The notes beneath the pieces were generated by a model. The model ran no database searches, had not been told where the DNA came from, and worked only from the letters and a program-made list of their open reading frames with translations. Both the position numbers and the translations under genes were made by a program. DNA of 64,000 bases, taken from an archaeon (GTDB lineage: Archaea > SpSt-1190 > DYHY01). Shown here piece after piece: positions 1 through 64,000 of the stretch (the stretch's first letter is position 1; the number at the start of each line of letters is the position of its first letter). Where the stretch lies: positions 30,568 through 94,567 of the forward strand of contig JBBIPP010000003.1 of assembly GCA_037442745.1 (NCBI GenBank), given 5' to 3'.

Positions 1-160
1 TTGCTGAAATTGCTTCGGGGTTTTTCGCCTTTACCCGGCTTGTCAGGCGGTAGAATCTGTTGAATTTCCCTGATTTCACGACCCTCGGCCATTCGACAAT
101 TGCAGTCCCCTGCATTCTTGCGGACACTATTGTGCCTTCGAAGAATTTCCCTCGGGTCAT
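1..160 (-). CDS. rps17: 30S ribosomal protein S17 (partial, N-terminal part; continues beyond window start)
   Basis: Minus-strand reading from ATG at 160..158, which overlaps the Rpp29 stop. It gives MTRGKFFEGTIVSARMQGTAIVEWPRVVKS..KAKNPE, S17-like (GxVVS.KM.KT.vV). Position after Rpp29 matches the archaeal L29-Rnp1-S17 order. Confidence 0.55.
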   Translation of the reverse strand, partial: MTRGKFFEGTIVSARMQGTAIVEWPRVVKSGKFNRFYRLTSRVKAKNPEAISA

Positions 161-609
161 TATTTTCTGGGAGCTTTCGCTCTTAGAAGTTTGAGCAGTC
201 TTTTTGTTCTTTCTTCCGGTTTCGCGTGGATTGTCCATCCTTGTATATCGACCTTTTTGACCTGTTTTCGGCGTTGTCCGCATACAGATTCGCAATTGTC
301 CGGAAGCGTGAACCGGAAAGTCGTCCCTACCTTCTGGACGGATACAGTCTTTCCCGTGCGCGTGTTCTTCTTCTTCTTTTTCTTCTTTTTCTTCGGATTG
401 CTTCCCTGTTCGGACAAGCCCTCTTTTTTGACAACTAAAAGGTTCTCGGTCTCGTCGATTACCTTCCCGGAGATTCCCCTCTGGGTCGGATCGCTCGAGA
501 ATACAACTTCTACTTTCAGGCCTATTAGCTCGTGGCCTGCGAGGTTTTTCTCCGATATTGGCGCGTTTTCTCGCGCTTTTCTCGTTAGGGCCGAATCTGG
601 CACAATCAT
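160..609 (-). CDS. rnp1: RNase P protein component 1 (Rpp29/Pop4 family) with internal poly-Lys tract
   Basis: 149 aa. Motif GLKVEVVFSSDPTQRGISGKVIDETENLLVV matches the Rpp29 core (GLkVkVv.s.n.slvGi.G.VvdETrNtL). It sits between L29/SUI1 and S17 as in archaeal r-protein operons. Confidence 0.6.
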   Translation of the reverse strand: MIVPDSALTRKARENAPISEKNLAGHELIGLKVEVVFSSDPTQRGISGKVIDETENLLVVKKEGLSEQGSNPKKKKKKKKKNTRTGKTVSVQKVGTTFRFTLPDNCESVCGQRRKQVKKVDIQGWTIHAKPEERTKRLLKLLRAKAPRK

Positions 610-644
610 CTGCTGGAAGCTTGTGGAATTCCAGAAGACCCTTT

Positions 645-2315
645 TTAAGCTTTTCTTGAAACTGAAAAAGCCCCTTTTCCGGAAACAATTGCGTTAGTTT
701 TGAACAAGTCAGTCCTTGGGGGGCTGTATTCAGTCTCCTTTCCGGTTCTTCTGTCAACTCGGATTGTTGTTATTCCGCAGGTGGCGCAGCACGAGTTCGA
801 GGCAGAAAAGCCATTCTTTGATATCTGCATTGTTGTCCAGGAATACTCGAAAATCCCGGTTTCTTCGTCAAGATTGGAAGAGCAAAGGAAGGGAATTTCT
901 ATTGTTTCCCGTCCGGCAACTGACTGGGCTTGGAGATCGCTCCCGGAGACTTTGGATGAATTTATCCCAATTATTGCGAGCGCTGTCGGAACAATGTCTG
1001 CCGATGTCCCGAGAACTGGGGTCCTTCCTCCGCTTGCCCTTGGAACATATATGATTAGGGGAATGTTTGAAGCGCTTGCTGAGGGGATCCAGAATCCGAA
1101 TGGGGAATATGTTGGAAGAGCGGTTTCAATTCCTGACTCGCTGTCTTTCAGGTGTAAAGGCTTTCCTGTAAATGGGAGGGGGTATGTTGAGGTAATCACA
1201 ATTACTGTCTTTCCGAGTAGCCCCTTTTTTTTGAGAGCTGAGAGTATTTCTGAAATGGATGAATCGAGCAGGTCAAGACCTCTTTTCCTCTCTGAGAAAA
1301 GGTCGCCTATTTTCGCATCTTCTCCTTTCAATTCCGATAAGCGGGCTCCGTTGCCCAGAGGGATTTCCCTATATGCTTTGCCGGATTCCGAATCAACCCT
1401 TATTGCCCCGGCTCCGAAAGGATATTTCCTGAGGGAATATTTCTGCCAGGCAAGCGCGGATTCGCTTGATCTTGCGAAATAGGCGAACTTTTTGTCGTTG
1501 GGAATCTTTTCAATTGATTCCGCCAGATTGGACAATGCATTTCCTTCAAAGTGCACCTTTTCTACCCTTTCAAGGCTGAAGGGGAGCCCGTAAGCCTCTT
1601 CGAGGGTATTTGCTGGATAGTCCGAAAAATATTCTGAAGAATATCCAAGTTCAGCAGTCTCGGATATTATGAGCATTCTTGAGAGTGAATAGTTGGCTGG
1701 TTTGAGCGTTTCGTCCCCGTAAAACGGTGAGAGAAAAAAACCCCTTTCAGGATCCGGAAGGCTTCCGGATGCAATTGCCTCCTCTTCCGAGAATGCGCCC
1801 CCGTATACTGGCGAATATATTTCCTCGAAAATTAGGGAGTTCGGCTCAAGGGGTCTAAGAGAGCGCAACTTTCCAGTCTCGGAGTTGAATCTGTATTGGG
1901 CAACCTCCCCTATTGAGAGGCCGTCTATTGCGATTACTATCAGGTTGCAGCCAGGGCAGAGCGCCCGCGGAATGGCTTCTCCGGGAACTGTTCGCCCATC
2001 GCTAGATCCTGTGAGGAACCAGACAATGGCAGTCAGGATTATTGCGGAGACAAGTATTGTTATTGCCGGAAGAATCTTCGGATTCTTCCTAATCTCTGAG
2101 ATTACTTCCGAGAGCATGTCGAACCCGAGAAGAATGATTAAAACAACTCCGACGGCAATGAAAGTGCCTTCAGAAAGCCTTAGGAACTTTTCTTTCGCGC
2201 TTAATGCGAAATAGTTGTCGGATCCAAGCCCCCAGTTAGCGCCTGCGAACGCGAGAAATATTAGGGAGAGCAGGAGGCCTGTCAGCATTCCCTTCAGTTC
2301 GGGCATTTTTTGCAC
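645..2315 (-). CDS. membrane-anchored alkaline-phosphatase-superfamily enzyme (type I phosphodiesterase/nucleotide pyrophosphatase- or sulfatase-like)
   Basis: 556 aa with N-terminal TM helices, then LIVIAIDGLSIGE (DG metal-ligand motif of the AP superfamily) and a TVIVITSTYP segment. Family assignment is tentative. Confidence 0.35.
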   Translation of the reverse strand: MQKMPELKGMLTGLLLSLIFLAFAGANWGLGSDNYFALSAKEKFLRLSEGTFIAVGVVLIILLGFDMLSEVISEIRKNPKILPAITILVSAIILTAIVWFLTGSSDGRTVPGEAIPRALCPGCNLIVIAIDGLSIGEVAQYRFNSETGKLRSLRPLEPNSLIFEEIYSPVYGGAFSEEEAIASGSLPDPERGFFLSPFYGDETLKPANYSLSRMLIISETAELGYSSEYFSDYPANTLEEAYGLPFSLERVEKVHFEGNALSNLAESIEKIPNDKKFAYFARSSESALAWQKYSLRKYPFGAGAIRVDSESGKAYREIPLGNGARLSELKGEDAKIGDLFSERKRGLDLLDSSISEILSALKKKGLLGKTVIVITSTYPLPFTGKPLHLKDSESGIETALPTYSPFGFWIPSASASNIPLIIYVPRASGGRTPVLGTSADIVPTALAIIGINSSKVSGSDLQAQSVAGRETIEIPFLCSSNLDEETGIFEYSWTTMQISKNGFSASNSCCATCGITTIRVDRRTGKETEYSPPRTDLFKTNAIVSGKGAFSVSRKA

Positions 2316-2354
2316 CTTTTTTTTCCGGGCAGTCGCGAGACATTTTCCGGGATG

Positions 2355-2636
2355 TTATTTTATCTCAACTGATTCTTCCGGGAATCCGGCCGATACGAGA
2401 GCGGAAAGTATCCTTTTCCGATGGTCTCCTTGGAGCTCGACAACTCCCGAGCGGTCAGTCCCCCCGCAGGCGAGCTTTTCCTTCAGCTTCTTTGTTACAT
2501 CTCCGATATTGACGTCGCGGGGATTCAGGCCCTCTACAAGAGTGACGTTCTTCTTGAACCGCCTCTGCTCGAGCCTCACAATTATTTTCTGGGCTTCCCT
2601 AGAAATGCTCTCGCAAACGCAGAAATCCTTTGGCAA
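2355..2636 (-). CDS. translation initiation factor SUI1/eIF1
   Basis: 93 aa. KIIVRLEQRRFKKNVTLVEGL...ACGGT...ELQGDHR is the typical SUI1 fold signature. Located in the r-protein operon next to L29. Confidence 0.8.
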   Translation of the reverse strand: MPKDFCVCESISREAQKIIVRLEQRRFKKNVTLVEGLNPRDVNIGDVTKKLKEKLACGGTDRSGVVELQGDHRKRILSALVSAGFPEESVEIK

Positions 2637-2662
2637 TCCGCATTTTTTGCAGACATCCGTTC

Positions 2663-2923
2663 CTATTTCTTTTTCACGCTCGCTTGGGTTTTGGGGGCTC
2701 TTGCCTTTTTACCTTTGCCTTTTTTGCCGTTGGTTTTGGCGTTTTGGATTGTCAAAAGCTGGGCAACTGTCCTCCTCAGGTTCTTGATTGTGGAGGGTTT
2801 TGTCGGGGCGCCTCCGGTAGCGCGCTTTGACTGCTCCCGCGAAAGCTGGGAGCGCGTCTCCTTGAGCCGTTTTTCTATTTCCTGCCCGTTTCCGGCAAGC
2901 TTTGAGAGTTCGTTTGATTTCAT
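2663..2923 (-). CDS. rpl29: 50S ribosomal protein L29
   Basis: 86 aa basic protein, L29-like N-terminus (SNELSKLAGNGQEIEKRLKETRSQLSREQSKRATGGAPTKPSTIKNLRRTVAQL), immediately downstream of S3. Confidence 0.7.
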   Translation of the reverse strand: MKSNELSKLAGNGQEIEKRLKETRSQLSREQSKRATGGAPTKPSTIKNLRRTVAQLLTIQNAKTNGKKGKGKKARAPKTQASVKKK

Positions 2924-2926
2924 TCC

Positions 2927-3604
2927 TTATTCAACCTCCAGTTTTGTGTCAACTTTGGCTTCTGCCTTGACCTCGGTCTTGATTTCGGCCTTTGGCTTGG
3001 GCGATGGAGTCTTGGCAGTAATTAGTATTTCGTCCGGGAACGCGACATTCGGGGGCATTATCCTTACCCTCACTCCGACAACTCCCGGTTTCAATTGGGC
3101 GTCGTAATAGCCGACCAACACGTCGTCTTTGACGACCTGCCCGCAGTGCCGGATGTATCCTTTCTTGAATATCCAATCCTTTGCCCTGGAAGAGGGGACT
3201 TTTCCGGAAATCCTGACTTCTGCGCCTCTTGCCCCGGATTCCATTATCCTGTCAAGAACCCTGTGGGCGACTTTCTTGAAATAATATCCGCGTTCAAGGA
3301 GGTTTCCTATTTTCGCCGCTTGGAGCTGGGCGTCAATGTCCGGCTGTTCTATCTGCTTGACTTCGACCTGCGGATTGTCTATCTTATAGTTGTTCTTGAA
3401 AGCGTCTGTGAGATCCTTTATTGCCTCTCCGCCTCTCCCGATTACGAGCCCGGGCCTTGTTGCGTAGATTATTACGCGGGTTCCCATTGGCGTCCGCTTT
3501 ATCTCGGCATGTGAGTATCCAGCCCGCCTGAGCTTTTCGTTGAGATATTTCTTGACTTCTAGCTCCTTTGCCTTTTCCGTTATGAAAAATCTTTCAACTG
3601 TCAT
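2927..3604 (-). CDS. rps3: 30S ribosomal protein S3
   Basis: 225 aa with KH-domain signature RTPMGTRVIIYATRPGLVIGRGGEAIKDL and a Lys/Glu-rich C-tail typical of archaeal S3. Confidence 0.9.
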   Translation of the reverse strand: MTVERFFITEKAKELEVKKYLNEKLRRAGYSHAEIKRTPMGTRVIIYATRPGLVIGRGGEAIKDLTDAFKNNYKIDNPQVEVKQIEQPDIDAQLQAAKIGNLLERGYYFKKVAHRVLDRIMESGARGAEVRISGKVPSSRAKDWIFKKGYIRHCGQVVKDDVLVGYYDAQLKPGVVGVRVRIMPPNVAFPDEILITAKTPSPKPKAEIKTEVKAEAKVDTKLEVE

Positions 3605-3628
3605 TTTTTCTCTTTCCTCGCTCTTTTA

Positions 3629-4087
3629 TCAGGATTTTTTCTCCTCTAAGACCAATTGGATGTTCGCCCTTCTCGACCTTTGGGAAGGCCCCTTTGAGAA
3701 CACTCTCGCGTTCCCGGGCCTCTTGTGAAACGACCTGTTCGCAACTGCGGACGCGACATAGAGCTTTTGGGTATCCATTCCCTTGGCTTTCGCGTTCGCC
3801 TGCGCGTTCTTCAGCAGGAGAAGGAACTCTTTTGCGGCGTTGACCGGATACCTTCCGGGGCCAATCCCGGGCTTGTGGCCGAGTTCTGTGTTGTGCCTCG
3901 TGAACTTGACTGGAGTCTCCTTTGCAATCACCCCTTCGAGGATCGCCTGCGCCCTTTTGGCAGTCAGCCCTTTCAGGTTGTGCGCAAGCTCCCTTGCCTC
4001 TTTGGGCGAGAGGTGCGTTGCGTCGGCCTTTGCCGCTGCGAACTTTGTCTTCTGCGACTTTGGATTGTATGCGTAGTTTCCTGCCAT
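3629..4087 (-). CDS. rpl22: 50S ribosomal protein L22
   Basis: 152 aa, AKADATHLSPKEARELAHNLKGLTAKRAQAILEGVI, L22 family, between S19 and S3. Confidence 0.85.
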   Translation of the reverse strand: MAGNYAYNPKSQKTKFAAAKADATHLSPKEARELAHNLKGLTAKRAQAILEGVIAKETPVKFTRHNTELGHKPGIGPGRYPVNAAKEFLLLLKNAQANAKAKGMDTQKLYVASAVANRSFHKRPGNARVFSKGPSQRSRRANIQLVLEEKKS

Positions 4088-4113
4088 TTTTTCTTATTCT
4101 CCCCTTGTTTTCC

Positions 4114-4512
4114 CTATTTGAGCGGAATGAACATGCTGCTTTTTGTCGCCCCTATTCCCGGAGCTCCGTGGCTGACCCGCTTCCTTGTCGAAACGAACTC
4201 TCCTAGCCTGTGGCCAAGCTGTTCTGGCTGTATTTCGAATGTCACAAACTCCTTTCCGGAATATACCGCAATCAACGCTCCGACCATTTGGGGCGTTATT
4301 ATAATGTCCCTGCAGTGGGTCCGTATCGGCTTTTTGTTCGAGCCAGTCTTTGCGGCTTCCAGGACCTCGAAAACGAACTTCTTCTCAGTCGGCGAGAACC
4401 CCCGGAGAAGCCTTCTCCGTGCGTTTGCGGGAACTAGTTTTGAGAACTCTTGGAGCGTGAGCTTTTGCAGTTCCTCTAGAGTTTTTCCTCGGTATTTGAA
4501 TATTCTTGCCAT
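4114..4512 (-). CDS. rps19: 30S ribosomal protein S19
   Basis: 132 aa. KKFVFEVLEAAKTGSNKKPIRTHCRDIIITPQMVG matches S19 (RTH.RdmiI.PemVG). Confidence 0.9.
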   Translation of the reverse strand: MARIFKYRGKTLEELQKLTLQEFSKLVPANARRRLLRGFSPTEKKFVFEVLEAAKTGSNKKPIRTHCRDIIITPQMVGALIAVYSGKEFVTFEIQPEQLGHRLGEFVSTRKRVSHGAPGIGATKSSMFIPLK

Positions 4513-4518
4513 TCTTTA

Positions 4519-5334
4519 TTATGCGCTCTCCTTGTTCGTGTTCTTTCTGGACTCGGACTGCTGGGACTGGCCGGAGGCTACTTCCTTCGAGCCCCCACCT
4601 ACCTGCGCCCGGAGTTTCTTCTTCGAGCCACCGCGACCCATTGACCTTGCGGCAATGCTCCCCACTTTCCTTCCTGGCGGGGCATTGTGGGTAACAGTCT
4701 GGGATTTGCCAAGATGCTGGTGCCCTCCCCCTCCGAACGGATGGTCGACCGGGTTCCTTGCGGACGCAGATGAGCGCGGCCATCTGAGGTTCCGTGCGTG
4801 CATCTTATAGTGCATTTTGCCCGCTTTTGCGAAAGGCTTGAGCGTCCTTCCTCCGCCCGACGCGACTCCGATCGTTGCCCTTGAAAATGGCGAGAAGGAT
4901 TTGGTCTCGCCCGAGGGAAGCCTGACATTCACTCCCTTTGAATCCTTTGAGACAATGTATCCGTAGCTCCCGGACGAATGGAGGACTTTTCCTCCGTCAC
5001 CTGGCCGAAGCTCAATGTTGAAGAGGGGCGTTCCGTCGGAAATCCTTCCCAGAGGGAGGACGTTTCCCGCCTTTATTTCGGACGCTTCCCCTATTGTTAT
5101 CGAGCTTCCGACAAGGAGGCCGTCGCTTGCCGGGAGAAAGTGTTTCTTCCCTGAGAAATCAACGACTGCGAGCGGAATGTTGTGCCCGATGGAATGTATG
5201 AGATCCTCGACTTTTCCGATGAGGGTCTCCTCGCTGATGTCGGGATATGATATTTTCCCGGCATATCTGTGAGAAGGCGCCCGAAATGTCGGAAGGTTCT
5301 TTCCTCTTCTTTGTTGCGGTAGTCTTTTTCCCAT
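4519..5334 (-). CDS. rpl2: 50S ribosomal protein L2
   Basis: 271 aa starting MGKRLPQQRRGKNLPTFRAPSHRY, with GGGHQHLGKSQTV and SIAARSMGRGGSKK L2 motifs. Confidence 0.9.
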   Translation of the reverse strand: MGKRLPQQRRGKNLPTFRAPSHRYAGKISYPDISEETLIGKVEDLIHSIGHNIPLAVVDFSGKKHFLPASDGLLVGSSITIGEASEIKAGNVLPLGRISDGTPLFNIELRPGDGGKVLHSSGSYGYIVSKDSKGVNVRLPSGETKSFSPFSRATIGVASGGGRTLKPFAKAGKMHYKMHARNLRWPRSSASARNPVDHPFGGGGHQHLGKSQTVTHNAPPGRKVGSIAARSMGRGGSKKKLRAQVGGGSKEVASGQSQQSESRKNTNKESA

Positions 5335-5337
5335 TTT

Positions 5338-5679
5338 TTATAGCATCCCCAGTTTAGAAGCGAGATCTGTCGCGGAATAGTCGGCAGTCAGCCTGACAAA
5401 CGCCTTCTTTTTCCCTGCGGAAAACGAGTTGTTCGTCCTTACTGACGCGACTTTTACGCTGTAGAGAGATTCCACAGCAATCTTTATTGTGCGCTTTGTC
5501 GCATTTCTTGCGACAACGAAAGTCATAACGTTGTCTGCAGAGCCCCTGACTGATTTTTCGGTCGAGCTCGGATAGAGAATCACCGTTTCAGGAACGAAAT
5601 TTTCCGGGAGTTTCTTCCCGGTCGCCTGCTGCCTTTTCGCTGGGGGCTTTTCCTTTGTTTCGGTATTAGCGTTTTCCAT
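5338..5679 (-). CDS. rpl23: 50S ribosomal protein L23
   Basis: ORF 5338..5718. Likely start is the internal Met (MENANTE..., 5679) to avoid a long overlap with L4. TEKSVRGSADNVMTFVVARNATKRTIKIAVESLYSVKVASVRT is L23-like. Confidence 0.75.
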   Translation of the reverse strand: MENANTETKEKPPAKRQQATGKKLPENFVPETVILYPSSTEKSVRGSADNVMTFVVARNATKRTIKIAVESLYSVKVASVRTNNSFSAGKKKAFVRLTADYSATDLASKLGML

Positions 5680-6487
5680 TCGTATAGAGTCCTTCCTCCT
5701 TGAGTTTTTCGATTGCACCCTCGCTCCAGACAGTCACCCTTCCGGGCACGCCTCCGGGAGCGAGAAGCTCGGCCGAGAGCTTTTTGACTGAGGCAGAATC
5801 AATCCCGGGTATTCCAGTCGCGCCCTTGGGTTTTGAATCGGAATAGATGAAGAGGACGGATTTTTTCTTCTTGTAGGGCCTTCCCCTCATCTTTCCCTTG
5901 CCCGCCCTCCTTGTCTTCTCTTTCCCCCTCTCAAGCTCTTCTGCTAGACCGAGCTTTTCAAGGAGCGCTATGAAATCTTTGGTCTTTGATATTTTTTCCG
6001 AATCTGCTTCGACAATGAAAGGGAGGGCGGTCTTCTCAGAGAGCCTGTGTCCCCTTGCAATCACAGCACCAATGTCTGCTGTCGCGGTTATTGCAGACCT
6101 TATTGCGAGCCGTCTTTCCTTTATGTTAATGTCGTTTGAAAAATTCCTGTAAGGTATTGGCGCATGGGCTGCGCGTCCGCCTACTGACTGCGGGACTATT
6201 TTAGTCTGGCCCGCTCGCCTTCCGCCCTTCTTGATTAGGAGCCTTGGGAGCCGGGCGCGGCCATAGCTGTACGAGTGTCCCCATCCTTTCCTTGTTCCTT
6301 TATATTTGGCGGATGTCCGCTGTCCAGATTCCGGGTCCGGTCCATATCCTTGCCTCCGGTTGTTCTGGGCTGCGATGACTGCCCGCTTTATGACATCGGG
6401 CCTCGCGCGTTCCGAGAACTGAACGGGAAGCTCTAAAGTTTTCTGAGTCTTTTCCCCTTTTGCCGAATAAACATGCACGTTTACCAT
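5666..6487 (-). CDS. rpl4: 50S ribosomal protein L4
   Basis: 273 aa, MVNVHVYSAKGEKTQKTLELPVQFSERARPDVIKRAV... L4 family, between L3 and L23. Confidence 0.85.
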   Translation of the reverse strand: MVNVHVYSAKGEKTQKTLELPVQFSERARPDVIKRAVIAAQNNRRQGYGPDPESGQRTSAKYKGTRKGWGHSYSYGRARLPRLLIKKGGRRAGQTKIVPQSVGGRAAHAPIPYRNFSNDINIKERRLAIRSAITATADIGAVIARGHRLSEKTALPFIVEADSEKISKTKDFIALLEKLGLAEELERGKEKTRRAGKGKMRGRPYKKKKSVLFIYSDSKPKGATGIPGIDSASVKKLSAELLAPGGVPGRVTVWSEGAIEKLKEEGLYTNGKR

Positions 6488-6488
6488 T

Positions 6489-7433
6489 CTAGATCTTTAC
6501 CCCCTCTATTGAGACGTTCGCAATTCTCTGCGGATCGAAAACCTTGTCGCGAACCCTTGCCGCGAACCTCATACGGACAAGCCTCTTTGCGGGCCCGGGA
6601 ATTGAGCCGTGGAGGAGTATTACATCCCCCTCAACTTTTCCGTACCTGTTCGCGGAGCCGTTGAAAGTTGTTATTGAGAGGACGCGCTTGTTATAGTCGC
6701 ACCTCTGGTGGTATCCCGTCTTCCCCCCCATTGGAGTCTGCCAAAGGACCCTTTTCGGCCTCCAGCTCCCGATGTTGGCTGGCCTTCTCCTTGACCGCTT
6801 GGTTTTGACTGACATCAGTGGAACGTTCATTCTTTGAATTGGCCCCAAGAACCCTCTTCCCTTGGATACTGCAAATACGTCCAGATAGTCCCCGACTGCC
6901 AGAACATCTGACGCCTTTAGCTCCTTTCCGACAAGCTCAATTGCCTGCTTTTTTTGGGCCTCTGCGTCTCCCGAGAGGGCGACTTCCATTATTTCTGGCT
7001 TTTTCTTTCCGAAACCTGCGAGTCTCGGTTGCATTGACATTATTATGACAACGCGGTCGAATTCCTTGACTTCCTTTGGAGCCTTTTCGGCTTTTGGGAG
7101 GGGCCTTATTGTTCTTCCGAGATCCTTGTGGAGGTTGGGGGCAAACAACTGGCCGACGGCCTTTTCCTTGAGATAGAACCTCGCTCCAATAACCTTCACC
7201 GGGGGGACCTGGATTACTGTCACCGGCTCCTGCCTCGGCTGGTTGACAAGGGCGCTCTTGGGGTTGTTCTCAATGAGTTCGGCGTGCATTGTGGTAACTT
7301 TGTATCCGGCGAACCCGAGAACGGTTTTTCCGTCTCTTTCAACCCATGTGCGGATTCTTGGCACTTCGGATTTCGCCCTGTTTCTCGGGGCAAACTGCCT
7401 TGACCCGCGTCGAGGATGACTGAATTTTCCCAT
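6489..7433 (-). CDS. rpl3: 50S ribosomal protein L3
   Basis: 314 aa, MGKFSHPRRGSRQFAPRNRAKSE...GFAGYKVTTMH, archaeal L3. First gene of the operon. Confidence 0.9.
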   Translation of the reverse strand: MGKFSHPRRGSRQFAPRNRAKSEVPRIRTWVERDGKTVLGFAGYKVTTMHAELIENNPKSALVNQPRQEPVTVIQVPPVKVIGARFYLKEKAVGQLFAPNLHKDLGRTIRPLPKAEKAPKEVKEFDRVVIIMSMQPRLAGFGKKKPEIMEVALSGDAEAQKKQAIELVGKELKASDVLAVGDYLDVFAVSKGRGFLGPIQRMNVPLMSVKTKRSRRRPANIGSWRPKRVLWQTPMGGKTGYHQRCDYNKRVLSITTFNGSANRYGKVEGDVILLHGSIPGPAKRLVRMRFAARVRDKVFDPQRIANVSIEGVKI

Positions 7434-7461
7434 TTTGCTTCAGGGGCAGGTTTCCTGCCAC

Positions 7462-7472
7462 TCTTTATAAGT
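7462..7472 (-). promoter_or_regulatory. TATA-like box (CTTATAAAGAG on minus strand) upstream of the L3 operon, followed by a GGCAGG-TTT-CCTGCC hairpin
   Basis: AT-rich TTATAAAG element about 30-40 nt upstream of the rpl3 ATG. A perfect 6-bp-stem inverted repeat at 7446..7460 lies between it and the start. Confidence 0.3.
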
Positions 7473-7509
7473 ATTCGTGGTTTTTAAAGGGTGGCGGGTT
7501 GCCTCCCTT

Positions 7510-8148
7510 TCACGCTTTTTCCTCAGAGACGCTCTCGTCCGCCTTCAGCCAGAGGTGGTAGAAGAACATGTACACCGCACGGAGGAACATTTCTATCAGG
7601 ATCACTACCATAAGGAAGCTCCAGATTGTCGTTATTCCGGTGACCGCATCAGTTATTCTTGGGAGTGCGTTTGAAAGCAGGTCAAGGTTCGGGTTTGAAA
7701 GGAACGTTGCGAGGAGGACTATTGGCAGGATTTTCGCTATTTCCGTCGAGAGCTCTTCTTTGTAATATGCCGCAATCCGAACTGCCGTTATTATTGCAAT
7801 TGACAGTATGAAAATCTGGGTGGGCGCCTGGTTTGAGAGGACTAGGAGAATTCCCGAAATTGCGGCAAACCAGAGGAAAACAAGGAAGGGGAGGGCAAGC
7901 ATGAACTTGAATATCCAGAAAAGCAGGCGGACGAACGCGCTTTTATGGGCAGTGTCAATCCTTACGAAATCCCGCTTGGACATTCCGCGGTAGAAATTGA
8001 ACGCAATGAAGGAATACAGGAAAATCCCGGCAGAAAGAATGCCAATTTGCCTGAAAACCGGGAGAGTTGTCTCTGAGAATATCTGGGAGATTATTTTGGA
8101 TACTATTGAAATGGATTTCTCAATTGCTATTGCGAATCCTGCGTCCAT
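7510..8148 (-). CDS. hypothetical integral membrane protein (about 5 TM helices)
   Basis: 212 aa, highly hydrophobic, no recognisable catalytic motif. Confidence 0.4.
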   Translation of the reverse strand: MDAGFAIAIEKSISIVSKIISQIFSETTLPVFRQIGILSAGIFLYSFIAFNFYRGMSKRDFVRIDTAHKSAFVRLLFWIFKFMLALPFLVFLWFAAISGILLVLSNQAPTQIFILSIAIITAVRIAAYYKEELSTEIAKILPIVLLATFLSNPNLDLLSNALPRITDAVTGITTIWSFLMVVILIEMFLRAVYMFFYHLWLKADESVSEEKA

Positions 8149-8198
8149 TTTGTTCTCTTATTTCGGGTGCTTCCGGATTTAAGTTTACTCATCGGGGT

Positions 8199-9719
8199 TC
8201 AGCCTTTGAGAACGCCCATTGGCCGGAGCTTTGCGACAACTCCGGCAATTCCCGCCCCTCCGGAGACTCGGGCGACTTCGTCAACATCCTTGTAGCTCTC
8301 CGGCGCCTCTTCGGCTATTGACCTCCGGGAGGCTGATTTGACAATAATCCCCCTGCCTTCAAGGGCTCGGACAATGTCATCCCCTCTGTTCCTCCGGAGA
8401 GACTCGCCCCTGCTCATTATTCTTCCTGCGCCGTGGGCGGTCGAGCTGAAGCTCTTCTCATGAGAAGTAGTTTTCCCCACAAGGACGAAGCTTCCGGTTC
8501 CCATGCTTCCTGGAAGTATTGCCGGCTGGCCGACCGCGCGGTACTCCTCTGGGAGCTCCTTTCTTCCGGGGCCAAGAGCCCTAGTCGCCCCCTTCCTGTG
8601 AAGGTAGCATTTCCGCCCCGAGTGCTCTTCTATTTTCGCAATGTTGTGACAGACGTCGTAGAGGAGGGTCATTCCGAGCTTTTCCGCATCCGCCCTGAAA
8701 ACTTCGGAGAACGCGTCCCTTATTCCTGACGTTATCTCCTGCCTGTTTGCGAAAGCGAAATTGACTGCTCCCGACATTGCCGAGAAATAACTTTCGCATT
8801 CCTTCGAGTGTGCGGGCGCATATGCTAGCTCCCTATCCGGGAGTCTTGAGAGCTCTTCTGGAAATTTCCCCTCAATTGCGCGCAAATAGTCTGAACATGT
8901 CTGGTGCCCCAGTCCCCTTGATCCGCAGTGAACCATTATAACTGCCTGGCCTTCTTCGAAGGAGAATGCTTTCGCGCTCTTGGGGTCGAGAATTTCTGAT
9001 ACCCTTTGGATTTCCAGGAAATGGTTTCCTGCCCCTAGTGTCCCTAGCTGGTCTTTTCCCCGCTTTTTCGCATTGTCAGATACCTTGTCTGCGCGGGCGG
9101 AGGTCATTCTTCCTCTCTCCTCGCAAAATTTGGAATCCCCGCGAAGCAGGGGCTTGGAGAGTGCTTTTGAAAATATTCCCTCTTCCAGCACGCTGTCAAT
9201 TTCCTTATTGGAAAGCTTTCTTTTCGATCCTCTTCCTACGCCGGAAGGCACCCTTTTGTTCAGGGCCTCGAGAAGGGGCTTTATTTTCTGGAAAACGTCC
9301 TCTGCCCGGAGGCAGGTTCTTATCAGACGGACACCGCAATTGATGTCATAGCCGATTCCTCCGGGGGAAATTCCGCCTGTTTCAATGTCAAGGGCAGCAA
9401 CACCCCCTATCGGAAACCCGTATCCCTCGTGGGCATCTGGCAGTGCAACAGGGGGCGCTACTAGGCCCGGTAGGGTTGAGATGTTTGAGAGTTGCCGAAG
9501 GGTCCGGTCGTTTCTCATTTTCTCTAAAAGAAGCTCGCTTGCAATCAGGCGCGAGTGGGAGTTCATCCCGGCAACGGCTCCTTTGGGAATAATCCATTCG
9601 AATTCCGATGCCCGCTCAATTGGAATATCTCTCGAATCGCTTGGAGTTTTCCGGCGGGGTTCCCGGCAGGGTTCCCGGCAGGGTTCTTTTTTGCTTTCGG
9701 TTGGGATGTTTGAATCCAT
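8199..9719 (-). CDS. rtcB: tRNA-splicing/RNA ligase RtcB
   Basis: 506 aa. GYDINCGVRLIRT, HCGSRGLGHQ and NHAGRIMSRG-type motifs. Adjacent to archease. Confidence 0.9.
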   Translation of the reverse strand: MDSNIPTESKKEPCREPCREPRRKTPSDSRDIPIERASEFEWIIPKGAVAGMNSHSRLIASELLLEKMRNDRTLRQLSNISTLPGLVAPPVALPDAHEGYGFPIGGVAALDIETGGISPGGIGYDINCGVRLIRTCLRAEDVFQKIKPLLEALNKRVPSGVGRGSKRKLSNKEIDSVLEEGIFSKALSKPLLRGDSKFCEERGRMTSARADKVSDNAKKRGKDQLGTLGAGNHFLEIQRVSEILDPKSAKAFSFEEGQAVIMVHCGSRGLGHQTCSDYLRAIEGKFPEELSRLPDRELAYAPAHSKECESYFSAMSGAVNFAFANRQEITSGIRDAFSEVFRADAEKLGMTLLYDVCHNIAKIEEHSGRKCYLHRKGATRALGPGRKELPEEYRAVGQPAILPGSMGTGSFVLVGKTTSHEKSFSSTAHGAGRIMSRGESLRRNRGDDIVRALEGRGIIVKSASRRSIAEEAPESYKDVDEVARVSGGAGIAGVVAKLRPMGVLKG

Positions 9720-9791
9720 TTGTGTTTTCGGACAATGAGGAACGTGGCTATAAGGGTTTCTTTATTCCGTAGCGGTGCGCCCGACCATCAG

Positions 9792-10277
9792 TCAGATGTC
9801 AAGTAACGCTCTGCAGACAACTGACCCGTCCTTTTTGCGAACAACTGACATTCCGTGATATGTGACTGCCTTGACAATGTATATTGCTTCGTGCTTTTTC
9901 TCGGAAATCCGCTCGCCGTATGCGATGCAGTCGAACTCGCCAGCTTTTCTTTTCTTGACCGAGAACTTGGAGAAAAACATCCTTTCAGAATCCGCGAGGA
10001 AAATGAGCCTGTCCAAAAAGTCGTAGAGAACGGTTATCTCGTCGCCCCTTGGGGAGATTGTGAATTTCCTCTTTTTATTCGGGGAAACGAGCGAGAGATT
10101 CGTCATTCCCGAGAATGCCGCGAGCCCCGCGTTTTCAAGGGCAGTTTCAAAGTCTTTTCCGTTCGACTCGAACTCGAGATCGGTAGTGTGCCTGAGGAAC
10201 CGGAACCTACTTTCTCTTTTTCCTTTTCGGCTTGAGCTTGGCTTTTTCTTCAATTTTTTCCGCCTCCCCTGCAACAA
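9792..10277 (-). CDS. archease (RtcB activator)
   Basis: FLRHTTDLEF...FETALENAGLAAFSGM matches the archease N-terminal HTAD.. motif and LEEAFE.AALAMF region. Directly upstream of rtcB. First in-frame ATG gives a 25-aa basic extension that overlaps the upstream gene by 70 nt, so the true start is uncertain. Confidence 0.6.
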   Translation of the reverse strand: MLQGRRKKLKKKPSSSRKGKRESRFRFLRHTTDLEFESNGKDFETALENAGLAAFSGMTNLSLVSPNKKRKFTISPRGDEITVLYDFLDRLIFLADSERMFFSKFSVKKRKAGEFDCIAYGERISEKKHEAIYIVKAVTYHGMSVVRKKDGSVVCRALLDI

Positions 10278-10785
10278 CGTCCGCTATTTTTTCAGTATAT
10301 CTTGAGAGGTGCTTGTAGAACACCTTTCCCGAATCCCAAAAGAGCGAAAGCGAGAAAATCAGGAATGCGAAAAATATTATTGTCGCAAGAGTAGGACCGG
10401 CAACTGGTATAAGGGCAATTGTTCCGGGAATTATTGGGGTGAGGACTATCAGGAAAACCGCAATAACAACTTTCTTTATTGCCTTTCTGAAATTCGCTCC
10501 CTCGCCTTCGCGCGCAAGCCCGGTTGAGGTGAGTAAAAGTTCGGAGATCCCTTCCGCAAGTGAAACGAGGTCTTTTGAAACGGATATTGCGAAATATCCA
10601 ATCACAATTATCATTGAGATTATTATCATAAAGCCTGCTGACATGTGGGAACCGGGTATTGCTGCGCCCATGCTCTGGACTGCTGGGGAAATGAGCGTTG
10701 CAATGAACCAGATTGAGAACATTACCGCAAGGTTGAGCATTATTCTCGGGAGCTTTTTGCGAAGTTTTTCGGAAAGTTTCTGCAT
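10207..10785 (-). CDS. hypothetical membrane protein (4 TM helices), Lys-rich C-terminus
   Basis: Internal ATG at 10785 of ORF 10207..11235. MQKLSEKLRKKLPRIMLNLAVMFSIWF... has hydrophobic helices. The upstream 150 codons of the ORF are GC-rich, low-complexity and probably non-coding. Confidence 0.4.
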   Translation of the reverse strand: MQKLSEKLRKKLPRIMLNLAVMFSIWFIATLISPAVQSMGAAIPGSHMSAGFMIIISMIIVIGYFAISVSKDLVSLAEGISELLLTSTGLAREGEGANFRKAIKKVVIAVFLIVLTPIIPGTIALIPVAGPTLATIIFFAFLIFSLSLFWDSGKVFYKHLSRYTEKIADVVAGEAEKIEEKAKLKPKRKKRK

Positions 10786-10794
10786 CGGTTGATT

Positions 10795-11330
10795 GTTGGG
10801 GAGAGGATATTTAGAGTTTTCTAGACTCCGCTGGTCCGGGTCCTTATTAGTGGATTGTATAATCGGAAGCTCGGAAGAGAGGGTACGAGGTTCCCTATTG
10901 GGGCCCCCTCCCCGTCCGGAGACGCCCCCGAGACAAGGGCGCTCCCCGGAACGGGGAAGAAAGCTGACAAGGGGACTTGGGAGCGCTCGGCTGGGTTTAC
11001 AATCGAGACTGTCCCGCAAGAGGAGCACTGGTGCACCCTTGTCTTGTTTCGGCTGATTCGTGTTTCCGAACCGCCTCTGCCACATCCAAAGAGGCTTGTG
11101 GTTGTGGAGGAACCTCCAACTAGCCAATACTTGCCGCATTTCCTGCAAGACTGGAGTTGGGTTGTTTCCATTCCAGACATTGTCCTGTCCGGGCATATAG
11201 GGAATTGGAGGGAGGAGTTTTCCGGTATTCGGCAAGGATTGTTGTTATTTTGCCTGATATTGTGGATCTGTCGTTGAAGTGTGGCAGAGGCGTAGCAGAG
11301 GTCTGAACTCGGACGAAGGAAATCTGGCTC
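10795..11330 (+). ncRNA. candidate structured non-coding RNA (class unresolved; RNase P RNA-like motif fragments)
   Basis: About 540 nt, GC-rich and ORF-poor, with only short overlapping ORFs in several frames on both strands. Contains GUCCGGGCAUAUAGGG (compare RNase P CR-I GUCCGGGCUCCAUAGGG) and GCAAGAGGAGCAC (compare CR-IV GUAAGAGCGCACC), but their order is not canonical. Confidence 0.25.
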
Positions 11331-11385
11331 AAGTCAGGCAGAATTGAGAAATTAATTTATTCGTTGATTTCTGTTTTCCTGCTGA

Positions 11386-11925
11386 ATGGAAATTCCCGAG
11401 CCCGGAGAAATCTACGACCCTTCGGAAGATTCCGCCCTTCTTGTGGGAGAAATCCTCTCCGGAAAATATTCGGGGGAGACTGCGTGCGACATGGGGACTG
11501 GCTCAGGAATTGTCGCAAAGGCTCTCGCAAAATTCTTCGGGAGAGTTGTTGCAGTTGACATAAATCCGAGGGCACGGGAATCGTTCTCTTGGGAGGATGC
11601 GGAAAAAATCTCCTTTGTTGAAAGCGACATGTTCTCAAAAGTCAGGAAGGAAAAGTTCGACCTGATTGCATTCAATTCCCCATACCTTCCGGGGTTCGAA
11701 GACAGGAGGTGGTCTTGCGGGGACGGGGAAGTGCTTGTCCGGTTCCTCTCGGATGCAAAAGAGTTCCTCTCTGAAACAGGCGAAATCCTTTTTCTGGTCT
11801 CATCCCTTACGCCGGAAACCGTTCTTTCTGAGGCGAGAAAACTCTACGCAGTGTCAATTGCGTCCGAAATGCGGCTCCCGGGGTTTGAGACGCTCTTCCT
11901 CCTGAGGCTTTCCCCTATCAAGTGA
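11386..11925 (+). CDS. class I SAM-dependent methyltransferase, HemK/Mtq2-like (N5-glutamine methyltransferase family)
   Basis: 179 aa. Motif I DMGTGSGIVA, motif IV-like NSPYLP (NPPY-type), and size typical of archaeal Mtq2. Confidence 0.55.
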   Translation: MEIPEPGEIYDPSEDSALLVGEILSGKYSGETACDMGTGSGIVAKALAKFFGRVVAVDINPRARESFSWEDAEKISFVESDMFSKVRKEKFDLIAFNSPYLPGFEDRRWSCGDGEVLVRFLSDAKEFLSETGEILFLVSSLTPETVLSEARKLYAVSIASEMRLPGFETLFLLRLSPIK

Positions 11926-13540
11926 CGTTATAGAAAACGAACCCCTCGGGCGACCTTGAAACAACCCGGTCAGAGAATGTTTCCGAAATTCTCCTGCATT
12001 GGCCCTCCTCGAACGGGGGGACTGTGCACCAAAAACCGTAATCGAATACAATGCAGGGATTTCCCTCACGTATTCTGGCCGAGAGCTCGGGATTTTCAAT
12101 ATACCAGGGCTGCGCTGTCGAATAGCCCTCATTCGCATATAGCGAGGTTACGTGGCTCACAATTAGGCACTCATTCGGAAGGTTCCCCCTTGAAATCTCT
12201 AGGAGCGCATAATCCCTGTAATCCCGTGCCATTTTGGCTTCAGCAATTTCCGGGCCCTGTCTTGAAACTTGGGGGAATGCGTAATAGAAGGAGGATACTA
12301 TCAGGAAGACTGCGAGAATTATTGCGCCGTTTCTGGAAAGAAGTCTCCCAAAGGCTCCTGCGAGGAGGGCGAGAGCCGGATAATATGAGAGGGCATATCT
12401 CACGTCCGCCCCGTATTTGACGCTTCCCGCATAGAAAAAGCAATAGAGGAGGAAGAAGGAGAGGAACGCTACTGAAAGGAAAATTGCTTGTTTTGGGAGG
12501 AAGAGCCCCTTTTTCGGGACAAGCATTGTCGCAAGCCCGACAAGGGAGAATATTGTTAGGGAAATCGGGTGGACTGATACTTCCGGATAGCCGAAAAGGA
12601 GGAATTTCGAATTAACGGGGAATATTTGAAGAAAATTGTCTATTGAGAATTTATCGAGATCTCCTGCTCCCCAATCGCTTCCCTTTCCAGCAATTGATAT
12701 GTGGATTAGCGCTATTGAGGACAAGGCAAGGGCGAGCGCAATGGAGAGAGAAAGGTGGAGGATGTTCGCCGGAAGGCTGGCCCGCCTCCATGGGTAGAAC
12801 AGAAGGGCTCCGAGATAGAAAATCGGGAAGAATAGGATTCCTTCCGCCTTTGTCTGGACGAGGAAGGAGAGGGCTGTTGAGAAGAGGAAAAGAGCCCTAA
12901 GGGAGCCGGTCTCCCTGAAAAGCATCAGGGTGGCAAGCGAGAGGAGAAAGAAGAAGAGCATTGTCGGTTCGGCCGCGGCAGTCATTGACCATTCGATGAA
13001 AACTGGAACTGCGGAGAGCGCTCCGGCCGAGACTATTCCCGCTGACTCTTTTCCGAATAGAAGGGTCCCAGAGACGAACGCGAGAAAAATCGAGAGGGCG
13101 GGAAATATTGTCGAGATTATTAGTTGCCCCCTCTCCGCTCCGAACAGGGAGACGGCCCAGCCAAGGACGAACGGATGCGACGATGGCGCCTTGTTCATTA
13201 TGCAGTCGACGCAGTCGCCCTTCTCGGCATAGTTGCACATGCATGCCTGCATTCTCTCGGCAATGTTCTTTCCGGTGTTCAGATACAAGTCCTCGTCAAA
13301 AAATATCCTGCTTGTGAGGGGGACGAATGCCGCCCTGAAGGCAATGAATATCAGGATTATTGCGAATATTGCCGCTGCGCCCTTCCTCGACACTTTTCTC
13401 CTCAGAACCTTGTATGCGAGGCCGGAGGAAAGAGTCAGGAGGATGACAGTTATCGCGAGACCGGCATAGAGGAGAATCGGCTCTCCCCGAATTATCAAGG
13501 TTTTTTCGAATTCCGTTGCCGGAAAAAGCTCCCCAGTCAC
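11918..13540 (-). CDS. polytopic membrane glycosyltransferase, GT39/GT83 ArnT/PMT-like (dolichyl-phosphate-sugar dependent)
   Basis: 540 aa with more than 10 TM helices. First extracytoplasmic loop carries FFDEDLY, the DE motif of the ArnT/PMT family. Confidence 0.5.
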   Translation of the reverse strand: MTGELFPATEFEKTLIIRGEPILLYAGLAITVILLTLSSGLAYKVLRRKVSRKGAAAIFAIILIFIAFRAAFVPLTSRIFFDEDLYLNTGKNIAERMQACMCNYAEKGDCVDCIMNKAPSSHPFVLGWAVSLFGAERGQLIISTIFPALSIFLAFVSGTLLFGKESAGIVSAGALSAVPVFIEWSMTAAAEPTMLFFFLLSLATLMLFRETGSLRALFLFSTALSFLVQTKAEGILFFPIFYLGALLFYPWRRASLPANILHLSLSIALALALSSIALIHISIAGKGSDWGAGDLDKFSIDNFLQIFPVNSKFLLFGYPEVSVHPISLTIFSLVGLATMLVPKKGLFLPKQAIFLSVAFLSFFLLYCFFYAGSVKYGADVRYALSYYPALALLAGAFGRLLSRNGAIILAVFLIVSSFYYAFPQVSRQGPEIAEAKMARDYRDYALLEISRGNLPNECLIVSHVTSLYANEGYSTAQPWYIENPELSARIREGNPCIVFDYGFWCTVPPFEEGQCRRISETFSDRVVSRSPEGFVFYNVT

Positions 13541-15261
13541 CTGCGTTTCCCGGTCCCTTTTAGCTCAATATGTATCCCTTCGGCGAACATATGGCGAGTC
13601 TTTGTGCGCTCCTGCATTTCGAGGGCTTCCCTGATATTTGAGACTATCGGGTCCCCGTGGTAGTTGAAGCTAGTGTTAAGGACGGCTCCCGTTCCGGTGG
13701 ATTTCTTGACTGTTGATATCAGGCGCATGTACTCTGGGTTCTCAGACCCGACCATCTGGGGGCGGGCGGACATATCGACGTGTATTGCGGCCGCAAGCCT
13801 TTTCTCCCCGAGGAGGGAGCAGGAATATCCCATTGTCATGAATTTGTCCTCTATTCCGTCATAGTCCGTGAAAAGCTTCTTCGCTTCGGTCGCGAGTATT
13901 GACGGACAGAAGGGTTGATACCAATTCCTCTCCTTTATCCTCAGGTTGAGCTTGTTTTTCACGTCAATGGAGTCCGCGGGCGCGACAATGCTCCTGTTGC
14001 CAAGCGCCCTTGGGCCGTATTCCATCCTTCCCTGGAAGAGGAAGAAATAATCGTTCTCCTTTGAGAGGATTTCGGAGGCCTCCTTCTGCCACCTTCCCTT
14101 GCGGTTGACGGACCAGGAGAATTTGTTCTTGTTTTTCTCGAGGAAATCAATTATTTCGCCCTGTCCGTTTGGGCCGGGCCCGAAATAGACTGATTTCAGT
14201 TTTTTCTTCTGGGGATTTCCGGCAACGAAAAGCGCGGCACCCAGGGCTAGCCCGCCGTCCCCCATATGAGGGAAAACGAACCAGTCCTTCAAGGACAGTT
14301 CTGAGCGTATTCTCTGGTTGAGCTTGATGTTTGATGCAATCCCTCCCGACCACGAAATTCCCTTCGCGCCAGTCTCCTCCTGCGCATTCGAAAAAAGTCT
14401 CAGTATGTTCTTCTCGAGGGTCTCTTGGACCATTCTTGCGAAATCCTCTGGCGGAGTCCTCCATGCTAGGCGCTCTAGGAAATTGTACTGCGCTATCGGG
14501 TTCAGCTTGGCCTTGATTGAGAGGCCGTCGACTGAGAAGAGCCCTTCCATCCTGTTCCCTGTCTTGTGGGAATAGTCGGCCAAACTCATCAGTTTCCCCT
14601 CGTCTTCGAGTTCCCTCATCCCGAGGACTGTTGTCGCCTGCTCGAAGAAGATTCCTATGGAATTCCCGGCAGAAGTCTCGCCTATTCTGGCGATTTTTCC
14701 GTCCGCGCAATAGTTGACAGTTGATGAGACTCCGTCGCCCAAACCGTCCATTGTTATGCAAACTGACTCGTCCATTCCGGAGGTGTGGTATGCCGCGGCT
14801 GCGTGGGCAACGTGGTGGTCAACGGAATGGAGCCTGAATTTTTTGAATCCCGCTTTCCTGAGAGTCCTTGTAATGTGCGCCCTGTTGACCGCTTTCAGGA
14901 CGCCTCTTGGCTCTGTCGGCTGGCCGAGAGTGAACTTGAGATATCTCTGCAAATTGTGGAAACGTGGGCGGTCGATTTTCCTTCTCCTGAAAAGGTAGTA
15001 TTTGTCGGCAATTATTGGAAAAACCCGGGAGGCTGTCTTTGTCCAGTCAGTTGTCGAGAAAGCAATGTCTGTCACATCCTCTTTTTCCGCGTGCGCGAGT
15101 TCTAGGCACGCCCCTATTGATAGGTGGGGGAACCCCGAGTGGAGCTTTTTCCTTGATAGGCGCTCCTCGTTCACTGCCGAGAGTATTTTCCCGCCATAGT
15201 CTGTCAGCGCAGCGCCAGCGTCATGCCCGTCCCATATTCCGAGAATTTTTCCTTCCGCCAT
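13537..15261 (-). CDS. carbamoyltransferase (NodU/CmcH family)
   Basis: 574 aa. N-terminal Kae1/YgjD-like domain ILGIWDGHDAGAAL...SAVNEERLSRKK and a C-terminal carbamoyltransferase domain. Length typical for the family. Confidence 0.8.
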   Translation of the reverse strand: MAEGKILGIWDGHDAGAALTDYGGKILSAVNEERLSRKKLHSGFPHLSIGACLELAHAEKEDVTDIAFSTTDWTKTASRVFPIIADKYYLFRRRKIDRPRFHNLQRYLKFTLGQPTEPRGVLKAVNRAHITRTLRKAGFKKFRLHSVDHHVAHAAAAYHTSGMDESVCITMDGLGDGVSSTVNYCADGKIARIGETSAGNSIGIFFEQATTVLGMRELEDEGKLMSLADYSHKTGNRMEGLFSVDGLSIKAKLNPIAQYNFLERLAWRTPPEDFARMVQETLEKNILRLFSNAQEETGAKGISWSGGIASNIKLNQRIRSELSLKDWFVFPHMGDGGLALGAALFVAGNPQKKKLKSVYFGPGPNGQGEIIDFLEKNKNKFSWSVNRKGRWQKEASEILSKENDYFFLFQGRMEYGPRALGNRSIVAPADSIDVKNKLNLRIKERNWYQPFCPSILATEAKKLFTDYDGIEDKFMTMGYSCSLLGEKRLAAAIHVDMSARPQMVGSENPEYMRLISTVKKSTGTGAVLNTSFNYHGDPIVSNIREALEMQERTKTRHMFAEGIHIELKGTGKRR

Positions 15262-15972
15262 TTATCTTGAAAACGCCTCCTTTGCAATTGTCCGGAGTAT
15301 TATAAATCCATCCCTGAAAGTCCGGAGATTCCCTTCCCCGTGGAGCCTGAGCTTTTCATAGCTTGGGACCTCGCAGATTTTCATTCTCTCCTTTGCCGCA
15401 AGTATTGATATCTCAGTCTCAATTCCGAACCCCCCGCTAGCGAGCTTTGGAGAAAGGGTTCGGGCCGCTTTGCGGGAGAACGCCCTGTATCCGTAGCAGA
15501 GATCTGTGTATTTCGTCCCCCAAATAAGGTTCACGAGGAAAACGAATAACTTGTTTCCGAGAAAGCGAAGGACTGTAATGTCTCCGCTCCCGCCTCCCTG
15601 AATGAACCGTGAGCCCATCACGACGTCAAACCCCCGTTTTTCTATCCGCTCGACCATCCTGTTTATTTCTTCCGCTGAATGGGAGAAATCTGCATCCATT
15701 ATCACTATTGTCCTCCCGCGAGAGGCTTCAAGGCCCTTCTTTATCGCGGCACCCTTGCCAATTGAGTCGTATATTATTCTCGCTCCTTTTTTCCTTGCAA
15801 AGGAAACTGTCCCGTCCCTAGAATGTCCGTCGACAACAATTATCTCGCAGTCCTTTTCCTTGACCGATTTCGAGATGTCTTCAAAGACTCTCGGGAGGTT
15901 CCTCTCCTCGTTTAGGGTAGGTATTACTATTGAGAGCCGGGGAAGTTTTCGCTTTTTTGCCATATTTTCCAT
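15262..15972 (-). CDS. GT2 glycosyltransferase, dolichyl-phosphate mannose/glucose synthase-like
   Basis: 236 aa. LSIVIPTLNEE...IIVVDGHSRDGT...DADFSH, DPM1-like GT-A fold. Immediately upstream of aglB. Confidence 0.8.
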   Translation of the reverse strand: MENMAKKRKLPRLSIVIPTLNEERNLPRVFEDISKSVKEKDCEIIVVDGHSRDGTVSFARKKGARIIYDSIGKGAAIKKGLEASRGRTIVIMDADFSHSAEEINRMVERIEKRGFDVVMGSRFIQGGGSGDITVLRFLGNKLFVFLVNLIWGTKYTDLCYGYRAFSRKAARTLSPKLASGGFGIETEISILAAKERMKICEVPSYEKLRLHGEGNLRTFRDGFIILRTIAKEAFSR

Positions 15973-15976
15973 TTTT

Positions 15977-18652
15977 CTATATCACGTAGAAGCTTTTCGC
16001 GAACCCGTTCGAAAACACTTCCCTGAACCTCTCCGTTCCCGCGCCGTCGAGAATGTATGTCCGGGTGAAAATGTTCCTGTCACCGCCTTTTGTTGCGTAA
16101 ATTGCCGCGCCCGGAATTAGTATTGCGCTTCCGGAATCCAGCTGGGCGCCGGACGAGTTTGTCTCAAAAACCCCGTCATAAGTAGCAATTGAGGAAAGTA
16201 CTGCTGCGCCCGCCTGTCCGGACACCCCTATTAGCGGGAGGGCAGTCCCGTTCTGGTCAACAATTGCAATGAAATATCCTCCGGAGGAATATATTCTTCC
16301 CTTGCCTAGCAGGGTGTCGGAATCCCTCAGATATGGGAACACTGCGTATTGGACGGGACGAAGGCCTATGCTTGAAGCCGCCGACATTTTTCCTATCATT
16401 GTGGAATCGTGCGTCATTAGCCTCGGGGGCTTTAGCTTGTTCTCAAAAGGGGAGTATCCGAAAATTAGATTTCCTCCTTCGGCCCGGAGATACGGCTCTA
16501 TTCTTGTCTTGTCCCCGACCCTCTCAAGGGAGACTTCCCCTTCGTTGAAAGGCGTTGTCAAGCCTATCTGGACTGTGCTAATTTCGCCAGCCTCGGGAAC
16601 CTGGACTTGCCCTTCCCTGCCGGAATAGACCTCCCTATAATTCACAAGGAGTTTGGCTGAATATTCGCCTTCCGGGAGTTCTGAGAGGTTGACGGAATAT
16701 CCGGAGCAGGTCTTTTGCCTTGGTCCGGGATTGTCCCCGACGCATTCGCCCTTGATTAATGTCTTTTCGGGAAGGAAGCGGGGATAGAAATCCTCCGCAT
16801 AAACCTCGTTGGAATATTCGTATGTCTTGTCCCCTTTTGAAAGGGTGAGAGTGACTATTGGATAGTGCATTGTTGTCATCCAGTCGGCCGCCCTGTTCTC
16901 GTCAGAATCAGTGAACATTAGCCCGAGCTCTTGGTTCATTTTCAATATCCTGTTTCCGCCGTCGGCAACAGATGGCCTCCTAGCGAAATACTGTATCCAG
17001 TAGCCATAGTCCCACCATGCGAGAACCGGGCTCTCTTTTGCGAGGTTCTGGTCGCTCCATTTGAAGTTCTCGAACCATTCGGAATTGACAGATGTCCTTA
17101 TTCCCGAAGCGGAACTGAGAACAGTTGGATAGAGCTGGACGAATATTGCGAGGACAATGAATGCGGCAGCCCATTTGGGAGCGGATTCGGGAAAATTCCT
17201 CGAAATTGCCCCTATTGCAATTGCAACTCCCGCAAGCCCGAGGAAAATATAGACAAGAATAGGCTCTTTCGAGAATCCGGCGAACAGGAATCCTGTTGAG
17301 ACAAGAATCCCCCCGAAAATCAGGGACAGCGACTTGTTCTTCGAGTTGCGGTATAGTGATGTTATTGCCTGGCCTGCGGCGAACGCGACTATTGGCGCAA
17401 GGCTAACGAAAAACCGGACGCCCCTGCTCGCAGAATAGAGGTTGAATGCAAGGAGGCAGGCAGTCAGCAAATCCTCGTCCCTCTTTGAGAAGAAGAGTGC
17501 AGGGAAAATCCCTAGGGAGAGCGCGAAAACAAGCCCAAGCTGGAGCCAATATGTGTTCGCGCCCTGGGCGAATGCTGGCTCCCATGGGAATGCCCATGAG
17601 GTCGGCTGGTTCTCGCCAACCGTCCCTCCGTGGATCGAGTATCTAAGGGGGTTTGAGAATTGGCGGGTTATTGAGGAGACTGTTTCAACAGGGTTGTTTC
17701 CTGTTGCAAGGAGGATTACGAGTCCGGCAAGGAGAGTGGCCACAACCGAAAGCCAGAGGAGGGTGCTGTTGGAAAGCTTTTTTTTCGGGAAAATTCTGTC
17801 AGAATATCTGAAGAAAAGATATGCTATTACCGGAAATGCCGTTGCTCCGTATAATGCGAGGTTCAGGGACGATTTCGCGAAAACGAGTCCTCCTGTGTTC
17901 CCATACCACAGGCGCATTATTACTGGAAAGATGACAAATGGGATTGTTCCAAGAACATTCGCTTTTGCCCTGTACCTAAATGCCTGGACTGCCGTGAAAA
18001 GCAGTACAGGAGCAACATAGAGAACGTATGAGGAAAGGGAGAGGGCGGCGAGCCCCATTGATATTCCGGCAAATGCCCCGAAAATCAGTATTGAGCCGAT
18101 TCTCTCCTCCTGAATATATCTGTAAACGAAATAAATGGAGATTGTCATTAAGAAGAACGCGGCAGTGTCCTTGTCAGTGAATCCGGCAACTGACCGAAAC
18201 ATTGCGCCCGGAACAATTGCGAAAAGGAGCGCTCCTATGAACCAGTCCTTCCCCGCCCTGTATCCTAGATAGGCGAGAACAATTACAGTCAGTATTGTGA
18301 ATATTGGCGCATACCATTTGGACGCCGATTTGACTCCCTCGAAGGTTGAAAGGCAAAATGGGTTTATTCTGCAGAGGAATGCGACGGAATATGTCGGGAC
18401 ATGGTAGTCCCCTCCGTCATATATCAGGGGGTAATACCGGTCAGTCTCGGAAGAGGGCAGTTCCCCTGTTCTGATAATTTCCTCCGCCTTGTTATGGAAA
18501 TACATTGTGTCGAACTCGAGAAGGTGCGGGTCGTCTAGGCTCTGTAGCCTCGTGAATAGTGTGAGAAGTATTGTTGCAAAGACTGCCAGAATCGCGAGTA
18601 TTCTTGCGAAATTTGCTCTTTTTTTGGGAAACTTGTTTTCGCTCTCTTGCAT
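15977..18652 (-). CDS. aglB: oligosaccharyltransferase AglB (STT3 family)
   Basis: 891 aa with a multi-TM N-terminal domain and the WWDYGYWI motif (LAWWDYGYWIQYF). Confidence 0.9.
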   Translation of the reverse strand: MQESENKFPKKRANFARILAILAVFATILLTLFTRLQSLDDPHLLEFDTMYFHNKAEEIIRTGELPSSETDRYYPLIYDGGDYHVPTYSVAFLCRINPFCLSTFEGVKSASKWYAPIFTILTVIVLAYLGYRAGKDWFIGALLFAIVPGAMFRSVAGFTDKDTAAFFLMTISIYFVYRYIQEERIGSILIFGAFAGISMGLAALSLSSYVLYVAPVLLFTAVQAFRYRAKANVLGTIPFVIFPVIMRLWYGNTGGLVFAKSSLNLALYGATAFPVIAYLFFRYSDRIFPKKKLSNSTLLWLSVVATLLAGLVILLATGNNPVETVSSITRQFSNPLRYSIHGGTVGENQPTSWAFPWEPAFAQGANTYWLQLGLVFALSLGIFPALFFSKRDEDLLTACLLAFNLYSASRGVRFFVSLAPIVAFAAGQAITSLYRNSKNKSLSLIFGGILVSTGFLFAGFSKEPILVYIFLGLAGVAIAIGAISRNFPESAPKWAAAFIVLAIFVQLYPTVLSSASGIRTSVNSEWFENFKWSDQNLAKESPVLAWWDYGYWIQYFARRPSVADGGNRILKMNQELGLMFTDSDENRAADWMTTMHYPIVTLTLSKGDKTYEYSNEVYAEDFYPRFLPEKTLIKGECVGDNPGPRQKTCSGYSVNLSELPEGEYSAKLLVNYREVYSGREGQVQVPEAGEISTVQIGLTTPFNEGEVSLERVGDKTRIEPYLRAEGGNLIFGYSPFENKLKPPRLMTHDSTMIGKMSAASSIGLRPVQYAVFPYLRDSDTLLGKGRIYSSGGYFIAIVDQNGTALPLIGVSGQAGAAVLSSIATYDGVFETNSSGAQLDSGSAILIPGAAIYATKGGDRNIFTRTYILDGAGTERFREVFSNGFAKSFYVI

Positions 18653-18740
18653 TTCGTCCGTTTGGCTCTTCTTGGGTGTTTTTTAAAACCTTTTTAGGGG
18701 AATTGTGTTTTAAAGCCGGGAAACCCCCCGTTTTCGGCAG

Positions 18741-19700
18741 ATGGGGCGACCGAGTTTCGTTGTTAGTGGTGGGGCGGGGTTCGTTGGTTCCGCGCTTGTC
18801 CGGGAGATTTTGGAATCCAGAAAAGGAACGCAAGTCATTGTAATTGACAATCTTTCCTCGGGGAAAAAGGAGAACATCCCTCCGGGAGCCTTCTTTTTGC
18901 CGATTGACCTCGCAAAAGAGTCTCCCGGCGAGATTTCCAGAGCAATTTCCGGAGCGGAAACTGTCTTCCATCTTGCCTCAAACGCCTCCGTTCCGAGAGG
19001 CGGAATTAACAGGTTCTTTGATTTGAAGAACAATGTCGAAGGGACTGTTAGGCTCCTTGAGGCGTGCGCGCTTTCGGGAAGCGTGAAAAGAATTGTCCTT
19101 GCATCGAGCTCCGCAGTATATGGTCTTCGGGCGGGGAGACGTCCCTCAGAGACCGCTCCTTGCGAGCCAATATCAATGTACGGGGCGTCGAAGCTCGCCT
19201 GCGAGGGGTATTTGTCCGCGTATTGCAACAATTTCGGGTTCGAAGGAAGCGTTTTCAGGATTGCGAACATTGTAGGAAGGGGGCAGGAGAGAGGCATTCT
19301 CCACGACATTTTCTCAAGGAAAGGCGACTTGGCTCTCTTCGGAAATGGCGCTGAGAAAAAATCCTATTTGCACGTGAATGACTGCGTTTCGGGAATTCTT
19401 GCGGGCGCCTTTTGGGGAGGCGCTGTTCCGGGGAAGGTGGAAACTTTCAACCTTGGCTCGGATTCGGCAATCTCCGTAAAGGCGCTGTCAGCAATTGCCC
19501 TCGGGGAAATCCGCAGGAAGACTGGGCGTTCGCCCGCCCTCTCTTTTTCGGGAAAACCGAGTTGGCCGGGAGACGTCCCTGAAATGCGCCTAAATTGCAG
19601 AAAGCTGAAAAGCATCGGCTGGATCCCTGAACTAAAAAAGAGCGCGGATGCTATTGAGCGTGCGGCAGAGGAACTTTCGGACAGGTGGCTTGGAAAATGA
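18741..19700 (+). CDS. NAD-dependent epimerase/dehydratase (UDP-sugar 4-epimerase-like SDR)
   Basis: 319 aa. GGAGFVGSALV Rossmann motif and a YGASK catalytic YxxxK. Confidence 0.8.
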   Translation: MGRPSFVVSGGAGFVGSALVREILESRKGTQVIVIDNLSSGKKENIPPGAFFLPIDLAKESPGEISRAISGAETVFHLASNASVPRGGINRFFDLKNNVEGTVRLLEACALSGSVKRIVLASSSAVYGLRAGRRPSETAPCEPISMYGASKLACEGYLSAYCNNFGFEGSVFRIANIVGRGQERGILHDIFSRKGDLALFGNGAEKKSYLHVNDCVSGILAGAFWGGAVPGKVETFNLGSDSAISVKALSAIALGEIRRKTGRSPALSFSGKPSWPGDVPEMRLNCRKLKSIGWIPELKKSADAIERAAEELSDRWLGK

Positions 19701-20584
19701 AAAGAAAAATATCTGTTATCTGCACTGTCCGAAACGAGGAGAGTGCGCTGAATGCGCTCGTTGATTCCATTCTTTCCCAGAAAAGGTTGCCTGATGAGAT
19801 AGTGTTCGTTGACGGGGGGTCTGTTGACCGGACGCTTGAAATCCTGAAAAGCTATGGAAAAAAGCTCCGGGTAATCTCGAGCCCCGGGGCGAACATTGCC
19901 GAGGGGAGAAACATTGCAATAAGGAGCGCGAAGGGGGAATGGGTTGCCTCAATTGATGGGGGATGCGTTGCGGACAAAGACTGGCTACTGAATCTTGAGA
20001 GGAAAATGTCGTTTGCTGATGTTGTCTCTGGCGCATATCTTCCTATTGGAAAAACTCGATTCGAAAGGGTTCAGGGAAGAGTTGTCGTGAAGAACCCGGA
20101 GAAGTTGGATTCGAAGAGTTTTCTTCCATCCTCCCGCTCAGTTGCTTTCAAGAAATCCGTCTGGCTTGCTGTCGGGGGCTATCCTGAGAACACATATACT
20201 GCGGAGGACACCCTTTTCGACATGAAACTGAAGCGGGCGGGCTTTAGGTTCGCTCTTGCGAGGGACGCGATTGTTTTCTGGAGAATGAGAGCGACCCTTT
20301 CAAAATTCGCAAAACAATTCTTCCTTTATGGCAAAGGGGACGGAAAAACCGGGCTCGTTTTCCGGATGCCGTTGAACCTCGCAATGGCAACCTGTTTCCT
20401 TCTAGCTTTTGCTCTCTTGTTCCTCGGGAATTTCTGGCTCCTTGGGGCAATTATGGGGGCGCTCGTTCTTGTGGGATTTTCAAAATCCCGGTCAGTTCAA
20501 GAATTCCCGATTGCCCTTCTTTTAGTGTCTGTGAAGAGGATTGCATATTCGGTGGGCGTTTTTTGGGGGCTTGTCCAAAAATGA
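19697..20584 (+). CDS. GT2 family glycosyltransferase
   Basis: ISVICTVRNEE...VFVDGGSVDRT...IDGG. ATGA start/stop overlap with the upstream epimerase indicates translational coupling. Confidence 0.75.
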   Translation: MKRKISVICTVRNEESALNALVDSILSQKRLPDEIVFVDGGSVDRTLEILKSYGKKLRVISSPGANIAEGRNIAIRSAKGEWVASIDGGCVADKDWLLNLERKMSFADVVSGAYLPIGKTRFERVQGRVVVKNPEKLDSKSFLPSSRSVAFKKSVWLAVGGYPENTYTAEDTLFDMKLKRAGFRFALARDAIVFWRMRATLSKFAKQFFLYGKGDGKTGLVFRMPLNLAMATCFLLAFALLFLGNFWLLGAIMGALVLVGFSKSRSVQEFPIALLLVSVKRIAYSVGVFWGLVQK

Positions 20585-21813
20585 AATTTCCCGGACCATC
20601 CTCCTTCGTGGGGAAAAAAAAGGATGCAATATTCCTCTCGGGTGCGAACCTGATGAATTATGCCCTCTCAATGCTTGCGGGGATTGTTGCCGCGGGAATT
20701 CTCGGGCCGGAGCAGTACGCAACAAAGGTTCTTGTTTTCTCAATTGTCGGCCTTGTGGCATCGTTCTCCGACCTCGGAATATCCTTTGCCGTAATGAAGG
20801 ATGGCGGGGGAAAGGGTGGCTCCAGGACGTTCTCATCGGGCTTGTGGCTGTCAATAATTTCCGGCGCAGTGTTTTTCGTACTCTTGTTCCCCGCATTCGT
20901 TCTTGTTGGCAGGGGATATGGAATATCTGAACCCTTTCTCTTTGCAATCTATGCGGGAACCGGGCTACTAAAGCAGATCTCGTCAATAGGATATTCCTAC
21001 CTTGTTTCGAGGGAAAGGGCGGGGGTTGCCGCTAGTCTAAACGCGGTTGCCGGAATTTCCTACTTAATTCTGGTCTTGGCGCTCACGTGGGCTCTTGGGC
21101 TTTTCGGATTCTTCCTTGCGGTCTTCCTCTCAAGCCTTCTAGACGCCTCTCTGAAACTTTTTTGGGCTTTCCGCGAACTGGGAAGGGCGCCCATTGCTTT
21201 TTCGGGATTCGGCCCTATTGAAAAATCGATTGTTACAACAGGGCTTGCCTCGACAGGAATGAGTTTGCTTTCATATGTCGCGCTGAATTCCTCGAAGTTC
21301 GCGCTTGGTCTCCTGTCAGACAGGGCCATTGTCGCATATTTCGCAATAGCGCTCCTTCCAATATATCCCATAATTGTAGTTTCCGGATCAATTGCTTCGA
21401 GCATTGTCCCAAGAGTCAGGAGGGCGCGGGGAAATGAAAGAATGAGGCTTGTCGGAAAATCTCTCCGCTATTCCGCTCTTGCCGGATTTGGGATAGCCTC
21501 CATTGCAGTGCCCGGCTATTGGATTCTGACAAACGCGTTCCTTCCAAAATACTCGCCTTCGCTTGCGCTCCTCGCGTTTCTTGCGGTTCCGATAGCTATT
21601 GAAGGTGGAATTAGCTCTATTTCGGCAACATTCCTATTGGCAATGGGCCGGAACCGGGAGGCGCTTTTTGCAAGGGCTGTCGGAGTTATCCCGATTCTGG
21701 TTCTGGGGCCGATCTTGACTTTGCAGTTCGGGGTCTGGGGGACAATTGCCGCTTTTTGGGCAGGCTCCCTTCTTGGGGGGGTTCTCCTCCTGAGAACAGT
21801 CCTGAAGAATTAA
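20581..21813 (+). CDS. Wzx-like polysaccharide/oligosaccharide flippase (MOP superfamily), copy 1
   Basis: About 410 aa, 12 predicted TM helices. ATGA overlap with the upstream GT2. Paralogous to 24426..25529. Confidence 0.7.
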   Translation: MKFPGPSSFVGKKKDAIFLSGANLMNYALSMLAGIVAAGILGPEQYATKVLVFSIVGLVASFSDLGISFAVMKDGGGKGGSRTFSSGLWLSIISGAVFFVLLFPAFVLVGRGYGISEPFLFAIYAGTGLLKQISSIGYSYLVSRERAGVAASLNAVAGISYLILVLALTWALGLFGFFLAVFLSSLLDASLKLFWAFRELGRAPIAFSGFGPIEKSIVTTGLASTGMSLLSYVALNSSKFALGLLSDRAIVAYFAIALLPIYPIIVVSGSIASSIVPRVRRARGNERMRLVGKSLRYSALAGFGIASIAVPGYWILTNAFLPKYSPSLALLAFLAVPIAIEGGISSISATFLLAMGRNREALFARAVGVIPILVLGPILTLQFGVWGTIAAFWAGSLLGGVLLLRTVLKN

Positions 21814-22931
21814 CGCAGTCTGCCAGAGAGGACTTGCTCGTATATTTTCCGGTATTTCTCAATTACGGTTTTTTCCGAATGGAATTTCTCAATATGCTTT
21901 CTCGCGGAAATCCTGTCCGAGTGCTTTAGGGACCGGACAGCCGAAAAGAACCCGGCTTTGTCCCTGAACTCCTTTATCGGAGCTCCCTTTTCGCATCCGC
22001 AATCTCCTGATACTCCGATAACTGGGACTCCTTCGGCCATTGATTCAAGGCCGTTATATCCAAGCCCCGCGGGCTCAAAAGTCACAATTGCCGACATTTT
22101 TGAGACTGCTCTTCTGACCTCTGCCGGGCTGGGGAGCCTGTAGAAAAATATCTTCTTCTCCGCGCCCTCCTTTTTTGCAAGGGCTTTTAGGGAGTTCTCG
22201 AGGGGCCCATATCCTATAATGTGAAGTTCCGCTGATTTGTCAATTTCGCGGGAATATTGGGCGAACCAAGACACTAGCGTGTCAAGACGTTTCAAGGGTA
22301 TGTATCTTGAAACTGAGCACAATCGCGTCCTATCGGGCGCTTTCCCGGGGCTTTTGGCGATTTTTGAGACCGCGTGCTGTATAACGACTTTTTTGTCCGA
22401 ATATGGATATATTTCTGAGAGCATTTTGGTGTTGAAAACGAGGAGTTCGCTTCGGCAAGCGGCAATTTCCGAGATCTTCCTGGCCAAACTGGATGCAACA
22501 ATTGATTTTGGGAATTTCCTCCCGGAAAACATTTTTGAGGCATAGTTTAGGCTCCCGTGAACGTGGGTTACTGTCGGCTTTTCGCAATACATTGAGTATA
22601 TTTCCCCGTTTGCGTGGCAGAGGTCGAACTTCCCCTTCCGGAAAATTGCCCGGATTTTTGGGCGAAGAATCGGGATGTTCAGGAGATGCTCTAGGGACAC
22701 GGGATCCTTTGACGGATAGAACCGCGTCCTTGTTGCAAAGAGCGCGCGTTTTTCCTTCGCCTGGGCTTCCTGAGCGGGCGAGCAGATGAACGCGTTTTCA
22801 TGAGATATTTTCGCTCGGGAGAGGGCAGAGTTGTGCCAAGAGAAGAATGTCTCTACTCCTGCAGGCTTGAGGGAGCCATCGGGAAGATAGGGATAATGGG
22901 TGAGTGTGAGGAGGTTCATTACAGGTTCCAA
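21810..22931 (-). CDS. GT4 family glycosyltransferase
   Basis: 373 aa. C-terminal E-x7-E motif (EPAGLGYNGLESMAEGVPVI). Confidence 0.7.
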   Translation of the reverse strand: MEPVMNLLTLTHYPYLPDGSLKPAGVETFFSWHNSALSRAKISHENAFICSPAQEAQAKEKRALFATRTRFYPSKDPVSLEHLLNIPILRPKIRAIFRKGKFDLCHANGEIYSMYCEKPTVTHVHGSLNYASKMFSGRKFPKSIVASSLARKISEIAACRSELLVFNTKMLSEIYPYSDKKVVIQHAVSKIAKSPGKAPDRTRLCSVSRYIPLKRLDTLVSWFAQYSREIDKSAELHIIGYGPLENSLKALAKKEGAEKKIFFYRLPSPAEVRRAVSKMSAIVTFEPAGLGYNGLESMAEGVPVIGVSGDCGCEKGAPIKEFRDKAGFFSAVRSLKHSDRISARKHIEKFHSEKTVIEKYRKIYEQVLSGRLR

Positions 22932-22973
22932 CTTTTCGCCTAGTATTTAAAATCTGGAGGTGGATTTCCACGG

Positions 22974-23273
22974 AAATGAGAATACTTCATGTCACGCCCT
23001 TTTTTTCTCCCCATATTGGCGGGGTCGAGAGACACGTCCTTGAGGTTTCCCGGTGCCTTGCTGAAAAGGGGCATTCCGTCTCTGTCTTCACTGTCGCCCA
23101 TGAAAAGGGGCTGTCTGAGAGGGAAACTATCGGACGAGTCAGGATAATCCGCGCCCCTTTCTGGGGAATGGGGTATTTCTCACGTCTCTTTTCGGCTTGG
23201 TGGTTTGTCATCAGGAACTGGAAGGAATTTCGGGAGTTCGACATAACCCATCTCCATGATTTTCCTGCTTTCG
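22974..23273 (+). repeat. direct repeat copy 1 (300 bp), near-identical to 25524..25784 except a 39-bp in-frame indel and about 3 SNPs
   Basis: Direct sequence comparison. Identity begins 2 nt before the ATG and ends after ...HDFPAF. Confidence 0.85.
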
Positions 23274-24028
23274 CCTGGCTCCTCTTTCTTCCGGAAAAAA
23301 AGACAATCACTTTCCATGGGTATGAAAGGGACCCTGTGACTCTCAAGCACAAGGTATTGAGGAAGATTGCCGAAAAATTCACCCGCTCGAACTTTTGCGT
23401 TGGAACGCATCTTGTCGGGCATTATGGCACGGCCTGCCCGAAAGAGAGGATATTGGTTGGCGGGGTTGATTCCGGAAAAATCAAAAGGCGGGCAGTTCCC
23501 TTCCGGAAAAAGGAACGGAAGAAAATATTGTTCCTTACGCGCCTCGCATGGGATACCCAGATAAGGGAATTCGTCCTCGCAATGAGGCACCTTCCCGGGT
23601 TTTCCCTCGAAGTTTATGGGGAAGGCCCTTTGAAAGAAGAGCTGACAAAACTCGCGAAAAGCGAGCGCCTTAAAGTTCGGTTCCTTGGAAAATGGCCGGG
23701 CGACTCTAACGACCTCTTCAGGAAATACAGGTTCGTCTTTGCCGCGCGACAACTGACAATTCTTGAGGCTCTCGGGAACGGGGCAATTGTCTTCTCAGTC
23801 CACACATCGGAAATAATGAAAAATCTCCTTATTGGAATGGGTTCCCCGAGGGAAACCCACATTCTTACGGGCTCGGTCGGGGAGCTGGCAGAGCGCTTTA
23901 GAGAAATTGCAGGGGAGCCGGAAAACTCCCTGCTCCTGCGTTCGGAGAAGGGGAAAAAATACGCCCTCTCGTTCGATTGGGAAAAGATTGCAAATAGCTA
24001 TCTGAGGGAGTATTCCCGGATTCTCTAA
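22976..24028 (+). CDS. GT4 family glycosyltransferase (copy A of a partially duplicated gene)
   Basis: 350 aa. MRILHVTPFFSPHIGGVERHV... typical GT4 N-terminus. First 300 bp are near-identical to the 5' end of 25526..26536. Confidence 0.75.
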   Translation: MRILHVTPFFSPHIGGVERHVLEVSRCLAEKGHSVSVFTVAHEKGLSERETIGRVRIIRAPFWGMGYFSRLFSAWWFVIRNWKEFREFDITHLHDFPAFAWLLFLPEKKTITFHGYERDPVTLKHKVLRKIAEKFTRSNFCVGTHLVGHYGTACPKERILVGGVDSGKIKRRAVPFRKKERKKILFLTRLAWDTQIREFVLAMRHLPGFSLEVYGEGPLKEELTKLAKSERLKVRFLGKWPGDSNDLFRKYRFVFAARQLTILEALGNGAIVFSVHTSEIMKNLLIGMGSPRETHILTGSVGELAERFREIAGEPENSLLLRSEKGKKYALSFDWEKIANSYLREYSRIL

Positions 24029-24037
24029 GGACAACTT

Positions 24038-24565
24038 TCACTTCTTTGCAAGGTTCGCGATTGTCTCCGCAATGAATTCCGCGTCCGCTTCCGAGACTGA
24101 TGCGTGGACAGGAAGAGCCAACACCTCTTTTGCGGCTTTTTCGGCCTGCGGGAGAATCTGGGCGTTCCATTCAGAATAGGATTTCTGCTTGTGAACGGGT
24201 ATCGGATAGTGGATTCCTGAGCCTATTCCCTTCTCTTTTAGTTTTTCAATAAGGGCGTCCCTGTCAAGGCCGTATTCGTCCGGGAGAACGCGTATAACAT
24301 ACTGGTGGAAAACGTGCTTCCTTCCTGGGAGGACTTTTGGGACAATAATTCCCGGGACTTTGGAGAGGCGGGCGGAGAGTATTTTCGCGTTCCGTCCCCT
24401 TGTCCAGTTCCTGTTATCGAGATGAGTGAGCTTCTTTGTCGCGTTCGCGGACCTCGGGATACAGTTCTCCCTTCTAAGAGAGATTGGGAGCAGAAAATCC
24501 GAAAAAGCCAGGCGTTTCCTCCTTTCAAGGGGTCTTGCGATAAACTCTCTGACTGTTTTTGTTTT
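24038..24565 (-). pseudogene. DegT/DnrJ/EryC1/StrS aminotransferase, N-terminally truncated remnant (C-terminal about 150 aa only, no start codon)
   Basis: Stop-to-stop frame with no Met translates to ...RKHVFHQYVIRVLPDEYGLDRDALIEKLKEKGIGSGIHYPIPVHKQ...LALPVHASVSEADAEFIAETI, the classic DegT C-terminus. It overlaps the start of flippase copy 2. Confidence 0.6.
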
Positions 24566-25529
24566 CTACTGGGTCGCCCTCTTGGCGTTCATCCCTATTG
24601 GGCGCGCTTATGGAATAGGAAACCCGTTCTTCCTAGTTTCCCTCTCTGCTGCATTCAGCATAAAGCAGATTGCCGCCCTCCTATTCTCATATTCTGCGGG
24701 AAAGAGGATGTTCAAACAGCTGTCAGAAGCAATTGTCCTCTCGGCAATTGCGTATTCCGTCCTAGCAATATTTCTGACAATGCTCTTCGGAATAAGAGGA
24801 CTTTTCTGGGCGATTCTTGCCGGTTCGATAATAGACGCGTTCCTAAAGGCTGGAATGGTGAACTTGCGCACGGCGGACGTCTGGGCCCTTGGAAAATCCT
24901 TCTTCAGGTTCGGCTCGCCTGAGGACAGGCTTCTCGTCTCCGGAGGTCTTGTTTTCATGGCATCAACCTGGTTCGCAACTGCGCTTCAGAATTATGACGA
25001 CCTCATTCTGGGGGCTTTCCATGAAAAAGGGCTTGTGTCGTATTATGCAGTTGCATACCTCCCGATTTTTCCGATGCTTGTTGCAGCAAACTCAATATTC
25101 GCAGCACCCCTTCCGGGAATCTCTTCCCTCTCTGGGCCCGAAAAAAGGAGGGTTTTTGGCAAGTCCGTGAAATACGCCTGCCTCGTCTCTTCCGCCTTGG
25201 CCATTGCCGGAATTCCCGCATATTTCTTTCTGACTGAATTCTTCCTCGAGAAATACGCGCTCTCAGCGACTCTTCTGACTTTCCTCGCAGTCCCGTTCAT
25301 AATAGAGTCCGGCGTGAATAACACAACAGTCAATTTCCTGATTGCGTTCGGCATGAACCGCGTGTCCTTTGCAATGAGGGGGATTCAGCTAACCATCTCG
25401 GTCATATTCGGCTTCTTCCTGATAAGGGAGTTCTGGATATGGGGAGCGGTCGCCTCCGTCTGGATGAGTTCTCTTTCAGGTCTTGCCCTCTCGGCTTTCT
25501 TCTACTTCAAGGGAGAATTTTTCAAATGA
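24426..25529 (+). CDS. Wzx-like flippase, copy 2 (GTG start directly after an in-frame TGA; lacks about 65 N-terminal residues relative to copy 1)
   Basis: FADLGIQFSLLREIGSRK aligns to residue about 68 of copy 1 (FSDLGISFAVMKDGGGK). ATGA-coupled to the downstream GT4. Confidence 0.55.
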   Translation: MSFFVAFADLGIQFSLLREIGSRKSEKARRFLLSRGLAINSLTVFVFYWVALLAFIPIGRAYGIGNPFFLVSLSAAFSIKQIAALLFSYSAGKRMFKQLSEAIVLSAIAYSVLAIFLTMLFGIRGLFWAILAGSIIDAFLKAGMVNLRTADVWALGKSFFRFGSPEDRLLVSGGLVFMASTWFATALQNYDDLILGAFHEKGLVSYYAVAYLPIFPMLVAANSIFAAPLPGISSLSGPEKRRVFGKSVKYACLVSSALAIAGIPAYFFLTEFFLEKYALSATLLTFLAVPFIIESGVNNTTVNFLIAFGMNRVSFAMRGIQLTISVIFGFFLIREFWIWGAVASVWMSSLSGLALSAFFYFKGEFFK

Positions 25530-25784
25530 GAATACTTCATGTCACGCCCTTTTTTTCTCCCCATATTGGCGGGGTCGAGAGACACGGCCTTGAGGTTTCC
25601 CGGTGCCTTGCTGAAAAGGGGCTGTCTGAAAGGGAAACTATCGGACGAGTCAGGATAATCCGCGCCCCTTTCTGGGGAATGGGGTATTTCTCACGTCTCT
25701 TTTCGGCTTGGTGGTTTGTCATCAGGAACTGGAAGGAATTTCGGGAGTTCGACATAACCCATCTCCATGATTTTCCTGCTTTCG
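25524..25784 (+). repeat. direct repeat copy 2 (261 bp) of 22974..23273
   Basis: Direct sequence comparison. Confidence 0.85.
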
Positions 25785-26536
25785 TATGGGCATTGCCACT
25801 CTTCGGGAAGAGAGCAATTACTTTTCATGGTTTTGAGCACGACCCGCCCAAGTTCTATAACAAATTGCTGAGGAAACTCGCGGAAAAGTCTGTCGGCTCC
25901 GTTTTCTGCGTGGGAAAATATCTTAGGAGAATTTATGGCACGAGATGTCTTGACAAGAACATAATTGTCGGGGGGGTTGAATGGAAGAGATTCTCGGGCA
26001 ATAGGAAAAGGATAAGGAATAAGATTGTTTTTCTGAGACGCCTTGAAGGGGACAACCATCCGTTGGAGTGTATTGAGGCGCTTTCCGGAACGGGAATCGG
26101 AATAGATTTCTACGGGAAAGGCTCTCTCGTCGCAAAGGCAAGGGCGTTTTCTGTTGAACGGGGGGTTTCGGCGAGATTTTTCGGAGAAACAAAACATCCA
26201 GAAAATATCCTTCCCAGATACGAACTGGCTTTTGCGTCAAAACAGCTCGCAATCCTCGAATCCCTTGCTTCCGGATGCGCCGTATTCTCGCTTCACTCTA
26301 GCAACCTCCAAAAAGAGCTTTTGAAAGGAATGGGTCTTCCGAGAAAAGTGGTCGCGGATTTCCTGGTTTCTGACATCAAGAAGGCTGGGAGAGAAATTTC
26401 CGCGAGAATGATATCAGGTGGCGGGACCGGTTCCGGGATATCTTTCCGGAGAAGGCTTGCGAGAAAGTTCGGCTGGGAGAAAGTTGCCGATACGTACGAG
26501 AGGGAATACTTACGTCTGTTCAATGACCTTCCCTGA
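25526..26536 (+). CDS. GT4 family glycosyltransferase (copy B; N-terminal 87 aa almost identical to copy A, remainder diverged)
   Basis: ATG at 25526 overlaps the flippase-2 stop (ATGA). MRILHVTPFFSPHIGGVERHG...; downstream is homologous but diverged from copy A. Confidence 0.7.
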   Translation: MRILHVTPFFSPHIGGVERHGLEVSRCLAEKGLSERETIGRVRIIRAPFWGMGYFSRLFSAWWFVIRNWKEFREFDITHLHDFPAFVWALPLFGKRAITFHGFEHDPPKFYNKLLRKLAEKSVGSVFCVGKYLRRIYGTRCLDKNIIVGGVEWKRFSGNRKRIRNKIVFLRRLEGDNHPLECIEALSGTGIGIDFYGKGSLVAKARAFSVERGVSARFFGETKHPENILPRYELAFASKQLAILESLASGCAVFSLHSSNLQKELLKGMGLPRKVVADFLVSDIKKAGREISARMISGGGTGSGISFRRRLARKFGWEKVADTYEREYLRLFNDLP

Positions 26537-27524
26537 AAACCTCGATCTTGTTCGTCCGCTCGAGCCATTTCTTGTATTTGGATATTTCCCTTAGATAGTC
26601 TGGAAAGATTTCCGAGAGTCTTGAGGGCGCGCGGGAATCTTTTTCTAAGACGAGCGGGTCGAGGAACCTTGCTTTTCTAGAGATTACATAGTCCCATTTT
26701 TTGTCGTTGAATTTTATTCTGGTCCTCTTCGATATGAGGGAGAGTTTTTCTCGTATTTTGAAGTTGGAATTCCTGACAAGCTTCGCCATGAACTCCTTTT
26801 CGGTCAGCTTCGTCAAGTCCTCCCCAGTTATTATCCCTATCCTCAGGCCTTCGGCGATTGCTTCTGCGAGGAATTTCGAGAAAGTGTTTTGGATCGGGCT
26901 CGCCCATTCAGAATAGGAGAGCTGGAGATATTTCTTAGATGCTAATAGGGCATTTCTCATCCCGGAGAACGCGAACATCCACCTTCCCCCGAAATCCAGC
27001 ATCTTGACAGATGCAAGTATCCTCTCCGCTTGGACCCTTGAGAGCTTACCGACAGTCACCCCGTCCCTGAGGAAATAGTCTATCCTGTCTGCCGAAAGAT
27101 CTGGGAGCTCTGCCGTGAGAAGGGGGTTCTCCCCCCTGATAACTTCCTTCAAGCTCAATCCGTGCCTTGAGAGTATCCCGGGGATTTCCGACGATTCGAG
27201 CGTTGCCTCGAAAATCTTGTCATGGTAGCTCTTCTCATCGCTATCGAATATCTTGTCAATCACGTGGGAGAATACTGTATGGGAAATGTCGTGGAGGAGC
27301 CCGGCCAGACACTCTTCCCTCGGGGCTCCGAACAGGACAAGTATGTGATAGACTCCTATCGAATGTTCGAGCCTTGTCGTGTTCTTGTGGGGATCCGAGA
27401 GAACGACAGCGCCGTATTGGTTTATCCCAGAGAGTCTCCTCATCGACTTGGACCTTATTATCGCCTCTGCCAGGGGATCGGATATTGAAATCCTTCCATA
27501 AACCTTGTCGTTCAGGGAAAGCAT
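26520..27524 (-). CDS. HD-domain metal-dependent phosphohydrolase
   Basis: 334 aa. HSIGV...LLHDISH...D motifs of the HD superfamily. Confidence 0.65.
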   Translation of the reverse strand: MLSLNDKVYGRISISDPLAEAIIRSKSMRRLSGINQYGAVVLSDPHKNTTRLEHSIGVYHILVLFGAPREECLAGLLHDISHTVFSHVIDKIFDSDEKSYHDKIFEATLESSEIPGILSRHGLSLKEVIRGENPLLTAELPDLSADRIDYFLRDGVTVGKLSRVQAERILASVKMLDFGGRWMFAFSGMRNALLASKKYLQLSYSEWASPIQNTFSKFLAEAIAEGLRIGIITGEDLTKLTEKEFMAKLVRNSNFKIREKLSLISKRTRIKFNDKKWDYVISRKARFLDPLVLEKDSRAPSRLSEIFPDYLREISKYKKWLERTNKIEVFREGH

Positions 27525-27600
27525 TCTCTTCGGAAAGGTTTTCCTGAAAAGGGTTTAATAAACTGTTCCTAGAAGCGTCCCGGTAAGAAGGCATACATAA

Positions 27601-28455
27601 TTGTTTAAAAGGCTGCTACGGTTCTTCTGGGAACATATGACTATTCGCCAAGGATTTTTCAGGAAAAGGGATTTCGTCGCGGTGATTCTTGCGGGCGGAG
27701 AGGGTTCAAGGATAGGACTCCCATTTTCCAAATGCCTCCTTCCGGTTGAGGAAGGCAGACCCCTCCTCCTAAAGCACATCAACTATCTCCATAAGGCAGG
27801 GATTAAAGAATGGATTTTCGTGATAAATCCTGCGCAGACGGACATATTGAAGTTCATTGCGAAGGAGACTCCGGAGGACACACGCTACCACATCGTCCTT
27901 CAGCCGGCTCCGGTCGGGATATCGGAGGCCCTGATGCGCGCGATCCCCTACATTCAGGAAGCGGACAACGCGATGGTCCTCCTTCCGGACACTTACATGA
28001 ACGGGGAGAACCCCTACGAAAAATTGAAGAAGGCGCATACAGCGGAGAAATCTCCTGGAGGGGTAACGCTCTGCCTCTGGTCGAAGGAGAACAATTTCGG
28101 AAGCCTCGATTTCGTGAAAACATCGGGAAATGTCTGGACTGAAATCGACCCGACCTTGAAGCACGACAGCAAGGGTTGGGGCTGGGGAGCGATCGCGTTC
28201 TCCGTTGATTCCCTCGCATCGAAGGAGAACCCATTTATACAGAAGGTCTATGGAAGAAACGAGAAAGTGATTGACAACATGGGCCTCCTCTTCACCGAAG
28301 TCAGGAAAACTGCGCTCATGCTTCCCTACAAGTATTGCAAGGTGAAAGGGGACCGGATTGACTGCGGGACAATCGAGGGCTTTACAAAGGCAGTCAATTA
28401 TGTCGGGCGAAGGGTCGGAGCCAAAGGGAAAGCACTAATAAAGAAAAGGAATTAG
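27601..28455 (+). CDS. sugar-phosphate nucleotidyltransferase (NTP_transferase family)
   Basis: VAVILAGGEGSRIG (G-x-G-x-R pyrophosphorylase motif). Real start may be the internal Met at about 27643. Confidence 0.65.
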   Translation: MFKRLLRFFWEHMTIRQGFFRKRDFVAVILAGGEGSRIGLPFSKCLLPVEEGRPLLLKHINYLHKAGIKEWIFVINPAQTDILKFIAKETPEDTRYHIVLQPAPVGISEALMRAIPYIQEADNAMVLLPDTYMNGENPYEKLKKAHTAEKSPGGVTLCLWSKENNFGSLDFVKTSGNVWTEIDPTLKHDSKGWGWGAIAFSVDSLASKENPFIQKVYGRNEKVIDNMGLLFTEVRKTALMLPYKYCKVKGDRIDCGTIEGFTKAVNYVGRRVGAKGKALIKKRN

Positions 28456-28462
28456 TTGGAAA

Positions 28463-29578
28463 TCAGTTTTTCCTCTCTGAGACTGCGAGAATTTCCCGCT
28501 CGATCTCTCCTGCTATCTTCTCCCATGAAAATTTTCGGGCGAATCCCCTCGAAATCCCGGGAACTCCCTTATTCTTGAGCGCCCTCTTCGCATTTCCTAT
28601 CTGCTTGAAAAATCCCGCTTTTCCATCGGAGAGGAATCCCGCCGGTAGAGGGGCAGTTACTTCGGGGAGGGACGCGGAATTCAATGTGACTGATATTTTT
28701 CCGCATGCGGAGGCCTCGAGGGGAGGGATGCCGAATCCTTCCCAGGAGGACGGATGGAGATAGATGTCTAGGGCGTTGAAGAATCCGTTCAGGTCCTTCT
28801 CTGGGAGGTTCTTAAGAAGGATCGCCCTTTTTCCTAGGGAATTTTTCTCGATAAAATCGAGATATTCCTTTTCCAGCTCCCCGCCGCCCGCAATCGCAAC
28901 AGTTACCGACTTGTCAAGTAAGGCATATTCCAGGAGATACTTGTGGTTCTTGTAGGGGACAAACCTCCCGATTGTTCCGAGGAAGAAGGCCTTCCTCGGC
29001 ACTCTGTATTTTCTCCGGAAGTTCTCTCCTTCTTTTTTGGATGGCTTCAGCCGTTCGGTGTCAATTCCGCAGTAAATCAAGCCATCCGACTTTCTAAAGT
29101 AGATTGCTTTCAGCTGACGCTCCATGTATTCGGAACAACATATGTTTCTTTTCGCGAGGAAAACCGTCGGGAATCCCGAAAGGTAGTTGTCTATCCAGCG
29201 GAGGGGATTTTTCAGAAACTCTGAGAAAACCGTGACTTGCCCCCAATAGTAGTTTATAGTCGGGATTCCGGAGAGAACTGCCGAGTTCGAAAGGATTGAG
29301 GTGTATGTGAATATGATGTCTGGGGAAATTTCTTTTATTTTATTCGGATAGAGGGAAAATTGCCTTATCCTTCCGAGAAAGGCTCCGCCATAAGGAACTG
29401 TTTCCGTTTTTATCCCCTCCTTCCTGATTAAATCAATCATTTCAGGCCGTGTGTTCTCGGAAAAGGTCAGGATTGTGACATCGTGGCCCTTTCTTCTCAT
29501 TGCCCTCGCTGCCTCAAAAATGAATCTTTGTTGCCCTGTCATAGATTTTGCGCTTGTGAGGGTGAAGAGTATTTTCAT
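28463..29578 (-). CDS. GT4 family glycosyltransferase
   Basis: Start at internal ATG 29578, ATGA-coupled to the upstream GT2. EGFGIPPLEASACG E-x7-E motif. Confidence 0.8.
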   Translation of the reverse strand: MKILFTLTSAKSMTGQQRFIFEAARAMRRKGHDVTILTFSENTRPEMIDLIRKEGIKTETVPYGGAFLGRIRQFSLYPNKIKEISPDIIFTYTSILSNSAVLSGIPTINYYWGQVTVFSEFLKNPLRWIDNYLSGFPTVFLAKRNICCSEYMERQLKAIYFRKSDGLIYCGIDTERLKPSKKEGENFRRKYRVPRKAFFLGTIGRFVPYKNHKYLLEYALLDKSVTVAIAGGGELEKEYLDFIEKNSLGKRAILLKNLPEKDLNGFFNALDIYLHPSSWEGFGIPPLEASACGKISVTLNSASLPEVTAPLPAGFLSDGKAGFFKQIGNAKRALKNKGVPGISRGFARKFSWEKIAGEIEREILAVSERKN

Positions 29579-30579
29579 TTCGAGACCTTCCTTATTATTG
29601 TCGATGCAATTAATTTCGCAGAGTTCGAAACAATGCAAAGAGGCCGTGCGACCGGCGCGAGGAGCCTGCTGGAAAGCGCTGTTTGGAAAAAGGTTCCGCC
29701 GAATTCCTTCGTTGAAAATTCCCTTATCTTCTCGGCAATCTCCCGGTTTCCCAAGGCAACGTTCTTCTCATACAGCCTGTCGGCAAGCTGTCGGGAACGG
29801 GAGATTATTTCTTCCCTTGACGGGATTTGAAGCCTTTTCGCGTGTTTCAGCGCCTCGAGATAGATCCTGTGGGTTTCCTCGAGATACATCGCATCCCGCC
29901 CAAACGAGATATTCGTCTTCCTAATTATGTCGGTTGCCAGAGGCTCTTTTATGTATGCTATTTTCTTCCCTGATAGAACTGTCAAGAGAAAGAAATAGAC
30001 GTCGAACGCCGCAGGGTATTTTCTGGGAAACCCCCCTATCTCCTTGAAGAGGGATTTCCGGAAAACTAGGGTCGTTATTCCTAATTCGAACCTGTTGCTC
30101 CAGCCTTTCACTAGAAGGACTTTGATGAAGTCGTTCTTTCCGAGCCTCTCCGGAATGTCAAAGACCCGCCTCTCTGAATATTTTCCGTCTTCGGTCGCCC
30201 TATAAAACCCCGAACAGACAATCCCGACATCCGGTTCCCGCTCCAGGATATCCAATGCCTTGCCGAGAAGCGTTGGCTCGTAGATGTTATCGTCGTGGAA
30301 AAGGGCGATGTATTTCCCGCGTGCGCCCTTTGCCGCCTCGTTGAAGTTCTCGAGCTGGAGTATTTTCTTCGGATGTATCTTGAACCGGACACGTGGATTT
30401 TTCAGCCCGCGCAGGTATTCCGCAGTGTCGTCATTTGACGCGCTGTCGGAAACAAATATCTCAAAGCTCCGCTCGGGCCTTGCCTCGGAGAGGAAAAATC
30501 TTACGTTCTTTTCGAGGAGCTCCCGACGGTTCATTGTCGGGATGCATATGGAGATTTCCGGATGTTTCCTTTCCGGCAA
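29575..30579 (-). CDS. GT2 family glycosyltransferase
   Basis: ISICIPTMNRRELLE...FVSDSASNDDT...FHDDD, GT-A DxD-type. Confidence 0.75.
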   Translation of the reverse strand: MPERKHPEISICIPTMNRRELLEKNVRFFLSEARPERSFEIFVSDSASNDDTAEYLRGLKNPRVRFKIHPKKILQLENFNEAAKGARGKYIALFHDDNIYEPTLLGKALDILEREPDVGIVCSGFYRATEDGKYSERRVFDIPERLGKNDFIKVLLVKGWSNRFELGITTLVFRKSLFKEIGGFPRKYPAAFDVYFFLLTVLSGKKIAYIKEPLATDIIRKTNISFGRDAMYLEETHRIYLEALKHAKRLQIPSREEIISRSRQLADRLYEKNVALGNREIAEKIREFSTKEFGGTFFQTALSSRLLAPVARPLCIVSNSAKLIASTIIRKVSK

Positions 30580-30585
30580 ACTGCA

Positions 30586-31641
30586 TCAGTTCTCCTCTAG
30601 TGTCCCGCGCTTCACTTTCTCGAAATCGGCAGATACCATTCTTTTCACGAGCTCCTTGAAAGCCACTTTCGGCTTCCAACCGAGCTCTTTTCTCGCCTTT
30701 TCAGGGTTCCCTATAAGATGCTCGACTTCTGCCGGCCTCATGTTGTCAGTTGTCGACACTATTAAAATTTGTCCTGTCTTTTCGTCGAATCCTTCCTCTT
30801 TTCCGCTCTTGTCCTTCCGCCAGGAGAGCTTCCAGCCGAGCTCCTTCGAGGCCTCTTCCGCGAACTCCCTCACGCTGTGGCACTCGCCGGTCGCAAGAAC
30901 ATAGTCGTCCGGGCTCTTCGCCTGGAGAATCCTCCACATCCCCTCCACATAATCGGGTGCATATCCCCAGTCTCTCTTCGCGTCGAGGTTCCCTAGATCT
31001 AGGGGAATCTTCCTCTCGCCCAGTTTTATCCTGGAGAGCTCTATTGTTATTTTCCTTGTAACGAACTGCGGGCCTCTCCTCTCGCTCTCGTGGTTGAATA
31101 ATATTCCGTTGACAGCGAACATTCCGTAGGACTCGCGGTAGTTCTTCACTGCCCAGAAAGCGAAGAGCTTTGAGAACCCGTATGGCGAACGGGGATAGAA
31201 CGGGGTTTTCTCTGTTTGGGGAATTTCGACAGCTTTCCCGAATAGTTCCGAGGTCGATGCCTGATAGATTTTCGTCTTCAGGCAGGACTGCCTGACCGCT
31301 TCCAGTAGCTTTAAGACTCCAAGGCCAGTCGCTTCGGCAGTCTCTATCGGCATGTCGAAGCTCGCTTTCACATGGGATTGCGCGGCGAGATTGTATATCT
31401 CGTCGGGCTTGGTTTTTCTCAGGATTGAGAGTATTGACATTAGGTCCGTCAGGTCCCCGTAATGGAGATGGAAGTCTGGATTGTCCCTTATCGCTCCTAT
31501 GCGCCAGGAAGTCGTCGCGTCAGACCTCCGGACAAGGCCGTGGACAACGTATCCTTTCGAAAGGAGAAGCTCCGCTAGATAAGAGCCGTCCTGGCCAACA
31601 ACGCCGGTTATCAATGCGGACTTTTTCTTCGGATTGAGCAT
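30586..31641 (-). CDS. gmd: GDP-mannose 4,6-dehydratase
   Basis: 351 aa. [32 protein letters not shown], hallmark GMD N-terminus. Confidence 0.85.
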
Positions 31642-31665
31642 GGAAATCCCCCGTCCCCTCTCGTT

Positions 31666-32775
31666 TTATAATTTGTCCCGCTTTCCGGGGAGAATTCTTC
31701 CTATTTCAGCCGCTATCTGGGTGGCAGACCTGCCCTCTCCGAAAGCCAGTCTGGCGTTCCTGGCTATTTTCCATTTCCCGGCTTTTGCCTTCTTCAGGTG
31801 ATGGGCAATTTCCTCCGGGACAATTGAGCGAACGGACGCCCCTGTTCTCTCAGCCTCCGTCCTCTCGGAATGCCTCCTGAACTGGATTGACGGGACTCCG
31901 AGATAGCACGCCTCTTCTGTCTCCCCTCCGGCGTCGGTCAGTATTGCCGTCGCGTTCGAAAGGAGGGAAAGGAACTTTTTCTGTGGGAGGAATCCTTCAG
32001 TCCGGGCAGTTTTTGGAATTCTTATTTTGAACTTCTCGGCCTGCCTTTTCAGGTTCTCGGGAAGTATCAGTATTGTCGGAAGGGGCGAGAGCTCAATTGC
32101 CCTGAAGAAATTCCTGATCCGCTCCTTGCTCGTTATGTTCTCGTGCCGGTGGAGCTTTGCAATTGCGTATTTGCCCTTGGGAATTTTTGCGGATCCCTTG
32201 GATTTCTTCGAGCGCAAGACATCGATATTCGTGTTCCCGGTAACGAATATCCTTGACCTCTGCTTCCCCTCAGAGAGGAGGTTTTGCGCCGAGTGCCGGG
32301 TCGGGCAGAAGAAATAGTCTGAGAGGGAATCTGCAAGGCGCCTTGAGAGCTCTTCGGGGAAAGGCTCTCTTGCGCTCCCGGAGCGGAGTCCTGCCTCAAT
32401 GTGCGCAAGCTTCTTTCCGACAAGTTTCGCACCGATTGCCCCGGCAGTTGTTGTCATTGTGTCTCCGTGGACAAGGACAAGGGAGATTTTCCTGTCTTCC
32501 GAGAGTTTTTTCGAAACCCATCCGATTGCCCGAAGAGCCCAAGTCCCCGCCGAGAGCTTGGATGAAAACCTTCCCCTTCCCCGGGCAGAAGAGTCAAAGA
32601 CGTGCTTTGGCGGGCGCATCTTGTTCTCTTTTAGGGCGTCCTCGATATTGTGCTGGCCTGTGAAGAATATTTCGTATGGAATTCTCCTTTTCTCAAGTTC
32701 GGAGACTATTGGGGAGATTTTTATGAGTTCAGCAATTGTTCCTATTACGAATGCGGCTTTTTTGCCGGGGCTCAT
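31666..32775 (-). CDS. UDP-N-acetylglucosamine 2-epimerase (non-hydrolysing, WecB/MnaA-like)
   Basis: 369 aa. FVIGTIAELIKISPI...FTGQH...LVHGDTMTT motifs. Confidence 0.8.
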   Translation of the reverse strand: MSPGKKAAFVIGTIAELIKISPIVSELEKRRIPYEIFFTGQHNIEDALKENKMRPPKHVFDSSARGRGRFSSKLSAGTWALRAIGWVSKKLSEDRKISLVLVHGDTMTTTAGAIGAKLVGKKLAHIEAGLRSGSAREPFPEELSRRLADSLSDYFFCPTRHSAQNLLSEGKQRSRIFVTGNTNIDVLRSKKSKGSAKIPKGKYAIAKLHRHENITSKERIRNFFRAIELSPLPTILILPENLKRQAEKFKIRIPKTARTEGFLPQKKFLSLLSNATAILTDAGGETEEACYLGVPSIQFRRHSERTEAERTGASVRSIVPEEIAHHLKKAKAGKWKIARNARLAFGEGRSATQIAAEIGRILPGKRDKL

Positions 32776-34241
32776 TCGGAGCCACCTGTGTATCTCAGGA
32801 CAATTGAGCCCGCCCCTTGGGAATTGACGAACTGCTTTTCAATTGCGAAGAGGTCCGGATATTTCGAGGCAAGGGCGAGGGCATACTTGGGCTGGGCCCA
32901 GTCGTAATTGTTCACCTCAAGATATTCCGCCTCCCCTCTCTTGAGTTGCTCGAGAAGAGCCTCTTCTGTTTCCGGAAATGCTCTCACTTGCCCGTTGTGG
33001 AAGAGGGAGACAATCCTATATGCCCCTGCGAAAACCCTCTCCCCTTGCGCGTTCCGGGCGAGCCACTCCCCGGAATATTCTATCTCGACATATCCGCCCT
33101 TCTTTGAGTTGTGCATTCCTTCGCCGACTGAATAGGAAAAAATCGAGAACCCGATTATTGTGATTGCAAAGAGCGCGCGCCCGGCTCCCTTGTTTTTTAG
33201 GAACTTTTCGATCGGAAACATTGCGAGGTTCGCTAGGGAAATTGAGAGAACGGGGAGTATTGACACAAAATATCTCGCATCATAGGGGATTCCCGCAAGG
33301 CGCGAAACGGGTGAGAATATTACAAACGCGAGGAGGGGGAAAAACAGCTCGCTCTTCCTGAACAATGCAAGCCCAGAAAGGGAGGCTAGAAAGACAATAA
33401 TGTGCAGTTGAACAAACCGCATTGACTCCAAGAAATTCCCCAAGTTTGAGAACGCCATTTCAAGATAGTTACTGGAAGCCCCGGAATATACCCCGAGAAG
33501 TCCTGTTCCTGAAACAGCAAGCCAGATGCCGACAGGGACAACTACCGAAACCAAAAACGCTCCGAGGGAAAGGAACTCCTTTCGCGCTCTTTTGGATGAA
33601 AAATGAGACGCCAGGAAAATTAACGCAAGGCTTGGGAGGTTCGGAAGACGTATCAAGTATCCGAGAGCAGCAATTAGGCCGAAAAGCCCCGCCCTCTTCG
33701 GGTTTGGGCTCTCCAAATAATATGACGCAAAGAGAAGCCCTCCTGCGCAAATTGCCGAATCGTAAATGTCTAGTAGCGCTCTCGCGGAATAGAAGAAAAA
33801 AATGTGGTTGAACGCTAGGAGGGCCGATGCTCCGAGGGAGACAGTCTCGCTCTTTGAGAGCTTTTTTGCTAGGAAATATGTGAAAACAATTGAGGAGAGC
33901 GCGGCAAGAATTGTCGCAAGGTAGAAAGGGGTTTTTGAAAACTCACCGCCTGAGAGAAGAATGATTGCTGATGAAAGCAAAGGCAGGCCCGGAAATATCC
34001 CTTTTTCCTCTCCCAATACGAGGCCGTTTCCGGAAAGGAAATTCTTCGTTGCCCCCAGATAGAGCGCTTCATCGGGCCAGAGCCCGTGAGATTCGAGAGC
34101 GTTTGGGAGGATAAGAAAAAGGAAAATCGCAAGAATTGCGAGAAAAATTCGGCCGGAGGGGATTTTTCCGGCTACGTCGGGGGGTTCGCTAGATTTCGCG
34201 CTGTTTTCTGGGATTTTTCCAGGTTTGTTTGAGTAGGACAT
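32772..34241 (-). CDS. polytopic membrane glycosyltransferase, ArnT/PMT (GT39/GT83)-like, second copy
   Basis: 489 aa, many TM helices. GLWPDEALYL DE motif in the first loop. Confidence 0.5.
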   Translation of the reverse strand: MSYSNKPGKIPENSAKSSEPPDVAGKIPSGRIFLAILAIFLFLILPNALESHGLWPDEALYLGATKNFLSGNGLVLGEEKGIFPGLPLLSSAIILLSGGEFSKTPFYLATILAALSSIVFTYFLAKKLSKSETVSLGASALLAFNHIFFFYSARALLDIYDSAICAGGLLFASYYLESPNPKRAGLFGLIAALGYLIRLPNLPSLALIFLASHFSSKRARKEFLSLGAFLVSVVVPVGIWLAVSGTGLLGVYSGASSNYLEMAFSNLGNFLESMRFVQLHIIVFLASLSGLALFRKSELFFPLLAFVIFSPVSRLAGIPYDARYFVSILPVLSISLANLAMFPIEKFLKNKGAGRALFAITIIGFSIFSYSVGEGMHNSKKGGYVEIEYSGEWLARNAQGERVFAGAYRIVSLFHNGQVRAFPETEEALLEQLKRGEAEYLEVNNYDWAQPKYALALASKYPDLFAIEKQFVNSQGAGSIVLRYTGGSE

Positions 34242-34291
34242 TCAGAGCCTTTCCTTTCGGGTGTTTTTTTAAAGTTCCCCATGTTTCGGGC

Positions 34292-35686
34292 GAAATGGAA
34301 CTCTTAAACCCCCCGAATGCGAGGGAACTGCTGCCTGTCGAAATAAACATCCGGGTCCTTGAAAGGGAGTGCGCGAAAGGCGACTTTGTCCCCCTTATCG
34401 TAACCTCGACCAAGCCGGATTTTTACAAACAGGCTCCTCTCTTCTCCTCTTTCGAAAAGCGGGGGCTCCCTTCAGTCGCCCTCCACACGGGCCAGCATTT
34501 TGATTCCCTTCTCGGGCACGGCCTCGACGAGTTCGGGATACGGGAGAGGATTGGAATTGACCTTCGGGTGAGGGGTGGGCTCTCGGAAAAGACCTCTGAG
34601 GTTGTGGCAAAGCTCTCCCAAGTCGCGAACTTCCTTTCTGGGAAATTCCCCGGAAAAACATTCCTGCCAATCGTACACGGGGACACCCATTCTGCAGGAA
34701 TAGTCCCACTTGGCTGGATGTTTGCGACTAACCAGAAATGCGCTCAGAACGAAGCTGGACTTCGCTCAATGCAGCCATCTTTCAGGAACGCCAAAAACAA
34801 CAGCAAGTTCCTCTCCGACCAGTTGAACGAGAAAAACTGGGTCTTGAACAGAACGGAACCCTTCCCGGAGCAGTTCGACACTTTTATCGGGAGCGCGGCG
34901 TGCCACTATCATTTCGCTCCGGTCTCCCTGAACAAGGAAAGCCTTGTAAGGGAAGGGTATCCGGAGAAAAACATTCCGGTTGTCGGGAACTCGGTTGTCG
35001 AAGCTTTCAGGCTTGCCGGAAAAAGGCGTCCCGAAAAATCCGTTTTCGAGGATTATCCTGTTCTTGAAAAAGGGGATTGGATTAGGGTCGATATACATAG
35101 GAGGGAGAATCTTCTCCCCGGGAGGTTCCTCGCAATAATCGGGGCGGTGAAGCGCCTCGTAAAAAGCGGCAGGAACGTAATTTTCATTGAAATGAATGCG
35201 AACAAGTTCGCGATTGACAGGCTCGGACTCTCGGCGGAAATTGGAAAGCTGAAATCTGAGAAGAATTTCCTCTATACCGGACTCTGGCGGGAATATGGCT
35301 CGGTTGTCGAGTTCCTAAAGAGTGGGAACTGCCGGGCTGAACTGACTGACAGCGGAAGCATGCAGGAGGAATTGAACGAACTGAAAAAGCCCCTCTCAAT
35401 AACTTGCAGGTTCTCTACCGACAGGCCCGAGACAATTTTCTCGGCAGGAACGAACATATTGGCCCCGCCAATAAGCGCGGACTATCTCAATTCCTTCGTT
35501 TCCTGGATTCTTTCAGGGGAAAGGGCAGACAAGCTGATTTCAAAAGGAAGGCGCCTTTATGGGAAAGCGCCGTCCAAGAAAATTGCCGATTTCCTCTACC
35601 GGAGAAGAAAGGATCCCGTTTTCGAATGGGCGCATGAGCGGGCAGGGGCGAAATATCGGGAGACTGCCAGTGGCTATTTCCTCTGA
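34292..35686 (+). CDS. UDP-GlcNAc 2-epimerase-like protein (divergent second paralog)
   Basis: HTGQH and PIVHGDT motifs. N- and C-terminal extensions. Start chosen at internal ATG 34292 of ORF 34229..35686. Confidence 0.5.
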   Translation, partial: EMELLNPPNARELLPVEINIRVLERECAKGDFVPLIVTSTKPDFYKQAPLFSSFEKRGLPSVALHTGQHFDSLLGHGLDEFGIRERIGIDLRVRGGLSEKTSEVVAKLSQVANFLSGKFPGKTFLPIVHGDTHSAGIVPLGWMFATNQKCAQNEAGLRSMQPSFRNAKNNSKFLSDQLNEKNWVLNRTEPFPEQFDTFIGSAACHYHFAPVSLNKESLVREGYPEKNIPVVGNSVVEAFRLAGKRRPEKSVFEDYPVLEKGDWIRVDIHRRENLLPGRFLAIIGAVKRLVKSGRNVIFIEMNANKFAIDRLGLSAEIGKLKSEKNFLYTGLWREYGSVVEFLKSGNCRAELTDSGSMQEELNELKKPLSITCRFSTDRPETIFSAGTNILAPPISADYLNSFVSWILSGERADKLISKGRRLYGKAPSKKIADFLYRRRKDPVFEWAHERAGAKYRETASGYFL

Positions 35687-36642
35687 CCAGTTAGAAGGAC
35701 TTTGGGGAAAAAAACAAGGCCAGCAAGAACAACCGGCCAGAAAGCGACAACCCGGTCTATCAGCACTGCTGCGACAGCTTCAGTCCCAGAGATTCCGATT
35801 GCCCCGTAAATTGCCGTGGAGGAGAGTTCTACTGCGCCAATTCCCCCGGGAATTGCGGAAATTACCCCTATTATTATTGAGAGGGAGAATGCCTGAGCAA
35901 TCAAAAAAGGGTTTTGGATTGAGCCGGTTATTAGGGAGAATATCAGGGAAATTCTTGAGAATTCGAGCGCCCAAATCGCCCCCGAATATGCGAGCGCTCC
36001 AGGAACCCCTTTCGGCGAGAAAAGCTTGTCCCCTTCCGTCAGGTCCCCTTCAGTTCGGAAAGTTTTCCTGAACGCCCGTGAGAGTATTGCCCTCCTAGTT
36101 TTCCTTATGAACAGGAGCCCGGTTATCAGGACAATTGCTCCCGCAAGCCCGATTGCCGGGACTGCGAGGGAAAGCCTGCCTTCTCCGAACCTGGAAAGGA
36201 ACGCTAGGGCGAATGTTGTGACGAATAAAAAGTCGAAAACCCGCTCATAGAAAAGGAGAAGCATTGCCTTTGCGGAGGGGATGTTTTCAGTCTTCTTGTA
36301 TATCAGGACTCGGGTGAGCTCCCCTGATTTCGCGGGAGTGACAAGGCCTGCCGCAATTCCGACAAGGAGAGCTTTGGCTTTTCCGAACAAGGTTGTTCTT
36401 GTTTTTCCAGAAATTTCCCTTGAGAAATAGTCCCATCTCTTCACCCTGAGAAGGATTGAGAGAAAAGTCAGGGCAGTTAGCCCGGCAAGATAAATTGGGG
36501 AGATTCTTCCGGCAATATCGAGGGTTTTTTCCGAATCCCCGAAAAAGAAAAAGGCGCCTATTGACGCAACGAATAGGAGCCCGACTCCTGCTGAAAAGAG
36601 GGCTATTTTCCTCCAGGAAACGGGGTTGTTCCTTTCCGCCAT
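35674..36642 (-). CDS. flippase-like membrane protein (UPF0104 / lysyl-PG-synthase-TM-like family)
   Basis: 322 aa, 8 TM helices. Family commonly pairs with GT2 enzymes in archaeal glycan clusters. Assignment rests on topology and context only. Confidence 0.4.
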   Translation of the reverse strand: MAERNNPVSWRKIALFSAGVGLLFVASIGAFFFFGDSEKTLDIAGRISPIYLAGLTALTFLSILLRVKRWDYFSREISGKTRTTLFGKAKALLVGIAAGLVTPAKSGELTRVLIYKKTENIPSAKAMLLLFYERVFDFLFVTTFALAFLSRFGEGRLSLAVPAIGLAGAIVLITGLLFIRKTRRAILSRAFRKTFRTEGDLTEGDKLFSPKGVPGALAYSGAIWALEFSRISLIFSLITGSIQNPFLIAQAFSLSIIIGVISAIPGGIGAVELSSTAIYGAIGISGTEAVAAVLIDRVVAFWPVVLAGLVFFPKVLLTGQRK

Positions 36643-36666
36643 TTTTGAAAAGCCCTGTTTAGCCCT

Positions 36667-37425
36667 TTATTTATAAGTCCATTTTCCGGGAAGAACGCAT
36701 CCGGACAAGAGCCCTTCCCGCGTCAATTCGGGAAAAACATCAAGCTCAAGGCTTTTTGCCGAGTCGGGTATTTTCGAGAAAATCTCCTGCGTGAACGCGA
36801 ATATTCCGACGCTAATGAGGTGGCTCTCTGCTTCCCTCGGCTTTTCGTTGAATGAGGTTACTTTCCTTCCGGAAAGGCCGACAACCCCAAACCTGGTTGG
36901 TTTGTCAACAGTTGTAAGCGCGGCGGTTCCGAGGGAATTCGTGTTAGTGTGGAAATCTATGAATTCCCCGAGGTCGAACTCGAAGAAATTGTCGCCATAT
37001 ATCAGGAGAAAGTCCCCGTCAATCTTGCCTTTGAGTTTCTTCAGGGCAGATGCTGTGCCGTTCCTATCCTTTTGCTCAACATATTTTATATCAATTCCCG
37101 AAACTCCGGAAAGCGCTTCTTTTATCCTAAAACTAAGCTCTGTCAGTGTGCAAATTGTCGCTTTAGTTACCCCCTTTTTCCGGAGGAAAGCCATTATGTT
37201 TGTTATTGTCTGGCGACCGCCAACATCTTCAAGCGGTTTTTCGTCCCCGATAAGTATTACTGCGGGAAAAGTCTCTGAAATTAGGTATTTCTCGAGAAGA
37301 GTCTCGATTGTCCTAGACCTGTTGGACTCCCTTTTCCCTGCCCCTGAGAGGGCGTCAACCCGCTTTATCAGTTCCTCCTTCAGGGTTATTGATATGCGCT
37401 TTCTCATTGGGCGGGGAAATACCAA
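36667..37425 (-). CDS. ribbon-helix-helix (CopG-like) domain fused to a sugar nucleotidyltransferase
   Basis: N-terminal RISITLKEELIKRVDALSGAGKRESNRSRTIETLLEKYL is RHH-like. The remainder, AVILIGDEK...LIYGDNFF..., is an NTP_transferase fold. Confidence 0.5.
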   Translation of the reverse strand: MVFPRPMRKRISITLKEELIKRVDALSGAGKRESNRSRTIETLLEKYLISETFPAVILIGDEKPLEDVGGRQTITNIMAFLRKKGVTKATICTLTELSFRIKEALSGVSGIDIKYVEQKDRNGTASALKKLKGKIDGDFLLIYGDNFFEFDLGEFIDFHTNTNSLGTAALTTVDKPTRFGVVGLSGRKVTSFNEKPREAESHLISVGIFAFTQEIFSKIPDSAKSLELDVFPELTREGLLSGCVLPGKWTYK

Positions 37426-37462
37426 AGTTTTTTATTTATAAAAGCAGTCTAAAAACTTCCAA

Positions 37463-38560
37463 ATGAAGGCTATTGTTCTTGCGGGGGGGAAAGGGGAAGA
37501 TCTCTACCCTCTGACTCTCACGCGACCCAAGGCGCTCGCGACAATACTGAACCAGCCGATAATTGAGAGAATAATTGACAACATGCCCAAGGAAATTGAC
37601 AAGATTTTCATTGCAACCGACCACATGGCAGGGGAGATCAAAGCGCTTTTTTCCTCAAAAGAGATGAAGCGAAAAATGGGCAGGAGAAAAATATGTGTTG
37701 TTGAGGAGGATAGGCCACTTGGGACTGCCGGGTCAATAAAGCGTTTTGAAAAGGAGATAACCGAGACGTTTCTTGTTGTCCAAAGCGATGTTGTCTCTTC
37801 AGTCGACTATTTCAAGATGATTGATTTCCATAGGGAGAGCGGGTCAATTGCGACAATGTCTTCATTCAAGGTGAAAAACCCGATCGATTACGGGATTCTC
37901 GGGGTAAATGAGGAAGGGCGCGTAATGAAATTTCTCGAAAAGCCGAAAATTGACCAGGTCTTCTCGACAGTTATCAATGCGGGGGCGTATGTTTTCGAAA
38001 AATCCATTTTCGAGGAAATCCCGGCGCATGGGGTGTGCGATTTTTCGGGAGACGTCTTTCCCCGGCTTATACGAAAAGGGGGGATTGTCTCCGCATTCGA
38101 ATTCAAGGGTTTGTGGATTGACATAGGCTCGTTCAACAACTATCTTGATGCCCACAAAAACCTTCTTGAGCGGTCAATGACTTTTTCAATTTCGAGCAAA
38201 TCTTCTGCTAGTACAGTTCCCCCTGTTCTCATAGGCTCCGGTGGAAAAATCGGCGCATGCACTCTTGGTCCGGGAGTCTCTATAGGGAACAATGTGAAAA
38301 TTGGCAAAGGTGCGAAAATCTCGAATTCAGTCATCTATGACGGGGTCTCGATTGGGGATGGCTGCCTAGTAAAGGAGAGCGTTCTTGGGAAAGGGGTTGT
38401 CCTTGGGAAGAATGTTGTTGCAGTGAACACCCTGATTGGGGATGGCGCAAAAGTGAAGGACAAAATAAAGATAGGCGCCCAGAGCAAAATTTGGCCGAAA
38501 ACGAAGGTATCAAAGGATGTTCCTGAAAAGGAATGGTTCGGTTTCCTCAAGGAAGATTAG
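37463..38560 (+). CDS. bifunctional-type sugar-1-phosphate nucleotidyltransferase with C-terminal left-handed beta-helix (hexapeptide repeats)
   Basis: MKAIVLAGGKGEDLYPLT (G-x-G motif) plus C-terminal IGSGGKIGACTLGPGVSIGNNVKIGKGAKISNSVI hexapeptide repeats. Confidence 0.7.
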   Translation: MKAIVLAGGKGEDLYPLTLTRPKALATILNQPIIERIIDNMPKEIDKIFIATDHMAGEIKALFSSKEMKRKMGRRKICVVEEDRPLGTAGSIKRFEKEITETFLVVQSDVVSSVDYFKMIDFHRESGSIATMSSFKVKNPIDYGILGVNEEGRVMKFLEKPKIDQVFSTVINAGAYVFEKSIFEEIPAHGVCDFSGDVFPRLIRKGGIVSAFEFKGLWIDIGSFNNYLDAHKNLLERSMTFSISSKSSASTVPPVLIGSGGKIGACTLGPGVSIGNNVKIGKGAKISNSVIYDGVSIGDGCLVKESVLGKGVVLGKNVVAVNTLIGDGAKVKDKIKIGAQSKIWPKTKVSKDVPEKEWFGFLKED

Positions 38561-39959
38561 TTCTGTTCAGTTTGGCTTGAATTTGGCTTGTTATTTCCTC
38601 GTCAACCCTTTTGCAGAAATTCTGTAGAGATACTTTCGGAATTGATGCACCTGCCGCAATGTCGTGGCCCCCTCCAAGGCCCCCGAACTCTCCGGAGACT
38701 TTTCTCATTATTTTCGAGAGCTCCAATCCGTCCTTCACAAGCTTTCTTGTCCCCCTTGCGGAAATTTTGTATTCGTTCTCCCCTTGGGAGCTTGCCACGA
38801 GGAAAACCCGCTCGGAATCAACCAGCCTTGAACTTAGGGCAATTCCCGCGACAATTCCTATTATTGTCGGCTTGATTTCGTCCAACTGCAAGAGCTGGAC
38901 TGTTTTCCCAATTGGCTCAGTTCCCTTTGAAAGCAGAAGTTCCAATGCCTTGCTGAGGTTTTCCCTATGGAGAGCCAACAGTTCCCTTGTTTTGGCAAAT
39001 GCGCTTCCCCTCTCTCCCTGGCAGACTTTGATTCCCAAAAGAGCCTCTTCATTCCGTCCGCATGCGTTTAGGAGAGTTGAGAACTCCGTCGCATCTCGGA
39101 GCTCGGTTCCCTTGGGCTCGTTCGGGAAAACATAGTATTCGGAGATAATTCTTTTCAGCTCCCAGGGAAGGAGCCCTGCCTGTATTCCATATTGGTAGAG
39201 CCCGGTAATTAGGGCAGTTTTTCCTTCGGGAGAAAGCTCTGAGTATGTCAGTTCGTTTGGAATGCCAAGTTTCTCGAGAAATTTTACGGCTCCCTGCGGA
39301 TTTCCGGATAGCCCCTTGAAGAAAGGGTCAGTTGCAGTTGAGAGGAGGTCTGGGAGCTTTCTGGTCTCCCTTCCGAAGAAAGACACTCCTTTCTCCGCTC
39401 TGACAGTTCCCAGTTTCTCCCCGATTTCGAGTATTCTCCGGTTGAGGCCAATCAGGCCTTCTTGTCCTTGGACATCTCCGACTGCTCCGGTAATTGCCAA
39501 AGGGGCATTCTCCGGAATTTCTGAAATTTCCAGGGAAACTAGGAAAGCCAGTCCTGCGCCAGAAACTTCTTTCGACCCGGAAAACCCATGTTCAACTGCG
39601 TTCAAATGGACAATTCTTTCGGGCAAATCCGCTTTCTCCGGCTCGTGGTGGTCTATTATTACCGATTTTCCGGGCAAGTGTTCGGAAATAAGTGATATTT
39701 GTCCGCTTCCGAGATCCGTGAATATTGTTTCCCTGTCTTTCGGAACAAGGAGAATTGTTTCCCTATCCAACTGCCTTATTGGAACTAAAAGGGGGTTTTT
39801 GCCTATTTTTTTCAAAGTTCGGTCAATTATTGCCCCTGCACACAGCCCGTCAGCGTCAATGTGCGTTACAATTGTCGGGGATTCAAAACTAGCTATTGTC
39901 AGAGCAGTTTCCCTGACTTTGTTCCAAAACAGCTCCGGATTTTCTTTGTTTTCAGGCAA
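38547..39959 (-). CDS. DHH/DHHA1 phosphoesterase, archaeal RecJ/Cdc45-like (GAN-type nuclease)
   Basis: 470 aa. HIDADGLCAGAI (DHH motif I), DHH, and GGGHDIAAG (DHHA1). Sits next to the replication origin locus. Confidence 0.6.
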   Translation of the reverse strand: MPENKENPELFWNKVRETALTIASFESPTIVTHIDADGLCAGAIIDRTLKKIGKNPLLVPIRQLDRETILLVPKDRETIFTDLGSGQISLISEHLPGKSVIIDHHEPEKADLPERIVHLNAVEHGFSGSKEVSGAGLAFLVSLEISEIPENAPLAITGAVGDVQGQEGLIGLNRRILEIGEKLGTVRAEKGVSFFGRETRKLPDLLSTATDPFFKGLSGNPQGAVKFLEKLGIPNELTYSELSPEGKTALITGLYQYGIQAGLLPWELKRIISEYYVFPNEPKGTELRDATEFSTLLNACGRNEEALLGIKVCQGERGSAFAKTRELLALHRENLSKALELLLSKGTEPIGKTVQLLQLDEIKPTIIGIVAGIALSSRLVDSERVFLVASSQGENEYKISARGTRKLVKDGLELSKIMRKVSGEFGGLGGGHDIAAGASIPKVSLQNFCKRVDEEITSQIQAKLNRTNLP

Positions 39960-40017
39960 ATTGGAAAATATGTCCAGTTGGTTCTATTTGTGGTTTTCTG
40001 GGAAATTCAGATTGGGT

Positions 40018-40593
40018 TCAGGAAGTTTTCCCGTCTCCGAGAACATAATAGATGCGCTCTGACAAGCCCCCCCAAGAGAACCCGCCATTAATTTTCTTCT
40101 TCTCAGCAATTTTGAAAATTCCTTCAGCAACCCCTTTTCCTAGATGATAATAAGTAAGCCGTAGGGAAAGCCTTCCGTATCTGCGGTTGTATTTTTTGTT
40201 AATTTCATATCCATAAATTGGTGTTTCTTCTCCTAGTAAAATTTCAGCAATATTGTCTCTTATTTTATGTCCAGTTTTAACTAGTTTTTTCATTTCTCTT
40301 GGAACTTTTCCTTCCTTGTCGAGAATTCCTTGCCTTATGTTTGAGCTTGTCAGGGGGAGTTTGTTCTCCCCATAGGTCAAAGGAATTTCAATTCTCATCA
40401 AAGGCATTAATCCTGCTTCCTGCCGGAGAGAGTTCAGCTCGCCAATCTGATCCTTTCCGAACGAGTTTCCTTCTCCAGTTGCAATTAACTGAAGAGATTG
40501 ATAGGATTCTATTGTTTTGTAATAATTGTCGTTGATTGATATTATTTGAAATTCTATATTCCTTCCGGACAAGTAATTCTCGAGCTGGCGCAT
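40018..40593 (-). CDS. hypothetical protein (AT-rich gene, no confident family)
   Basis: 191-aa ORF with lower GC than its neighbours. True start possibly internal. Confidence 0.3.
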   Translation of the reverse strand: MRQLENYLSGRNIEFQIISINDNYYKTIESYQSLQLIATGEGNSFGKDQIGELNSLRQEAGLMPLMRIEIPLTYGENKLPLTSSNIRQGILDKEGKVPREMKKLVKTGHKIRDNIAEILLGEETPIYGYEINKKYNRRYGRLSLRLTYYHLGKGVAEGIFKIAEKKKINGGFSWGGLSERIYYVLGDGKTS

Positions 40594-41043
40594 TCTCGTC
40601 TCAAATGTCTGGATCGCATTCCCTTCGGCAAAGTCAATGCAGACAAGGAGGTTTTTTGATAATGCAGTTAGTTTGTCAAGGAAGTCTCTCTGACCTTTGT
40701 GGAGAAAGTCAAAAGTTCCAAAACAGGCAATTGTTGGATTCTTTTTTTCTCCGGAATTTTCGATTTATCCTCTCCCTCCTTCTCTTCTTTGGGAAAATGA
40801 TTTTTCTGGGAGTCTTGCTATGTATATATAATTTTCCATATGGAAATAATGGAAATAACAACAAAAGAATCCAACTTTCCATCCGAAATGTTGGAGAGAG
40901 TATCAAAAAATTCCAGTGGAAATGAAGGTTGTCCCAAAGAGAATCCAAAATCTTCCACAGGAAACAAAGGTCAAACAACAACAATAATTAAAAACCCTTT
41001 CTTCCAATGGAAAAATCCGAGAACCGGAGTTGAAGAAATAATA
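40594..41043. other. candidate replication origin (oriC): AT-rich unwinding element plus four direct ORB-like repeats TTCCA-N2-3-GGAAA
   Basis: TTCCATATGGAAA 40834..40846, TTCCAGTGGAAA 40911..40922, TTCCACAGGAAA 40953..40964, TTCCAATGGAAA 41002..41013. TGTATATATAATTTT at 40821. Immediately upstream of orc1/cdc6–polD, the classic euryarchaeal oriC arrangement. Confidence 0.5.
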
Positions 41044-42246
41044 ATGCAGAGCTCTTTGAGGGAAATGTTCAATGCATATCTCGACAGGCAATCCATTTTC
41101 CTCAACAAGAATGCATTGTCAGATACCTATCTTCCGGAAAACCTTGTCCACAGGGAAGGGGAGCAAAAACAGATTGCCGGAATTCTTCTCCCCGCTCTAC
41201 GTGGGGAAAAGCCCTCGAACCTCTTCATTTACGGAAAAACCGGGACTGGGAAGACTCTGGGAACCCGGATTGTTTGCTTGGAACTGGAGAAATTCTCCAT
41301 TGCCCGGAACCTGCCATTGAAGGTTGTTTATGTCAATGCCCAGATGAAGAAAGTTGCAGATACAGAATATCGGCTAATTTCGAATTTGGCAGGCCAGTAT
41401 GGGGCAACTCTCCCGCCAACAGGGCTCCCTACTGAGAAAATCTATCGCGAATTCATCAAAGCAGTCGAGAATGAAAAGTCCCTTTCAATAATTGTAATTG
41501 ACGAAATAGACACCGTTGTACAGAAATGCGGGAATGAATTCCTTTACAATTTGACAAGAATTAACAACGAATTGACAAAATCAAGGGTAAGTGTTATTGG
41601 GATAACAAATGACTTGAAGCTCCTCTCGAACATTGAGTCAAGAGTAAAGTCAAGCCTCTCGGAGGAAGAGCTTGTTTTCAAGCCATATAACGCAAACCAA
41701 TTGAACGACATTCTTTCTACTCGGGCGGAAATTGCGTTCGCTCCCGGAGTAATTGACCAGTCAGTAATTCCCAAATGCTCCGCATATGCAGCAAAAGAGC
41801 ACGGAGATGCAAGAAGAGCTCTCAATTTATTGAGACTCGCTGGAGAGATTGCTGAACGGAGCGCTTCCCCAAGAATAGAAGCTGAACACGTTGACCTAGC
41901 GCTGGAAAAGCTTGATATTGACACTGTTGTCGAATTTGTGAAAAGCCAGCCTCTCCAGTCAAAAGCTGTCCTATACAGCATAATTTCATTGGAAAACTCG
42001 AAACCAGACTATACTACCGGGGATATTTACGAGAAATACCGCTCAGTCTGCGAAATATTCAGGCAGAAATGCCTTACCCAAAGAAGAGTATCCGACCTGA
42101 TAAATGAACTGACTAGCGTCGGAATTCTTGCGGCACGCGTTGTTTCCAAGGGAAGATATGGGCGGAGCAAGGCAGTTGACTTGTTGGTAAAGGGCCCTGC
42201 TTTGGACAAAATAACGAAAGCAATTTCCTCCGAAGTTGCCTATTGA
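41044..42246 (+). CDS. cdc6: Orc1/Cdc6 replication initiator
   Basis: Start reassigned to ATG 41044 (MQSSLREMFNAYLD...YLPENLVHRE about 31 aa before the conserved RE). Walker A GKTGTGKT, Walker B IIVIDEID, winged-helix C-terminus. The ORF track's 40840 start would place the ORB repeats inside coding sequence. Confidence 0.9.
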   Translation: MQSSLREMFNAYLDRQSIFLNKNALSDTYLPENLVHREGEQKQIAGILLPALRGEKPSNLFIYGKTGTGKTLGTRIVCLELEKFSIARNLPLKVVYVNAQMKKVADTEYRLISNLAGQYGATLPPTGLPTEKIYREFIKAVENEKSLSIIVIDEIDTVVQKCGNEFLYNLTRINNELTKSRVSVIGITNDLKLLSNIESRVKSSLSEEELVFKPYNANQLNDILSTRAEIAFAPGVIDQSVIPKCSAYAAKEHGDARRALNLLRLAGEIAERSASPRIEAEHVDLALEKLDIDTVVEFVKSQPLQSKAVLYSIISLENSKPDYTTGDIYEKYRSVCEIFRQKCLTQRRVSDLINELTSVGILAARVVSKGRYGRSKAVDLLVKGPALDKITKAISSEVAY

Positions 42247-42334
42247 ATAGGTTAGCCCCCCGGTCTCCCCAACCAGCCATCTCCTCTAACATACCCAAGA
42301 AATAAAAACAAAGGCCCAAGCAGTTCTTCCGGAA

Positions 42335-43825
42335 ATGGCGGAGGGGGGCGACTGGGGAAAAAAACAGGGAATAGAGTCCCTTGTTGTTTCTCTGCTCTCA
42401 AAAGGAATAATGATTGCCCCGGACGCCCTCGATTTCCTGAAAATACATCCGGAAAAACTCGCTTCAATTGACCTTGATTCCCTAAATGGCGTGCTTTCTC
42501 TTGAGAACCTAAAGAACGCCAACTACCCCATCCCGGAAGTGGAAGAGTTACCAACTCCCCGGGAGGACGAAGGAGCCCGGATTCTCTATGACTATGCCGA
42601 GAAATTCGATATGAAAGGGGAATTGTCCGATTTTACCAACCATTTCAACGACAGGTACAGGAACCTGTCCGAAATGCTGAAAACCCGGGCTGAACTGAAA
42701 AACCTCTCCTCAGTCAACCGGCTCTCGTCAATCAAGGAAAGGGAGGAGGTGTCAATAATAGGTATTGTTGATTCCAAAAGGGAGACAAGGTCCGGCCATT
42801 ATATTGTGGAGGTCGAAGATCCGACAGGAGTTGCGAAAATTCTCCTCTCGAAGAACAGCCAGACAATAAAGAAAGCTGACGAGATTGTTGAGGACGAGGT
42901 AATTGGAATAACCGGAACTGCCTCAAAAGAGCTTCTATTTGCGGAGGAGGTTATTTTTCCGGACATCCCCCAAATGGGCGCCTGGCCGGGAAAAGGCAAG
43001 AACGTTGCAGTAATGATTTCGGATGTCCACATAGGTTCAAAGCAGTTCAGGCACGACTATTTCGACAACTTGGTCAACTGGCTGAACTCGAATAACGAGG
43101 TTGCGAGAAGAGTTAAATATCTCCTTGTCGCAGGCGACGTTGTCGACGGGGTTGGGGTTTACAAAGGCCAGCAAAAGGACCTTGCAATAACTGACATTGT
43201 CGGGCAGTATTCTGCGTTCGCCGACCTCCTTGACCGGCTGAATAAAAATATAAGAATATTCGTTTCCCCCGGAAACCACGACGCTTCAAGGGATTCCGAC
43301 CCCCAGCCGGCAATACCAAAGGAATTCTCAGAAGCAATCTATTCCCTGAAAAATGTTTCAATGATATCCTCCCCGGCAGTTGTCCAGCTTGACCGAGTCA
43401 ATTTCCTAATATATCACGGAACTGCCCTAGATAGCGTTATTGCCTCAATTCCTTCCCTCCGGAAAACCGGCTATGACAATCCCCACCAAGCAATGATCCA
43501 GCAGTTGAGGAAAAGGCACCTTATCCCGAGCTATAACGACATGTCAAGAATGTTTCCCGACGCGACTGACGAGATGGTAATAAAGACACTTCCGAACGTT
43601 TTCCACTCAGGCCATGTCCACAAGCTCGGGTTTTCGGCTTACAGGGGAATTAAGGTAATAAATTCCGGGACATTCCAAGACAGGACCTCTTTTCAGGTCA
43701 AAGTCGGCCACCACCCCCAGCCCGGAAAAATCCCATATATTGAGCTCGGGACGGGAGCTGTGAATGTCCTTGATTTGACTAACGAGGGGGAAGGCGGGCC
43801 GACAATCAGGGAGGAGGTTTTCTAG
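42335..43825 (+). CDS. DNA polymerase II (PolD) small subunit DP1
   Basis: 496 aa. Calcineurin-like phosphoesterase motifs (VAVMISDVHIGS, LVAGDVVDG, PGNHD). Directly upstream of DP2. Confidence 0.85.
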   Translation: MAEGGDWGKKQGIESLVVSLLSKGIMIAPDALDFLKIHPEKLASIDLDSLNGVLSLENLKNANYPIPEVEELPTPREDEGARILYDYAEKFDMKGELSDFTNHFNDRYRNLSEMLKTRAELKNLSSVNRLSSIKEREEVSIIGIVDSKRETRSGHYIVEVEDPTGVAKILLSKNSQTIKKADEIVEDEVIGITGTASKELLFAEEVIFPDIPQMGAWPGKGKNVAVMISDVHIGSKQFRHDYFDNLVNWLNSNNEVARRVKYLLVAGDVVDGVGVYKGQQKDLAITDIVGQYSAFADLLDRLNKNIRIFVSPGNHDASRDSDPQPAIPKEFSEAIYSLKNVSMISSPAVVQLDRVNFLIYHGTALDSVIASIPSLRKTGYDNPHQAMIQQLRKRHLIPSYNDMSRMFPDATDEMVIKTLPNVFHSGHVHKLGFSAYRGIKVINSGTFQDRTSFQVKVGHHPQPGKIPYIELGTGAVNVLDLTNEGEGGPTIREEVF

Positions 43826-46800
43826 ATGGCTGATGAGATAAAACTCCCAGCATCCTCCAAAGGAATTAATTCCTATTTCAGGGCAATTGAGGAGGAAGTC
43901 AACAGGGAATATTCAATTGCGAAAAAGGCGAGGGAAGCCTGCCTTGACCCGACGAATAGAGTTGAAATTGCCCTGGCATCGGACGCGGCCGCCCGGGTAG
44001 AGGGGCTCTTGGCAACAATTTATCCGAGTTTCGAGAATTCAGGGCTTGCTGAGAGAATCCGGGAACTGGAGAAAAAATTCGGCAAGGGCTCGGAGAGAAT
44101 ATCTCTCCAGATTTCCCAGGACGTTTTCGAGGAGAGGTTCATAAAATTCCCGACAATTGAGGAAAGGATAGAGGCAGGAGTGAGGGTTGGAATGGGCCAC
44201 TTGACTCTGGGAATAGTCACCGCTCCTTTGGAAGGGATTACCAAAGTGATAACGAAACCCTCCAGGAGCGGGGGGAAATATGTTTCAATATATTTTTCTG
44301 GGCCAATAAGATCGGCTGGAGGGACTGCGGCTGCGTTCGCGGTTCTCATTGCCGACTTTTTGAGGAAAAAAGCTGGGTTCTCGGAATACGACCCTGACGA
44401 GAGCGAGCTTGAAAGATATGTGGCGGAAATCGACGACTATGACACCAGAATTGTCAATCTTCAATACAGAATCAAGGGGGACGAGGTCCGGTTCCTGGTG
44501 AGACATATTCCTGTCGAGATTTCCGGGGACCCGACTGAGGAGGACGAGGTAATTGCCTTCAAAGATTTGCCGAGAATTGAGACGAACAGGATCAGGGGAG
44601 GGATGTGCTTGGTTGTTTCCTCAATTGGGCAGAAATCCACGAAACTTATCAAGAGAATCAAGAGCTATGGGGAGGAATTCAACCTGACAAACTGGCTCTT
44701 CCTCGAGGAATACGAGGTTCTGAAGAAAAAGCTCAACTCAGTCGATTCCGAAAAAGTCCAGGCGGAAAAAAAAGCGGACGGACCAGAACAGAAACTTGTC
44801 CCGAATTTCGCTTTCATGGAGGACGTCCCGGGGGGAAGACCGATTTTTTCCTTTCCATCAACTCCCGGGGGCTTTCGCCTCCGTTATGGCAGGTCTAGGA
44901 ACACAGGATTCTCGACTGATGGCATCCATCCGGCAACAACCGCAGCCCTCTCAGACTTCATTGCAATAGGAACTCAGCTGAAAATAGAAAGACCGGGCAA
45001 GGGCTCTACCGCAGTCCCGGTCGATTCAATAGAACCTCCGACAATTCTATTGACCTCCGGGGAAGTTGTCCGAGTCGAGGACCCGAAAGTTGTAAGAGAA
45101 CTCCTGACATCCAAAAAAATCAAGGAAATCCTCTTTATCGGGGACATTCTTGTTTCCTATGGCGATTTTGTCTCTAACGGCCACAAGCTTGTTCCCGTCG
45201 GCTATACTGAGGAGGAGTGGATTGGAGAGCTCCGCAAGTCAATAGAATTGGGCGGATTCGTTCCTGAAACAGCTTCTCAGTTCATTGAAATCTCCACTTT
45301 GCGGTTCCTAGAAATCCTAGAAAGTCCCCGAAGCATTGCCTTCTCAGAGGCGGTCCAAATCGGAACGAAAATGAAGATCCCCCTCAATCCGAAATATATC
45401 TATTTCTATCACCGGGTTTCACCCGAGAACATCCGCTCCCTTGCCAAGGCAATAGCCGATTCAGGAAACAATCCCACTCTCAAAATAGAGAACAAACCAG
45501 AATTGAAAAGGCCCCTTGAATTGATGTGCTTTCCCCACAAGCTAGGCCCAGACGGGCGGATAACAGCGTCTGAAGAGGATGGCCGGGCGCTAATTTTCAC
45601 ATTCGGCTTGGAATCGGACAGGGACGCTATTTTCCAGGCTCCGGAAGAAGATGAGACTGCGCTTTCCCTGTTGAACAAGGTATCGAAGCTGAAAATCAAG
45701 GACAAGGGCGGGACATACATCGGGGCGCGAATGGGGAGGCCCGAAAAAGCCGAAAGAAGGCTTCTTGACGGACGCCCCCAAGTTCTTTTCCCAGTCGGCC
45801 AGGCAGGCGGAAGGTTGAGATCAGTCAACGAAGCAGCAAAAACAATTTACAATGCGCCCGTTGCATACAGGATCTGTTCAACCTGCGGGAAGAGGAACAT
45901 TTTCCTCAAATGCGCCTGCGGAGGGGAGACAACCCAGAAGAGGGTTTGCGCAATTTGCCAGAAAATAACCGACGAACCCGTTCATTGCAATGTTCCGACC
46001 GGGTTTTCGACAATGGCTGACATTAGCCTTGAAAAGCATATCAAAACAGCCGAAGCCAAGCTAAATGAGAGGGTTCCTTCCCTAATCAAAGGAGTCAGGG
46101 GGCTTTCAAGCAAATACAAGATTCCCGAAAGAATTGAAAAAGGAGTTCTCAGGGCGAAAAACAATCTGTTCGTCAATAAGGACGGGACAATAAGGTTTGA
46201 CTCTACAGACTTGCCACTGACACATTTCAAGCCAAAAGAAATTGGGACAAAGGTAGAAACCCTCCTGAAGCTAGGATATGACAAGGATGTTGACGGAAAA
46301 CCCCTTTCAAGCGATGATCAGATATTGGAACTAAAGCCCCAAGACATAATTCTCTCGGACTTTGAGGACACTAAAAGGCAGATAATGAGCGGGGCGGACT
46401 ATTTCGTCCGGATAGCTAACTATGTTGACGAGCTTTTGGTGAAATTCTACGGCCTTGAACCATATTACAACATATTGACAAAGGAGGATTTGGCCGGCCA
46501 TTTGGTAATAGGCCTTGCCCCCCACACCTCGGCAGGGATTGTCGGGAGATTAATCGGGTTTAACAAGGCAAGGGCTGGCTTTGCCCACCCAATGTTCCAT
46601 GCAGCGAAAAGAAGGGACTGCGATGGGGACGAGGATTCCGTCCTGTTGCTGATGGAAGCGCTCCTCGATTTCTCGCGGGAATTCCTTCCATCAACTAGAG
46701 GCTCCTCGACAATGGATGTTCCTCTGGTCTTGACAACAATCCTAGATCCGGCGGAGGTCGACGACCAAGTCCATGAGTTAGATATTGCGCGGGTTTACCC

Positions 46801-47380
46801 GACTGAACTATATGACAAATCCCGGGACTATCTTCCCCCCTCTTCCCTGGAAAAACCGATTGAGAGAATCAAGCACAGGCTAGGGAAAGAGGGCCAATAT
46901 GAGGGGATGTGGTATACCCACGAGACATCAAGCATATTGAACGGGACGTCAATAACAAGATACCGCTTCCTGGGAGCAATGGTCGAGAAGGTTACCGAGC
47001 AATTGGAACTGGCGGAGAGGGTGCTTGCAGTTAACGAGCACGACGTTGCCAACCTGGTTCTCTCAACGCACTTTATCCGTGACATCAAGGGGAATATGAG
47101 AACCTTCTGCCGGCAGTCCTTCCGGTGCATCAAATGCAACGCGAAATACAGAAGGGTCCCCCTTGCCGGGAAATGCATGAAATGCAAAGGAAAACTAGTC
47201 CTGACAGTCCACCAAGGGACGATTGAGAAATATCTCGAAGCCTCGAAGAAAATCTCCGAGAAATACAACGTTCCTCCGTATATGAAGCAAGAATTATTGA
47301 TTCTTCAGAAAAGGCTGTCCGCGATGTTTGGGAAGGAGAACCAGAAGGGGTTGGACGAGTTTTTTGGGAAGGTTTGTTGA
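43826..47380 (+). CDS. DNA polymerase II (PolD) large catalytic subunit DP2
   Basis: 1184 aa. Zn-binding CSTCGKRN...CACGG and CIKCNAKY...CMKCKG clusters. Canonical length, no intein. Confidence 0.9.
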   Translation: MADEIKLPASSKGINSYFRAIEEEVNREYSIAKKAREACLDPTNRVEIALASDAAARVEGLLATIYPSFENSGLAERIRELEKKFGKGSERISLQISQDVFEERFIKFPTIEERIEAGVRVGMGHLTLGIVTAPLEGITKVITKPSRSGGKYVSIYFSGPIRSAGGTAAAFAVLIADFLRKKAGFSEYDPDESELERYVAEIDDYDTRIVNLQYRIKGDEVRFLVRHIPVEISGDPTEEDEVIAFKDLPRIETNRIRGGMCLVVSSIGQKSTKLIKRIKSYGEEFNLTNWLFLEEYEVLKKKLNSVDSEKVQAEKKADGPEQKLVPNFAFMEDVPGGRPIFSFPSTPGGFRLRYGRSRNTGFSTDGIHPATTAALSDFIAIGTQLKIERPGKGSTAVPVDSIEPPTILLTSGEVVRVEDPKVVRELLTSKKIKEILFIGDILVSYGDFVSNGHKLVPVGYTEEEWIGELRKSIELGGFVPETASQFIEISTLRFLEILESPRSIAFSEAVQIGTKMKIPLNPKYIYFYHRVSPENIRSLAKAIADSGNNPTLKIENKPELKRPLELMCFPHKLGPDGRITASEEDGRALIFTFGLESDRDAIFQAPEEDETALSLLNKVSKLKIKDKGGTYIGARMGRPEKAERRLLDGRPQVLFPVGQAGGRLRSVNEAAKTIYNAPVAYRICSTCGKRNIFLKCACGGETTQKRVCAICQKITDEPVHCNVPTGFSTMADISLEKHIKTAEAKLNERVPSLIKGVRGLSSKYKIPERIEKGVLRAKNNLFVNKDGTIRFDSTDLPLTHFKPKEIGTKVETLLKLGYDKDVDGKPLSSDDQILELKPQDIILSDFEDTKRQIMSGADYFVRIANYVDELLVKFYGLEPYYNILTKEDLAGHLVIGLAPHTSAGIVGRLIGFNKARAGFAHPMFHAAKRRDCDGDEDSVLLLMEALLDFSREFLPSTRGSSTMDVPLVLTTILDPAEVDDQVHELDIARVYPTELYDKSRDYLPPSSLEKPIERIKHRLGKEGQYEGMWYTHETSSILNGTSITRYRFLGAMVEKVTEQLELAERVLAVNEHDVANLVLSTHFIRDIKGNMRTFCRQSFRCIKCNAKYRRVPLAGKCMKCKGKLVLTVHQGTIEKYLEASKKISEKYNVPPYMKQELLILQKRLSAMFGKENQKGLDEFFGKVC

Positions 47381-47819
47381 GAAGAAAGGAGTTTGACGCA
47401 AGCACGGAATTGCCCTGTCCTAAAGGGTCCGCCGAGGCAGAACAAGAAATAAAGGACAGCCAAACTTATTCTCTATGTTGTTTGCGTTTCCCGAAGGATT
47501 ACCCGGAGGAGACTATTTGAAATCAGCTTATCCCGACAAACCTTGTTTAGAGACGAATCCGCGGGGCGGGACAACCAATCTTGTAGAAAACCCGTTTCTT
47601 CAAGTCTCCAAACAGGGCAAAAATCCATTCAAAAGATACAAAAGATAAACCCCTATTTGGCCAGAGTTTTTGATTAGAATAACGGAAAATCACAGAAACG
47701 CGTTTAAAAAACGAATAATTAGGCGTATTGGTGTTGGACGAATATTTCAATAATGCGTTTGCTTCCAAAATAGCGCCGGTTGTCGGGCGCTCAAGCAAGC
47801 CAACTATCCTGAACGCGAT

Positions 47820-48330
47820 TTGTTCCCAATAAAGTATTTAGATAAAACAAGGCTCAAAAGTCTCGTGGATTATTTTTCGAAATCAAAATGTTTGGGCTTC
47901 TCCAAATTGAAAGAAGAAAATATTTACCACGCAAAAAGCCTCCCGGGCTACGACAGGGCGACAGAATTCATTGACAGGCATTTTTCCGATGAGAAAATAA
48001 CGGCACATCCCTTGGGAAATTGAACCAGACAGGAAACACAGCGTCCCACACCGGTCGATTTTCATTCCGGAAACCGGAGAATTTGTCTGCGTTGCGGTCT
48101 TCGGCCTTATGACCTAAAACAAATCTGCAAAATAGGCTTTCGCCACAAACCCAAGTTCTGGGGACAGATCCTCGCATCCGAAGAAGCAAGGCGCATAATT
48201 GAATATGCATTCGCCTCTCCGAAAGCAAAAGAGCAATTTTCAGGAACAGTCCGAAAAACGACAAATCCCGGAACTCGCCGAAAAACCTTGTATTTGAATT
48301 CACCCAAGAAGAATTCCACAAGCAAACTAG
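47820..48330 (+). pseudogene. possible disrupted GNAT (RimI/RimJ-like) N-acetyltransferase remnants across at least 3 frames
   Basis: Fragments KYLDKTRLKSLVDYF..., GEFVCVAVFGLM and WGQILASEEARRIIEYAF (compare GNAT W.GkGyatEA...l.yaF) lie in different frames and are separated by stops. Confidence 0.3.
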
Positions 48331-48413
48331 GCCAACGCATTCTTCACGTATCCAGAAAAACACCGAATTCCAAGAAATTTTATTTTGTCAGTCAAACAGC
48401 TCCTCCAAGAAAC

Positions 48414-49241
48414 TCAAGCAGGATTCTTCTCAAAGAGCCTCGCCCCCTTCGCCAAAGCCAGAGCAGAAAAAATCAGCGCGTTCACAATAACAACCGTTCC
48501 CGATGCCGCGAAATCGAACCTATATGCGACAACAAGCCCACAGATTACCGAGAAAATGGCAATCCCCGCAGAGAAAAAGAGCGTCTTTTTGAAACTGGTC
48601 TTTAGCTGAAGAGCTGAGCTTGCCGGGAGTATTATCAGGGCAGATGCCAGAAGAATGCCGACAACCTTCATTGAAATTACAATCGTCGCGGCAGTGAGAA
48701 GGACAAGAAGGGTGTTCAATGCTCCGACCTTTATCCCGCCAACCTTTGCCGACTCTTCGCTGAACGTCAGGTAGAAAAAGTCCCAATAGAACAGGAGAAG
48801 GATTGCCATTACGGCAGTCGCAAGGGCAACAGAGATTGCCATTTCGGACGCTTTTATCGCAAGAATGCTCCCGAAAAGATAGCTCATTATGTCAACATTC
48901 AGACCGTTCGCTGCGCTGGCAATGAAAATTCCTATCCCAAGGCTTACGTGGCTCACAAGCCCAATTGCATTGTCGCTTTGGAGGCCGGCAGAATCCTTCA
49001 GCTTCAATATCCCAAGAGCCCCCAGAAAGGCGAATAGAAGAGCGGAAACGACCGGATTTATTCCGAACAAAATCCCTGCCGCGACCCCCCCGAAAGATAT
49101 GTGCGCGAGGCCGTCCCCTATCATCGAATACTTGCGAAGGACGAGGAAGGTTCCTAGAAACGAGCAGGCAATTGCAACGAAAATCCCCGTCACAAAAGCC
49201 CTCTGCATGAAAGGATAAGAGAGCATTTCAATAAACATCAT
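48414..49241 (-). CDS. metal (Zn/Mn-type) ABC transporter permease, ABC-3/ZnuB family
   Basis: 275 aa, about 8 TM helices. MMFIEMLSYPFMQRAFVTGIFVA is a typical ZnuB/TroCD start. Confidence 0.8.
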   Translation of the reverse strand: MMFIEMLSYPFMQRAFVTGIFVAIACSFLGTFLVLRKYSMIGDGLAHISFGGVAAGILFGINPVVSALLFAFLGALGILKLKDSAGLQSDNAIGLVSHVSLGIGIFIASAANGLNVDIMSYLFGSILAIKASEMAISVALATAVMAILLLFYWDFFYLTFSEESAKVGGIKVGALNTLLVLLTAATIVISMKVVGILLASALIILPASSALQLKTSFKKTLFFSAGIAIFSVICGLVVAYRFDFAASGTVVIVNALIFSALALAKGARLFEKNPA

Positions 49242-50005
49242 TCCCCCTCCCCCTGAACAGACCTGTCAAGGCACAAGGCGTGCTGGTGCATCTGCTTGTC
49301 GTGCCCCTTGTCGCGGGCGCAAAACTCCGAGTGCGTCCCGTAGAATTCCATCCTCTGGTTGAGATATGCTATTTTGTTGACATGCCCGGTTATCTTTCCC
49401 GTATCGTGCGTGACTAGGACTATTGTGAGTCCCCTTTTATTGAGGGACCCGAGAAGGGAGTAAAAGCTCTTTTGGGTTGCCGGGTCTATTCCAGTTGTCG
49501 GCTCGTCAAGAAAAAGAAGCTCTGGGGAATAGACGAGCGCCTTTGCTATCATTACCCTCTGTTGCTGGCCTCCCGAGAGCTCGCCTATCCTGCTCCCGGC
49601 ACGCTTTTCCATACCAACAAGCTTCAGCGCCCTGATTATCAGCTTCTCATCGCCCTTGGCGAAGGATTTCGGGAACTTTTTTGCGGGAACAAGGCCGGTA
49701 AAGACAATCTCCCTCACAGTTGCAGGAAAGGAAGGGTCTATTGCGGTCGCTTTTTGCGGGACATATCCTATCCGCGACCAATCCGAAAAGGAATCCAGGG
49801 GCTCCCCGAAAAGAAGTATTTTCCCTCTGGAAGGGGGGATTATTCCCAAGAGGAGCTTTAGCAAAGTCGTCTTTCCGGACCCGTTCGGCCCTATTAGCCC
49901 GACGAAATCCCTCTTGAGGATTTCAAAGGAAACATCAGAGATTGCTGAGCTGTTCCCATATCCGAAAGACAGGCCAATTGCCTCAATTATTTTTCTTTTA
50001 GACAT
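49238..50005 (-). CDS. metal ABC transporter ATP-binding protein (ZnuC-like)
   Basis: Walker A GPNGSGKTTLLK, signature LSGGQQQR, Walker B LLFLDEPT. Confidence 0.85.
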   Translation of the reverse strand: MSKRKIIEAIGLSFGYGNSSAISDVSFEILKRDFVGLIGPNGSGKTTLLKLLLGIIPPSRGKILLFGEPLDSFSDWSRIGYVPQKATAIDPSFPATVREIVFTGLVPAKKFPKSFAKGDEKLIIRALKLVGMEKRAGSRIGELSGGQQQRVMIAKALVYSPELLFLDEPTTGIDPATQKSFYSLLGSLNKRGLTIVLVTHDTGKITGHVNKIAYLNQRMEFYGTHSEFCARDKGHDKQMHQHALCLDRSVQGEGE

Positions 50006-50012
50006 TCAATAC

Positions 50013-51425
50013 TCATTCGCAATTCAAGGCAGTCTTAAGGCTTTCCAAATTTCTTTCCATTAGGGAAACAAAAGTAGCCCCGCTCTCGAGTTCCGATTTC
50101 ATCAGGTTGTGTCCCGGGTTGAAAACCAGAATCTTCGCTCCTGTCTCCTCAGCAATTGCCCCGGCAAGCCGTGGGCTAACCAACTCCTCGAAGAGTATAT
50201 GAGAGGCTCCGCTTTCCCTCATCTCGTCAACAAGCTCTTTCATTTTTCCGGGAGTTGGTTCGCTATCAGGCGATATCCCGTAAGCTGAATGAAAAGTCAG
50301 GTTGTATTTGTTCGCAAGATAGGCATATGCGTTGTGCCCTCCGGTAATGAACGTCCTTGTCTTGCATCCGGAAAGGCTCTCTGAATATTTCTCGTCAAGT
50401 GCCCTTAGGGCTTGGGAATATTCCTCTGCCCGCCAAGCGTAGTATGAGGCGCCCTCTTTGTCGACTTTTGAGAGCTCTTCCGCAAAGGCAATTGCAAGGC
50501 TCGCATAGTTTTCAAAGTCGAGCCAGAAATGCGGGTCATATTCCCCGTGATGGTGGCGATGCCTTTCTGCGGTTTCAGGCTCAGTCACTGTCGGCTCGAC
50601 ATCGTTATTACCAGAATCCTTGAAGAAGTGTTCCTTTCCCTCGAACTCTGTCGGCATGTGCTCTGTGAAGAAAGCGTAATTGCCGTCCTTTTCAATTACA
50701 ACGGGGAACTTTGTTTCGTCTTTTGAGCCGTCAAATTGCAGGAGATATGCAGTTTCTTTCGGCGCAAGAGCCTCACCACCCGCCATTTCTAAGGGCTCAG
50801 AAGCAATCAGCTCTTCCGCCCTCGCTTTGGCAGATTTCAGGTCGTCCGATTCCAATATCACCATTTTCATTGCAGGGTCTGCGTAATTTCCATCCACTTT
50901 TGAAAAGGACAATTCATATGTTCCTGCCTTGAGCCCAAAAAGCCCCGCCCATTCAAAGGAATGCCTTTCCACCTCCGCCGCTTTATGCTCGTGTGAATGC
51001 CATTCTTCTCTCTCGGCCGATTTCAAAAGACTCACTTTTGAGCTAGCGTCAACAAGCAAAAGCTTTCGGTTGCCCGCCCCTTCGACAATATCGTGCGCCC
51101 AGGGCTCCATTCCGGCCCCTACATAGAAGAACACATCGGCCTTGTTTATTTCAACTATGTCCGAGGGCTTTGGTTCGAAAGTATGGGGCTCGGCTCCCGG
51201 AGGGAGGAGAAGAGAGACGGAAACCCTCTCGCCGCCAACCTGCCTCCCAAGTTCATAGAGCGGAAAGAGCGTTGCCACAATCCGGGGCTTCTCCTCTTCC
51301 CCCCTTTTCGAGCCTTCAGGAAAGGGAGCCGATGCCTGCCAGGCGAAAATGCCCGCTGAAAGAACAACCAAAACGGCAACTAGAAAGACCAAGGTTCCTT
51401 TTCTCATTCCAACCCGGCGATGCAC
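50013..51425 (-). CDS. metal ABC transporter substrate-binding protein (ZnuA/TroA cluster-9-like) with His/Glu-rich insertions
   Basis: 470 aa. Signal/TM N-terminus, RIVATLFPLYEL start of TroA-like SBPs, and His-rich loops (EWHSHEHK, ERHRHHHGEYDPHFWLD). Confidence 0.75.
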   Translation of the reverse strand: MHRRVGMRKGTLVFLVAVLVVLSAGIFAWQASAPFPEGSKRGEEEKPRIVATLFPLYELGRQVGGERVSVSLLLPPGAEPHTFEPKPSDIVEINKADVFFYVGAGMEPWAHDIVEGAGNRKLLLVDASSKVSLLKSAEREEWHSHEHKAAEVERHSFEWAGLFGLKAGTYELSFSKVDGNYADPAMKMVILESDDLKSAKARAEELIASEPLEMAGGEALAPKETAYLLQFDGSKDETKFPVVIEKDGNYAFFTEHMPTEFEGKEHFFKDSGNNDVEPTVTEPETAERHRHHHGEYDPHFWLDFENYASLAIAFAEELSKVDKEGASYYAWRAEEYSQALRALDEKYSESLSGCKTRTFITGGHNAYAYLANKYNLTFHSAYGISPDSEPTPGKMKELVDEMRESGASHILFEELVSPRLAGAIAEETGAKILVFNPGHNLMKSELESGATFVSLMERNLESLKTALNCE

Positions 51426-51881
51426 GTATTTAAAATGCTATTGATTACCATTATCAACAAAGCGACGAAATCAAGAAAAACTCGCCAAAAGGCATCAACC
51501 TCCCACAATATAGGGAATCTGGAATGGCTCTTCTCCGCCGACCTATTTGAAAAGGCTTCGAGAAAGGACAAGAGCATTGTGATTGCGACAGTCTATCGTT
51601 TCTCAGTGATTCTTCTTCCTTCTTCCTTCTTCCAGCGAAAGCAGTTTCTCACAGGAAACGACCATTATTGCCAAGACAGTGACTATTGCCAAAGCAATTG
51701 GAATTCCGACAGCGGCAATTTCCCCACGGCAACATGTTCCAATGTCAAGGTGAGAGTCCCTCCCAAAGCGCTATTTCGTTGAACTGTCTTGTATGAAGTC
51801 TTTCCCGAAACCTCTTTCGGAAAACCGTTGTTGCAAGGGCGCCCGCAGTCGGTGCGCTATAGCACGCCAGTTTTTCCCCTT

Positions 51882-52862
51882 TCACATTCCCAAAACATAT
51901 GCGAAAATCAACGGAGCGACAATTGTGGCGTCTGATTCTATAATGAACCTTGGGGTTGTCTTCCCAAGCTTCCCCCACGTTATCTTCTCGTTCGGGACAG
52001 CCCCCGAGTAAGAACCATAGCTTGTTGTGGAATCGCTTATCTGGCAGAAATATCCCCAATATGGAACGTCAACCTTCATGTCCTGCTTAAGGAGGGGAAC
52101 GACGCAAATCGGGAAATCCCCGGCAATCCCCCCGCCTATCTGGAAGAACCCGATCTCCGAGCCCTTTGTCTCCTTTGTGTACCAATTGACAAGTTCCTTC
52201 ATGTAGAAGAGCCCGCTTTTCACAATGTTCATGTCCTTTATTTTCCCAATAAGGTTGTTTGCGACGAAAATGTTCCCGTTTGTAGAGTCCTCCCATCCCG
52301 GGACGAAGAGAGGAAGCCCCCTCTCGGCAGCTGCGAGAAGCCAGGAATCTTTCGGGTCTATCTGGTATTCCCCTACCAATTTCCCTGACAGCAAAAGACG
52401 ATAGAAATACTCGTGTGGGAGGAGGGGCTCGCCCTTTTTCTCCTGCTCCTGCCAGAGAGCAAGGAGATGTTTCTCAATCTTCCTGAAAGCGACATCCTCA
52501 GGAATGCAAGTGTCAGTGACCCTGTTATAGCCCTCCTCGTATAGGGCTTCCTCGTCCTCGTCAGAGAGGTTCCTGTAGTTTGGCAACCTTTTGTAATGCT
52601 TGTTCGCTATCAGGTTGTAGACATCCTCTTCAAGGTTCGCGGCAGTGCAGGTTATTGCATGGACCTTGCCTTGCCGTATCATCTCTGCCAAGGTTTTCCC
52701 AAGCTCAGCAGTGCTCATTGCGCCTGCAAGAGTCACCATCATTTTCCCCCCCAGTTCAAGATGTTTTCCGTAAGCCTCCGAAGCGTCAACAACAACCGCA
52801 GAGTTGAAATGCCTGAAATTGGTTTTCATAAAGTTTCCTACAGGTCCTAGCATATTTCGCAA
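51882..52862 (-). CDS. dys: deoxyhypusine synthase
   Basis: 326 aa. TLAGAMSTAELGKTLAEMIRQGKVHAITCTAANLEED and GGGIAGDFP motifs. Confidence 0.85.
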   Translation of the reverse strand: MRNMLGPVGNFMKTNFRHFNSAVVVDASEAYGKHLELGGKMMVTLAGAMSTAELGKTLAEMIRQGKVHAITCTAANLEEDVYNLIANKHYKRLPNYRNLSDEDEEALYEEGYNRVTDTCIPEDVAFRKIEKHLLALWQEQEKKGEPLLPHEYFYRLLLSGKLVGEYQIDPKDSWLLAAAERGLPLFVPGWEDSTNGNIFVANNLIGKIKDMNIVKSGLFYMKELVNWYTKETKGSEIGFFQIGGGIAGDFPICVVPLLKQDMKVDVPYWGYFCQISDSTTSYGSYSGAVPNEKITWGKLGKTTPRFIIESDATIVAPLIFAYVLGM

Positions 52863-52949
52863 GAGTGCCCAACAACTCCTAAATAAATATTACCCGGAAG
52901 AAAATCGTGCTACAATAATTATAAAAGCGGAGGAAAGTGGCACGATGGG

Positions 52950-53342
52950 ATGGCGCGCATTGCCAGGTTCGGCGTGAGCTTCGACAGGAAGCTTCTCAGG
53001 CTGTTCGATTCATTTGTCCGCGCGAAAGGATACAAGAACAGATCGGAGGCTCTCAGGGATCTTGCGAGGGAGAAACTGCGAAAAGAAGGGGGCAAGGAGC
53101 GGCGAGGCATAGTGAATGTTCTCTTCAACCCGTGCCTTGAGAAGGGAAAGGGGTCAGTAGGCTCAATTGAGACAGGATACAACTGCCTGATAGAGGGAAT
53201 AACCCGCAAATATATTGACAGGAACCTCTGTAGCGACATTATCCATTTCTCAGGGGAGGCGAAGATTGTTGAGAAAATGTCTCAAAGAATAAGGGAAGCT
53301 CCCTCGGTAAGGGGATTTAGAATCGAATTTTTCAAGAAATGA
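52950..53342 (+). CDS. ribbon-helix-helix transcriptional regulator with C-terminal ACT-like domain (NikR-like architecture, canonical Ni-site residues not evident)
   Basis: RFGVSFDRKLLRLFDSFVRAKGYKNRSEALRDLAREKL is RHH. 130 aa. Confidence 0.5.
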   Translation: MARIARFGVSFDRKLLRLFDSFVRAKGYKNRSEALRDLAREKLRKEGGKERRGIVNVLFNPCLEKGKGSVGSIETGYNCLIEGITRKYIDRNLCSDIIHFSGEAKIVEKMSQRIREAPSVRGFRIEFFKK

Positions 53343-53804
53343 AAAACGACCTGCATTGACTTTCCTCCTCTTCTCTAGGGCTTTTTCGGTCTTACAAGCA
53401 AAGGCGACCAATGACCAATAATGTCGCGCCTAGAATAGCCCACCAAACAATATCGGCAACAACAATCCGAATATACCCGCCCCGAGCCAAAAGCCGAACC
53501 AATCCAATCACTGAATACAGGCCGACAGGAACATTGAGCGGAACTCCGAGAATTACTTCCTTGCGATAAAGAATTTTTCAGGACAAATCAAAAGCCCTCA
53601 GAAAAGCCGGATTCCCGGGAGAAATCAGCCCCAAATCATTCGAAGCCGACAACCCTTCACGAATCCCGCATCTGAGAAGAAACTGCCCGGACTATCCCCA
53701 AAAAGCGGAAAAAGCGAAATTCCGGAGAGTGAAAAACCTTTCCAGAATTGATGCCGACGGAATGTGGCAGGTCAGGGACAGGATAAAAGCCAGGGTCAGC
53801 TAAA

Positions 53805-54155
53805 TTATTCACTAAGGCTCGTTTCCTCTCCCTTTGGGGAATCTTCTTCCTTTCCCACATTCCTGATTTTCTTCGCTCCGATTCGAAGAGCCCCGCATTT
53901 GGGACAGACATCAACCCCTTCGGTTTCTTCCCAGCCGAATCCGCATTTTTCAGAGGAACAGTAAAAGACGCCTTTACCCTCTCCCGAGGGCATTGAGTTG
54001 CACCGCGGGCATTTCAAGCCTTCCCTCAGTTCCCAGCCCCACCCGCACGACTTGTTCGAACAATAGACCATCCCGAATCTCAAGCGCTCCTTCTGCCTGA
54101 CACGCTTTGCCTGCGCAATTGCGGCAGAAAGAGGCTTTGTTTTCCGTCTTCCCAT
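53805..54155 (-). CDS. small protein with tandem zinc-ribbon-like modules
   Basis: CSNKSCGWGWELREGLKCPRC and CSSEKCGFGWEETEGVDVCPKCG form a duplicated C-x4-C...C-x2-C module. Confidence 0.4.
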   Translation of the reverse strand: MGRRKTKPLSAAIAQAKRVRQKERLRFGMVYCSNKSCGWGWELREGLKCPRCNSMPSGEGKGVFYCSSEKCGFGWEETEGVDVCPKCGALRIGAKKIRNVGKEEDSPKGEETSLSE

Positions 54156-54203
54156 TGGGGAAAAACAACGGAAACCGGGCTTTTTAATTCATTCCAACAA
54201 AGC

Positions 54204-54527
54204 CTATTTCAGGTTCTGCCCATATGCGCCCGAATCAAAGTCATATTCGCTCTTGACAGCCCGCTTCTTGAAGAGAACGGAGGCAATGAAGAGGAGGGCA
54301 ATTCCTATTAGCAAAAGGTCCCTGGACGCCAAAATTATGGCAACAATGGCCGCAAGGAAGAAGAACGAGACCATTTCCGAGAACTCGTTCGTAATAATTT
54401 TCCCGAAGAACATAAAGAAGAAAATCATGCCGACAATCAGGAGGAGCCAAATCCATTCCATCAATTCCCCTTTCCGGGCTTGCTTAAAATTACTTTGCCT
54501 TTTTATGGCAGTTATAGTTAAAAACAC
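54204..54527 (-). CDS. small hypothetical membrane protein (2-3 TM)
   Basis: 107-aa hydrophobic ORF. Confidence 0.3.
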   Translation of the reverse strand: MFLTITAIKRQSNFKQARKGELMEWIWLLLIVGMIFFFMFFGKIITNEFSEMVSFFFLAAIVAIILASRDLLLIGIALLFIASVLFKKRAVKSEYDFDSGAYGQNLK

Positions 54528-55547
54528 TTGATAAACCCTCTTTCAATGGCAAAATCCCTTTCAGGAACAGGCTCCTTAATCGAGAATTTCAAGGGAATTT
54601 ACGAGAGAAACTACAAGAAATTCTTCATAATCCCGGCAATTGCAGTAATCTTCTGCCTCGCAGTTCTCGGAATGAACTATCTGGAGACCGGGGAATTCGT
54701 TTCCAAGGGAATAGACCTCCGGGGCGGGACAATAATAACAATTGACGGCGCGTCCTTTTCCTCAGGATCCTTGGACGAAAAAGCCCTCCGCTCGGAAATT
54801 TCCGCATCCCTTGCAATCAGGGAAAGCGAGCTATCAGTCGGGAAAACAACCACCTTTTCCGAAGGAGGAATGAAAATCGCGTCAGTCCATGTCGAAGCCC
54901 CGCCAAAAGTGGATTCCACCCTCCTGATAGCGTCCCTTGAAAGCGCCCTTTTGACCCAAGGGTTCCGGACGAACTCTTCCGAATATAACTTGAAAATTGT
55001 GGGGCCAGCAGTCGGAAAAGCTTTCCTGACAAACACATATATCGCGCTCCTGCTCGGCTTCATTTTCATCGGGGCCGTCATTTTCACGCTTTTCCGCAAC
55101 ACAGGGGGGCTGAAGGAATATGCGAACAAAAGCCACTTTGTTATGCTGACTGTTATTTCCTGCATTTTCTTCGATTTCCTAGGTGGCCTTGCGGTAATGA
55201 ACCTCTTCGGGATAAAGTTCGCGCCCCTTACCTTGGCATCCCTCCTAATGCTTATTGGCTTTTCAATAGACAGCGACATTCTGATAACAACATCCGTCCT
55301 GAAAAAGCACGAGGGTCGGCCGGTAGACCGGGCGTTCTCCGCAATGAGGACCGGAATAACAATGGTTGTCGCGGCTTCCGCAAGCCTTCTCGCTCTCCTA
55401 TTTCTCTCGGGTTCGACCGCAATTAGGGACATGACAATAATCCTTCTCGGAGGCCTGATGTTTGACCTCATTCACACATGGTTCACTAACCTTGGAATAC
55501 TATTCTTCCTTGCCGAGAAATCTTCCAAGGAGGCAGTCTCCCAATGA
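54528..55547 (+). CDS. secF: protein-export membrane protein SecF
   Basis: 339 aa. GIDLRGGT periplasmic motif and a C-terminal 6-TM bundle. Overlaps the downstream secD start. Confidence 0.8.
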   Translation: MINPLSMAKSLSGTGSLIENFKGIYERNYKKFFIIPAIAVIFCLAVLGMNYLETGEFVSKGIDLRGGTIITIDGASFSSGSLDEKALRSEISASLAIRESELSVGKTTTFSEGGMKIASVHVEAPPKVDSTLLIASLESALLTQGFRTNSSEYNLKIVGPAVGKAFLTNTYIALLLGFIFIGAVIFTLFRNTGGLKEYANKSHFVMLTVISCIFFDFLGGLAVMNLFGIKFAPLTLASLLMLIGFSIDSDILITTSVLKKHEGRPVDRAFSAMRTGITMVVAASASLLALLFLSGSTAIRDMTIILLGGLMFDLIHTWFTNLGILFFLAEKSSKEAVSQ

Positions 55548-56857
55548 ACTGGAAAAGGCTTTTGACAAACTGGAAAGTAGTGTTCGCCCTTGCAATAATT
55601 GCCCTTTCAATTTTTGTGGTTTCGCCGAGAATTGGCCCGAACGGCTGGGAAACCAACATCAAAAAGGGGTTTGATCTCGAAGGCGGAGTGCGGGCAATCC
55701 TTTCCCCAGAAACCGAGGACAGGCAGATAATCGGGGACACAATCGAGATTCTACGCCAGAGGCTCAATATCTACGGGCTCCGGGATATCAAGATCAGCAC
55801 TGCAAGCGACCTCACAGGAGAAACCTACATAATTGTCGAGGCGGCAGGCCTCGACGAGGACGACATCAGGAACGTTGTCGCAAAGCAGGGAAAATTCGAG
55901 GCAAGGATTGGGAATTCGACAATTTTCTCGGGTGACGACATTGTCGTTGACGCATACAGGAACGCAATATCCAACGTCAAAGACTATTACGAATACTATA
56001 TTGCGCTCCGCGTGATAACCCCTGATGCGTCCGAGCGCTTTGCAGTCGAGACGAACAGGCTCTCGGTTGCTTTCTCGGACTTTGCCACGGAAAGCGGATA
56101 CCTGAATGAAACCCTTGACCTCTATATTGACGGGACGAAAACGAGCTCCCTTCAGATTTCAGCAGACCTGAAAGGACGGGTTTTTGACAGCCCGGTCGTT
56201 CAAGGGGCAGCCCAGACAAAGGAAGAGGCCCAGACAAGAATGGAGCAGATGAAAGCGCTTCTCCAGTCTGGCTCCCTTCCGATAAAACTCGAGCTCTCGG
56301 CAGTCGAGAAAGTCTCCCCAATTCTCGGAGGCACTCTCCTGAAGAACGTGATGTTCGCGGGAATTCTCGCAATTCTTGCTGTCGGAATTGTAATTTTCAT
56401 CAGATACCGCTCCCCTGAGATAACCGCAATAATGATGGCAACGGTCTTTGCGGAGGCTCTGATTGTCCTTGGAATTTCGGTAATAATAGGCTGGCAGCTG
56501 GATCTCTCAGCAATTGCCGGAATAATAGTCTCCTTAGGTACGGGGATAAACCAGGAAATAATAATGGTTGACGAGTATTTCCTCTACGGCGCAGACAAGA
56601 AGAAGCTCTCATTCAAGGAAAAAATAAAGCAGGCGCTCTTCATAATATACGCGGCTTTCGGAACTGGCATTGCGGCAATGCTTCCGTTGGTGTTCATAGG
56701 TCTTGGCGCTGTCCGGGGTTTCGCAATAACAACTCTAATCGGGATGGCGGGAGGGGTTTTCATAACAAGGCCAGCGTTCCTCGCTGCCTTGGACGAGTAT
56801 GTCTCCAATTCCCCGGATAAGAAAGGGGAAACTGAAGCGGACAAGCCAGCTGCCTGA
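55544..56857 (+). CDS. secD: protein-export membrane protein SecD
   Basis: 437 aa. GFDLEGG motif, large periplasmic domain, C-terminal TM bundle (FIRYRSPEITAIMMATVF). Confidence 0.8.
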   Translation: MNWKRLLTNWKVVFALAIIALSIFVVSPRIGPNGWETNIKKGFDLEGGVRAILSPETEDRQIIGDTIEILRQRLNIYGLRDIKISTASDLTGETYIIVEAAGLDEDDIRNVVAKQGKFEARIGNSTIFSGDDIVVDAYRNAISNVKDYYEYYIALRVITPDASERFAVETNRLSVAFSDFATESGYLNETLDLYIDGTKTSSLQISADLKGRVFDSPVVQGAAQTKEEAQTRMEQMKALLQSGSLPIKLELSAVEKVSPILGGTLLKNVMFAGILAILAVGIVIFIRYRSPEITAIMMATVFAEALIVLGISVIIGWQLDLSAIAGIIVSLGTGINQEIIMVDEYFLYGADKKKLSFKEKIKQALFIIYAAFGTGIAAMLPLVFIGLGAVRGFAITTLIGMAGGVFITRPAFLAALDEYVSNSPDKKGETEADKPAA

Positions 56858-57205
56858 TTACTCTGAAAGGGAGAGAATTGCTTTTGCAATATCCCCGTTA
56901 GCCCCTTCAAGAGCTCTTTTAGCTTCCTCGAGTGATTTTCCCGTTTTCTCTGCGACAATCGCAGAATCCTCTTCCGAGAACTTGTCAACTCCCTCTCCTC
57001 CGGATAAGGAAGCGCCAACCTCGACAACGTTCCCCGAAATCTGAAAAGTTGTCTGGCCCATTACCTGCATTTTCATTGCGGACGGGCTCTCAATAACCAG
57101 TTTTTTCCCGCCGGAAAGGAATATTTCTGCCCGCTCCGCCCGGAGCTCTTCGGTGCTCATCTGCTTCATTATTTTCTGGAGATTTCGTACATCCATTATT
57201 TCCAA
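56858..57205 (-). CDS. nascent polypeptide-associated complex protein (alpha-NAC) with C-terminal UBA-like domain
   Basis: 115 aa. MKQMS...VIESPSAMKMQVMGQTTFQISG NAC domain and an EEAKRALEGANGDIAKAILSL UBA-like tail. Confidence 0.75.
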   Translation of the reverse strand: MEIMDVRNLQKIMKQMSTEELRAERAEIFLSGGKKLVIESPSAMKMQVMGQTTFQISGNVVEVGASLSGGEGVDKFSEEDSAIVAEKTGKSLEEAKRALEGANGDIAKAILSLSE

Positions 57206-57594
57206 TCCGCCTGTTTCACGTATTTAGCAATTATCACAGGAATCGGCGAATTGTCGAAAACATAGCTCCCGGTCTTTCCCAAAGGGGAGCTCCCGTCCTC
57301 TACAGTTGCCCCGATTACAAGATAATCATACCCTTTCTTCGCCTCGGCAAGTATTGAATCCCCCGGATTCTCTGTTTCAATCCGGATGAACTTGACATCA
57401 ATTGCGAAGGTTTCCTCAAGCCGGCTCTTTATTTTCGCAATTATCCGGAGCTGTTCCTCTGTTTGTGGAACGCCCCGCCTCCTTGCGGAGAAAACGACTG
57501 TCTGGGCGTTCAATTCCCTTGAAAGGAGCCCGGCAACGTCCCCTGCCTCGAAATCATTGAGCGTTCCCTTTAGCGGAAGGAGGACTTTTCTCAT
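57196..57594 (-). CDS. universal stress protein (UspA family)
   Basis: 132 aa. DYLVIGATVEDGSSPLGKTGSYVFDNSPIPVIIAK matches the Usp C-terminal ATP-binding motif. Confidence 0.6.
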   Translation of the reverse strand: MRKVLLPLKGTLNDFEAGDVAGLLSRELNAQTVVFSARRRGVPQTEEQLRIIAKIKSRLEETFAIDVKFIRIETENPGDSILAEAKKGYDYLVIGATVEDGSSPLGKTGSYVFDNSPIPVIIAKYVKQADWK

Positions 57595-58926
57595 GTGCCA
57601 AAGGGGGCAACCGCCAGCTTTTTATTCTTTTCCGAAAGGATGCGCTTCCTTGTGGATGATGACTCTGCGCTGACGATCGGGCCCAATGAAACGTGCCCGG
57701 AAATGAATGAGATTTTGAGTTCTGACACTTGCAAGCCGTTCATGACAGGGAGCCTTCCGGGAACTGGCGGGGTTTTCAAGGCAACTCCCGAGGATTTCGT
57801 TGTTGAGGAAATCCCCGCGTTCCAGTTCTCTGGAACCGGCGAGCACCTAATTCTCCTTGCCGAAAAAAAGGGAATAACAACCCAGAAAGCGAAGGAGATT
57901 TTGGCCCGGGCTTTCGGAGTGTTCGACGAAGCGGTCGGTTTTTCCGGAATCAAGGATTCCTATGCGCTGACCCGCCAGAATTTCTCAGTCCACACGAGGG
58001 AAAACGCCCCCCACCTAACCCTTCCCCCGAACCTGAGGATAATTTCGACAACCCGCCACATCCACAAGCTCCGTGCGGGAATGCTCTCCGGGAACAGGTT
58101 CGATATAATTGTCCGCGGAGCAAAGTCTCCGGAAAACGCGGGGCCAATATTGGAGGAAATTTTCAAAAGAGGGCTCCCCAACTATTATGGCGCCCAGAGG
58201 TTCGGAAGCCTTAGGAACGTCTCCGGAATTGTCGGCTCCTTCCTTGCAAAGGGGGATTTTGAAAACGCCCTCCGAGCATATGTTTCGGAGACCGGAGAAT
58301 CCGAAAGCGAGCAGGTGAAGAACGCCCGGAAGCTTTTCTTGGAGAGCGACTTGAAAGGCGCCCTCAGAGAGTTTCCCCGCACAAATGAATACGAAATCCG
58401 CCTGATATTGAACCTTCTCTCCGGGGATTCTCCCGAGAAAGCTTTCAGGAAGGCAATTCCAAGAAACCTCATCCGCCTATTCGTTTCGGCAGCCCAGTCC
58501 CAAGTGTTCAACGAAATTCTTGCGAAAAGAATCGAAACAATTGACAAATTCATTGAAGGGGATATCGGAATGTTCTCAAAGGGCGTGACATTCTTCAAAA
58601 AAACCTCCCCGGACGACCCCCGGCTGAAGGAGAAGAAAGTCTCTCCTTCCGGACTCTTGTTCGGAGCAAAAGTCCCCCTTGCAGAAGGGCTCGCAGGGGA
58701 AATAGAGAGGGTTGCCCTCGAAAAATTCTCAATAAAGGAATGGGACTTGCCAGGATTCAGAAATCTCCCGTTCTCGTTCGACCTGGACGGCTCAAGAAGG
58801 CGCCTGCGGGAAATTCTCCCAGAGCCACCCAAAGCAGAACTGCTCGGGGAAGGAACGCTCCGGCTAAGGTTCACCCTTCCGAAAGGCACATATGCGACGG
58901 AACTGCTGAGGGAAGTGATGAAATAA
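57595..58926 (+). CDS. truD: tRNA pseudouridine synthase TruD/Pus7-type
   Basis: FVVEEIPAFQFSGTGEHLILLAEKKGITTQKAKEILARAFGV...GIKDSYALTRQNFS matches the TruD N-terminal catalytic region. True start possibly an internal Met. Confidence 0.7.
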   Translation: MPKGATASFLFFSERMRFLVDDDSALTIGPNETCPEMNEILSSDTCKPFMTGSLPGTGGVFKATPEDFVVEEIPAFQFSGTGEHLILLAEKKGITTQKAKEILARAFGVFDEAVGFSGIKDSYALTRQNFSVHTRENAPHLTLPPNLRIISTTRHIHKLRAGMLSGNRFDIIVRGAKSPENAGPILEEIFKRGLPNYYGAQRFGSLRNVSGIVGSFLAKGDFENALRAYVSETGESESEQVKNARKLFLESDLKGALREFPRTNEYEIRLILNLLSGDSPEKAFRKAIPRNLIRLFVSAAQSQVFNEILAKRIETIDKFIEGDIGMFSKGVTFFKKTSPDDPRLKEKKVSPSGLLFGAKVPLAEGLAGEIERVALEKFSIKEWDLPGFRNLPFSFDLDGSRRRLREILPEPPKAELLGEGTLRLRFTLPKGTYATELLREVMK

Positions 58927-58930
58927 GGGA

Positions 58931-60295
58931 ATGGCTAATGTGAAGAAGACTCTTTCCGAATGGGGGCTCCTGCTACCAATTCTCGCATTCGGCATTTTCC
59001 TCAGAGTCTGGACGAACCCGACCCCATTGACAGGGATAATAGGCGCTGACGGGCTTTTCCATTCCTGGCTTGTGTCGGAAACGGTTTCATCCGGCGCATT
59101 CCCGTCAGTCGACCCCTTCTCATGGGGGGGCCGGCAGGTATCGTATTTCCCAGGATTCCATTTTCTCTTCTCGGCAATTCTCCTTTCATCGGGAATCTCA
59201 AATTTCCTTTCCCAAGGGTTCGTCTTCTCCCTTGCCGGGCCAGCCCTTTTCTCGCTTGCGTTCTTCGCCCTAGCGGTTTTCTCGAAAAAGTCCGCAATAC
59301 GCCCGGAAATAACCTGCGCAATATTCTCAGCAATCCCTATACTCTTCTGGAAGACTTCAATGAATTTCCTCCCGGACGCCCTGACAATCTCTCTTGCGGT
59401 TTTCCTCCTGTTCATTGAGAAGAATTCCCCCGGGCCCCTCACGTATTTCCTCCTCCTGGCAGGAGTCCTTTCCCACCCAATATTCGCGCTCGTGTCAATT
59501 GCCAGTCTTGCATACGGATTGAGAAAGGGTTTTTTCGCCCGCGCCCTCCTGACATTCTCTCTCGCAATCCTGACAGCAGTTGCGATAATATTTTTCATTG
59601 GGAAGACGATGCCACTGCCGTCCCCGGATTCAGTATTGGCCCAAGGAATTCCCGAACGCATGAAAGCCGAGATTTTCGAGGGGTTTGATGTCGGAAAAAT
59701 AGCATACAGAATTGGCCCATCGCTTCTCCCATTTCTTCTGGCTTTCCCAGCAAGCTTCTTTGGGTTCCTCTCTTTCCTTGTCCCGGCAGGGCTTCGGATA
59801 ATTGAGCTTGACAGAGTCCTCATTTTCTCGGCAATCCTCCTCATCCCTGTAGCTGCAACATTCATATCGAAAAGGAAGAGGTTCGCCCAGACCCTGTTCG
59901 TTTTGGTAATTCTTGCATGGGCGCTATTCTCAATGAAAGCGCTCTCGTGGGCTCCTCTCTCAAGGGAGGATTTCAATTCCCTTGGATGGATTTCCGAAAA
60001 TTCCGAAATTTCCCGCCCAATCCTCTCCCTTCCCGGAGACGGATATTCTGTAGCGTATCTTTCGAAAAGGAAAAACTCGATTGACGGGAGGTTTTCCGGG
60101 TCAAGCGGAGGAGACGCCCGCCTTGACGCTGTTTTAAGGTCAATAGAGGATCCTTTGGCCAATCCGCCCCCTTCTGGCGAAAGGCACCTTCTGATATCCT
60201 CAAGAACCTCCCAAATCTCGCCGGCTGGGGAATGGTCCCTAATCTGCGAGAGCAAGGGGAATGAAGGGGTTTATTCCTCCCCTTATAGAATGTAA
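58931..60295 (+). CDS. polytopic membrane protein, possibly STT3/ArnT-like glycosyltransferase membrane domain without the WWDYG C-terminal domain
   Basis: 454 aa, more than 10 TM helices. First-loop GADGLFHSW resembles the D..(Y/F)FH loop motif of the window's AglB (FDTMYFH). Confidence 0.35.
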   Translation: MANVKKTLSEWGLLLPILAFGIFLRVWTNPTPLTGIIGADGLFHSWLVSETVSSGAFPSVDPFSWGGRQVSYFPGFHFLFSAILLSSGISNFLSQGFVFSLAGPALFSLAFFALAVFSKKSAIRPEITCAIFSAIPILFWKTSMNFLPDALTISLAVFLLFIEKNSPGPLTYFLLLAGVLSHPIFALVSIASLAYGLRKGFFARALLTFSLAILTAVAIIFFIGKTMPLPSPDSVLAQGIPERMKAEIFEGFDVGKIAYRIGPSLLPFLLAFPASFFGFLSFLVPAGLRIIELDRVLIFSAILLIPVAATFISKRKRFAQTLFVLVILAWALFSMKALSWAPLSREDFNSLGWISENSEISRPILSLPGDGYSVAYLSKRKNSIDGRFSGSSGGDARLDAVLRSIEDPLANPPPSGERHLLISSRTSQISPAGEWSLICESKGNEGVYSSPYRM

Positions 60296-60337
60296 GAAAA
60301 GAGTTAAAACCCGTTTTTACTGGGTTTCCCGAAGAAA

Positions 60338-61645
60338 ATGCTCTCGTCCGGAACTGCCCTGTCCTATGGGGTGCTCGCCTCTTTCTTCATTTTCCTCTAT
60401 TGCGCGTTCTACTGGATATTCGTTTTTTTCGAGGAAACCTCGAAGAAAGCCTCCGCCGAAAAGAAGGCGCGCGATTCGGCATTTTCACGGGCACCCTTCC
60501 CGAAGGTCACAGTCCTCATCCCGGCATACAATTGCAAGAGGACAATTGAAAAGGCAATTGATTCCTGCTTTGCCCTCGATTACCCGAGGGACTGCATTGA
60601 CCTGATTGTAATTGACGACGGCTCCACTGACGGAACCGGGAAATTGCTCGAGGCCCTCAGGAAGAAGCGCAAATTCTCCCTAATAAGGAAGAGGAACTCG
60701 GGAAAAGCGGACGCTCTCAATTTTGCCCTCCCCCGAGTAAAGACCACTTTCGTATCCTGCCTCGATGCGGACAGCTTCTTTCGCCCCGGGGCAATGAAAG
60801 CCCTCTTCTCGGAAATTTCCGGCCGGCCGGAGATCGCTGCAGTCGCATCTTCAATAAAGGTCCATTCCCCGAAAACGGAGCTTGAGAAAATACAGCGCCT
60901 CGAGTATTTCTTCTCAATATATCTCCGCCGTCTGATGGGACGGATAAACGCAATCTATGTTGTCCCGGGCCCAGGGAGCCTCTTTAGGACAAAAATTCTC
61001 CGGAAGCTTGGTGGGTTTGATACAGAGAACCTGACCGAAGACATGGAAATAGCTTTCAGGATAAAGCGGGCGGGATATTCGATTGGGAACGCCCCGGACG
61101 CCGAAGTCGACACAATTGCTCCGAAGAGCCTAATGTCCCTTGCCCGCCAGAGGACCCGCTGGTATGCCGGATATTTCCAGAACGTCGAGAAATACCGAGA
61201 CGCAATCCTGAACCCGAAGTTCGCTGAGCTGGGCCTCTTCATAATCCCGATAAATTTCGCGCTAATAGTCTCAATGACAATAATTTTCACTAGCTTCGTA
61301 TACGAGAACCTTTCCTCAATTGCCGATTTCTCAAGGAGGGTTTATCTTGCGGGCCTCGACGCATTCATTTTCAAGCTCCCGGATCTGCTGAATCTGTTCT
61401 ACTCAATGAACGTGCTAAATGTTTTCGGCACAATGTTTTTCGTCCTCGGATTCTTCGTAATATACGCGAGCTTCAAGATGTCAAAGGAGACCTTTTTCGG
61501 CAGTAGGGAGAACATCCTAGATTACGTACTATACACAATATTTTACTTTCCAATGGTTTCCGTATTCTATTTAATGTCGGTGTTCTACTACATTGCAAAG
61601 AGGAACAGGGGACTGAAATGGCGGGCTCAGAATTTTCACTATTGA
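60338..61645 (+). CDS. membrane-embedded processive GT2 beta-glycosyltransferase (cellulose/chitin/NodC synthase-like)
   Basis: 435 aa, TM helices at both ends. VLIPAYNC, IVIDDGSTDGT, CLDADS (DxD), QRTRWYAG (QxxRW processivity motif). Confidence 0.7.
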   Translation: MLSSGTALSYGVLASFFIFLYCAFYWIFVFFEETSKKASAEKKARDSAFSRAPFPKVTVLIPAYNCKRTIEKAIDSCFALDYPRDCIDLIVIDDGSTDGTGKLLEALRKKRKFSLIRKRNSGKADALNFALPRVKTTFVSCLDADSFFRPGAMKALFSEISGRPEIAAVASSIKVHSPKTELEKIQRLEYFFSIYLRRLMGRINAIYVVPGPGSLFRTKILRKLGGFDTENLTEDMEIAFRIKRAGYSIGNAPDAEVDTIAPKSLMSLARQRTRWYAGYFQNVEKYRDAILNPKFAELGLFIIPINFALIVSMTIIFTSFVYENLSSIADFSRRVYLAGLDAFIFKLPDLLNLFYSMNVLNVFGTMFFVLGFFVIYASFKMSKETFFGSRENILDYVLYTIFYFPMVSVFYLMSVFYYIAKRNRGLKWRAQNFHY

Positions 61646-62301
61646 GGCATTTTTTGGTGCTCGCGCTCACCGTGTTCGTGTTCTTTGCCGGAATCTCCCT
61701 AGGAGCCCTCCTCAACAAGGGACAGGTGTCCGCTCTCGAGGAGGAGATTTCATTCTTCCGGGAGACTGGGGAGGCTGTCCAGTCCTCGAGCATGATGGCC
61801 GACGAGTTCGAAGGCGAGCTCGGATGCGAGATACTGACGCGGGAGATTTACCGCCAAGGGGAAACCCTCGACAGCATCTCGGCTCATCTTTCAGAATACG
61901 AGAAATCCAGGAAATTCGGAGAATCCTTCATTGTTCTCAAGGAAAAATACGTCTCCCTTCTCGCGCGCGACTGGCTTTTTGCGAGGAAGGCTCTCCGGCA
62001 GTGCCCTGGCGAGGAAAAGCCGTTCGAGACAATACTCTACTTTTACACCAACGACAATTGCCATTCCTGCACTGACCAGGGAGTTGTCCTCGATGTCATG
62101 AAGAAGAAATTCGGCGACCGCCTCCTGATATTCTCACTGGATACTGACATCAAATCAATCGAAGCAGCTGCCCTGAAAAGGGCATTCAACATAACGGAAT
62201 ATCCCTCAATTGTAATAGGAAAGACGGTTTTTCCGGGATTCTCCTCGAAAGACTCGATTGAGAAGGCGCTCCTCGAAGGCCAAGCCCTCCCGCCCGCCTA
62301 G
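61618..62301 (+). CDS. membrane-anchored thioredoxin-fold protein (CxxC)
   Basis: N-terminal TM helix. FYTNDNCHSCTDQ (CHSC) in a thioredoxin-like context. Confidence 0.4.
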   Translation: MAGSEFSLLRHFLVLALTVFVFFAGISLGALLNKGQVSALEEEISFFRETGEAVQSSSMMADEFEGELGCEILTREIYRQGETLDSISAHLSEYEKSRKFGESFIVLKEKYVSLLARDWLFARKALRQCPGEEKPFETILYFYTNDNCHSCTDQGVVLDVMKKKFGDRLLIFSLDTDIKSIEAAALKRAFNITEYPSIVIGKTVFPGFSSKDSIEKALLEGQALPPA

Positions 62302-62334
62302 AAAAAGTTATATTCAGTCCGGGGATCCGGTCTA

Positions 62335-62922
62335 TTGATGCAGGAGGTCCGAAGGCAGGCAATACATCTGATTGCGTTTAGCCTCTGCGCTTTAATGGTG
62401 TTCTACCTCCCCCTCCAATTGGTTATTTTCGCAGTCTCCTTCTGCCTGGCGTGCGCGATAATCGGGGGGCTTGCTGTGAAATTCGGGCTCGAAGAGAGGA
62501 TTTTTCCGAAAGGCTTTCGGCCAATCTCCTCGATTTACTACCGCTCAGACAAGGGGCGGGCCTCGGCGAAGAAATTCCCATTCTATGGAGCGATAATCGG
62601 TCTTGCGGGAATCCTAGCATCCCTCCTAATTGTCGGCTCCCGCGCATACATTCCGATACTGATACTTGCCTGGGGGGATTCCGCATCAACGCTTGTGGGG
62701 ATTTATTTCGGAAGAACGAAGCTGATTGCCGGCCGAAGCCTTGAAGGGGCAATAGGATTCTTCCTAGTTTCCCTAATACCCCTCTTCATTGCAACCCCTC
62801 TCTCAGAAGGGAAAATATTTTTCCTTGCTCTTGCGGCAACCCTGACCGAGATATTATCCCCAATCGACGACAACCTGACAATTCCGATTGTCTCAAGCTT
62901 TCTGATAAAGCTTCTTGCCTGA
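62335..62922 (+). CDS. dolichol kinase / CTP-dependent polyprenol kinase (Sec59/DUF92, CdsA-like)
   Basis: 195 aa, 6 TM helices. WGDSASTLVGIYFGRTK is the signature GD..A..(V/I)G..(F/Y)G+.K of this family. Confidence 0.6.
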   Translation: MMQEVRRQAIHLIAFSLCALMVFYLPLQLVIFAVSFCLACAIIGGLAVKFGLEERIFPKGFRPISSIYYRSDKGRASAKKFPFYGAIIGLAGILASLLIVGSRAYIPILILAWGDSASTLVGIYFGRTKLIAGRSLEGAIGFFLVSLIPLFIATPLSEGKIFFLALAATLTEILSPIDDNLTIPIVSSFLIKLLA

Positions 62923-63317
62923 TATTTCCCAAAAAATGTTCAAAAAATAGAAATTCGGACCGGAAAAAAGAGCAAGCCCCCAATTTAGAGGCCTACTCTC
63001 TGTTTTTTCATCCTTTTCATCCGTCTTCTTCTTTTTTTTCTCCATTTCCAACGGCTCTTCTGGCCCTGCCGTTTTTTCCATGGATGTGAAGTCTTTGTCA
63101 TCTTGTTGTTTTCGGGGCTGTTTTTGTGGTATAAAAGCCTTTCCAACAACCCTTTGCGAAAGGCCTGACCAAAAGCAAGAGGTCGTTGCGACCGCTTTTG
63201 CGAAAGAAAAACCCCTCCTAAATTCCCAAGAGAGCCCCTTTCAAATAAGCTGTTCTGTCAACCTTGCCGCAAATTCCCGGGAAAAAATAATCCAAGAGCT
63301 TTTTGCACGCCGAAAAG

Positions 63318-63560
63318 CTAACCTGCTCTTTTGAAACGCCGATTTCCTTTAATAATTCCCGCTGCAACAACCTCCTTGTTTTCGTCCGGAGAATCCCGAA
63401 GGAACCTCAATTCATCGAGAAGATAGGAATCGAGAAGATAAATTGTGCGAAAAGCTCGCCACCTGCTTTTTAGCAATTCGCCATCTTTAGTGAAATAGCC
63501 CTCGGCCAATCCGTACATCAGCACAGGCTTTCGTAAAGTTTCAGGCGGACTCCCCTGCAA
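63318..63560 (-). CDS. hypothetical small protein
   Basis: 80-aa ORF with no recognisable domains. Confidence 0.2.
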   Translation of the reverse strand: MQGSPPETLRKPVLMYGLAEGYFTKDGELLKSRWRAFRTIYLLDSYLLDELRFLRDSPDENKEVVAAGIIKGNRRFKRAG

Positions 63561-63699
63561 GGGACTTGCGCTTTTCGCTCCAGCCGCTGGGTTTCGATTC
63601 GTTCAACCCAAGGAGCCTCGCCAATGCTCGGGAACCCAATGCGAAAATCAAGTCCGTCCTCTGGACGGGCCGGTTTTCTTTTTCCCCGAAGGCTTTTTC

Positions 63700-63720
63700 C
63701 TTTTCAAAAGAAAAAGGGAT
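63700..63720 (-). terminator. oligo-T tract (CCCUUUUUCUUUUG on minus strand) just downstream of the tRNA 3' end
   Basis: Archaeal intrinsic terminators are U-tracts. This one follows the tRNA CCA at 63722. Confidence 0.4.
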
Positions 63721-63721
63721 C

Positions 63722-63798
63722 TGGTGGACCCGCTGGGATTTGAACCCAGGTCAAAGGCTCCGCAAGCCCCCATGCTATCCAAGCTATACCACGGGTCC
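63722..63798 (-). tRNA. tRNA, probable tRNA-Arg (anticodon GCG), with genomically encoded 3' CCA
   Basis: Acceptor stem GGACCCG/CGGGUCC. T-arm CUGGG-UUCAAAU-CCCAG. Anticodon arm GGGGC-UUGCGGA-GCCUU. Discriminator A then CCA. D-stem is weak (one mismatch). Confidence 0.7.
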
Positions 63799-63824
63799 GG
63801 TGCTTTGAATAATGAAAAACGCCC

Positions 63825-63840
63825 ATTTATAAGTTTCAGG
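63825..63840 (-). promoter_or_regulatory. archaeal BRE/TATA promoter (GAAAC-TTATAAAT) about 27 nt upstream of the tRNA 5' end
   Basis: Minus-strand CCCCTGAAACTTATAAATGGG, with spacing to the mature 5' end at 63798 typical of archaeal promoters. Confidence 0.55.
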
Positions 63841-63857
63841 GGAACGAGGAATTTTCA

Positions 63858-64000
63858 ATGGTTTCTCCCCAAATTCTCTTCGGAATCGGAGCAATGCTCC
63901 TCTGGGCATTGGCAGACATTTTAGCAATATTCGCAATCAAGAGTGCCGGAAACAGAAAAGCCTTGATATATTCCCAAGCAGTGTCAGCATCCCTTTCAAT
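63858..64000 (+). CDS. membrane protein, N-terminal fragment (continues beyond window end)
   Basis: ATG at 63858, MVSPQILFGIGAMLLWALADILAIFAIKSAG... (EamA/DMT-like start). Truncated by the window end. Confidence 0.3.
   Translation, partial: MVSPQILFGIGAMLLWALADILAIFAIKSAGNRKALIYSQAVSASLS

Follow-up and report, generated by a model that had tools for sequence, protein, structure and literature searches.

A probable recombination scar between a truncated aminotransferase gene and a truncated flippase gene in an archaeal N-glycosylation gene cluster

A truncated DegT-type aminotransferase gene and a truncated Wzx-like flippase gene (flippase-2) are joined head to head at a boundary of about 10 nt (24431-24438) in a 64-kb stretch of DNA, here called the window, from an uncultured Micrarchaeota-like archaeon (DPANN) known only from a metagenome-assembled genome (MAG). 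This arrangement is probably the scar of a recombination event in an AglB-linked N-glycosylation gene cluster, within its variable central part. Such footprints are ordinary where glycan loci turn over, and no new kind of system is involved. Gene calls place flippase-1, an antisense GT4 glycosyltransferase, GT4-A, the DegT remnant (minus strand), flippase-2 and GT4-B in this order, with the order and strands that an earlier sequence-only reading had given.

The N-glycosylation cluster has its conserved anchor in the AglB/STT3 oligosaccharyltransferase gene (15977..18652, minus strand; Pfam STT3). Its product is 61% identical to AglB of JAZDJS01, the closest available relative MAG, and 49% identical to AglB of Ca. 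Micrarchaeum sp. DYHY01. The conserved backbone in the window runs AglB-epimerase-GT2-flippase-antisense GT4, and the backbone shared with JAZDJS01 comprises carbamoyltransferase, GT2, AglB, epimerase, GT2, flippase and antisense GT4 at 35-67% amino acid identity. The conserved antisense GT4 (21810..22931, minus strand; Pfam Glycos_transf_1, E 3e-14) borders the variable region on the left and shows 53% identity to the syntenic GT4 on contig L008 of the relative, which overlaps contig L005 by 26 nt. The conserved right flank is a UDP-GlcNAc 2-epimerase-family gene (31666..32775, minus strand). Beyond the backbone, JAZDJS01 carries GT4, FkbM methyltransferase, intact DegT, GFO/IDH/MocA, Hexapep, 3HCDH and thiolase genes, and conserved sequence resumes 9 nt after thiolase with the syntenic Epimerase_2 of L008 (61% identity). 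Searches of the window at thresholds up to E 5 gave no match to GFO, Hexapep, methyltransferase, 3HCDH or thiolase. The remaining window-specific variable block (26520..31641, both strands) holds five genes assigned by Pfam: an HD-domain protein (minus), a sugar nucleotidyltransferase (plus), a GT4 (minus), a GT2 (minus) and a GDP-mannose 4,6-dehydratase (Gmd, minus), the last matching the equivalog model TIGR01472 at 460 bits (cut-off 415). Their orthologs are absent from the fetched part of the relative's cluster, where the sole match is a 29% identical GT4. This comparison with the closest relative supports the earlier description of a hypervariable glycan locus, in the form of a variable one. 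No compositional anomaly was found in the variable block; the GC and GC3 of the block from flippase-2' to Gmd equal those of the backbone, so that nothing marks it as imported.

The DegT/DnrJ/EryC1 aminotransferase remnant (24041..24433, minus strand; stop codon 24038-24040) consists of the C-terminal ~130 codons only. The minus-strand frame 24038..24565 matches PF01041 (Pfam) at positions 244-359 of 360 (E 9e-19) and residues 239-358 of a 369-aa aminotransferase (PDB 7n63; E 1e-19). The relic had been proposed to span this whole frame; its DegT C-terminal domain is real, but homology stops at ~24433, and the open frame on to 24565 is the stop-free antisense of flippase-2. ATG, GTG or TTG codons occur in the remnant frame only 26-27 codons ahead of the stop, leaving no usable start, and the PLP-binding half with its PLP-lysine domain is missing, as had been claimed; the gene is therefore dead. 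No intact full-length DegT, nor any further DegT-like sequence, was found elsewhere within the 64-kb window. In JAZDJS01, an intact 365-aa DegT occupies the same place and orientation, and the remnant is 73% identical at the amino acid level to its residues 236-365, a value exceeding that of any flanking ortholog. Remnant and intact ortholog together confirm the proposed destruction of a sugar transaminase gene at this spot, the polarity (DegT ancestral) being set by a single relative whose AglB is about 61% identical. Ca. Micrarchaeum passes straight from flippase to nadE (locus L004), and no outgroup with the variable part of the cluster was found. The remnant contains 0 stops and 0 frameshifts in 131 codons and differs from the relative's DegT by 33/16/70 over the three codon positions (dN/dS ~0.07), so the gene was functional through almost all of its evolution; judged by the intact frame and dN/dS, the remnant shows an apparently recent truncation. 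Its best structural matches are 7n63, ArnB/PseC-type models and QdtB, and WbpE structures are also among the PDB matches; substrate specificity cannot be read from the fragment. The relative's DegT lies beside a hexapeptide acetyltransferase gene and a UDP-GlcNAc 3-dehydrogenase-like gene, the GFO product of which has archaeal UDP-GlcNAc 3-dehydrogenase as its best NCBIfam match (E 1e-95; 321 bits, below the 450-bit cut-off).

Flippase-1 (20563..21813, plus strand; likely start ATG 20581) is a full-length Wzx-like MOP-superfamily transporter (Pfam Polysacc_synt, E 2e-12). Its AF2 model (pLDDT 69.5, pTM 0.69) matches MATE, WzxE (TM 0.69) and MurJ over the entire length, and by this prediction the protein has a complete MOP/Wzx fold. 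The same position in relatives' loci is also held by a flippase, and flippase-1, as the full-length, syntenically conserved copy, is presumably the working lipid-linked-glycan flippase. The family is tiny (12 representatives among 1.84 billion clusters), with no NCBIfam model. Flippase-2 (24426..25529, plus strand; 367-aa product) is a 5'-truncated paralog, as already recognised, with 31% identity to flippase-1 over 352 aa (E 1e-53) in an alignment that begins at flippase-1 residue 67; it has no Pfam match itself. Full-length homologs carry 58-82 extra N-terminal residues, and flippase-2 residues 1-20 align at their residues 59-83; hydropathy and the flippase-1 helix map also reveal the truncation. 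The missing first ~60-80 residues comprise TM1, most of TM2 and conserved N-terminal motifs, whereas all eight full-length family members have these motifs and TM1-2. The GTG start at 24426 directly follows an in-frame TGA, in keeping with the earlier description, which had put the loss at about 65 residues, and no flippase N-terminus is recoverable upstream of 24426 in any frame. Missing its native start, TM1-2 and the N-terminal motifs, flippase-2 is very probably dead. No intact ortholog was found in public data, the best homolog being 40% identical.

The illegitimate recombination joint (24426..24440) was delimited by DNA and protein alignments to the relative's DegT and to flippase homologs. 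DegT-derived DNA extends to at least 24430-24433 and flippase-derived DNA starts no later than 24438-24441, with no filler between them. Both the TGA (24423-24425) and the GTG (24426-24428) fall within the DegT-derived part, where the relic does overlap the flippase-2 start as had been claimed; by these alignments the GTG is an apparently fortuitous start in DegT-derived DNA. The joint showed neither IS nor other mobile elements, and no repeat of at least 20 nt. The truncation of flippase-2 at the same joint leaves the second cassette at least partly defunct. The sequence-only reading had neither tied this truncation to the DegT joint nor traced the GTG to DegT DNA.

The two GT4 genes are likewise paralogs, as previously stated (52% identity overall, E 5e-111). 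GT4-A (22976..24028, plus strand; Pfam Glyco_transf_4, E 2e-17) is full length; tblastn gave no hit in the loci of the relatives, and the part of the JAZDJS01 cluster that was fetched lacks an ortholog. GT4-B (25526..26536, plus strand; Pfam Glyco_transf_4, E 9e-9) has no Pfam match for a C-terminal domain; it starts at ATG 25526, overlapping the flippase-2 stop (ATGA), and not at 25439, with an AGGGAG motif ~10 nt upstream. The 5' ends of both genes form a 305-bp direct repeat of 98-99% identity. Copy R1 (22974..23278, plus strand) is the first 305 bp of GT4-A, from 2 nt before the ATG, and R2 (25524..25789, plus strand) is the first 266 bp of GT4-B, equal to R1 minus 39 nt. At about 23276, identity between the genes falls from 58-60/60 nt to 32-36/60 nt, and outside the patch it is ~55% for nucleotides and ~40% for amino acids. 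The 39 nt encode HSVSVFTVAHEKG and are bracketed by an 11-nt direct repeat, TGAAAAGGGGC (23062-23072 and 23101-23111, plus strand); in R2 the two matching segments overlap by 11 nt. In P. abyssi glycogen synthase, a GT-B enzyme of solved structure, the counterpart of the deleted residues is 'GHEVLVFTPSH', in the GHEVLVFT strand region. Through this 13-aa in-frame deletion the N-terminal Rossmann-like domain loses its predicted beta-2 strand, which probably impairs GT4-B. As the alignments show, the first 305 bp of one GT4 gene were copied onto the other in a later event, and slippage at the 11-nt repeat then removed the 39 nt from the GT4-B copy. The repeat and the deletion were absent from the sequence-only reading. 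The patch is the sole recent copy between the two units.

Comparison with the relative shows that the ancestor had an intact DegT-type sugar aminotransferase gene at this locus, probably as part of a three-gene 3-acetamido-sugar module of UDP-GlcNAc 3-dehydrogenase-like, DegT and acetyltransferase genes, as in JAZDJS01. One non-homologous joint at ~24431-24438 took off the first ~235 DegT codons, fused the remnant head to head with a divergent Wzx-like flippase gene minus its first ~60-80 codons, and presumably removed the other two module genes too. Most likely, DNA of a closely related genome took the place of the old module, as a block (flippase-2' - GT4-B - HD - nucleotidyltransferase - GT4 - GT2 - Gmd) whose right end would have recombined in or near the conserved epimerase flank and whose left end would have joined illegitimately. 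Copying of the GT4 patch and then the slippage in GT4-B came later. We infer the recombination mechanism at the joint and in the patch from this comparative analysis. Within the 64-kb window the amino-sugar module has probably been destroyed; another set of DegT, dehydrogenase and acetyltransferase genes may lie elsewhere in the genome. The glycan change proposed earlier for this strain is probable; the repertoire would have shifted from a diacetamido-type sugar towards a GDP-mannose-derived 6-deoxyhexose.

The DegT/flippase-2 joint is not an assembly artefact. A separate Logan contig of 2310 nt, present in the records of two samples, spans it and is identical (100%) to window 23244..25553; the Logan contigs of SRR11582162 and SRR11582163 agree with the window at 100% identity, their only breaks falling where the 305-bp repeat begins or ends. 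That the joint or the two-copy arrangement reflects a strain chimera in the metagenome assembly is thus hardly credible, even for a MAG. The repeats do break k=31 assemblies, so that the path through them, like the 39-nt deletion in the GT4-B copy, depends on the one long-contig assembly. However, the joint is free of long repeats, and the 305-bp repeat can be entered only from the antisense GT4 side or from the 3' end of flippase-2, and left only into the 3' part of GT4-A or of GT4-B, so any chromosome with the middle piece must have the order seen. Very improbable, too, is the original proposal of a recent duplication of a flippase-GT4 cassette, or of its simple insertion, by which DegT was split. 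Despite the paralogous pairs and the near-identical GT4 5' patch, the divergence of the flippases, and of the GT4 genes after the first 305 bp, contradicts a recent duplication, and the cassette architectures differ, with an antisense GT4 after flippase-1. An insertion should have left the DegT 5' part beyond the insert; the 5' two-thirds are absent across the block and the whole window, which excludes simple insertion, and the 'inserted' flippase is itself truncated.

A plain internal deletion in a once-larger cluster would give the same joint, and we consider it a possible, though not the favoured, origin. One ancestral cluster would have contained a full second flippase/GT4-B block besides the acetamido-sugar module and lost all DNA between DegT codon ~235 and flippase-2 codon ~60; the relative would independently have lost the second block. 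A single deletion brings two divergently oriented genes, each cut at its 5' side, together head to head without filler, and the block is compositionally indistinguishable from the backbone. However, a second clean loss of seven genes is needed in the relative, where thiolase and Epimerase_2 almost abut, as is an ancestor with two flippases, and no genome with both the module and the second block was found. It is unlikely that the shortened flippase-2 and GT4-B are functional variants, expressed by read-through from GT4-A across the remnant as a second working translocation/glycosyl-transfer pair. Both ORFs are uninterrupted, and the ATGA overlap and AGGGAG motif are consistent with expression, but the recent event shown by the remnant means that intact ORFs are expected even without selection. 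Against this possibility also stand the N-terminal features found throughout the full-length family and missing here, a start codon in accidental DegT-derived DNA, and the core strand lost from GT4-B.

The locus has parallels elsewhere. In bacterial Wzx/Wzy-dependent O-antigen and capsule clusters, conserved flanks enclose a variable centre where glycosyltransferase and nucleotide-sugar genes accompany a Wzx-type flippase; gene remnants from module replacement mark old joints, and paralogous glycosyltransferases carry mosaic segments. The locus described here resembles them in its conserved flanks, variable centre, truncated genes at a joint and mosaic glycosyltransferases, and differs in being an archaeal DPANN locus tied to AglB, with no mobile element seen at the joint, which truncates two genes head to head. 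Like the agl clusters of Haloferax and Methanococcus, it combines aglB with GT2, GT4, sugar-nucleotide enzymes and a Wzx-like candidate flippase; unlike them, its flippase belongs to a tiny family and the locus is known from genes alone. GlcNAc3NAcA-type diacetamido sugars occur in methanococcal N-glycans (PMC2952790). In the WbpB/WbpE/WbpD-type pathway, a 3-dehydrogenase, a DegT-family 3-aminotransferase and an N-acetyltransferase lead to 2,3-diacetamido sugars; neighbouring genes of the relative encode enzymes of these three classes, whereas the window retains only the last third of the aminotransferase. Homology-facilitated illegitimate recombination has been described in naturally transformable bacteria, and we know of no demonstration in DPANN archaea; the proposed replacement would resemble it in having one conserved homologous side and one non-homologous joint. 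The GT4 patch, in turn, resembles gene conversion between paralogs, as a short, sharply bounded, near-identical tract in otherwise divergent genes.

Every feature described in the sequence-only reading, and the gene order, was recovered in the window, as part of an AglB-linked agl-type cluster. Pfam and NCBIfam matches together with gene calls give the order carbamoyltransferase, GT2 glycosyltransferase, AglB (STT3; 15977..18652, minus strand), epimerase, GT2, flippase-1 (20563..21813; Pfam Polysacc_synt, E 2e-12), an antisense GT4, GT4-A (22976..24028; Glyco_transf_4), a DegT-type aminotransferase remnant (24041..24433, minus strand; PF01041), flippase-2 (24426..25529; identified by paralogy to flippase-1), GT4-B (25526..26536; Glyco_transf_4), an HD protein, a nucleotidyltransferase, a further GT4 (28463..29638), GT2, GDP-mannose 4,6-dehydratase (Gmd; 30586..31641, minus strand), a UDP-GlcNAc 2-epimerase-family gene (31666..32775) and PMT_2. 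The cluster thus unites STT3/AglB, glycosyltransferases, nucleotide-sugar enzymes and a candidate flippase, in an order kept in relatives. The window also forms part of contig CAZBJK010000003.1 (102.6 kb) in the metagenome-assembled genome (MAG) GCA_964492285.1. Its AglB shares 61% identity with that of JAZDJS01 (GCA_043803745.1), the closest available relative, and 49% with the AglB of Candidatus Micrarchaeum sp. DYHY01, which makes the host a Micrarchaeota-like DPANN archaeon. Approximately 14 kb from the cluster, a stretch with a GC content of 38% (40001-41000; window mean ~50%) lies just upstream of orc1/cdc6 (40840..42246), which is followed by the small (42335..43825) and large (43826..47380) subunits of DNA polymerase D. 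This stretch is a candidate replication origin; the inverted repeats found there are short only, and an ORF of 191 residues within it (40018..40593, minus strand) has no Pfam match.

A DegT C-terminal domain is clearly recognizable in the minus-strand frame 24038..24565. The remnant matches positions 244-359 of the 360 in the PF01041 profile (E 9e-19), and aligns with residues 239-358 of a 369-residue aminotransferase (PDB 7n63) as well as with the matching C-terminal parts of ArnB, QdtB, WbpE and others, with 26 DegT-family PDB matches at E ≤ 1e-3. This homology places it in the DegT/DnrJ/EryC1/StrS family. It is not a complete fold-type-I PLP enzyme, as the large N-terminal domain with the Schiff-base lysine is missing, nor a translatable gene, the only ATG, GTG or TTG codons in frame lying 26-27 codons ahead of the stop. 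The Pfam and PDB matches and the start-codon scan thus agree with the earlier description of a C-terminal remnant without a start or a PLP-binding half. Neither the missing N-terminal part nor any other DegT-like sequence, full-length or otherwise, was found within the 64-kb window. The homology is bounded by the stop codon on one side and by ~24433 on the other; an apparent extension to 24697 was rejected as an alignment artefact, since homology stops at 24433 when composition adjustment is omitted.

A word-index search with the remnant returned matches of at most 44% identity, which gave no direct synteny. The relative's locus was reached by an exhaustive protein search, in which the closest flippase-2 homolog (P0013, 40% identity) was found at the start of JAZDJS01 contig JAZDJS010000015.1 (L008). 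This contig overlaps by 26 nt a small contig (L005) carrying the AglB start, epimerase, GT2 and flippase N-terminus, so that the relative's cluster can be read right through. AglB, epimerase, GT2 and flippase form a backbone conserved with the window. The relative further has an antisense GT4 (53% identical to that of the window), an unrelated GT4 (no window counterpart; the GT4 at 28463..29638 matches it at just 29%), an FkbM-type methyltransferase, an intact 365-residue DegT, a GFO/IDH/MocA oxidoreductase, a hexapeptide acetyltransferase, a 3-hydroxyacyl-CoA dehydrogenase, a thiolase and an Epimerase_2 gene (61% identical to 31666..32775). No trace of the methyltransferase, oxidoreductase, acetyltransferase, 3-hydroxyacyl-CoA dehydrogenase or thiolase was seen in the window in searches to E 5. 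The oxidoreductase best matches a model for archaeal UDP-GlcNAc 3-dehydrogenase (E 1e-95), scoring below the equivalog cut-off. Family membership suggests that the relative's DegT belongs to a dehydrogenase/aminotransferase/acetyltransferase trio making 3-acetamido (2,3-diacetamido) sugars; methanococcal N-glycans are known to contain 2,3-diacetamido-type sugars (PMC2952790). The 3-hydroxyacyl-CoA dehydrogenase and thiolase genes (L008 6874..9008) stand between the sugar acetyltransferase and 2-epimerase genes, an unusual place, inside a glycosylation cluster.

The relative keeps its intact DegT, also on the minus strand, where the window has the remnant. The 24041..24433 segment corresponds to residues 236-365 of this protein, with 73% protein identity and clear homology at the DNA level. 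Together with the synteny, this identifies the remnant as what survives of an ancestral DegT. Differences between the two fall 33/16/70 over the three codon positions, with synonymous sites saturated and a dN/dS of ~0.07. The 131 remnant codons contain no stop and no frameshift, and the similarity exceeds that between orthologs for every flanking gene. Given the low dN/dS, the open frame and the high similarity, the gene must have functioned through nearly the whole period since the lineages separated, and the truncation is thus recent. We infer that the remnant is now dead.

At its truncated end, the remnant meets flippase-2. The minus-strand codons K-L-T-H-L-D (24433-24416) match Q-L-A-H-L-E of the relative's DegT, and the plus-strand flippase motif (V)AFADLG begins at 24438-24441; the two homologies thus lie within ~10 nt of each other, and no filler DNA separates them. 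Both the TGA (24423-24425) and the GTG called as the flippase-2 start (24426-24428) are antisense DegT sequence, and this start is therefore an accident of ORF calling as opposed to a native initiation site. An apparent upstream continuation of the flippase match, past the TGA to 24402, amounts to 2 identities in 8 hydrophobic residues over well-supported DegT homology, and was dismissed as chance. A sigma-70 promoter and terminator scan gave hits at the level of shuffled sequence, a type of scan that is not meaningful for an archaeon.

Pairwise alignment confirmed the proposed paralogy of the flippases (31% identity over 352 residues, E 1e-53), with the alignment beginning at flippase-1 residue 67. 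In the exhaustive search of 1.84 billion cluster representatives, the flippase family comprises 12 representatives at E ≤ 1e-3, and no flippase-2 homolog was more than 40% identical. A word-index search with flippase-2 returned only itself, and a metagenome scan with a 3-sequence flippase alignment found no relatives. All full-length members (402-456 residues) align with the first residues of flippase-2 at their own residues 59-83, and the segment missing from flippase-2 holds the conserved motifs GRKR... and P.DY..K..VFSIV (alignment A1). The 10 aligned members match PF01943 in seven cases and PF13440 in six (best E 4e-27); flippase-2 itself has no Pfam match and is linked to the MOP/Wzx family via flippase-1. 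A sequence-profile search of the PDB with the family gave no matches, and structural relatives were supplied by a fold search. An AlphaFold (AF2) model of flippase-1, built from a 3-sequence alignment and of moderate confidence (pLDDT 69.5, pTM 0.69), aligns over its full length with structures of MATE, the lipid III flippase WzxE (TM 0.69) and MurJ. The Pfam matches and this predicted fold support assignment of the family to the MOP superfamily, Wzx/PST type (PF01943/PF13440). Only flippase-1 has the complete 12-helix, two-lobe fold, as judged from the model. Flippase-2 starts at the equivalent of flippase-1 residues 62-67, inside or near the end of TM2 according to the model and hydropathy, and therefore lacks TM1, most of TM2 and the conserved N-terminal motifs. 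In agreement with the loss of N-terminal residues read earlier, its N-terminus could not be recovered upstream, and no second flippase N-terminus occurs anywhere in the 64 kb. Flippase-2 is very probably non-functional. In all three Micrarchaeota-like genomes examined, AglB, GT2 and a Wzx-like flippase lie side by side (15977..21813 in the window; 1612..6462 in L004, the Ca. Micrarchaeum sp. DYHY01 locus; L005 and L008 in the relative). Translocation of lipid-linked oligosaccharides is a candidate function for the family, for which there is no NCBIfam model; it may represent a lineage-restricted archaeal lipid-linked-oligosaccharide flippase.

The two GT4 genes are likewise paralogous, as had been read, with 52% identity overall. 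The first 305 bp of GT4-A (22974-23278, including 2 nt ahead of the ATG) are found again at 25524-25789 with 98-99% identity (98-100% in the gene comparison). Past ~23276, identity drops at once to 32-36 bases in 60 (~55%), which rules out the repeat as a product of cassette duplication; the tract is instead the product of recent one-way copying of a segment from the 5' end of a gene, or marks a hybrid gene. In the GT4-B copy, 39 nt are missing; in GT4-A these are flanked by an 11-nt direct repeat, TGAAAAGGGGC, and the loss is a classic slippage deletion. The 13 residues lost, HSVSVFTVAHEKG, line up with GHEVLVFTPSH in a GT-B enzyme of known structure, a segment that we take to be the second strand of the N-terminal Rossmann-like domain of the GT-B fold. 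With this core strand gone, GT4-B is probably impaired. The N-terminal Glyco_transf_4 domain is matched at E 2e-17 by GT4-A and E 9e-9 by GT4-B; for the C-terminal Glycos_transf_1 domain, GT4-A reaches 25.6 bits (cut-off 26.4) and GT4-B has no match. By eye, both paralogs lack the first glutamate of the EX7E motif (FAARQLTILEA, FASKQLAILES). The two may belong to a divergent subfamily of GT4. Upstream of GT4-A, the 44-nt intergenic region that separates it from the divergently oriented antisense GT4 (22932..22975) contains TATTTAAAA and GGAGGTG, which look like an archaeal TATA box and the GT4-A ribosome-binding site, respectively.

Logan contigs (k=31) from SRR11582162 and SRR11582163 are 100% identical to the window and break off exactly 30 nt into the 305-bp repeats, yielding a left piece to 23003, a middle piece covering 23244-25553 and a right piece from 25755. 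The middle piece, recorded in two samples, spans the DegT/flippase-2 joint, which has therefore been assembled independently. With just two ways into the repeat and two ways out of it, every chromosome that carries the middle piece must have the order of the MAG. Support for placing the 39-nt deletion in the GT4-B copy, and for the lack of an excised variant, comes from the long-contig assembly. Such a variant would arise by crossover between the repeats, excising the 2.25-kb segment between them (23279-25523: the GT4-A 3' part, the DegT remnant and the truncated flippase-2) and leaving one hybrid GT4 that joins the shared N-terminal ~100 residues to the C-terminal part of GT4-B. That the repeats act as a recombination switch is highly improbable in our estimation; if they did, alternative glycosyltransferases and surface glycans would be present in the population, akin to phase variation, in a DPANN archaeon. 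The breaks in the k=31 assemblies at the repeats are compatible with coexisting variants, as opposed to evidence for them.

These data require at least three events: the joint, the 305-bp copy and the 39-nt slippage deletion. A single non-homologous joint cut short DegT as well as flippase-2 and took away the sugar-modification genes next to them; a 305-bp segment was copied between the GT4 genes, and 39 nt were lost from the GT4-B copy by slippage. The sequence-only reading proposed that insertion or duplication of a flippase-GT4 cassette destroyed DegT. Its observation stands, and a DegT gene has been destroyed. However, a recent segmental duplication would show uniformly high identity across the unit, in contrast to the 31% amino acid identity of the flippases and the ~55% nucleotide identity of the GT4 genes outside the 305 bp, and a simple insertion is contradicted by the absence of the DegT 5' part from the window. 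A ~1-kb deletion across a divergent DegT/flippase-2 promoter was rejected as too small, as at least the UDP-GlcNAc 3-dehydrogenase-like and acetyltransferase genes adjoin DegT in the relative. For the joint, we favour a replacement in which a block from a closely related genome took the place of the old module, recombining at one end within the conserved epimerase flank and joining illegitimately at the other, because this is a single event and explains the second, incomplete flippase. A simple deletion in a formerly larger cluster would account for the joint just as well, and composition gives no hint of import, GC and GC3 taken gene by gene showing no foreign signature.

Flippase-1, GT4-A and the antisense GT4 remain intact at this end of the cluster and presumably make up its working set; the function of GT4-B is doubtful. 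Gmd scores 460 bits (NCBIfam equivalog cut-off 415), so the block specific to the window codes for entry into the synthesis of GDP-6-deoxyhexoses. Some DegT-family enzymes, the perosamine synthases, also use GDP-4-keto-6-deoxymannose as a substrate. Loss of the acetamido-sugar module and the presence of Gmd suggest that the sugar composition of the N-glycan differs from the relative's, in line with the altered glycan proposed earlier. For annotation, flippase-2 is to be treated as a pseudogene that is truncated at its 5' end and whose start codon is accidental, the DegT remnant likewise as a pseudogene and GT4-B as a deletion variant. The locus provides a dated, base-resolved case of remodelling of an archaeal N-glycan cluster in a poorly sampled DPANN lineage, with the flanks conserved and the centre exchanged. 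The fresh remnant fixes the polarity: the acetamido-sugar module was lost, and the GDP-mannose dehydratase block is present. The type of event, glycan cluster turnover that leaves gene remnants behind, is well known, and the window adds a new example of it as opposed to a new kind of system.

Follow-up and report, generated by a model that had tools for sequence, protein, structure and literature searches.

The first 300 nt of an intact glycosyltransferase gene, GT4-A, recur almost unchanged and in direct orientation as the first 261 nt of a second gene, GT4-B, which begins 2.55 kb further on and is otherwise only distantly related to it; the segment passed from GT4-A to GT4-B. Considering also two truncated genes that meet at a single point between the copies, we regard it as likely that a cassette was replaced, that GT4-A then converted the beginning of the incoming GT4-B, and that slippage subsequently deleted a part of the converted copy. 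The window, i.e., the whole stretch of 64,000 nt analyzed here, is a part of the chromosome of an uncultured DPANN-like archaeon (archaeal markers PolD and Orc1/Cdc6) with a large AglB-linked glycan-biosynthesis cluster. Nothing convincing in the way of origin-recognition-box repeats was found in the low-GC stretch before orc1.

The shared segment and its donor

The features concerned are the following.

22974..23273 (300 nt), plus strand: copy A of the shared segment, 5' end of GT4-A, assigned as donor
25524..25784 (261 nt), plus strand: copy B of the shared segment, 5' end of GT4-B, assigned as recipient
22976..24028, plus strand: GT4-A, intact 350-aa glycosyltransferase of the GT-B fold (Pfam, AF2, Foldseek, orthologue)
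21810..22919, minus strand: divergent GT4 gene (369 aa), adjoining GT4-A in all relatives, 92% aa identity to strain L003
22944..22952: AT-rich TATTTAAAA box ahead of GT4-A, in the 56 bp that separate it from the divergent gene

Both copies lie where the earlier note had located them and begin 2 nt ahead of the ATG (at 22976 and 25526, respectively). Their identity amounts to 99.2% over 261 nt, clear of the approximately 95% well under which the earlier note would have given up its reading, with two mismatches instead of the three or so counted before and with the single 39-bp gap in copy B that had been described. The first mismatch (23037 T / 25587 G) changes V21 to glycine in GT4-B, and the second one (23119 G / 25630 A) is synonymous, in the codon of E48; the longest exact run between the copies comprises 154 nt (23120-23273, equal to 25631-25784). 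Past 23273/25784 the nucleotide identity of GT4-A and GT4-B is 45-63% per 100 nt, and the remaining 250 codons show 39% amino acid identity, in agreement with the distant relationship noted for the rest of the genes. With a background identity of 56%, 259 matches in 261 positions would arise by chance with a probability of about 1e-61. Within the 64-kb window no other repeats of at least 40 nt were found. A near-identical tract bordered by far lower identity within the same gene pair is the pattern of gene conversion, and the sharp identity boundary pointed out earlier is that of a non-reciprocal conversion tract between GT4 paralogues, to which the direction can now be added.

GT4-A is the donor and GT4-B the recipient, since the 5' end of GT4-A is orthologous to that of its relatives and keeps the 39 bp. 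GT4-A is collinear over its whole length with orthologues in L003 (a related strain, 84% nucleotide identity), L083 and L084, and it shares 90% amino acid identity with the orthologue P0002; the 39 bp occur in all relatives, as does the T of the first mismatch. GT4-B is discordant, its tract being 82-93% identical to GT4-A of L003 and its remainder 42-62%. The two copies differ at 0.8% of sites, versus 14.5% between the segment and its L003 orthologue, which speaks for a recent transfer. The 3' end of the tract falls within 23249-23334, where the DNA of GT4-A is most similar to that of the nearest B-type relative (73%). The TATTTAAAA box, a putative TATA-like promoter element, is kept in L003, L083 and L084 and missing upstream of GT4-B; copy B did not receive it, because the shared segment starts at -2.

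The proposed cassette replacement and its remnants

Between the copies lie the 3' part of GT4-A, a relic of a DegT gene and a second flippase gene, as had been reported earlier; the flippase gene proved to be truncated as well.

24038..24432, minus strand: relic of a DegT/DnrJ/EryC1 aminotransferase gene, last 131 codons and stop, no start codon
24432..24433: illegitimate joint, left cassette boundary, cutting DegT and flippase-2 at one point
24426..25529, plus strand: flippase-2, Wzx/MOP-like, lacking about 60-80 N-terminal residues, ORF open
24433..31728: strain-specific 7.3-kb cassette replacing 5.2 kb of L003

In L003 a full-length DegT gene follows GT4-A, and in L083 and L085 the gene reaches beyond the breakpoint. 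The relic covers only residues ~235-365 of the 365-aa L003 protein (tblastn) and shows 17 synonymous and 4 non-synonymous codon differences, with the frame undisturbed. Alignments to L003, L083 and L085 all end at 24432 while those contigs run on, and the joint 24432/24433 is contained within the independent Logan contig L091. On the other side of the joint, residue 6 of flippase-2 aligns with residue 67 of flippase-1, and the full-length homologues (402-445 aa) all align from their residues 59-83, so the protein lacks a complete N-terminal transmembrane region; a stop codon stands immediately 5' of the GTG. The stop codon of flippase-2 overlaps the start of GT4-B (ATGA). No Pfam match at E<=0.01 was obtained for flippase-2, and the ORFs that cover the DegT relic on the minus strand were likewise unrecognized; the homology of both was established by tblastn, BLASTP and phmmer.

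The cassette carries the truncated flippase-2, GT4-B, and genes of an HD-domain protein, a nucleotidyltransferase, a GT4, a GT2 and an epimerase, in place of the 5' part of DegT and the GFO/IDH/MocA, epimerase, methyltransferase, ATP-grasp and HAD genes of L003. Synteny with L003 is back at 31729, within the Epimerase_2 gene and some 60 nt from its 3' end.

The history would thus have begun with the segment after GT4-A (DegT-GFO/IDH-epimerase-methyltransferase-ATP-grasp-HAD in the relatives) being swapped for a different cassette, with a clean right end where the conserved Epimerase_2 gene ends and an illegitimate left end at 24432/24433, a pattern which fits one-sided, homology-anchored illegitimate recombination. 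By ectopic gene conversion, the incoming paralogue GT4-B would then have had its start overwritten with the first 300 nt of the resident GT4-A, in a tract extending from the start of the gene homology (MRILHV) to just past the conserved HLHDFPAF motif. Template switching or another illegitimate process may take the place of classical conversion at this step, because paralogues of ~55-60% DNA identity undergo homologous recombination poorly.

The deletion in copy B and the state of GT4-B

25526..26536, plus strand: GT4-B, 336-aa chimera, codons 1-86 from GT4-A and 87-336 native, lacking beta2 and carrying V21G
23062..23111, plus strand: two 11-bp direct repeats TGAAAAGGGGC (23062-23072 and 23101-23111) flanking the 39 bp that are missing in copy B

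The indel is bounded by a direct repeat, as stated in the earlier note, which had given it as AAAAGGGG; it is the longer, 11-bp TGAAAAGGGGC. In the last step of the proposed history, slippage or recombination between these repeats would have cut the 39 bp from copy B, in which V21G arose too. The perfect 11-bp repeat is specific to this lineage, for the first repeat in the relatives reads CGAGCGAGGGC or CGAGGGGGGGC. The absent 39 bp encode HSVSVFTVAHEKG (residues 33-45) and are missing solely in GT4-B among 61 family members; likewise, glycine at position 21 occurs only in GT4-B, and 56 of the 61 homologues have V, I or L.

The earlier note had asked whether the indel falls in a surface loop. 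In the AlphaFold model of GT4-A, residues 34-40 form beta2, a strand in the core of the N-terminal Rossmann domain, so that the deletion takes out this entire strand instead of a surface loop, and the N-domain in the GT4-B model has no beta2. The pLDDT of the latter model, a measure of confidence and not of stability, is 54-60 over residues 11-30 and drops under 50 at 26-32, i.e., at the scar. The deletion thus removes a core strand, and V21G adds a glycine to helix alpha1; therefore GT4-B is probably crippled, as judged from the models. The enzyme may nonetheless be active, considering its open reading frame and its C-terminal part, in which all invariant and near-invariant residues of the family are retained. 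Anyway, both GT4-B and flippase-2 are annotated as intact genes and are probably remnants, which is a caution for annotators.

The nearest relative of the GT4-B C-part is just 47-48% identical to it, with no orthologue closer than 48% found in the C-part search, and the state of GT4-B before conversion is reconstructed on this distant basis. The same cassette was not found in any sampled genome. A scan of genome contigs (a collection without this MAG) with the A/B-type alignment gave no close relative, the best full-length match being 34%, and a contig end of Candidatus Micrarchaeum showed 49% identity over 101 residues. P0049, which in L006 adjoins a homologue of the divergent GT4 gene, was considered as a "B-type allele" at the GT4-A position and rejected, since it is too evenly similar to the C-parts of GT4-A (42% identity) and GT4-B (47%).

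Alternative readings and known systems

The source record is a MAG, and the second copy or the chimeric GT4-B could have been produced by mis-joining of strains in the co-assembly: the assembler had to resolve the repeat, because the exact run of 154 nt at its end is longer than common k-mers, and the interior of copy B with its SNPs and deletion is seen in the MAG contig only, being absent from the short Logan contigs. We nevertheless hold such an artefact to be extremely improbable. The Logan single-run assemblies SRR11582162 and SRR11582163 match the window at 100% identity, and at each of the four repeat edges their contigs break off exactly 30 nt into the repeat (L093 and L094 run up to 23003, L091 covers 23244-25553, and L089 begins at 25755); a graph with k=31 is expected to break in this way at a true two-copy repeat. 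Since independent assemblies match completely and break at these points, the repeat is no assembly collapse, which was the artefact the earlier note had warned of. Moreover, the Logan contigs hold every unique-to-repeat joint as well as the DegT/flippase joint, private variants of copy B cannot arise by collapsing copy A, and both proteins are encoded on two NCBI contigs (102,637 and 102,691 bp), in both of which the MAG contig with the copy B interior is itself present. As to the direction, the segment could have come with the cassette or from another strain and overwritten GT4-A, or an unsampled donor could have converted both genes. The 5' 297 nt of GT4-A are 85.5% identical to the orthologues and the 3' part 90.6% (p=0.02); the shared segment is 5-6 percentage points further from the L003/L083 orthologues than the rest of GT4-A (p ~0.02), and a 5'/3' contrast of this sort is absent between L003 and L083. 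This lower 5' conservation may leave room for a more complex history. However, the 85.5% identity of the segment to L003 is on par with the regional average of 84%, the segment is of A-type (87% amino acid identity to P0002 versus 52-53% to P0003 and P0049), and the copy-private changes, namely the deletion and V21G, sit in copy B; the second SNP gives no polarity, for L083 and L084 have the base of copy B. A reverse or third-party origin therefore appears very unlikely to us, and transfer from GT4-A to GT4-B is retained.

A functional role of the repeat is hardly more credible. The earlier note had envisaged an on/off or switching mechanism, and in a wider form the identical 5' ends would be selected, or would allow deletions or amplifications between the repeats which change the glycan composition. 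Diversifying selection acts on surface-glycan loci (PMC5867893). A RecA/RadA-type deletion is feasible in view of the direct orientation and the exact run of 154 nt, a crossover in this run would yield a hybrid with intact beta2, and the topology of the de Bruijn graph also fits a deleted chromosome plus a 2.5-kb circle or a tandem array; repeat-mediated deletion is physically possible. However, no sign of heterogeneity was seen: no variant contigs were found in JGI metagenomes, where the known L083 contig was the only match to a 27-mer that both copies share with all relatives, and no hybrid protein appeared in searches of 5.8 billion proteins. Among the Pfam-annotated genes from ~10 kb before GT4-A to ~10 kb past GT4-B there is no recombinase or invertase. 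The damaging changes of copy B speak against selection on it, and DegT and flippase-2 between the repeats are remnants. A deletion is not an on/off switch either, because it is irreversible. We therefore consider selection or use of the repeat very unlikely. It seems highly improbable in particular that a RadA-type deletion excises the GT4-A C-domain together with both stumps and places an A(5')/B(3') hybrid under the GT4-A promoter in a subpopulation; if true, this would be a one-way domain swap altering the surface glycan, a type of glycan variation that is not known to have been described from archaea.

As an example of recombination in a variable locus for cell-surface sugars, the preferred history of replacement, conversion and deletion is clear but ordinary, the type of event being known and no new mechanism being revealed. 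In Helicobacter pylori, ectopic gene conversion affects the surface-structure genes babA/babB and futA/futB. The N-glycosylation clusters of archaea vary between strains, showing recombination inside genes and replaced segments (PMC5867893, PMC7002104), and within-gene recombination has been described for aglJ, aglD and aglB of Haloferax (PMC5867893). The locus studied here resembles these cases in the short near-identical tract within diverged homologues, the non-reciprocal transfer, the intact donor and the surface-shaping function of the genes. Unlike them, it has partners in direct orientation at a distance of 2.55 kb, with only ~39% identity beyond the tract; the recipient has lost a core strand, signs of recurrent or adaptive use are missing, and the host is an uncultured DPANN-like archaeon.

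The replacement segment divSEG18 of Halobacterium salinarum has a boundary 18 codons into aglB (PMC7002104). As in divSEG18, a glycosylation block was swapped between close strains beside conserved flanks, with one boundary inside a coding sequence; in contrast to the homologous in-gene crossover there, the boundary here is an illegitimate joint which left the stumps of DegT and flippase-2. Homology-facilitated illegitimate recombination is known from transformation of Acinetobacter and Streptococcus pneumoniae, and the cassette resembles its products in having a clean end in the conserved Epimerase_2 and a homology-free, gene-truncating end opposite; we know of no demonstration of this process in the present archaeal lineage. 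Three kinds of recombination would thus adjoin in one archaeal glycan locus, namely the replacement of a cassette with an illegitimate joint, the conversion of one paralogue by another and a microhomology deletion, all of them recent enough that the stumps remain undecayed, and the locus would record the diversification of glycan loci in a barely sampled archaeal lineage.

As to the donor enzyme itself, GT4-A matches Pfam Glyco_transf_4 with E=2.3e-17. The N-terminal domain PF13439 scores 64 bits in GT4-A and 36 bits in GT4-B (cut-off 28.5), and the C-terminal Glycos_transf_1 reaches 25.6 bits in GT4-A against a cut-off of 26.4, with no match in GT4-B; the precomputed Pfam matches list PF00534 for GT4-A. 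Its AF2 model (pLDDT 94.4) shows strand-helix alternation in both halves, i.e., the two Rossmann-like domains of the GT-B fold, as in PglH/WlaC (6eji), PimA (2gej, 4n9w), MshA (3c48) and BshA (5d00). The top Foldseek matches are MshA, glycogen synthase, PglH, BshA and PimA, and Foldseek and HMM searches both give MshA, PglH/WlaC, BshA and PimA; the profile match to 6eji has E=1e-18, with Foldseek probability of 1.0 and TM of up to 0.78-0.81. GT4-A is just 13-20% identical to the solved GT4 structures and belongs to a subfamily without the first Glu of the EX7E motif, which is expected in the C-domain of the GT4 family: the residue 8 positions upstream of the second Glu is Ala (subfamily consensus FASxYLxILEA), and the second Glu itself (E264 in GT4-A, E245 in GT4-B) is near-invariant.

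Repeat at the 5' ends of GT4-A and GT4-B

The diverged GT4 paralogues GT4-A (22976-24028, plus strand) and GT4-B (25526-26536, plus strand) do carry near-identical direct repeats at their 5' ends, as was claimed in the earlier note:

22974-23273: copy A of the direct repeat, 300 nt, beginning 2 nt 5' of the GT4-A ATG
25524-25784: copy B of the direct repeat, 261 nt, beginning 2 nt 5' of the GT4-B ATG
23037 T / 25587 G: SNP1, V21 to G in copy B
23119 G / 25630 A: SNP2, synonymous (E48)

The copies are distinguished by two mismatched positions and one 39-bp gap, located in copy B; the indel described earlier was confirmed, and the count of about three SNPs was corrected to two. The longest exact run comprises 154 nt. 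Past 23273/25784 the identity drops immediately to 45-63% per 100 nt, and the remaining 250 codons are indeed distantly related (39% identical). The chance probability of such a repeat is ~1e-61 (background identity set at 56%), and no further repeats of at least 40 nt were found in the 64-kb window.

Single-run Logan assemblies (runs SRR11582162 and SRR11582163) served as an independent check. Four Logan contigs are 100% identical to the window, each ending exactly 30 nt inside a repeat edge:

L093 and L094: end at 23003, including the first 30 nt of copy A
L091: 23244-25553, taking in the last 30 nt of copy A and the first 30 nt of copy B
L089: from 25755 onward, including the last 30 nt of copy B

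The Logan graph uses k=31, and contig ends at this distance are exactly its behaviour at a true two-copy repeat. L091 carries the 3' part of GT4-A, a remnant aminotransferase gene (DegT relic), the DegT/flippase joint and a truncated Wzx/MOP-like gene (flippase-2). Considering these ends and the content of L091, all four edges and the internal joint exist in independent assemblies, which argues against an assembly artefact; this support covers the edges and the joint, and the SNPs and deletion of copy B, together with the path through the 154-nt run, rest on the window's contig, CAZBJK010000003.1 of MAG GCA_964492285.1.

Direction of the probable conversion and likely replacement of the neighbouring cassette

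GT4-A is collinear with its orthologues over the full length, and its first 297 nt share 85.5% identity with L003, a 27.8-kb Logan contig of a relative carrying the orthologue P0002 (90% identity to GT4-A); this value equals the regional average. Every relative has T at SNP1 and retains the 39 bp. Within its 5' tract, GT4-B matches the L003 GT4-A (82-93%) no less closely than GT4-A itself does; beyond the tract the identity is only 42-62%. Taken together, the collinearity of GT4-A, the state of the relatives and the discordance within GT4-B indicate that GT4-A is the donor and GT4-B the recipient. The sharp identity boundary, previously ascribed to gene conversion between paralogues, thereby holds and acquires a direction. 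The conversion was recent, as 0.8% of sites differ between the copies versus 14.5% from L003 in the same segment. The tract starts at the very first base at which the genes are homologous and stops just past the conserved HLHDFPAF motif, its 3' end falling where the DNA of GT4-A and that of the nearest B-type relative are most alike. The 5' part of GT4-A (22976-23272) is more diverged than its 3' part (23273-24028), with 85.5 vs 90.6% identity to L003 and 82.2 vs 88.1% to the relative's contig L083 (p~0.02), both synonymous and non-synonymous changes being raised; no such contrast was observed between L003 and L083. The history may be more complex.

L003 aligns with the window at 17483-24432 (84.2% identity) and 31729-36117 (82.1%), and the DNA between these blocks is unrelated. 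GT4-A is followed in L003 by full-length DegT (365 aa), GFO/IDH/MocA, epimerase, methyltransferase, ATP-grasp protein and HAD, and in the window by the DegT stump, flippase-2, GT4-B, HD protein, nucleotidyltransferase, GT4, GT2 and epimerase. Similarity to L083 and L085 (86-87% nucleotide identity) also stops exactly at 24432, though their DegT genes run on, and the distant A-type genes P0003 and P0005 (~52% identical) likewise adjoin DegT and GFO/IDH genes. The presence of DegT beside A-type genes in L003, L083, L085 and the distant relatives indicates, by gene-order comparison, that the DegT-containing arrangement is ancestral. No second copy of DegT or GFO/IDH/MocA was found within the 64 kb; the window strain lost both, and the pathway synthesizing the donor sugar of GT4-A may be lost with them.

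A-type GT4 genes always adjoin DegT (L003 6558-8666, L004 1764-3873, L005 771-2916, and the contig ends of L083 and L085), with the GFO/IDH/MocA oxidoreductase also beside them in L003, L004 and L005. The protein most closely related to the GT4-B C-part, P0049, is encoded in L006 (3-983 and 1004-2062) directly next to a homologue of GT4(-), the divergent gene flanking GT4-A, which is the position of GT4-A in the window. This hints that the A-type and B-type may occupy a single slot as alternatives.

The 39-bp deletion and the joint at 24432/24433

In the AlphaFold model of GT4-A (pLDDT 94.4), residues 34-40 (SVSVFTV) form strand beta2, which lies after helix 16-30 and before the 49-60 hairpin; therefore, the deletion of residues 33-45 takes out a core strand from the N-terminal Rossmann sheet, and not a surface loop, the location that the earlier note had proposed to test. 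In copy A the gap is flanked by a perfect 11-bp direct repeat, TGAAAAGGGGC (23062-72 and 23101-11). The first site reads CGAGCGAGGGC or CGAGGGGGGGC in relatives, the repeat being perfect only in this lineage's GT4-A allele, and the intact GT4-A is thus exposed to the same beta2-removing deletion. Among 61 homologues, GT4-B alone lacks segment 33-45 and alone has Gly at position 21 (V, I or L in 56 of the 61). Its model is devoid of beta2; pLDDT is 54-60 for residues 11-30 and drops under 50 at scar residues 26-32. The C-part has lost none of the invariant or near-invariant residues; hence, GT4-B still functioned until recently. Judging by the model, the chimeric GT4-B is probably crippled. The GT4-B frame is open for 29 codons 5', to an in-frame ATG at 25439 within the flippase-2 end (25439-25525); gene callers placed the start at 25526, in agreement with the family MRILHV start.

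Two stumps meet at the joint:

24038-24432, minus strand: DegT relic, last 131 codons kept, without start codon
24426-25529: flippase-2, residue 6 aligning to residue 67 of flippase-1

The DegT relic differs from L003 by 17 synonymous and 4 non-synonymous codons, its frame being undisrupted, which points to a recent truncation. In every full-length homologue (1.8 billion representatives searched), the start of flippase-2 corresponds to residues 59-83, and thus about two transmembrane helices are missing. This family is very rare: a search of 1.84 billion cluster representatives yielded only 12 proteins at E<=0.001, the best non-self match being 40% identical. The single joint 24432/24433 truncates both genes. 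On its right the cassette ends cleanly at the Epimerase_2 3' end, and such an end, as opposed to the truncating left joint, suggests one-sided, homology-anchored illegitimate recombination.

History of the locus and its genomic setting

The most likely history comprises three steps, in which cassette replacement would have been followed by ectopic conversion from GT4-A to GT4-B and then by slippage deletion and V21G in GT4-B; the best interpretation of region 24038-26536 is a fresh recombination scar, consisting of two stumps and a chimeric GT that is probably crippled. The earlier note had also proposed repeat-mediated switching of glycan composition. A crossover in the 154-nt run would yield an A(5')/B(3') hybrid that retains beta2 and stands behind the upstream region of GT4-A, and the assembly-graph topology also fits a mixed population; switching, though conceivable, is not supported by any data. 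GT4-A itself belongs to the GT4 enzymes with a GT-B fold; among solved structures, PglH/WlaC, PimA, MshA and BshA come nearest. Interparalogue conversion in bacterial surface genes is well known, and the scar provides a new, well-resolved example, from an unsampled lineage, of a kind of system already known. Strain-to-strain variation of archaeal N-glycosylation clusters has been described in Haloferax (PMC5867893) and Halobacterium (PMC7002104), along with recombination inside genes and replaced segments whose ends fall within genes.

The repeat sits in a large glycan cluster (11918-38560, ~27 kb) with GT2 and GT4 genes, flippases, epimerases, an 891-aa STT3/AglB and PMT_2 proteins, as well as two UDP-GlcNAc 2-epimerase-like genes, an LPG_synthase_TM protein and several nucleotidyltransferases:

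11918-13540 and 32772-34241: two PMT_2/ArnT-like proteins
13537-15261: carbamoyltransferase
15977-18652: AglB
40840-42246: orc1/cdc6, beyond the cluster, followed by both PolD subunits
42335-47380: PolD small and large subunits, also beyond the cluster

The window codes for both PolD subunits, Orc1/Cdc6, archaeal SecD and RtcB; the host is an archaeon. The closest named relatives of the PolD small subunit belong to an unclassified 'archaeon' (70% identity), DPANN groups reaching at most 41%. A simple repeat scan found no clear ORB-type repeats in 40001-41000, just 5' of orc1/cdc6; GC content in this stretch is 38% vs ~50% elsewhere, and it is likely a replication origin.

Follow-up and report, generated by a model that had tools for sequence, protein, structure and literature searches.

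A NikR-type ribbon-helix-helix domain fused to a predicted non-catalytic nucleotidyltransferase fold at a conserved divergent promoter in an archaeal glycan cluster

Introduction

Why would a nucleotidyltransferase fold carry a DNA-binding domain? This question is raised by a gene in a 64,000-nucleotide stretch of an archaeal contig (JBBIPP010000003.1; hereafter the window), whose product joins a segment resembling a ribbon-helix-helix (RHH) domain to the fold of sugar-1-phosphate nucleotidyltransferases. RHH domains bind DNA as dimers. The gene belongs to a glycan biosynthesis cluster and lies back to back with a gene for another nucleotidyltransferase. A first-pass annotation, made from the DNA letters, had suggested an enzyme that doubles as a sensor and represses its own promoter and that of its paralog.

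Results

A 246-residue fusion protein

An open reading frame encoding the originally annotated 252 residues does exist at 36667..37425 (-) if a TTG start is used. However, gene callers and essentially all homologs place the start at ATG 37407, six codons downstream of the TTG (MRKRISITL...), and this start was fixed by a 100%-identical database protein (P0001) together with the homolog alignment. The protein therefore has 246 residues and the intergenic spacer is 55 bp, not 37 bp. The adopted start still precedes the RHH segment; it is not the internal methionine after this segment, a possibility that had been raised against the fusion. The features of the locus are collected in Table 1.

Table 1. 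Features of the RHH-nucleotidyltransferase-like locus (positions in the window)
Feature	Position	Strand	Details
RHH-nucleotidyltransferase-like gene	36667..37407	-	ATG 37407, 246 aa; stop codon 36667-36669
NikR-type ribbon-helix-helix domain	37273..37407	-	Residues 1-45: strand RISITL, helix 11-20, NRS turn, helix 30-42
Sugar-1-phosphate nucleotidyltransferase-like domain, predicted non-catalytic	36670..37266	-	Residues 48-246
12-residue deletion site	37237..37248	-	Residues G54-D55-E56-K57; GxGTRLxPLTxxxP signature loop gone
LPG_synthase_TM-family membrane protein gene	35674..36642	-	Pfam E 6e-36; 24 nt downstream of the RHH gene
Divergent partner, NTP_transferase + left-handed beta-helix (LbH), 365 aa	37463..38560	+	Pfam, NCBIfam
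Divergent intergenic spacer, 55 bp	37408..37462	.	From sequence
Block invariant but for one position, 34 bp	37422..37455	.	Alignment of L001, L002 and L003 (33/34)
Palindromic TATA core TTTATAAA	37435..37442	.	Perfect 8-bp palindrome inside A/T element 37428-37444
Inverted repeat, left arm AAGTTTTT	37425..37432	.	Candidate operator arm, weak evidence; 8-nt perfect repeat bracketing the TATA core
Inverted repeat, right arm AAAAACTT	37451..37458	.	18 nt from left arm

The N-terminal RHH domain

The Pfam RHH_1 score of the protein varies with the query. The full-length 252-residue form matched at residues 10-48 with an E-value of 0.0038 and 17.6 bits, under the gathering score of 20.5, and the 47-residue N-terminus scanned by itself reached 22.4 bits, over this score. 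The NCBIfam NikR models match the protein at residues 9-49 only (E 0.19-0.24). A profile built from the N-termini of 56 family members matches the RHH domain of Escherichia coli NikR (1q5v) with an E-value of 2.1e-9, that of Pyrococcus horikoshii NikR with 1e-5 and CopG with 3e-3, and RHH_1 itself is matched by 43 of the 56. Residues of the DNA-contact type (R4, S/T6 and T8) and the N29-R30-S31 turn are conserved across the family. Of the 118 degenerate members, all have S31 and 112 have R30. In the AF2 monomer model, helices 11-20 and 30-42 are found where expected, the N-terminal strand is unformed, and the RHH region has a pLDDT of 54-71. On the strength of these profile comparisons we regard the N-terminal segment as a genuine RHH domain of the NikR type, in line with the CopG/RHH-like N-terminus that the first-pass annotation had recognized.

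A nucleotidyltransferase fold without its catalytic motifs

The remainder of the protein matches Pfam PF00483 (NTP_transferase) at residues 63-247 in the 252-residue numbering, with E-values of 4.5e-23 to 4.9e-23. The best Foldseek matches are GDP-mannose pyrophosphorylase, RmlA and GMPPA/B (TM ~0.72, E 1e-18), and the domain is modelled confidently (AF2 pLDDT >90). The fusion of an N-terminal RHH segment to a sugar nucleotidyltransferase fold is thus borne out. The PF00483 match covers only profile positions 22-223 of 245; the fold here lacks its N-terminal signature loop. Alignment against canonical fusions and stand-alone enzymes places a 12-residue deletion of (G)xGTRLxPxTxxxP here, and this deletion is common to all nine members of the clade to which the window protein belongs. 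The lysine after the loop is not conserved either, the nine members having K, K, K, Q, R, D, G, N and K. In addition, the WxD(x)GT motif, which carries the second metal-binding aspartate, is missing from the C-terminus, where the protein ends in ...GKWTYK; a W.D motif is present in 18 of 21 plain enzymes versus only 46 of 118 degenerate fusions. On the other hand, the pocket residues G117, T118, D139, G174, E188, K189, P190, G201 and E221, at the sites for the base, the sugar-phosphate and the first metal, are retained, and G138-D139 (the metal-binding GD) and E188-K189-P190 (the sugar-phosphate motif) are invariant in the clade and largely retained in the family.

In enzymes of the RmlA, GlmU and GlgC type, the signature loop binds the phosphates of the NTP and carries the catalytic arginine. 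The loss of exactly this loop in every clade member, together with the variable lysine and the absent WxD motif, goes against the active enzyme assumed at first. A bifunctional trigger enzyme, which would combine sugar-1-phosphate nucleotidyltransferase activity with repression of its own promoter and its neighbour's, is therefore improbable to us at this locus, in spite of the retained fold and active-site residues (D139, E188-K189 and G117-T118) and of the demonstration of the principle by PutA (PMC5293562).

The dN/dS ratio of the gene against close orthologs is 0.07-0.08 in both domains, so both are under purifying selection. Because the loop and WxD have been lost while the pocket is retained and dN/dS is about 0.07, we judge it more probable that the domain senses a ligand without catalysis than that it acts as an enzyme. 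Most likely, judging from the residues retained, it binds a nucleotide-sugar or a precursor without turnover. We also considered a type II toxin-antitoxin system, in which an RHH antitoxin would be joined to a nucleotidyltransferase toxin, and rejected it: the C-terminal domain is PF00483 and not of the MNT or AbiEii Pol-beta type, and the genes around it form a glycan cluster.

A widespread family with GTATGA sites at its promoters

The fusion is not a singular event. The first-pass annotation had advised a search of other archaea for it; we found it in at least 420 species genomes, as counted with one peptide pattern from a narrow alignment. The 80 loci listed come from DPANN-type archaea and CPR/Patescibacteria. 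The family comprises more than 120 clusters at 50% identity, one of which is from Bathyarchaeia. In a metagenome scan, L088 and L089 were the only full-length close relatives of the window protein, the remaining matches being ordinary nucleotidyltransferases. The nine members of the window's clade, at 38-92% identity, have all retained the full architecture. One could suspect a decaying gene or an annotation artefact, with an RHH likeness due to chance or an enzyme domain that is a pseudogene remnant, since the full-length RHH_1 score falls below the Pfam cut-off and the catalytic loop is lost. Given the low dN/dS in both domains, the architecture preserved throughout the clade, the breadth of the family and the profile match to NikR (E 2e-9), there is next to no chance of this, and we take the conservation data to refute it effectively.

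Many family members retain a fully canonical GGKGTR(L/M)RPxTYExPKP loop, and these could be real enzyme-regulators. Public annotation labels the family proteins as 'sugar phosphate nucleotidyltransferase' or 'mannose-1-phosphate guanylyltransferase', or leaves them as 'hypothetical'. It misses the regulatory domain, and for the degenerate members an enzyme name is probably wrong. We found no description of the RHH-nucleotidyltransferase architecture in the searched literature, including a DPANN dark-matter review and a DPANN protein-family paper, or in database names.

The promoters of the family are rich in the hexamer GTATGA/TCATAC. Its density is 6.29 per kb over the 130 nt preceding each of 82 family genes, compared with 0.55 per kb in the 176 remaining intergenic regions of these loci, an 11-fold enrichment (Poisson p 2e-46). 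Of 33 perfect paired sites, 25 are found no more than 150 nt upstream of a family gene, and about four others are likewise upstream, in the operon region of such a gene. The motif is found with archaeal and bacterial members alike. The commonest layout is a direct repeat with a 10-bp period, and GTATGA-N15-TCATAC is sometimes seen. GTATGA is the half-site of E. coli NikR (PMC7055735). The 11-fold enrichment therefore argues for DNA binding and autoregulation at the level of the family.

A conserved three-gene module

We found the divergent pairing with an LbH nucleotidyltransferase gene, which had been noticed in the window, in all eight clade loci with DNA, down to 38% identity (L002, L003, L088, L089, L168, L169 and L170 share it). 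The partner does possess the NTP_transferase and LbH domains of the second nucleotidyltransferase originally annotated, but its signature loop is atypical (GGKGEDLYPLT) and has no arginine. Since the canonical arginine is lacking in this lineage, the target of any feedback becomes less clear. Other degenerate family members are likewise divergent to nucleotide-sugar genes. Among homologs of the partner, we also observed fusions of a TrmB-HTH to a nucleotidyltransferase-LbH protein.

On the other side, the LPG_synthase_TM-type gene follows the RHH gene in seven of the eight clade loci with DNA, including L002, L003, L168, L169 and L170, and the two genes overlap in L168 and L169. They are probably co-transcribed. 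Such tight coupling could reflect a structural rather than a regulatory partnership. The protein might then be a non-catalytic regulatory subunit that acts chiefly by contacting other proteins, forming a hetero-oligomer with the LbH nucleotidyltransferase, as in GMPPA-GMPPB and GlgD-GlgC, or acting with the membrane protein, with the RHH domain serving as a dimerisation module or having a minor DNA-binding role. The strict conservation of the three-gene module, the overlap just mentioned, the Foldseek likeness to chains of the GMPPA/GMPPB complex and the pseudoenzyme precedent (PMC11228364) all fit this possibility. However, strong purifying selection acts on the DNA-contact residues and on the NRS turn, the wider family has clear operator signatures at its own promoters, and the divergent layout of regulator and target is typical of local transcription factors. 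We consider a regulatory subunit unlikely on these grounds, and such a role would be compatible with DNA binding as well.

The shared spacer and its candidate operators

The spacer between the divergent genes is identical at 51 of 55 positions to that of L002, although dS is 0.92 in the gene comparison. Over the conserved block, L001, L002 and L003 differ at a single position, while the flanking genes of L001 and L003 agree at just 43-50% of third-codon positions, with saturated silent sites. The spacer is under constraint; the core elements of two overlapping promoters could by themselves explain much of this conservation. The A/T element TTTTTTATTTATAAAAG is found at 37428..37444, and TTTATAAAT(A/G)A is retained in L168, L169 and L170. 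In L001 and L168, the TATA core stands about 19-20 nt from either start codon; the distance differs in L169. Thus, the near-palindromic TATA element reported between the two genes is present, single and conserved in orthologous loci, although the gap that holds it is longer than first given. Its core, TTTATAAA, likely serves both divergent genes.

The inverted repeat AAGTTTTT-N18-AAAAACTT, the only one found locally, may be considered as a weak candidate operator: an inverted repeat of such length arises in 3.2% of dinucleotide shuffles, and the right arm is only partly conserved in L003, where the A-run alone is retained. No pair of GTATGA/TCATAC sites was found in the spacer or elsewhere in the window by a search that tolerated a single mismatch per pair and covered direct spacings of 10, 11, 20 and 21 and inverted spacings of 9-25; the window has only nine single perfect hexamers. 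The family-level operator evidence is therefore not directly transferable to this locus, and the lack of a recognisable operator within the window would suit the regulatory subunit described above. The conserved spacer block does not recur elsewhere in the window within three mismatches; a further copy would have pointed to a regulon. A GTATGA-like single half-site lies between the TATA element and the start codon in five of six clade lineages, weakly above chance (rough binomial ~0.04). In L089, an inverted pair, GTATGC-N17-ACATAC, flanks the TATA box of the shared spacer.

Discussion

We lean, by a little more than an even chance, towards a one-component regulator, in which a NikR-type RHH domain is joined to a nucleotidyltransferase pseudoenzyme that senses a nucleotide-sugar and controls the shared spacer. 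The one-component sensor and regulator imagined in the first-pass annotation is reasonable in this respect. The pseudoenzyme domain would bind a nucleotide-sugar or one of its precursors, and its occupancy would alter the binding of the RHH dimer to the 55-bp spacer. There, a single palindromic TATA would be shared by the operon of the regulator and the LPG_synthase_TM-type gene and by the divergent LbH nucleotidyltransferase gene, and the outcome would be feedback control of a surface-glycan and nucleotide-sugar module. We infer the DNA binding of the protein, and in the same way the identity of its operator, its ligand and the sign of the regulation. Repression of both promoters according to sugar-nucleotide pools, as first proposed, would be one such outcome.

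More tentatively, and a little short of even odds in our estimation, the gene may be a derived representative of a regulator family that is widespread and apparently undescribed. Such a family would combine a NikR-type RHH domain with a sugar-1-phosphate nucleotidyltransferase and regulate itself through GTATGA repeats; its canonical members would be trigger enzymes, in which the synthesis of nucleotide-sugars is tied directly to transcription, and many of its lineages would have turned the enzyme into a pure sensor of nucleotide-sugars, the present one being placed on a bidirectional, single-TATA glycan promoter. If so, it would represent a new class of sugar-nucleotide-responsive transcription factors, shared across two domains of life because ultra-small symbionts have exchanged genes.

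The tiny genomes of DPANN archaea and CPR bacteria encode few recognisable transcription factors, and these organisms rely on cell-surface glycans for interaction with their hosts. If the family works as proposed, it would link nucleotide-sugar pools directly to gene expression in them. The family offers a natural series from enzyme-regulator to pseudoenzyme-regulator, which is useful for studying how sensors evolve from enzymes, and the GTATGA operator is a ready handle for regulon prediction. The protein is a possible scaffold for a nucleotide-sugar biosensor; otherwise, no medical or biotechnological importance is suggested.

Several known systems resemble parts of this architecture. BirA, NadR and the sugar-sensing regulators of the TrmB family likewise join a DNA-binding domain directly to an enzyme-type domain that binds a metabolite or to a sugar-binding one. 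However, their DNA-binding domain is a wHTH without sequence relationship to the RHH, and their effector domains are different ones. The short sugar-1-phosphate nucleotidyltransferases (RmlA-like enzymes, HddC and the N-terminal domain of GDP-mannose pyrophosphorylase) resemble the window protein in their GT-A-like fold and in the pocket motifs GTA, GD, EKP and G(I/Y). Unlike them, the window protein lacks the GxGTRLxPLT loop and WxDxGT, and has an additional RHH domain.

GMPPA, a paralog without catalytic activity, binds GDP-mannose and regulates GMPPB (PMC11228364). GMPPA, and GlgD too, have the same fold and, like the window protein as predicted here, have lost catalytic competence; we propose that the window protein has kept the binding of a nucleotide-sugar for feedback sensing. 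The difference is that GMPPA acts allosterically within a protein complex, has no DNA-binding domain and possesses an LbH C-terminal domain, which is absent from the window protein.

The first-pass annotation knew of no characterised example. This holds for the RHH-nucleotidyltransferase fusion itself, as far as the searched literature goes, but trifunctional PutA, a metabolic enzyme that carries an RHH domain at its N-terminus and represses its own divergent regulon (PMC5293562), is a characterised precedent for the concept of an RHH-enzyme autorepressor. Its proline and P5C dehydrogenases are unrelated to the nucleotidyltransferase fold and catalytically active, whereas the enzyme domain of the window protein is apparently inactivated, and PutA switches through redox-dependent association with the membrane.

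A further comparison is with NikR. In place of its ACT-like domain, which mediates tetramerisation and nickel binding, the C-terminal 200 residues of the window protein form an NTP_transferase fold; therefore, the ligand cannot be that of NikR. The NikR operator is an inverted repeat, whereas direct repeats of 10-bp period are the commonest arrangement in the family, and the window's own clade is without the GTATGA operator. Nevertheless, NikR is the closest sequence relative of the RHH domain (RVTITL...NNRSEAIRD in NikR and RISITL...SNRSRTIET in the window protein). Its general plan, an RHH domain followed by a C-terminal domain for ligand binding and oligomerisation, is also alike, and its half-site, GTATGA (PMC7055735), recurs at the promoters of the wider family.

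A ribbon-helix-helix domain fused to a nucleotidyltransferase fold

The first-pass annotation described a 252-aa fusion of a ribbon-helix-helix (RHH) domain with a nucleotidyltransferase fold, lying 37 bp from a divergent nucleotidyltransferase gene. The minus-strand reading frame with a TTG start is present and encodes 252 aa, but the two figures do not hold. A 100% identical database protein of 246 aa (P0001, from the archaeal metagenome-assembled genome GCA_964492285.1) and all close homologs begin at MRKRISITL, six codons inside the TTG start, and thus the start is ATG 37407 and the spacer to 37463 is 55 bp. The fusion itself is borne out. Pfam NTP_transferase matches with E 4.5e-23 (profile positions 22-223 of 245 only), and RHH_1 matches residues 4-42 of the full-length protein with 17.6 bits, slightly below the 20.5-bit cut-off, and the 47-aa N-terminus alone with 22.4 bits, over the cut-off.

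The N-terminus is a true RHH domain. Of 56 family N-termini (alignment A4), 43 match RHH_1 individually. The profile made from all 56 finds the E. coli NikR RHH domain (E 2.1e-9), P. horikoshii NikR (1e-5) and CopG (3e-3), and NikR aligns collinearly with the window protein (RVTITL...NNRSEAIRD versus RISITL...SNRSRTIET). In the AlphaFold2 monomer model, residues 11-20 and 30-42 are helical, the expected RHH layout; this part has low confidence (pLDDT 54-71) and lacks the strand, as is usual when an obligate dimer is modelled as a monomer.

The fusion, which the first-pass annotation proposed to seek in other archaea, is widespread. An exhaustive profile search covered 1.84 billion cluster representatives, and about 120 of the best 150 matches are full-length fusions of 245-290 aa matching from profile position 1-3. 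The peptide pattern [IV]RNRSHAIE, scanned with one genome per species, gave 420 confirmed loci. The 80 listed belong either to DPANN-type archaea (Nano-, Parv-, Aenigm-, Diaphero-, Micr- and Iainarchaeota) with Altiarchaeota, or to CPR/Patescibacteria. One more family cluster is of Bathyarchaeia origin. The source names checked are 'sugar phosphate nucleotidyltransferase', 'mannose-1-phosphate guanylyltransferase', 'NDP-sugar synthase' and 'hypothetical', never a regulator, and we found no description of the architecture in the literature searched.

Features of the window and of family loci (L-numbers; L001 is the window locus)
Feature	Locus	Position	Remark
Reading frame with TTG start	L001	36667..37425	minus strand
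Spacer block	L001	37422-37455	34 bp
Inverted repeat AAGTTTTT / AAAAACTT	L001	37425-37432 / 37451-37458	brackets TATA core
A/T element of first-pass annotation	L001	37428..37444	contains TTTATAAA
Perfect palindrome TTTATAAA	L001	37435..37442	
Partner gene	L001	37463..38560	plus strand
Partner N-terminal loop	L001	37484-37516	
16-nt inverted repeat	L001	40733-40748 / 40860-40875	94% complementary, 111 nt apart
Annotated Cdc6/Orc1 start	L001	40840	spanned by 16-nt repeat
GTATGA clusters outside family promoters	L041	4947-4972	
	L022	1148-1163	
	L013	6581-6606	
	L071	4826-4841	
Degenerate gene near canonical gene	L028	435-1215	
	L029	3221-4849	
	L032	2158-4828	
	L044	1666-4828	

Loss of the catalytic loop

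In RmlA, GlmU and GlgC-type enzymes, the NTP phosphates are bound by the signature loop, which also supplies the catalytic Arg. The textbook signature survives in many family members, as ILAGGKGTR(L/M)RPxTYExPKP in archaea and as GGxGxKMRPFTYEMPK in CPR. Of 133 diverse cluster representatives, only 15 have a signature-like loop and seven a strict one. The window protein forms a clade with eight relatives (those of L002, L003, L088, L089, L168, L169 and L170, and the database protein P0030; 38-92% identity), all sharing a 12-residue deletion that removes (G)xGTRLxPxTxxxP and a G-G to G-D change. The Lys position after the deleted loop is unconserved in the clade, and in a motif comparison with enzymes and fusions the C-terminal W-x-D motif was absent from the window protein. 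With the loop deleted clade-wide and W-x-D missing, the protein, previously annotated as an enzyme, is most likely a pseudoenzyme version within the family, its activity predicted to be lost.

The pocket is kept. G117-T118, G138-D139, G174, E188-K189-P190, G201 and E221 do not vary within the clade and are mostly kept across 118 degenerate fusions (signature loop lost), and dN/dS between close orthologs is 0.07-0.08 in both domains. The nucleotidyltransferase-fold domain is modelled with pLDDT >90, and in structure it comes closest to GDP-mannose pyrophosphorylase, RmlA-type enzymes and the GMPPA/GMPPB complex (TM ~0.72). The simplest reading is that this domain would bind a ligand without catalysis.

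A NikR-like operator motif in the family

Upstream regions of 130 nt were taken from 82 family genes; in them GTATGA/TCATAC is the most enriched hexamer, with 67 occurrences where the remainder of the loci predicts 4.7. A fairer control, made of 176 further intergenic regions from these loci, has a density of 0.55 per kb versus 6.29 per kb upstream of the family genes (Poisson p 2e-46). Direct repeats with a 10-bp period, such as GTATGATATAGTATGA (17 cases), are the most frequent arrangement, and convergent inverted repeats such as GTATGA-N15-TCATAC are also seen. About 600 kb contain 33 perfect paired sites; 25 of them fall in the 150 nt ahead of a family gene, and about four more are located just upstream in the same transcription unit. 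The motif occurs in 19 of 44 archaeal promoters, where the median site (-23.5 from the start codon) falls between the TATA element and the start, and in 22 of 38 bacterial ones. The E. coli NikR operator, GTATGA-N16-TCATAC, is built on the same half-site (PMC7055735), in agreement with the NikR-like RHH sequence. This comparative evidence points to DNA binding by the family, and the promoter enrichment together with the half-site match makes autoregulation through the RHH domain a well-supported prediction at family level.

A few GTATGA repeat clusters lie outside family promoters (see table), including three copies in L041 right downstream of the family gene, before the next gene; they may mark further regulon members. 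In L008-L087, archaeal (DPANN, Altiarchaeota) and CPR members alike show 46-60% identity to one archaeal-type query and have the motif in common, a likeness that suggests inter-domain gene transfer among ultra-small organisms.

The divergent promoter of the window clade

The divergent spacer is under strong constraint: its 34-bp block differs at a single position between L001 and L003, although third-codon-position identity between these loci is 43-50%. The TTTATAAAT(A/G)A element is present again in L168, L169 and L170, at ~19-20 nt from each start codon in L001 and L168 and ~40 nt from the RHH-gene start in L169. This fits a single palindromic TATA core used by two near-leaderless transcripts, and supports the shared palindromic promoter suggested earlier.

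No GTATGA-type paired site exists anywhere in the 64-kb window. Single GTATGA/TCATAC hexamers number nine, versus ~31 expected at equal base frequencies, composition ignored. The sole local symmetry is the inverted repeat around the TATA core, which arises in 3.2% of dinucleotide shuffles and is only partly conserved in L003. In L089 (same deletion, 38% identity), GTATGC-N17-ACATAC brackets a TATA box of the shared spacer, in a geometry similar to that of the window repeat. Single GTATGA-like half-sites lie between the TATA element and start codon in five of six clade lineages (rough binomial estimate only ~0.04). For this clade, the operator, ligand and sign of regulation are thus inferred.

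Gene neighborhood

The window gene lies in a glycan-biosynthesis cluster with two Epimerase_2 genes, a PMT_2 glycosyltransferase and an NAD-dependent epimerase/dehydratase; an LPG_synthase_TM-family gene follows 24 nt downstream on the same strand. The divergent partner, with NTP_transferase and left-handed beta-helix (LbH) domains, recurs in every clade locus retrieved (L002, L003, L088, L089, L168, L169 and L170); in L089, L169 and L170 a phosphomannomutase/phosphoglucomutase gene comes after the partner. All these loci except L089 have the LPG_synthase_TM gene after the RHH gene, the two reading frames overlapping in L168 and L169. The partner loop reads GGKGEDLYPLT versus canonical GGxGTRLxPLT, the catalytic Arg being replaced by Asp. 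Loops are non-canonical throughout the partner clade (48-94% identity; GEDL, GEEM, NHYL, NLRL and SRYL) versus G(G/A)TRL in more distant homologs, and the partner may be an atypical or inactive enzyme. Some NTP_transferase-LbH homologs of the partner (among P0192, P0195-P0198, P0241 and P0256) carry a TrmB-type HTH (PF01978), in some cases together with a response-regulator receiver domain; thus, DNA-binding domains of different folds have been joined to sugar nucleotidyltransferases more than once.

Elsewhere, degenerate members sit beside a canonical fusion gene (signature loop kept), divergent to an epimerase and nucleotidyltransferase operon in L029 and to UDP-glucose dehydrogenase in L032 and L044. 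In such DPANN pairs, phosphomannomutase or a 4,6-dehydratase comes after the canonical copy, and nucleotide-sugar genes lie divergent to the degenerate one, as if the gene had duplicated and the copies had divided the work.

Separately, the Cdc6/Orc1 orthologs are 55-75 aa shorter than the Cdc6/Orc1 protein annotated in the window (413, 393 and 400 versus 468 aa), which probably puts the true start downstream of the annotated one. The 16-nt repeats there may be origin-recognition elements of a replication origin.

Comparison with known regulators

The window protein is plausibly a one-component regulator, and represents a derived member of a large DPANN/CPR family whose operators resemble that of NikR. 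GMPPA, a non-catalytic paralog that binds GDP-mannose and regulates GMPPB (PMC11228364), is a precedent for the ligand-binding, non-catalytic nucleotidyltransferase domain proposed here, and PutA (PMC5293562) and NikR are precedents for the regulator principle.
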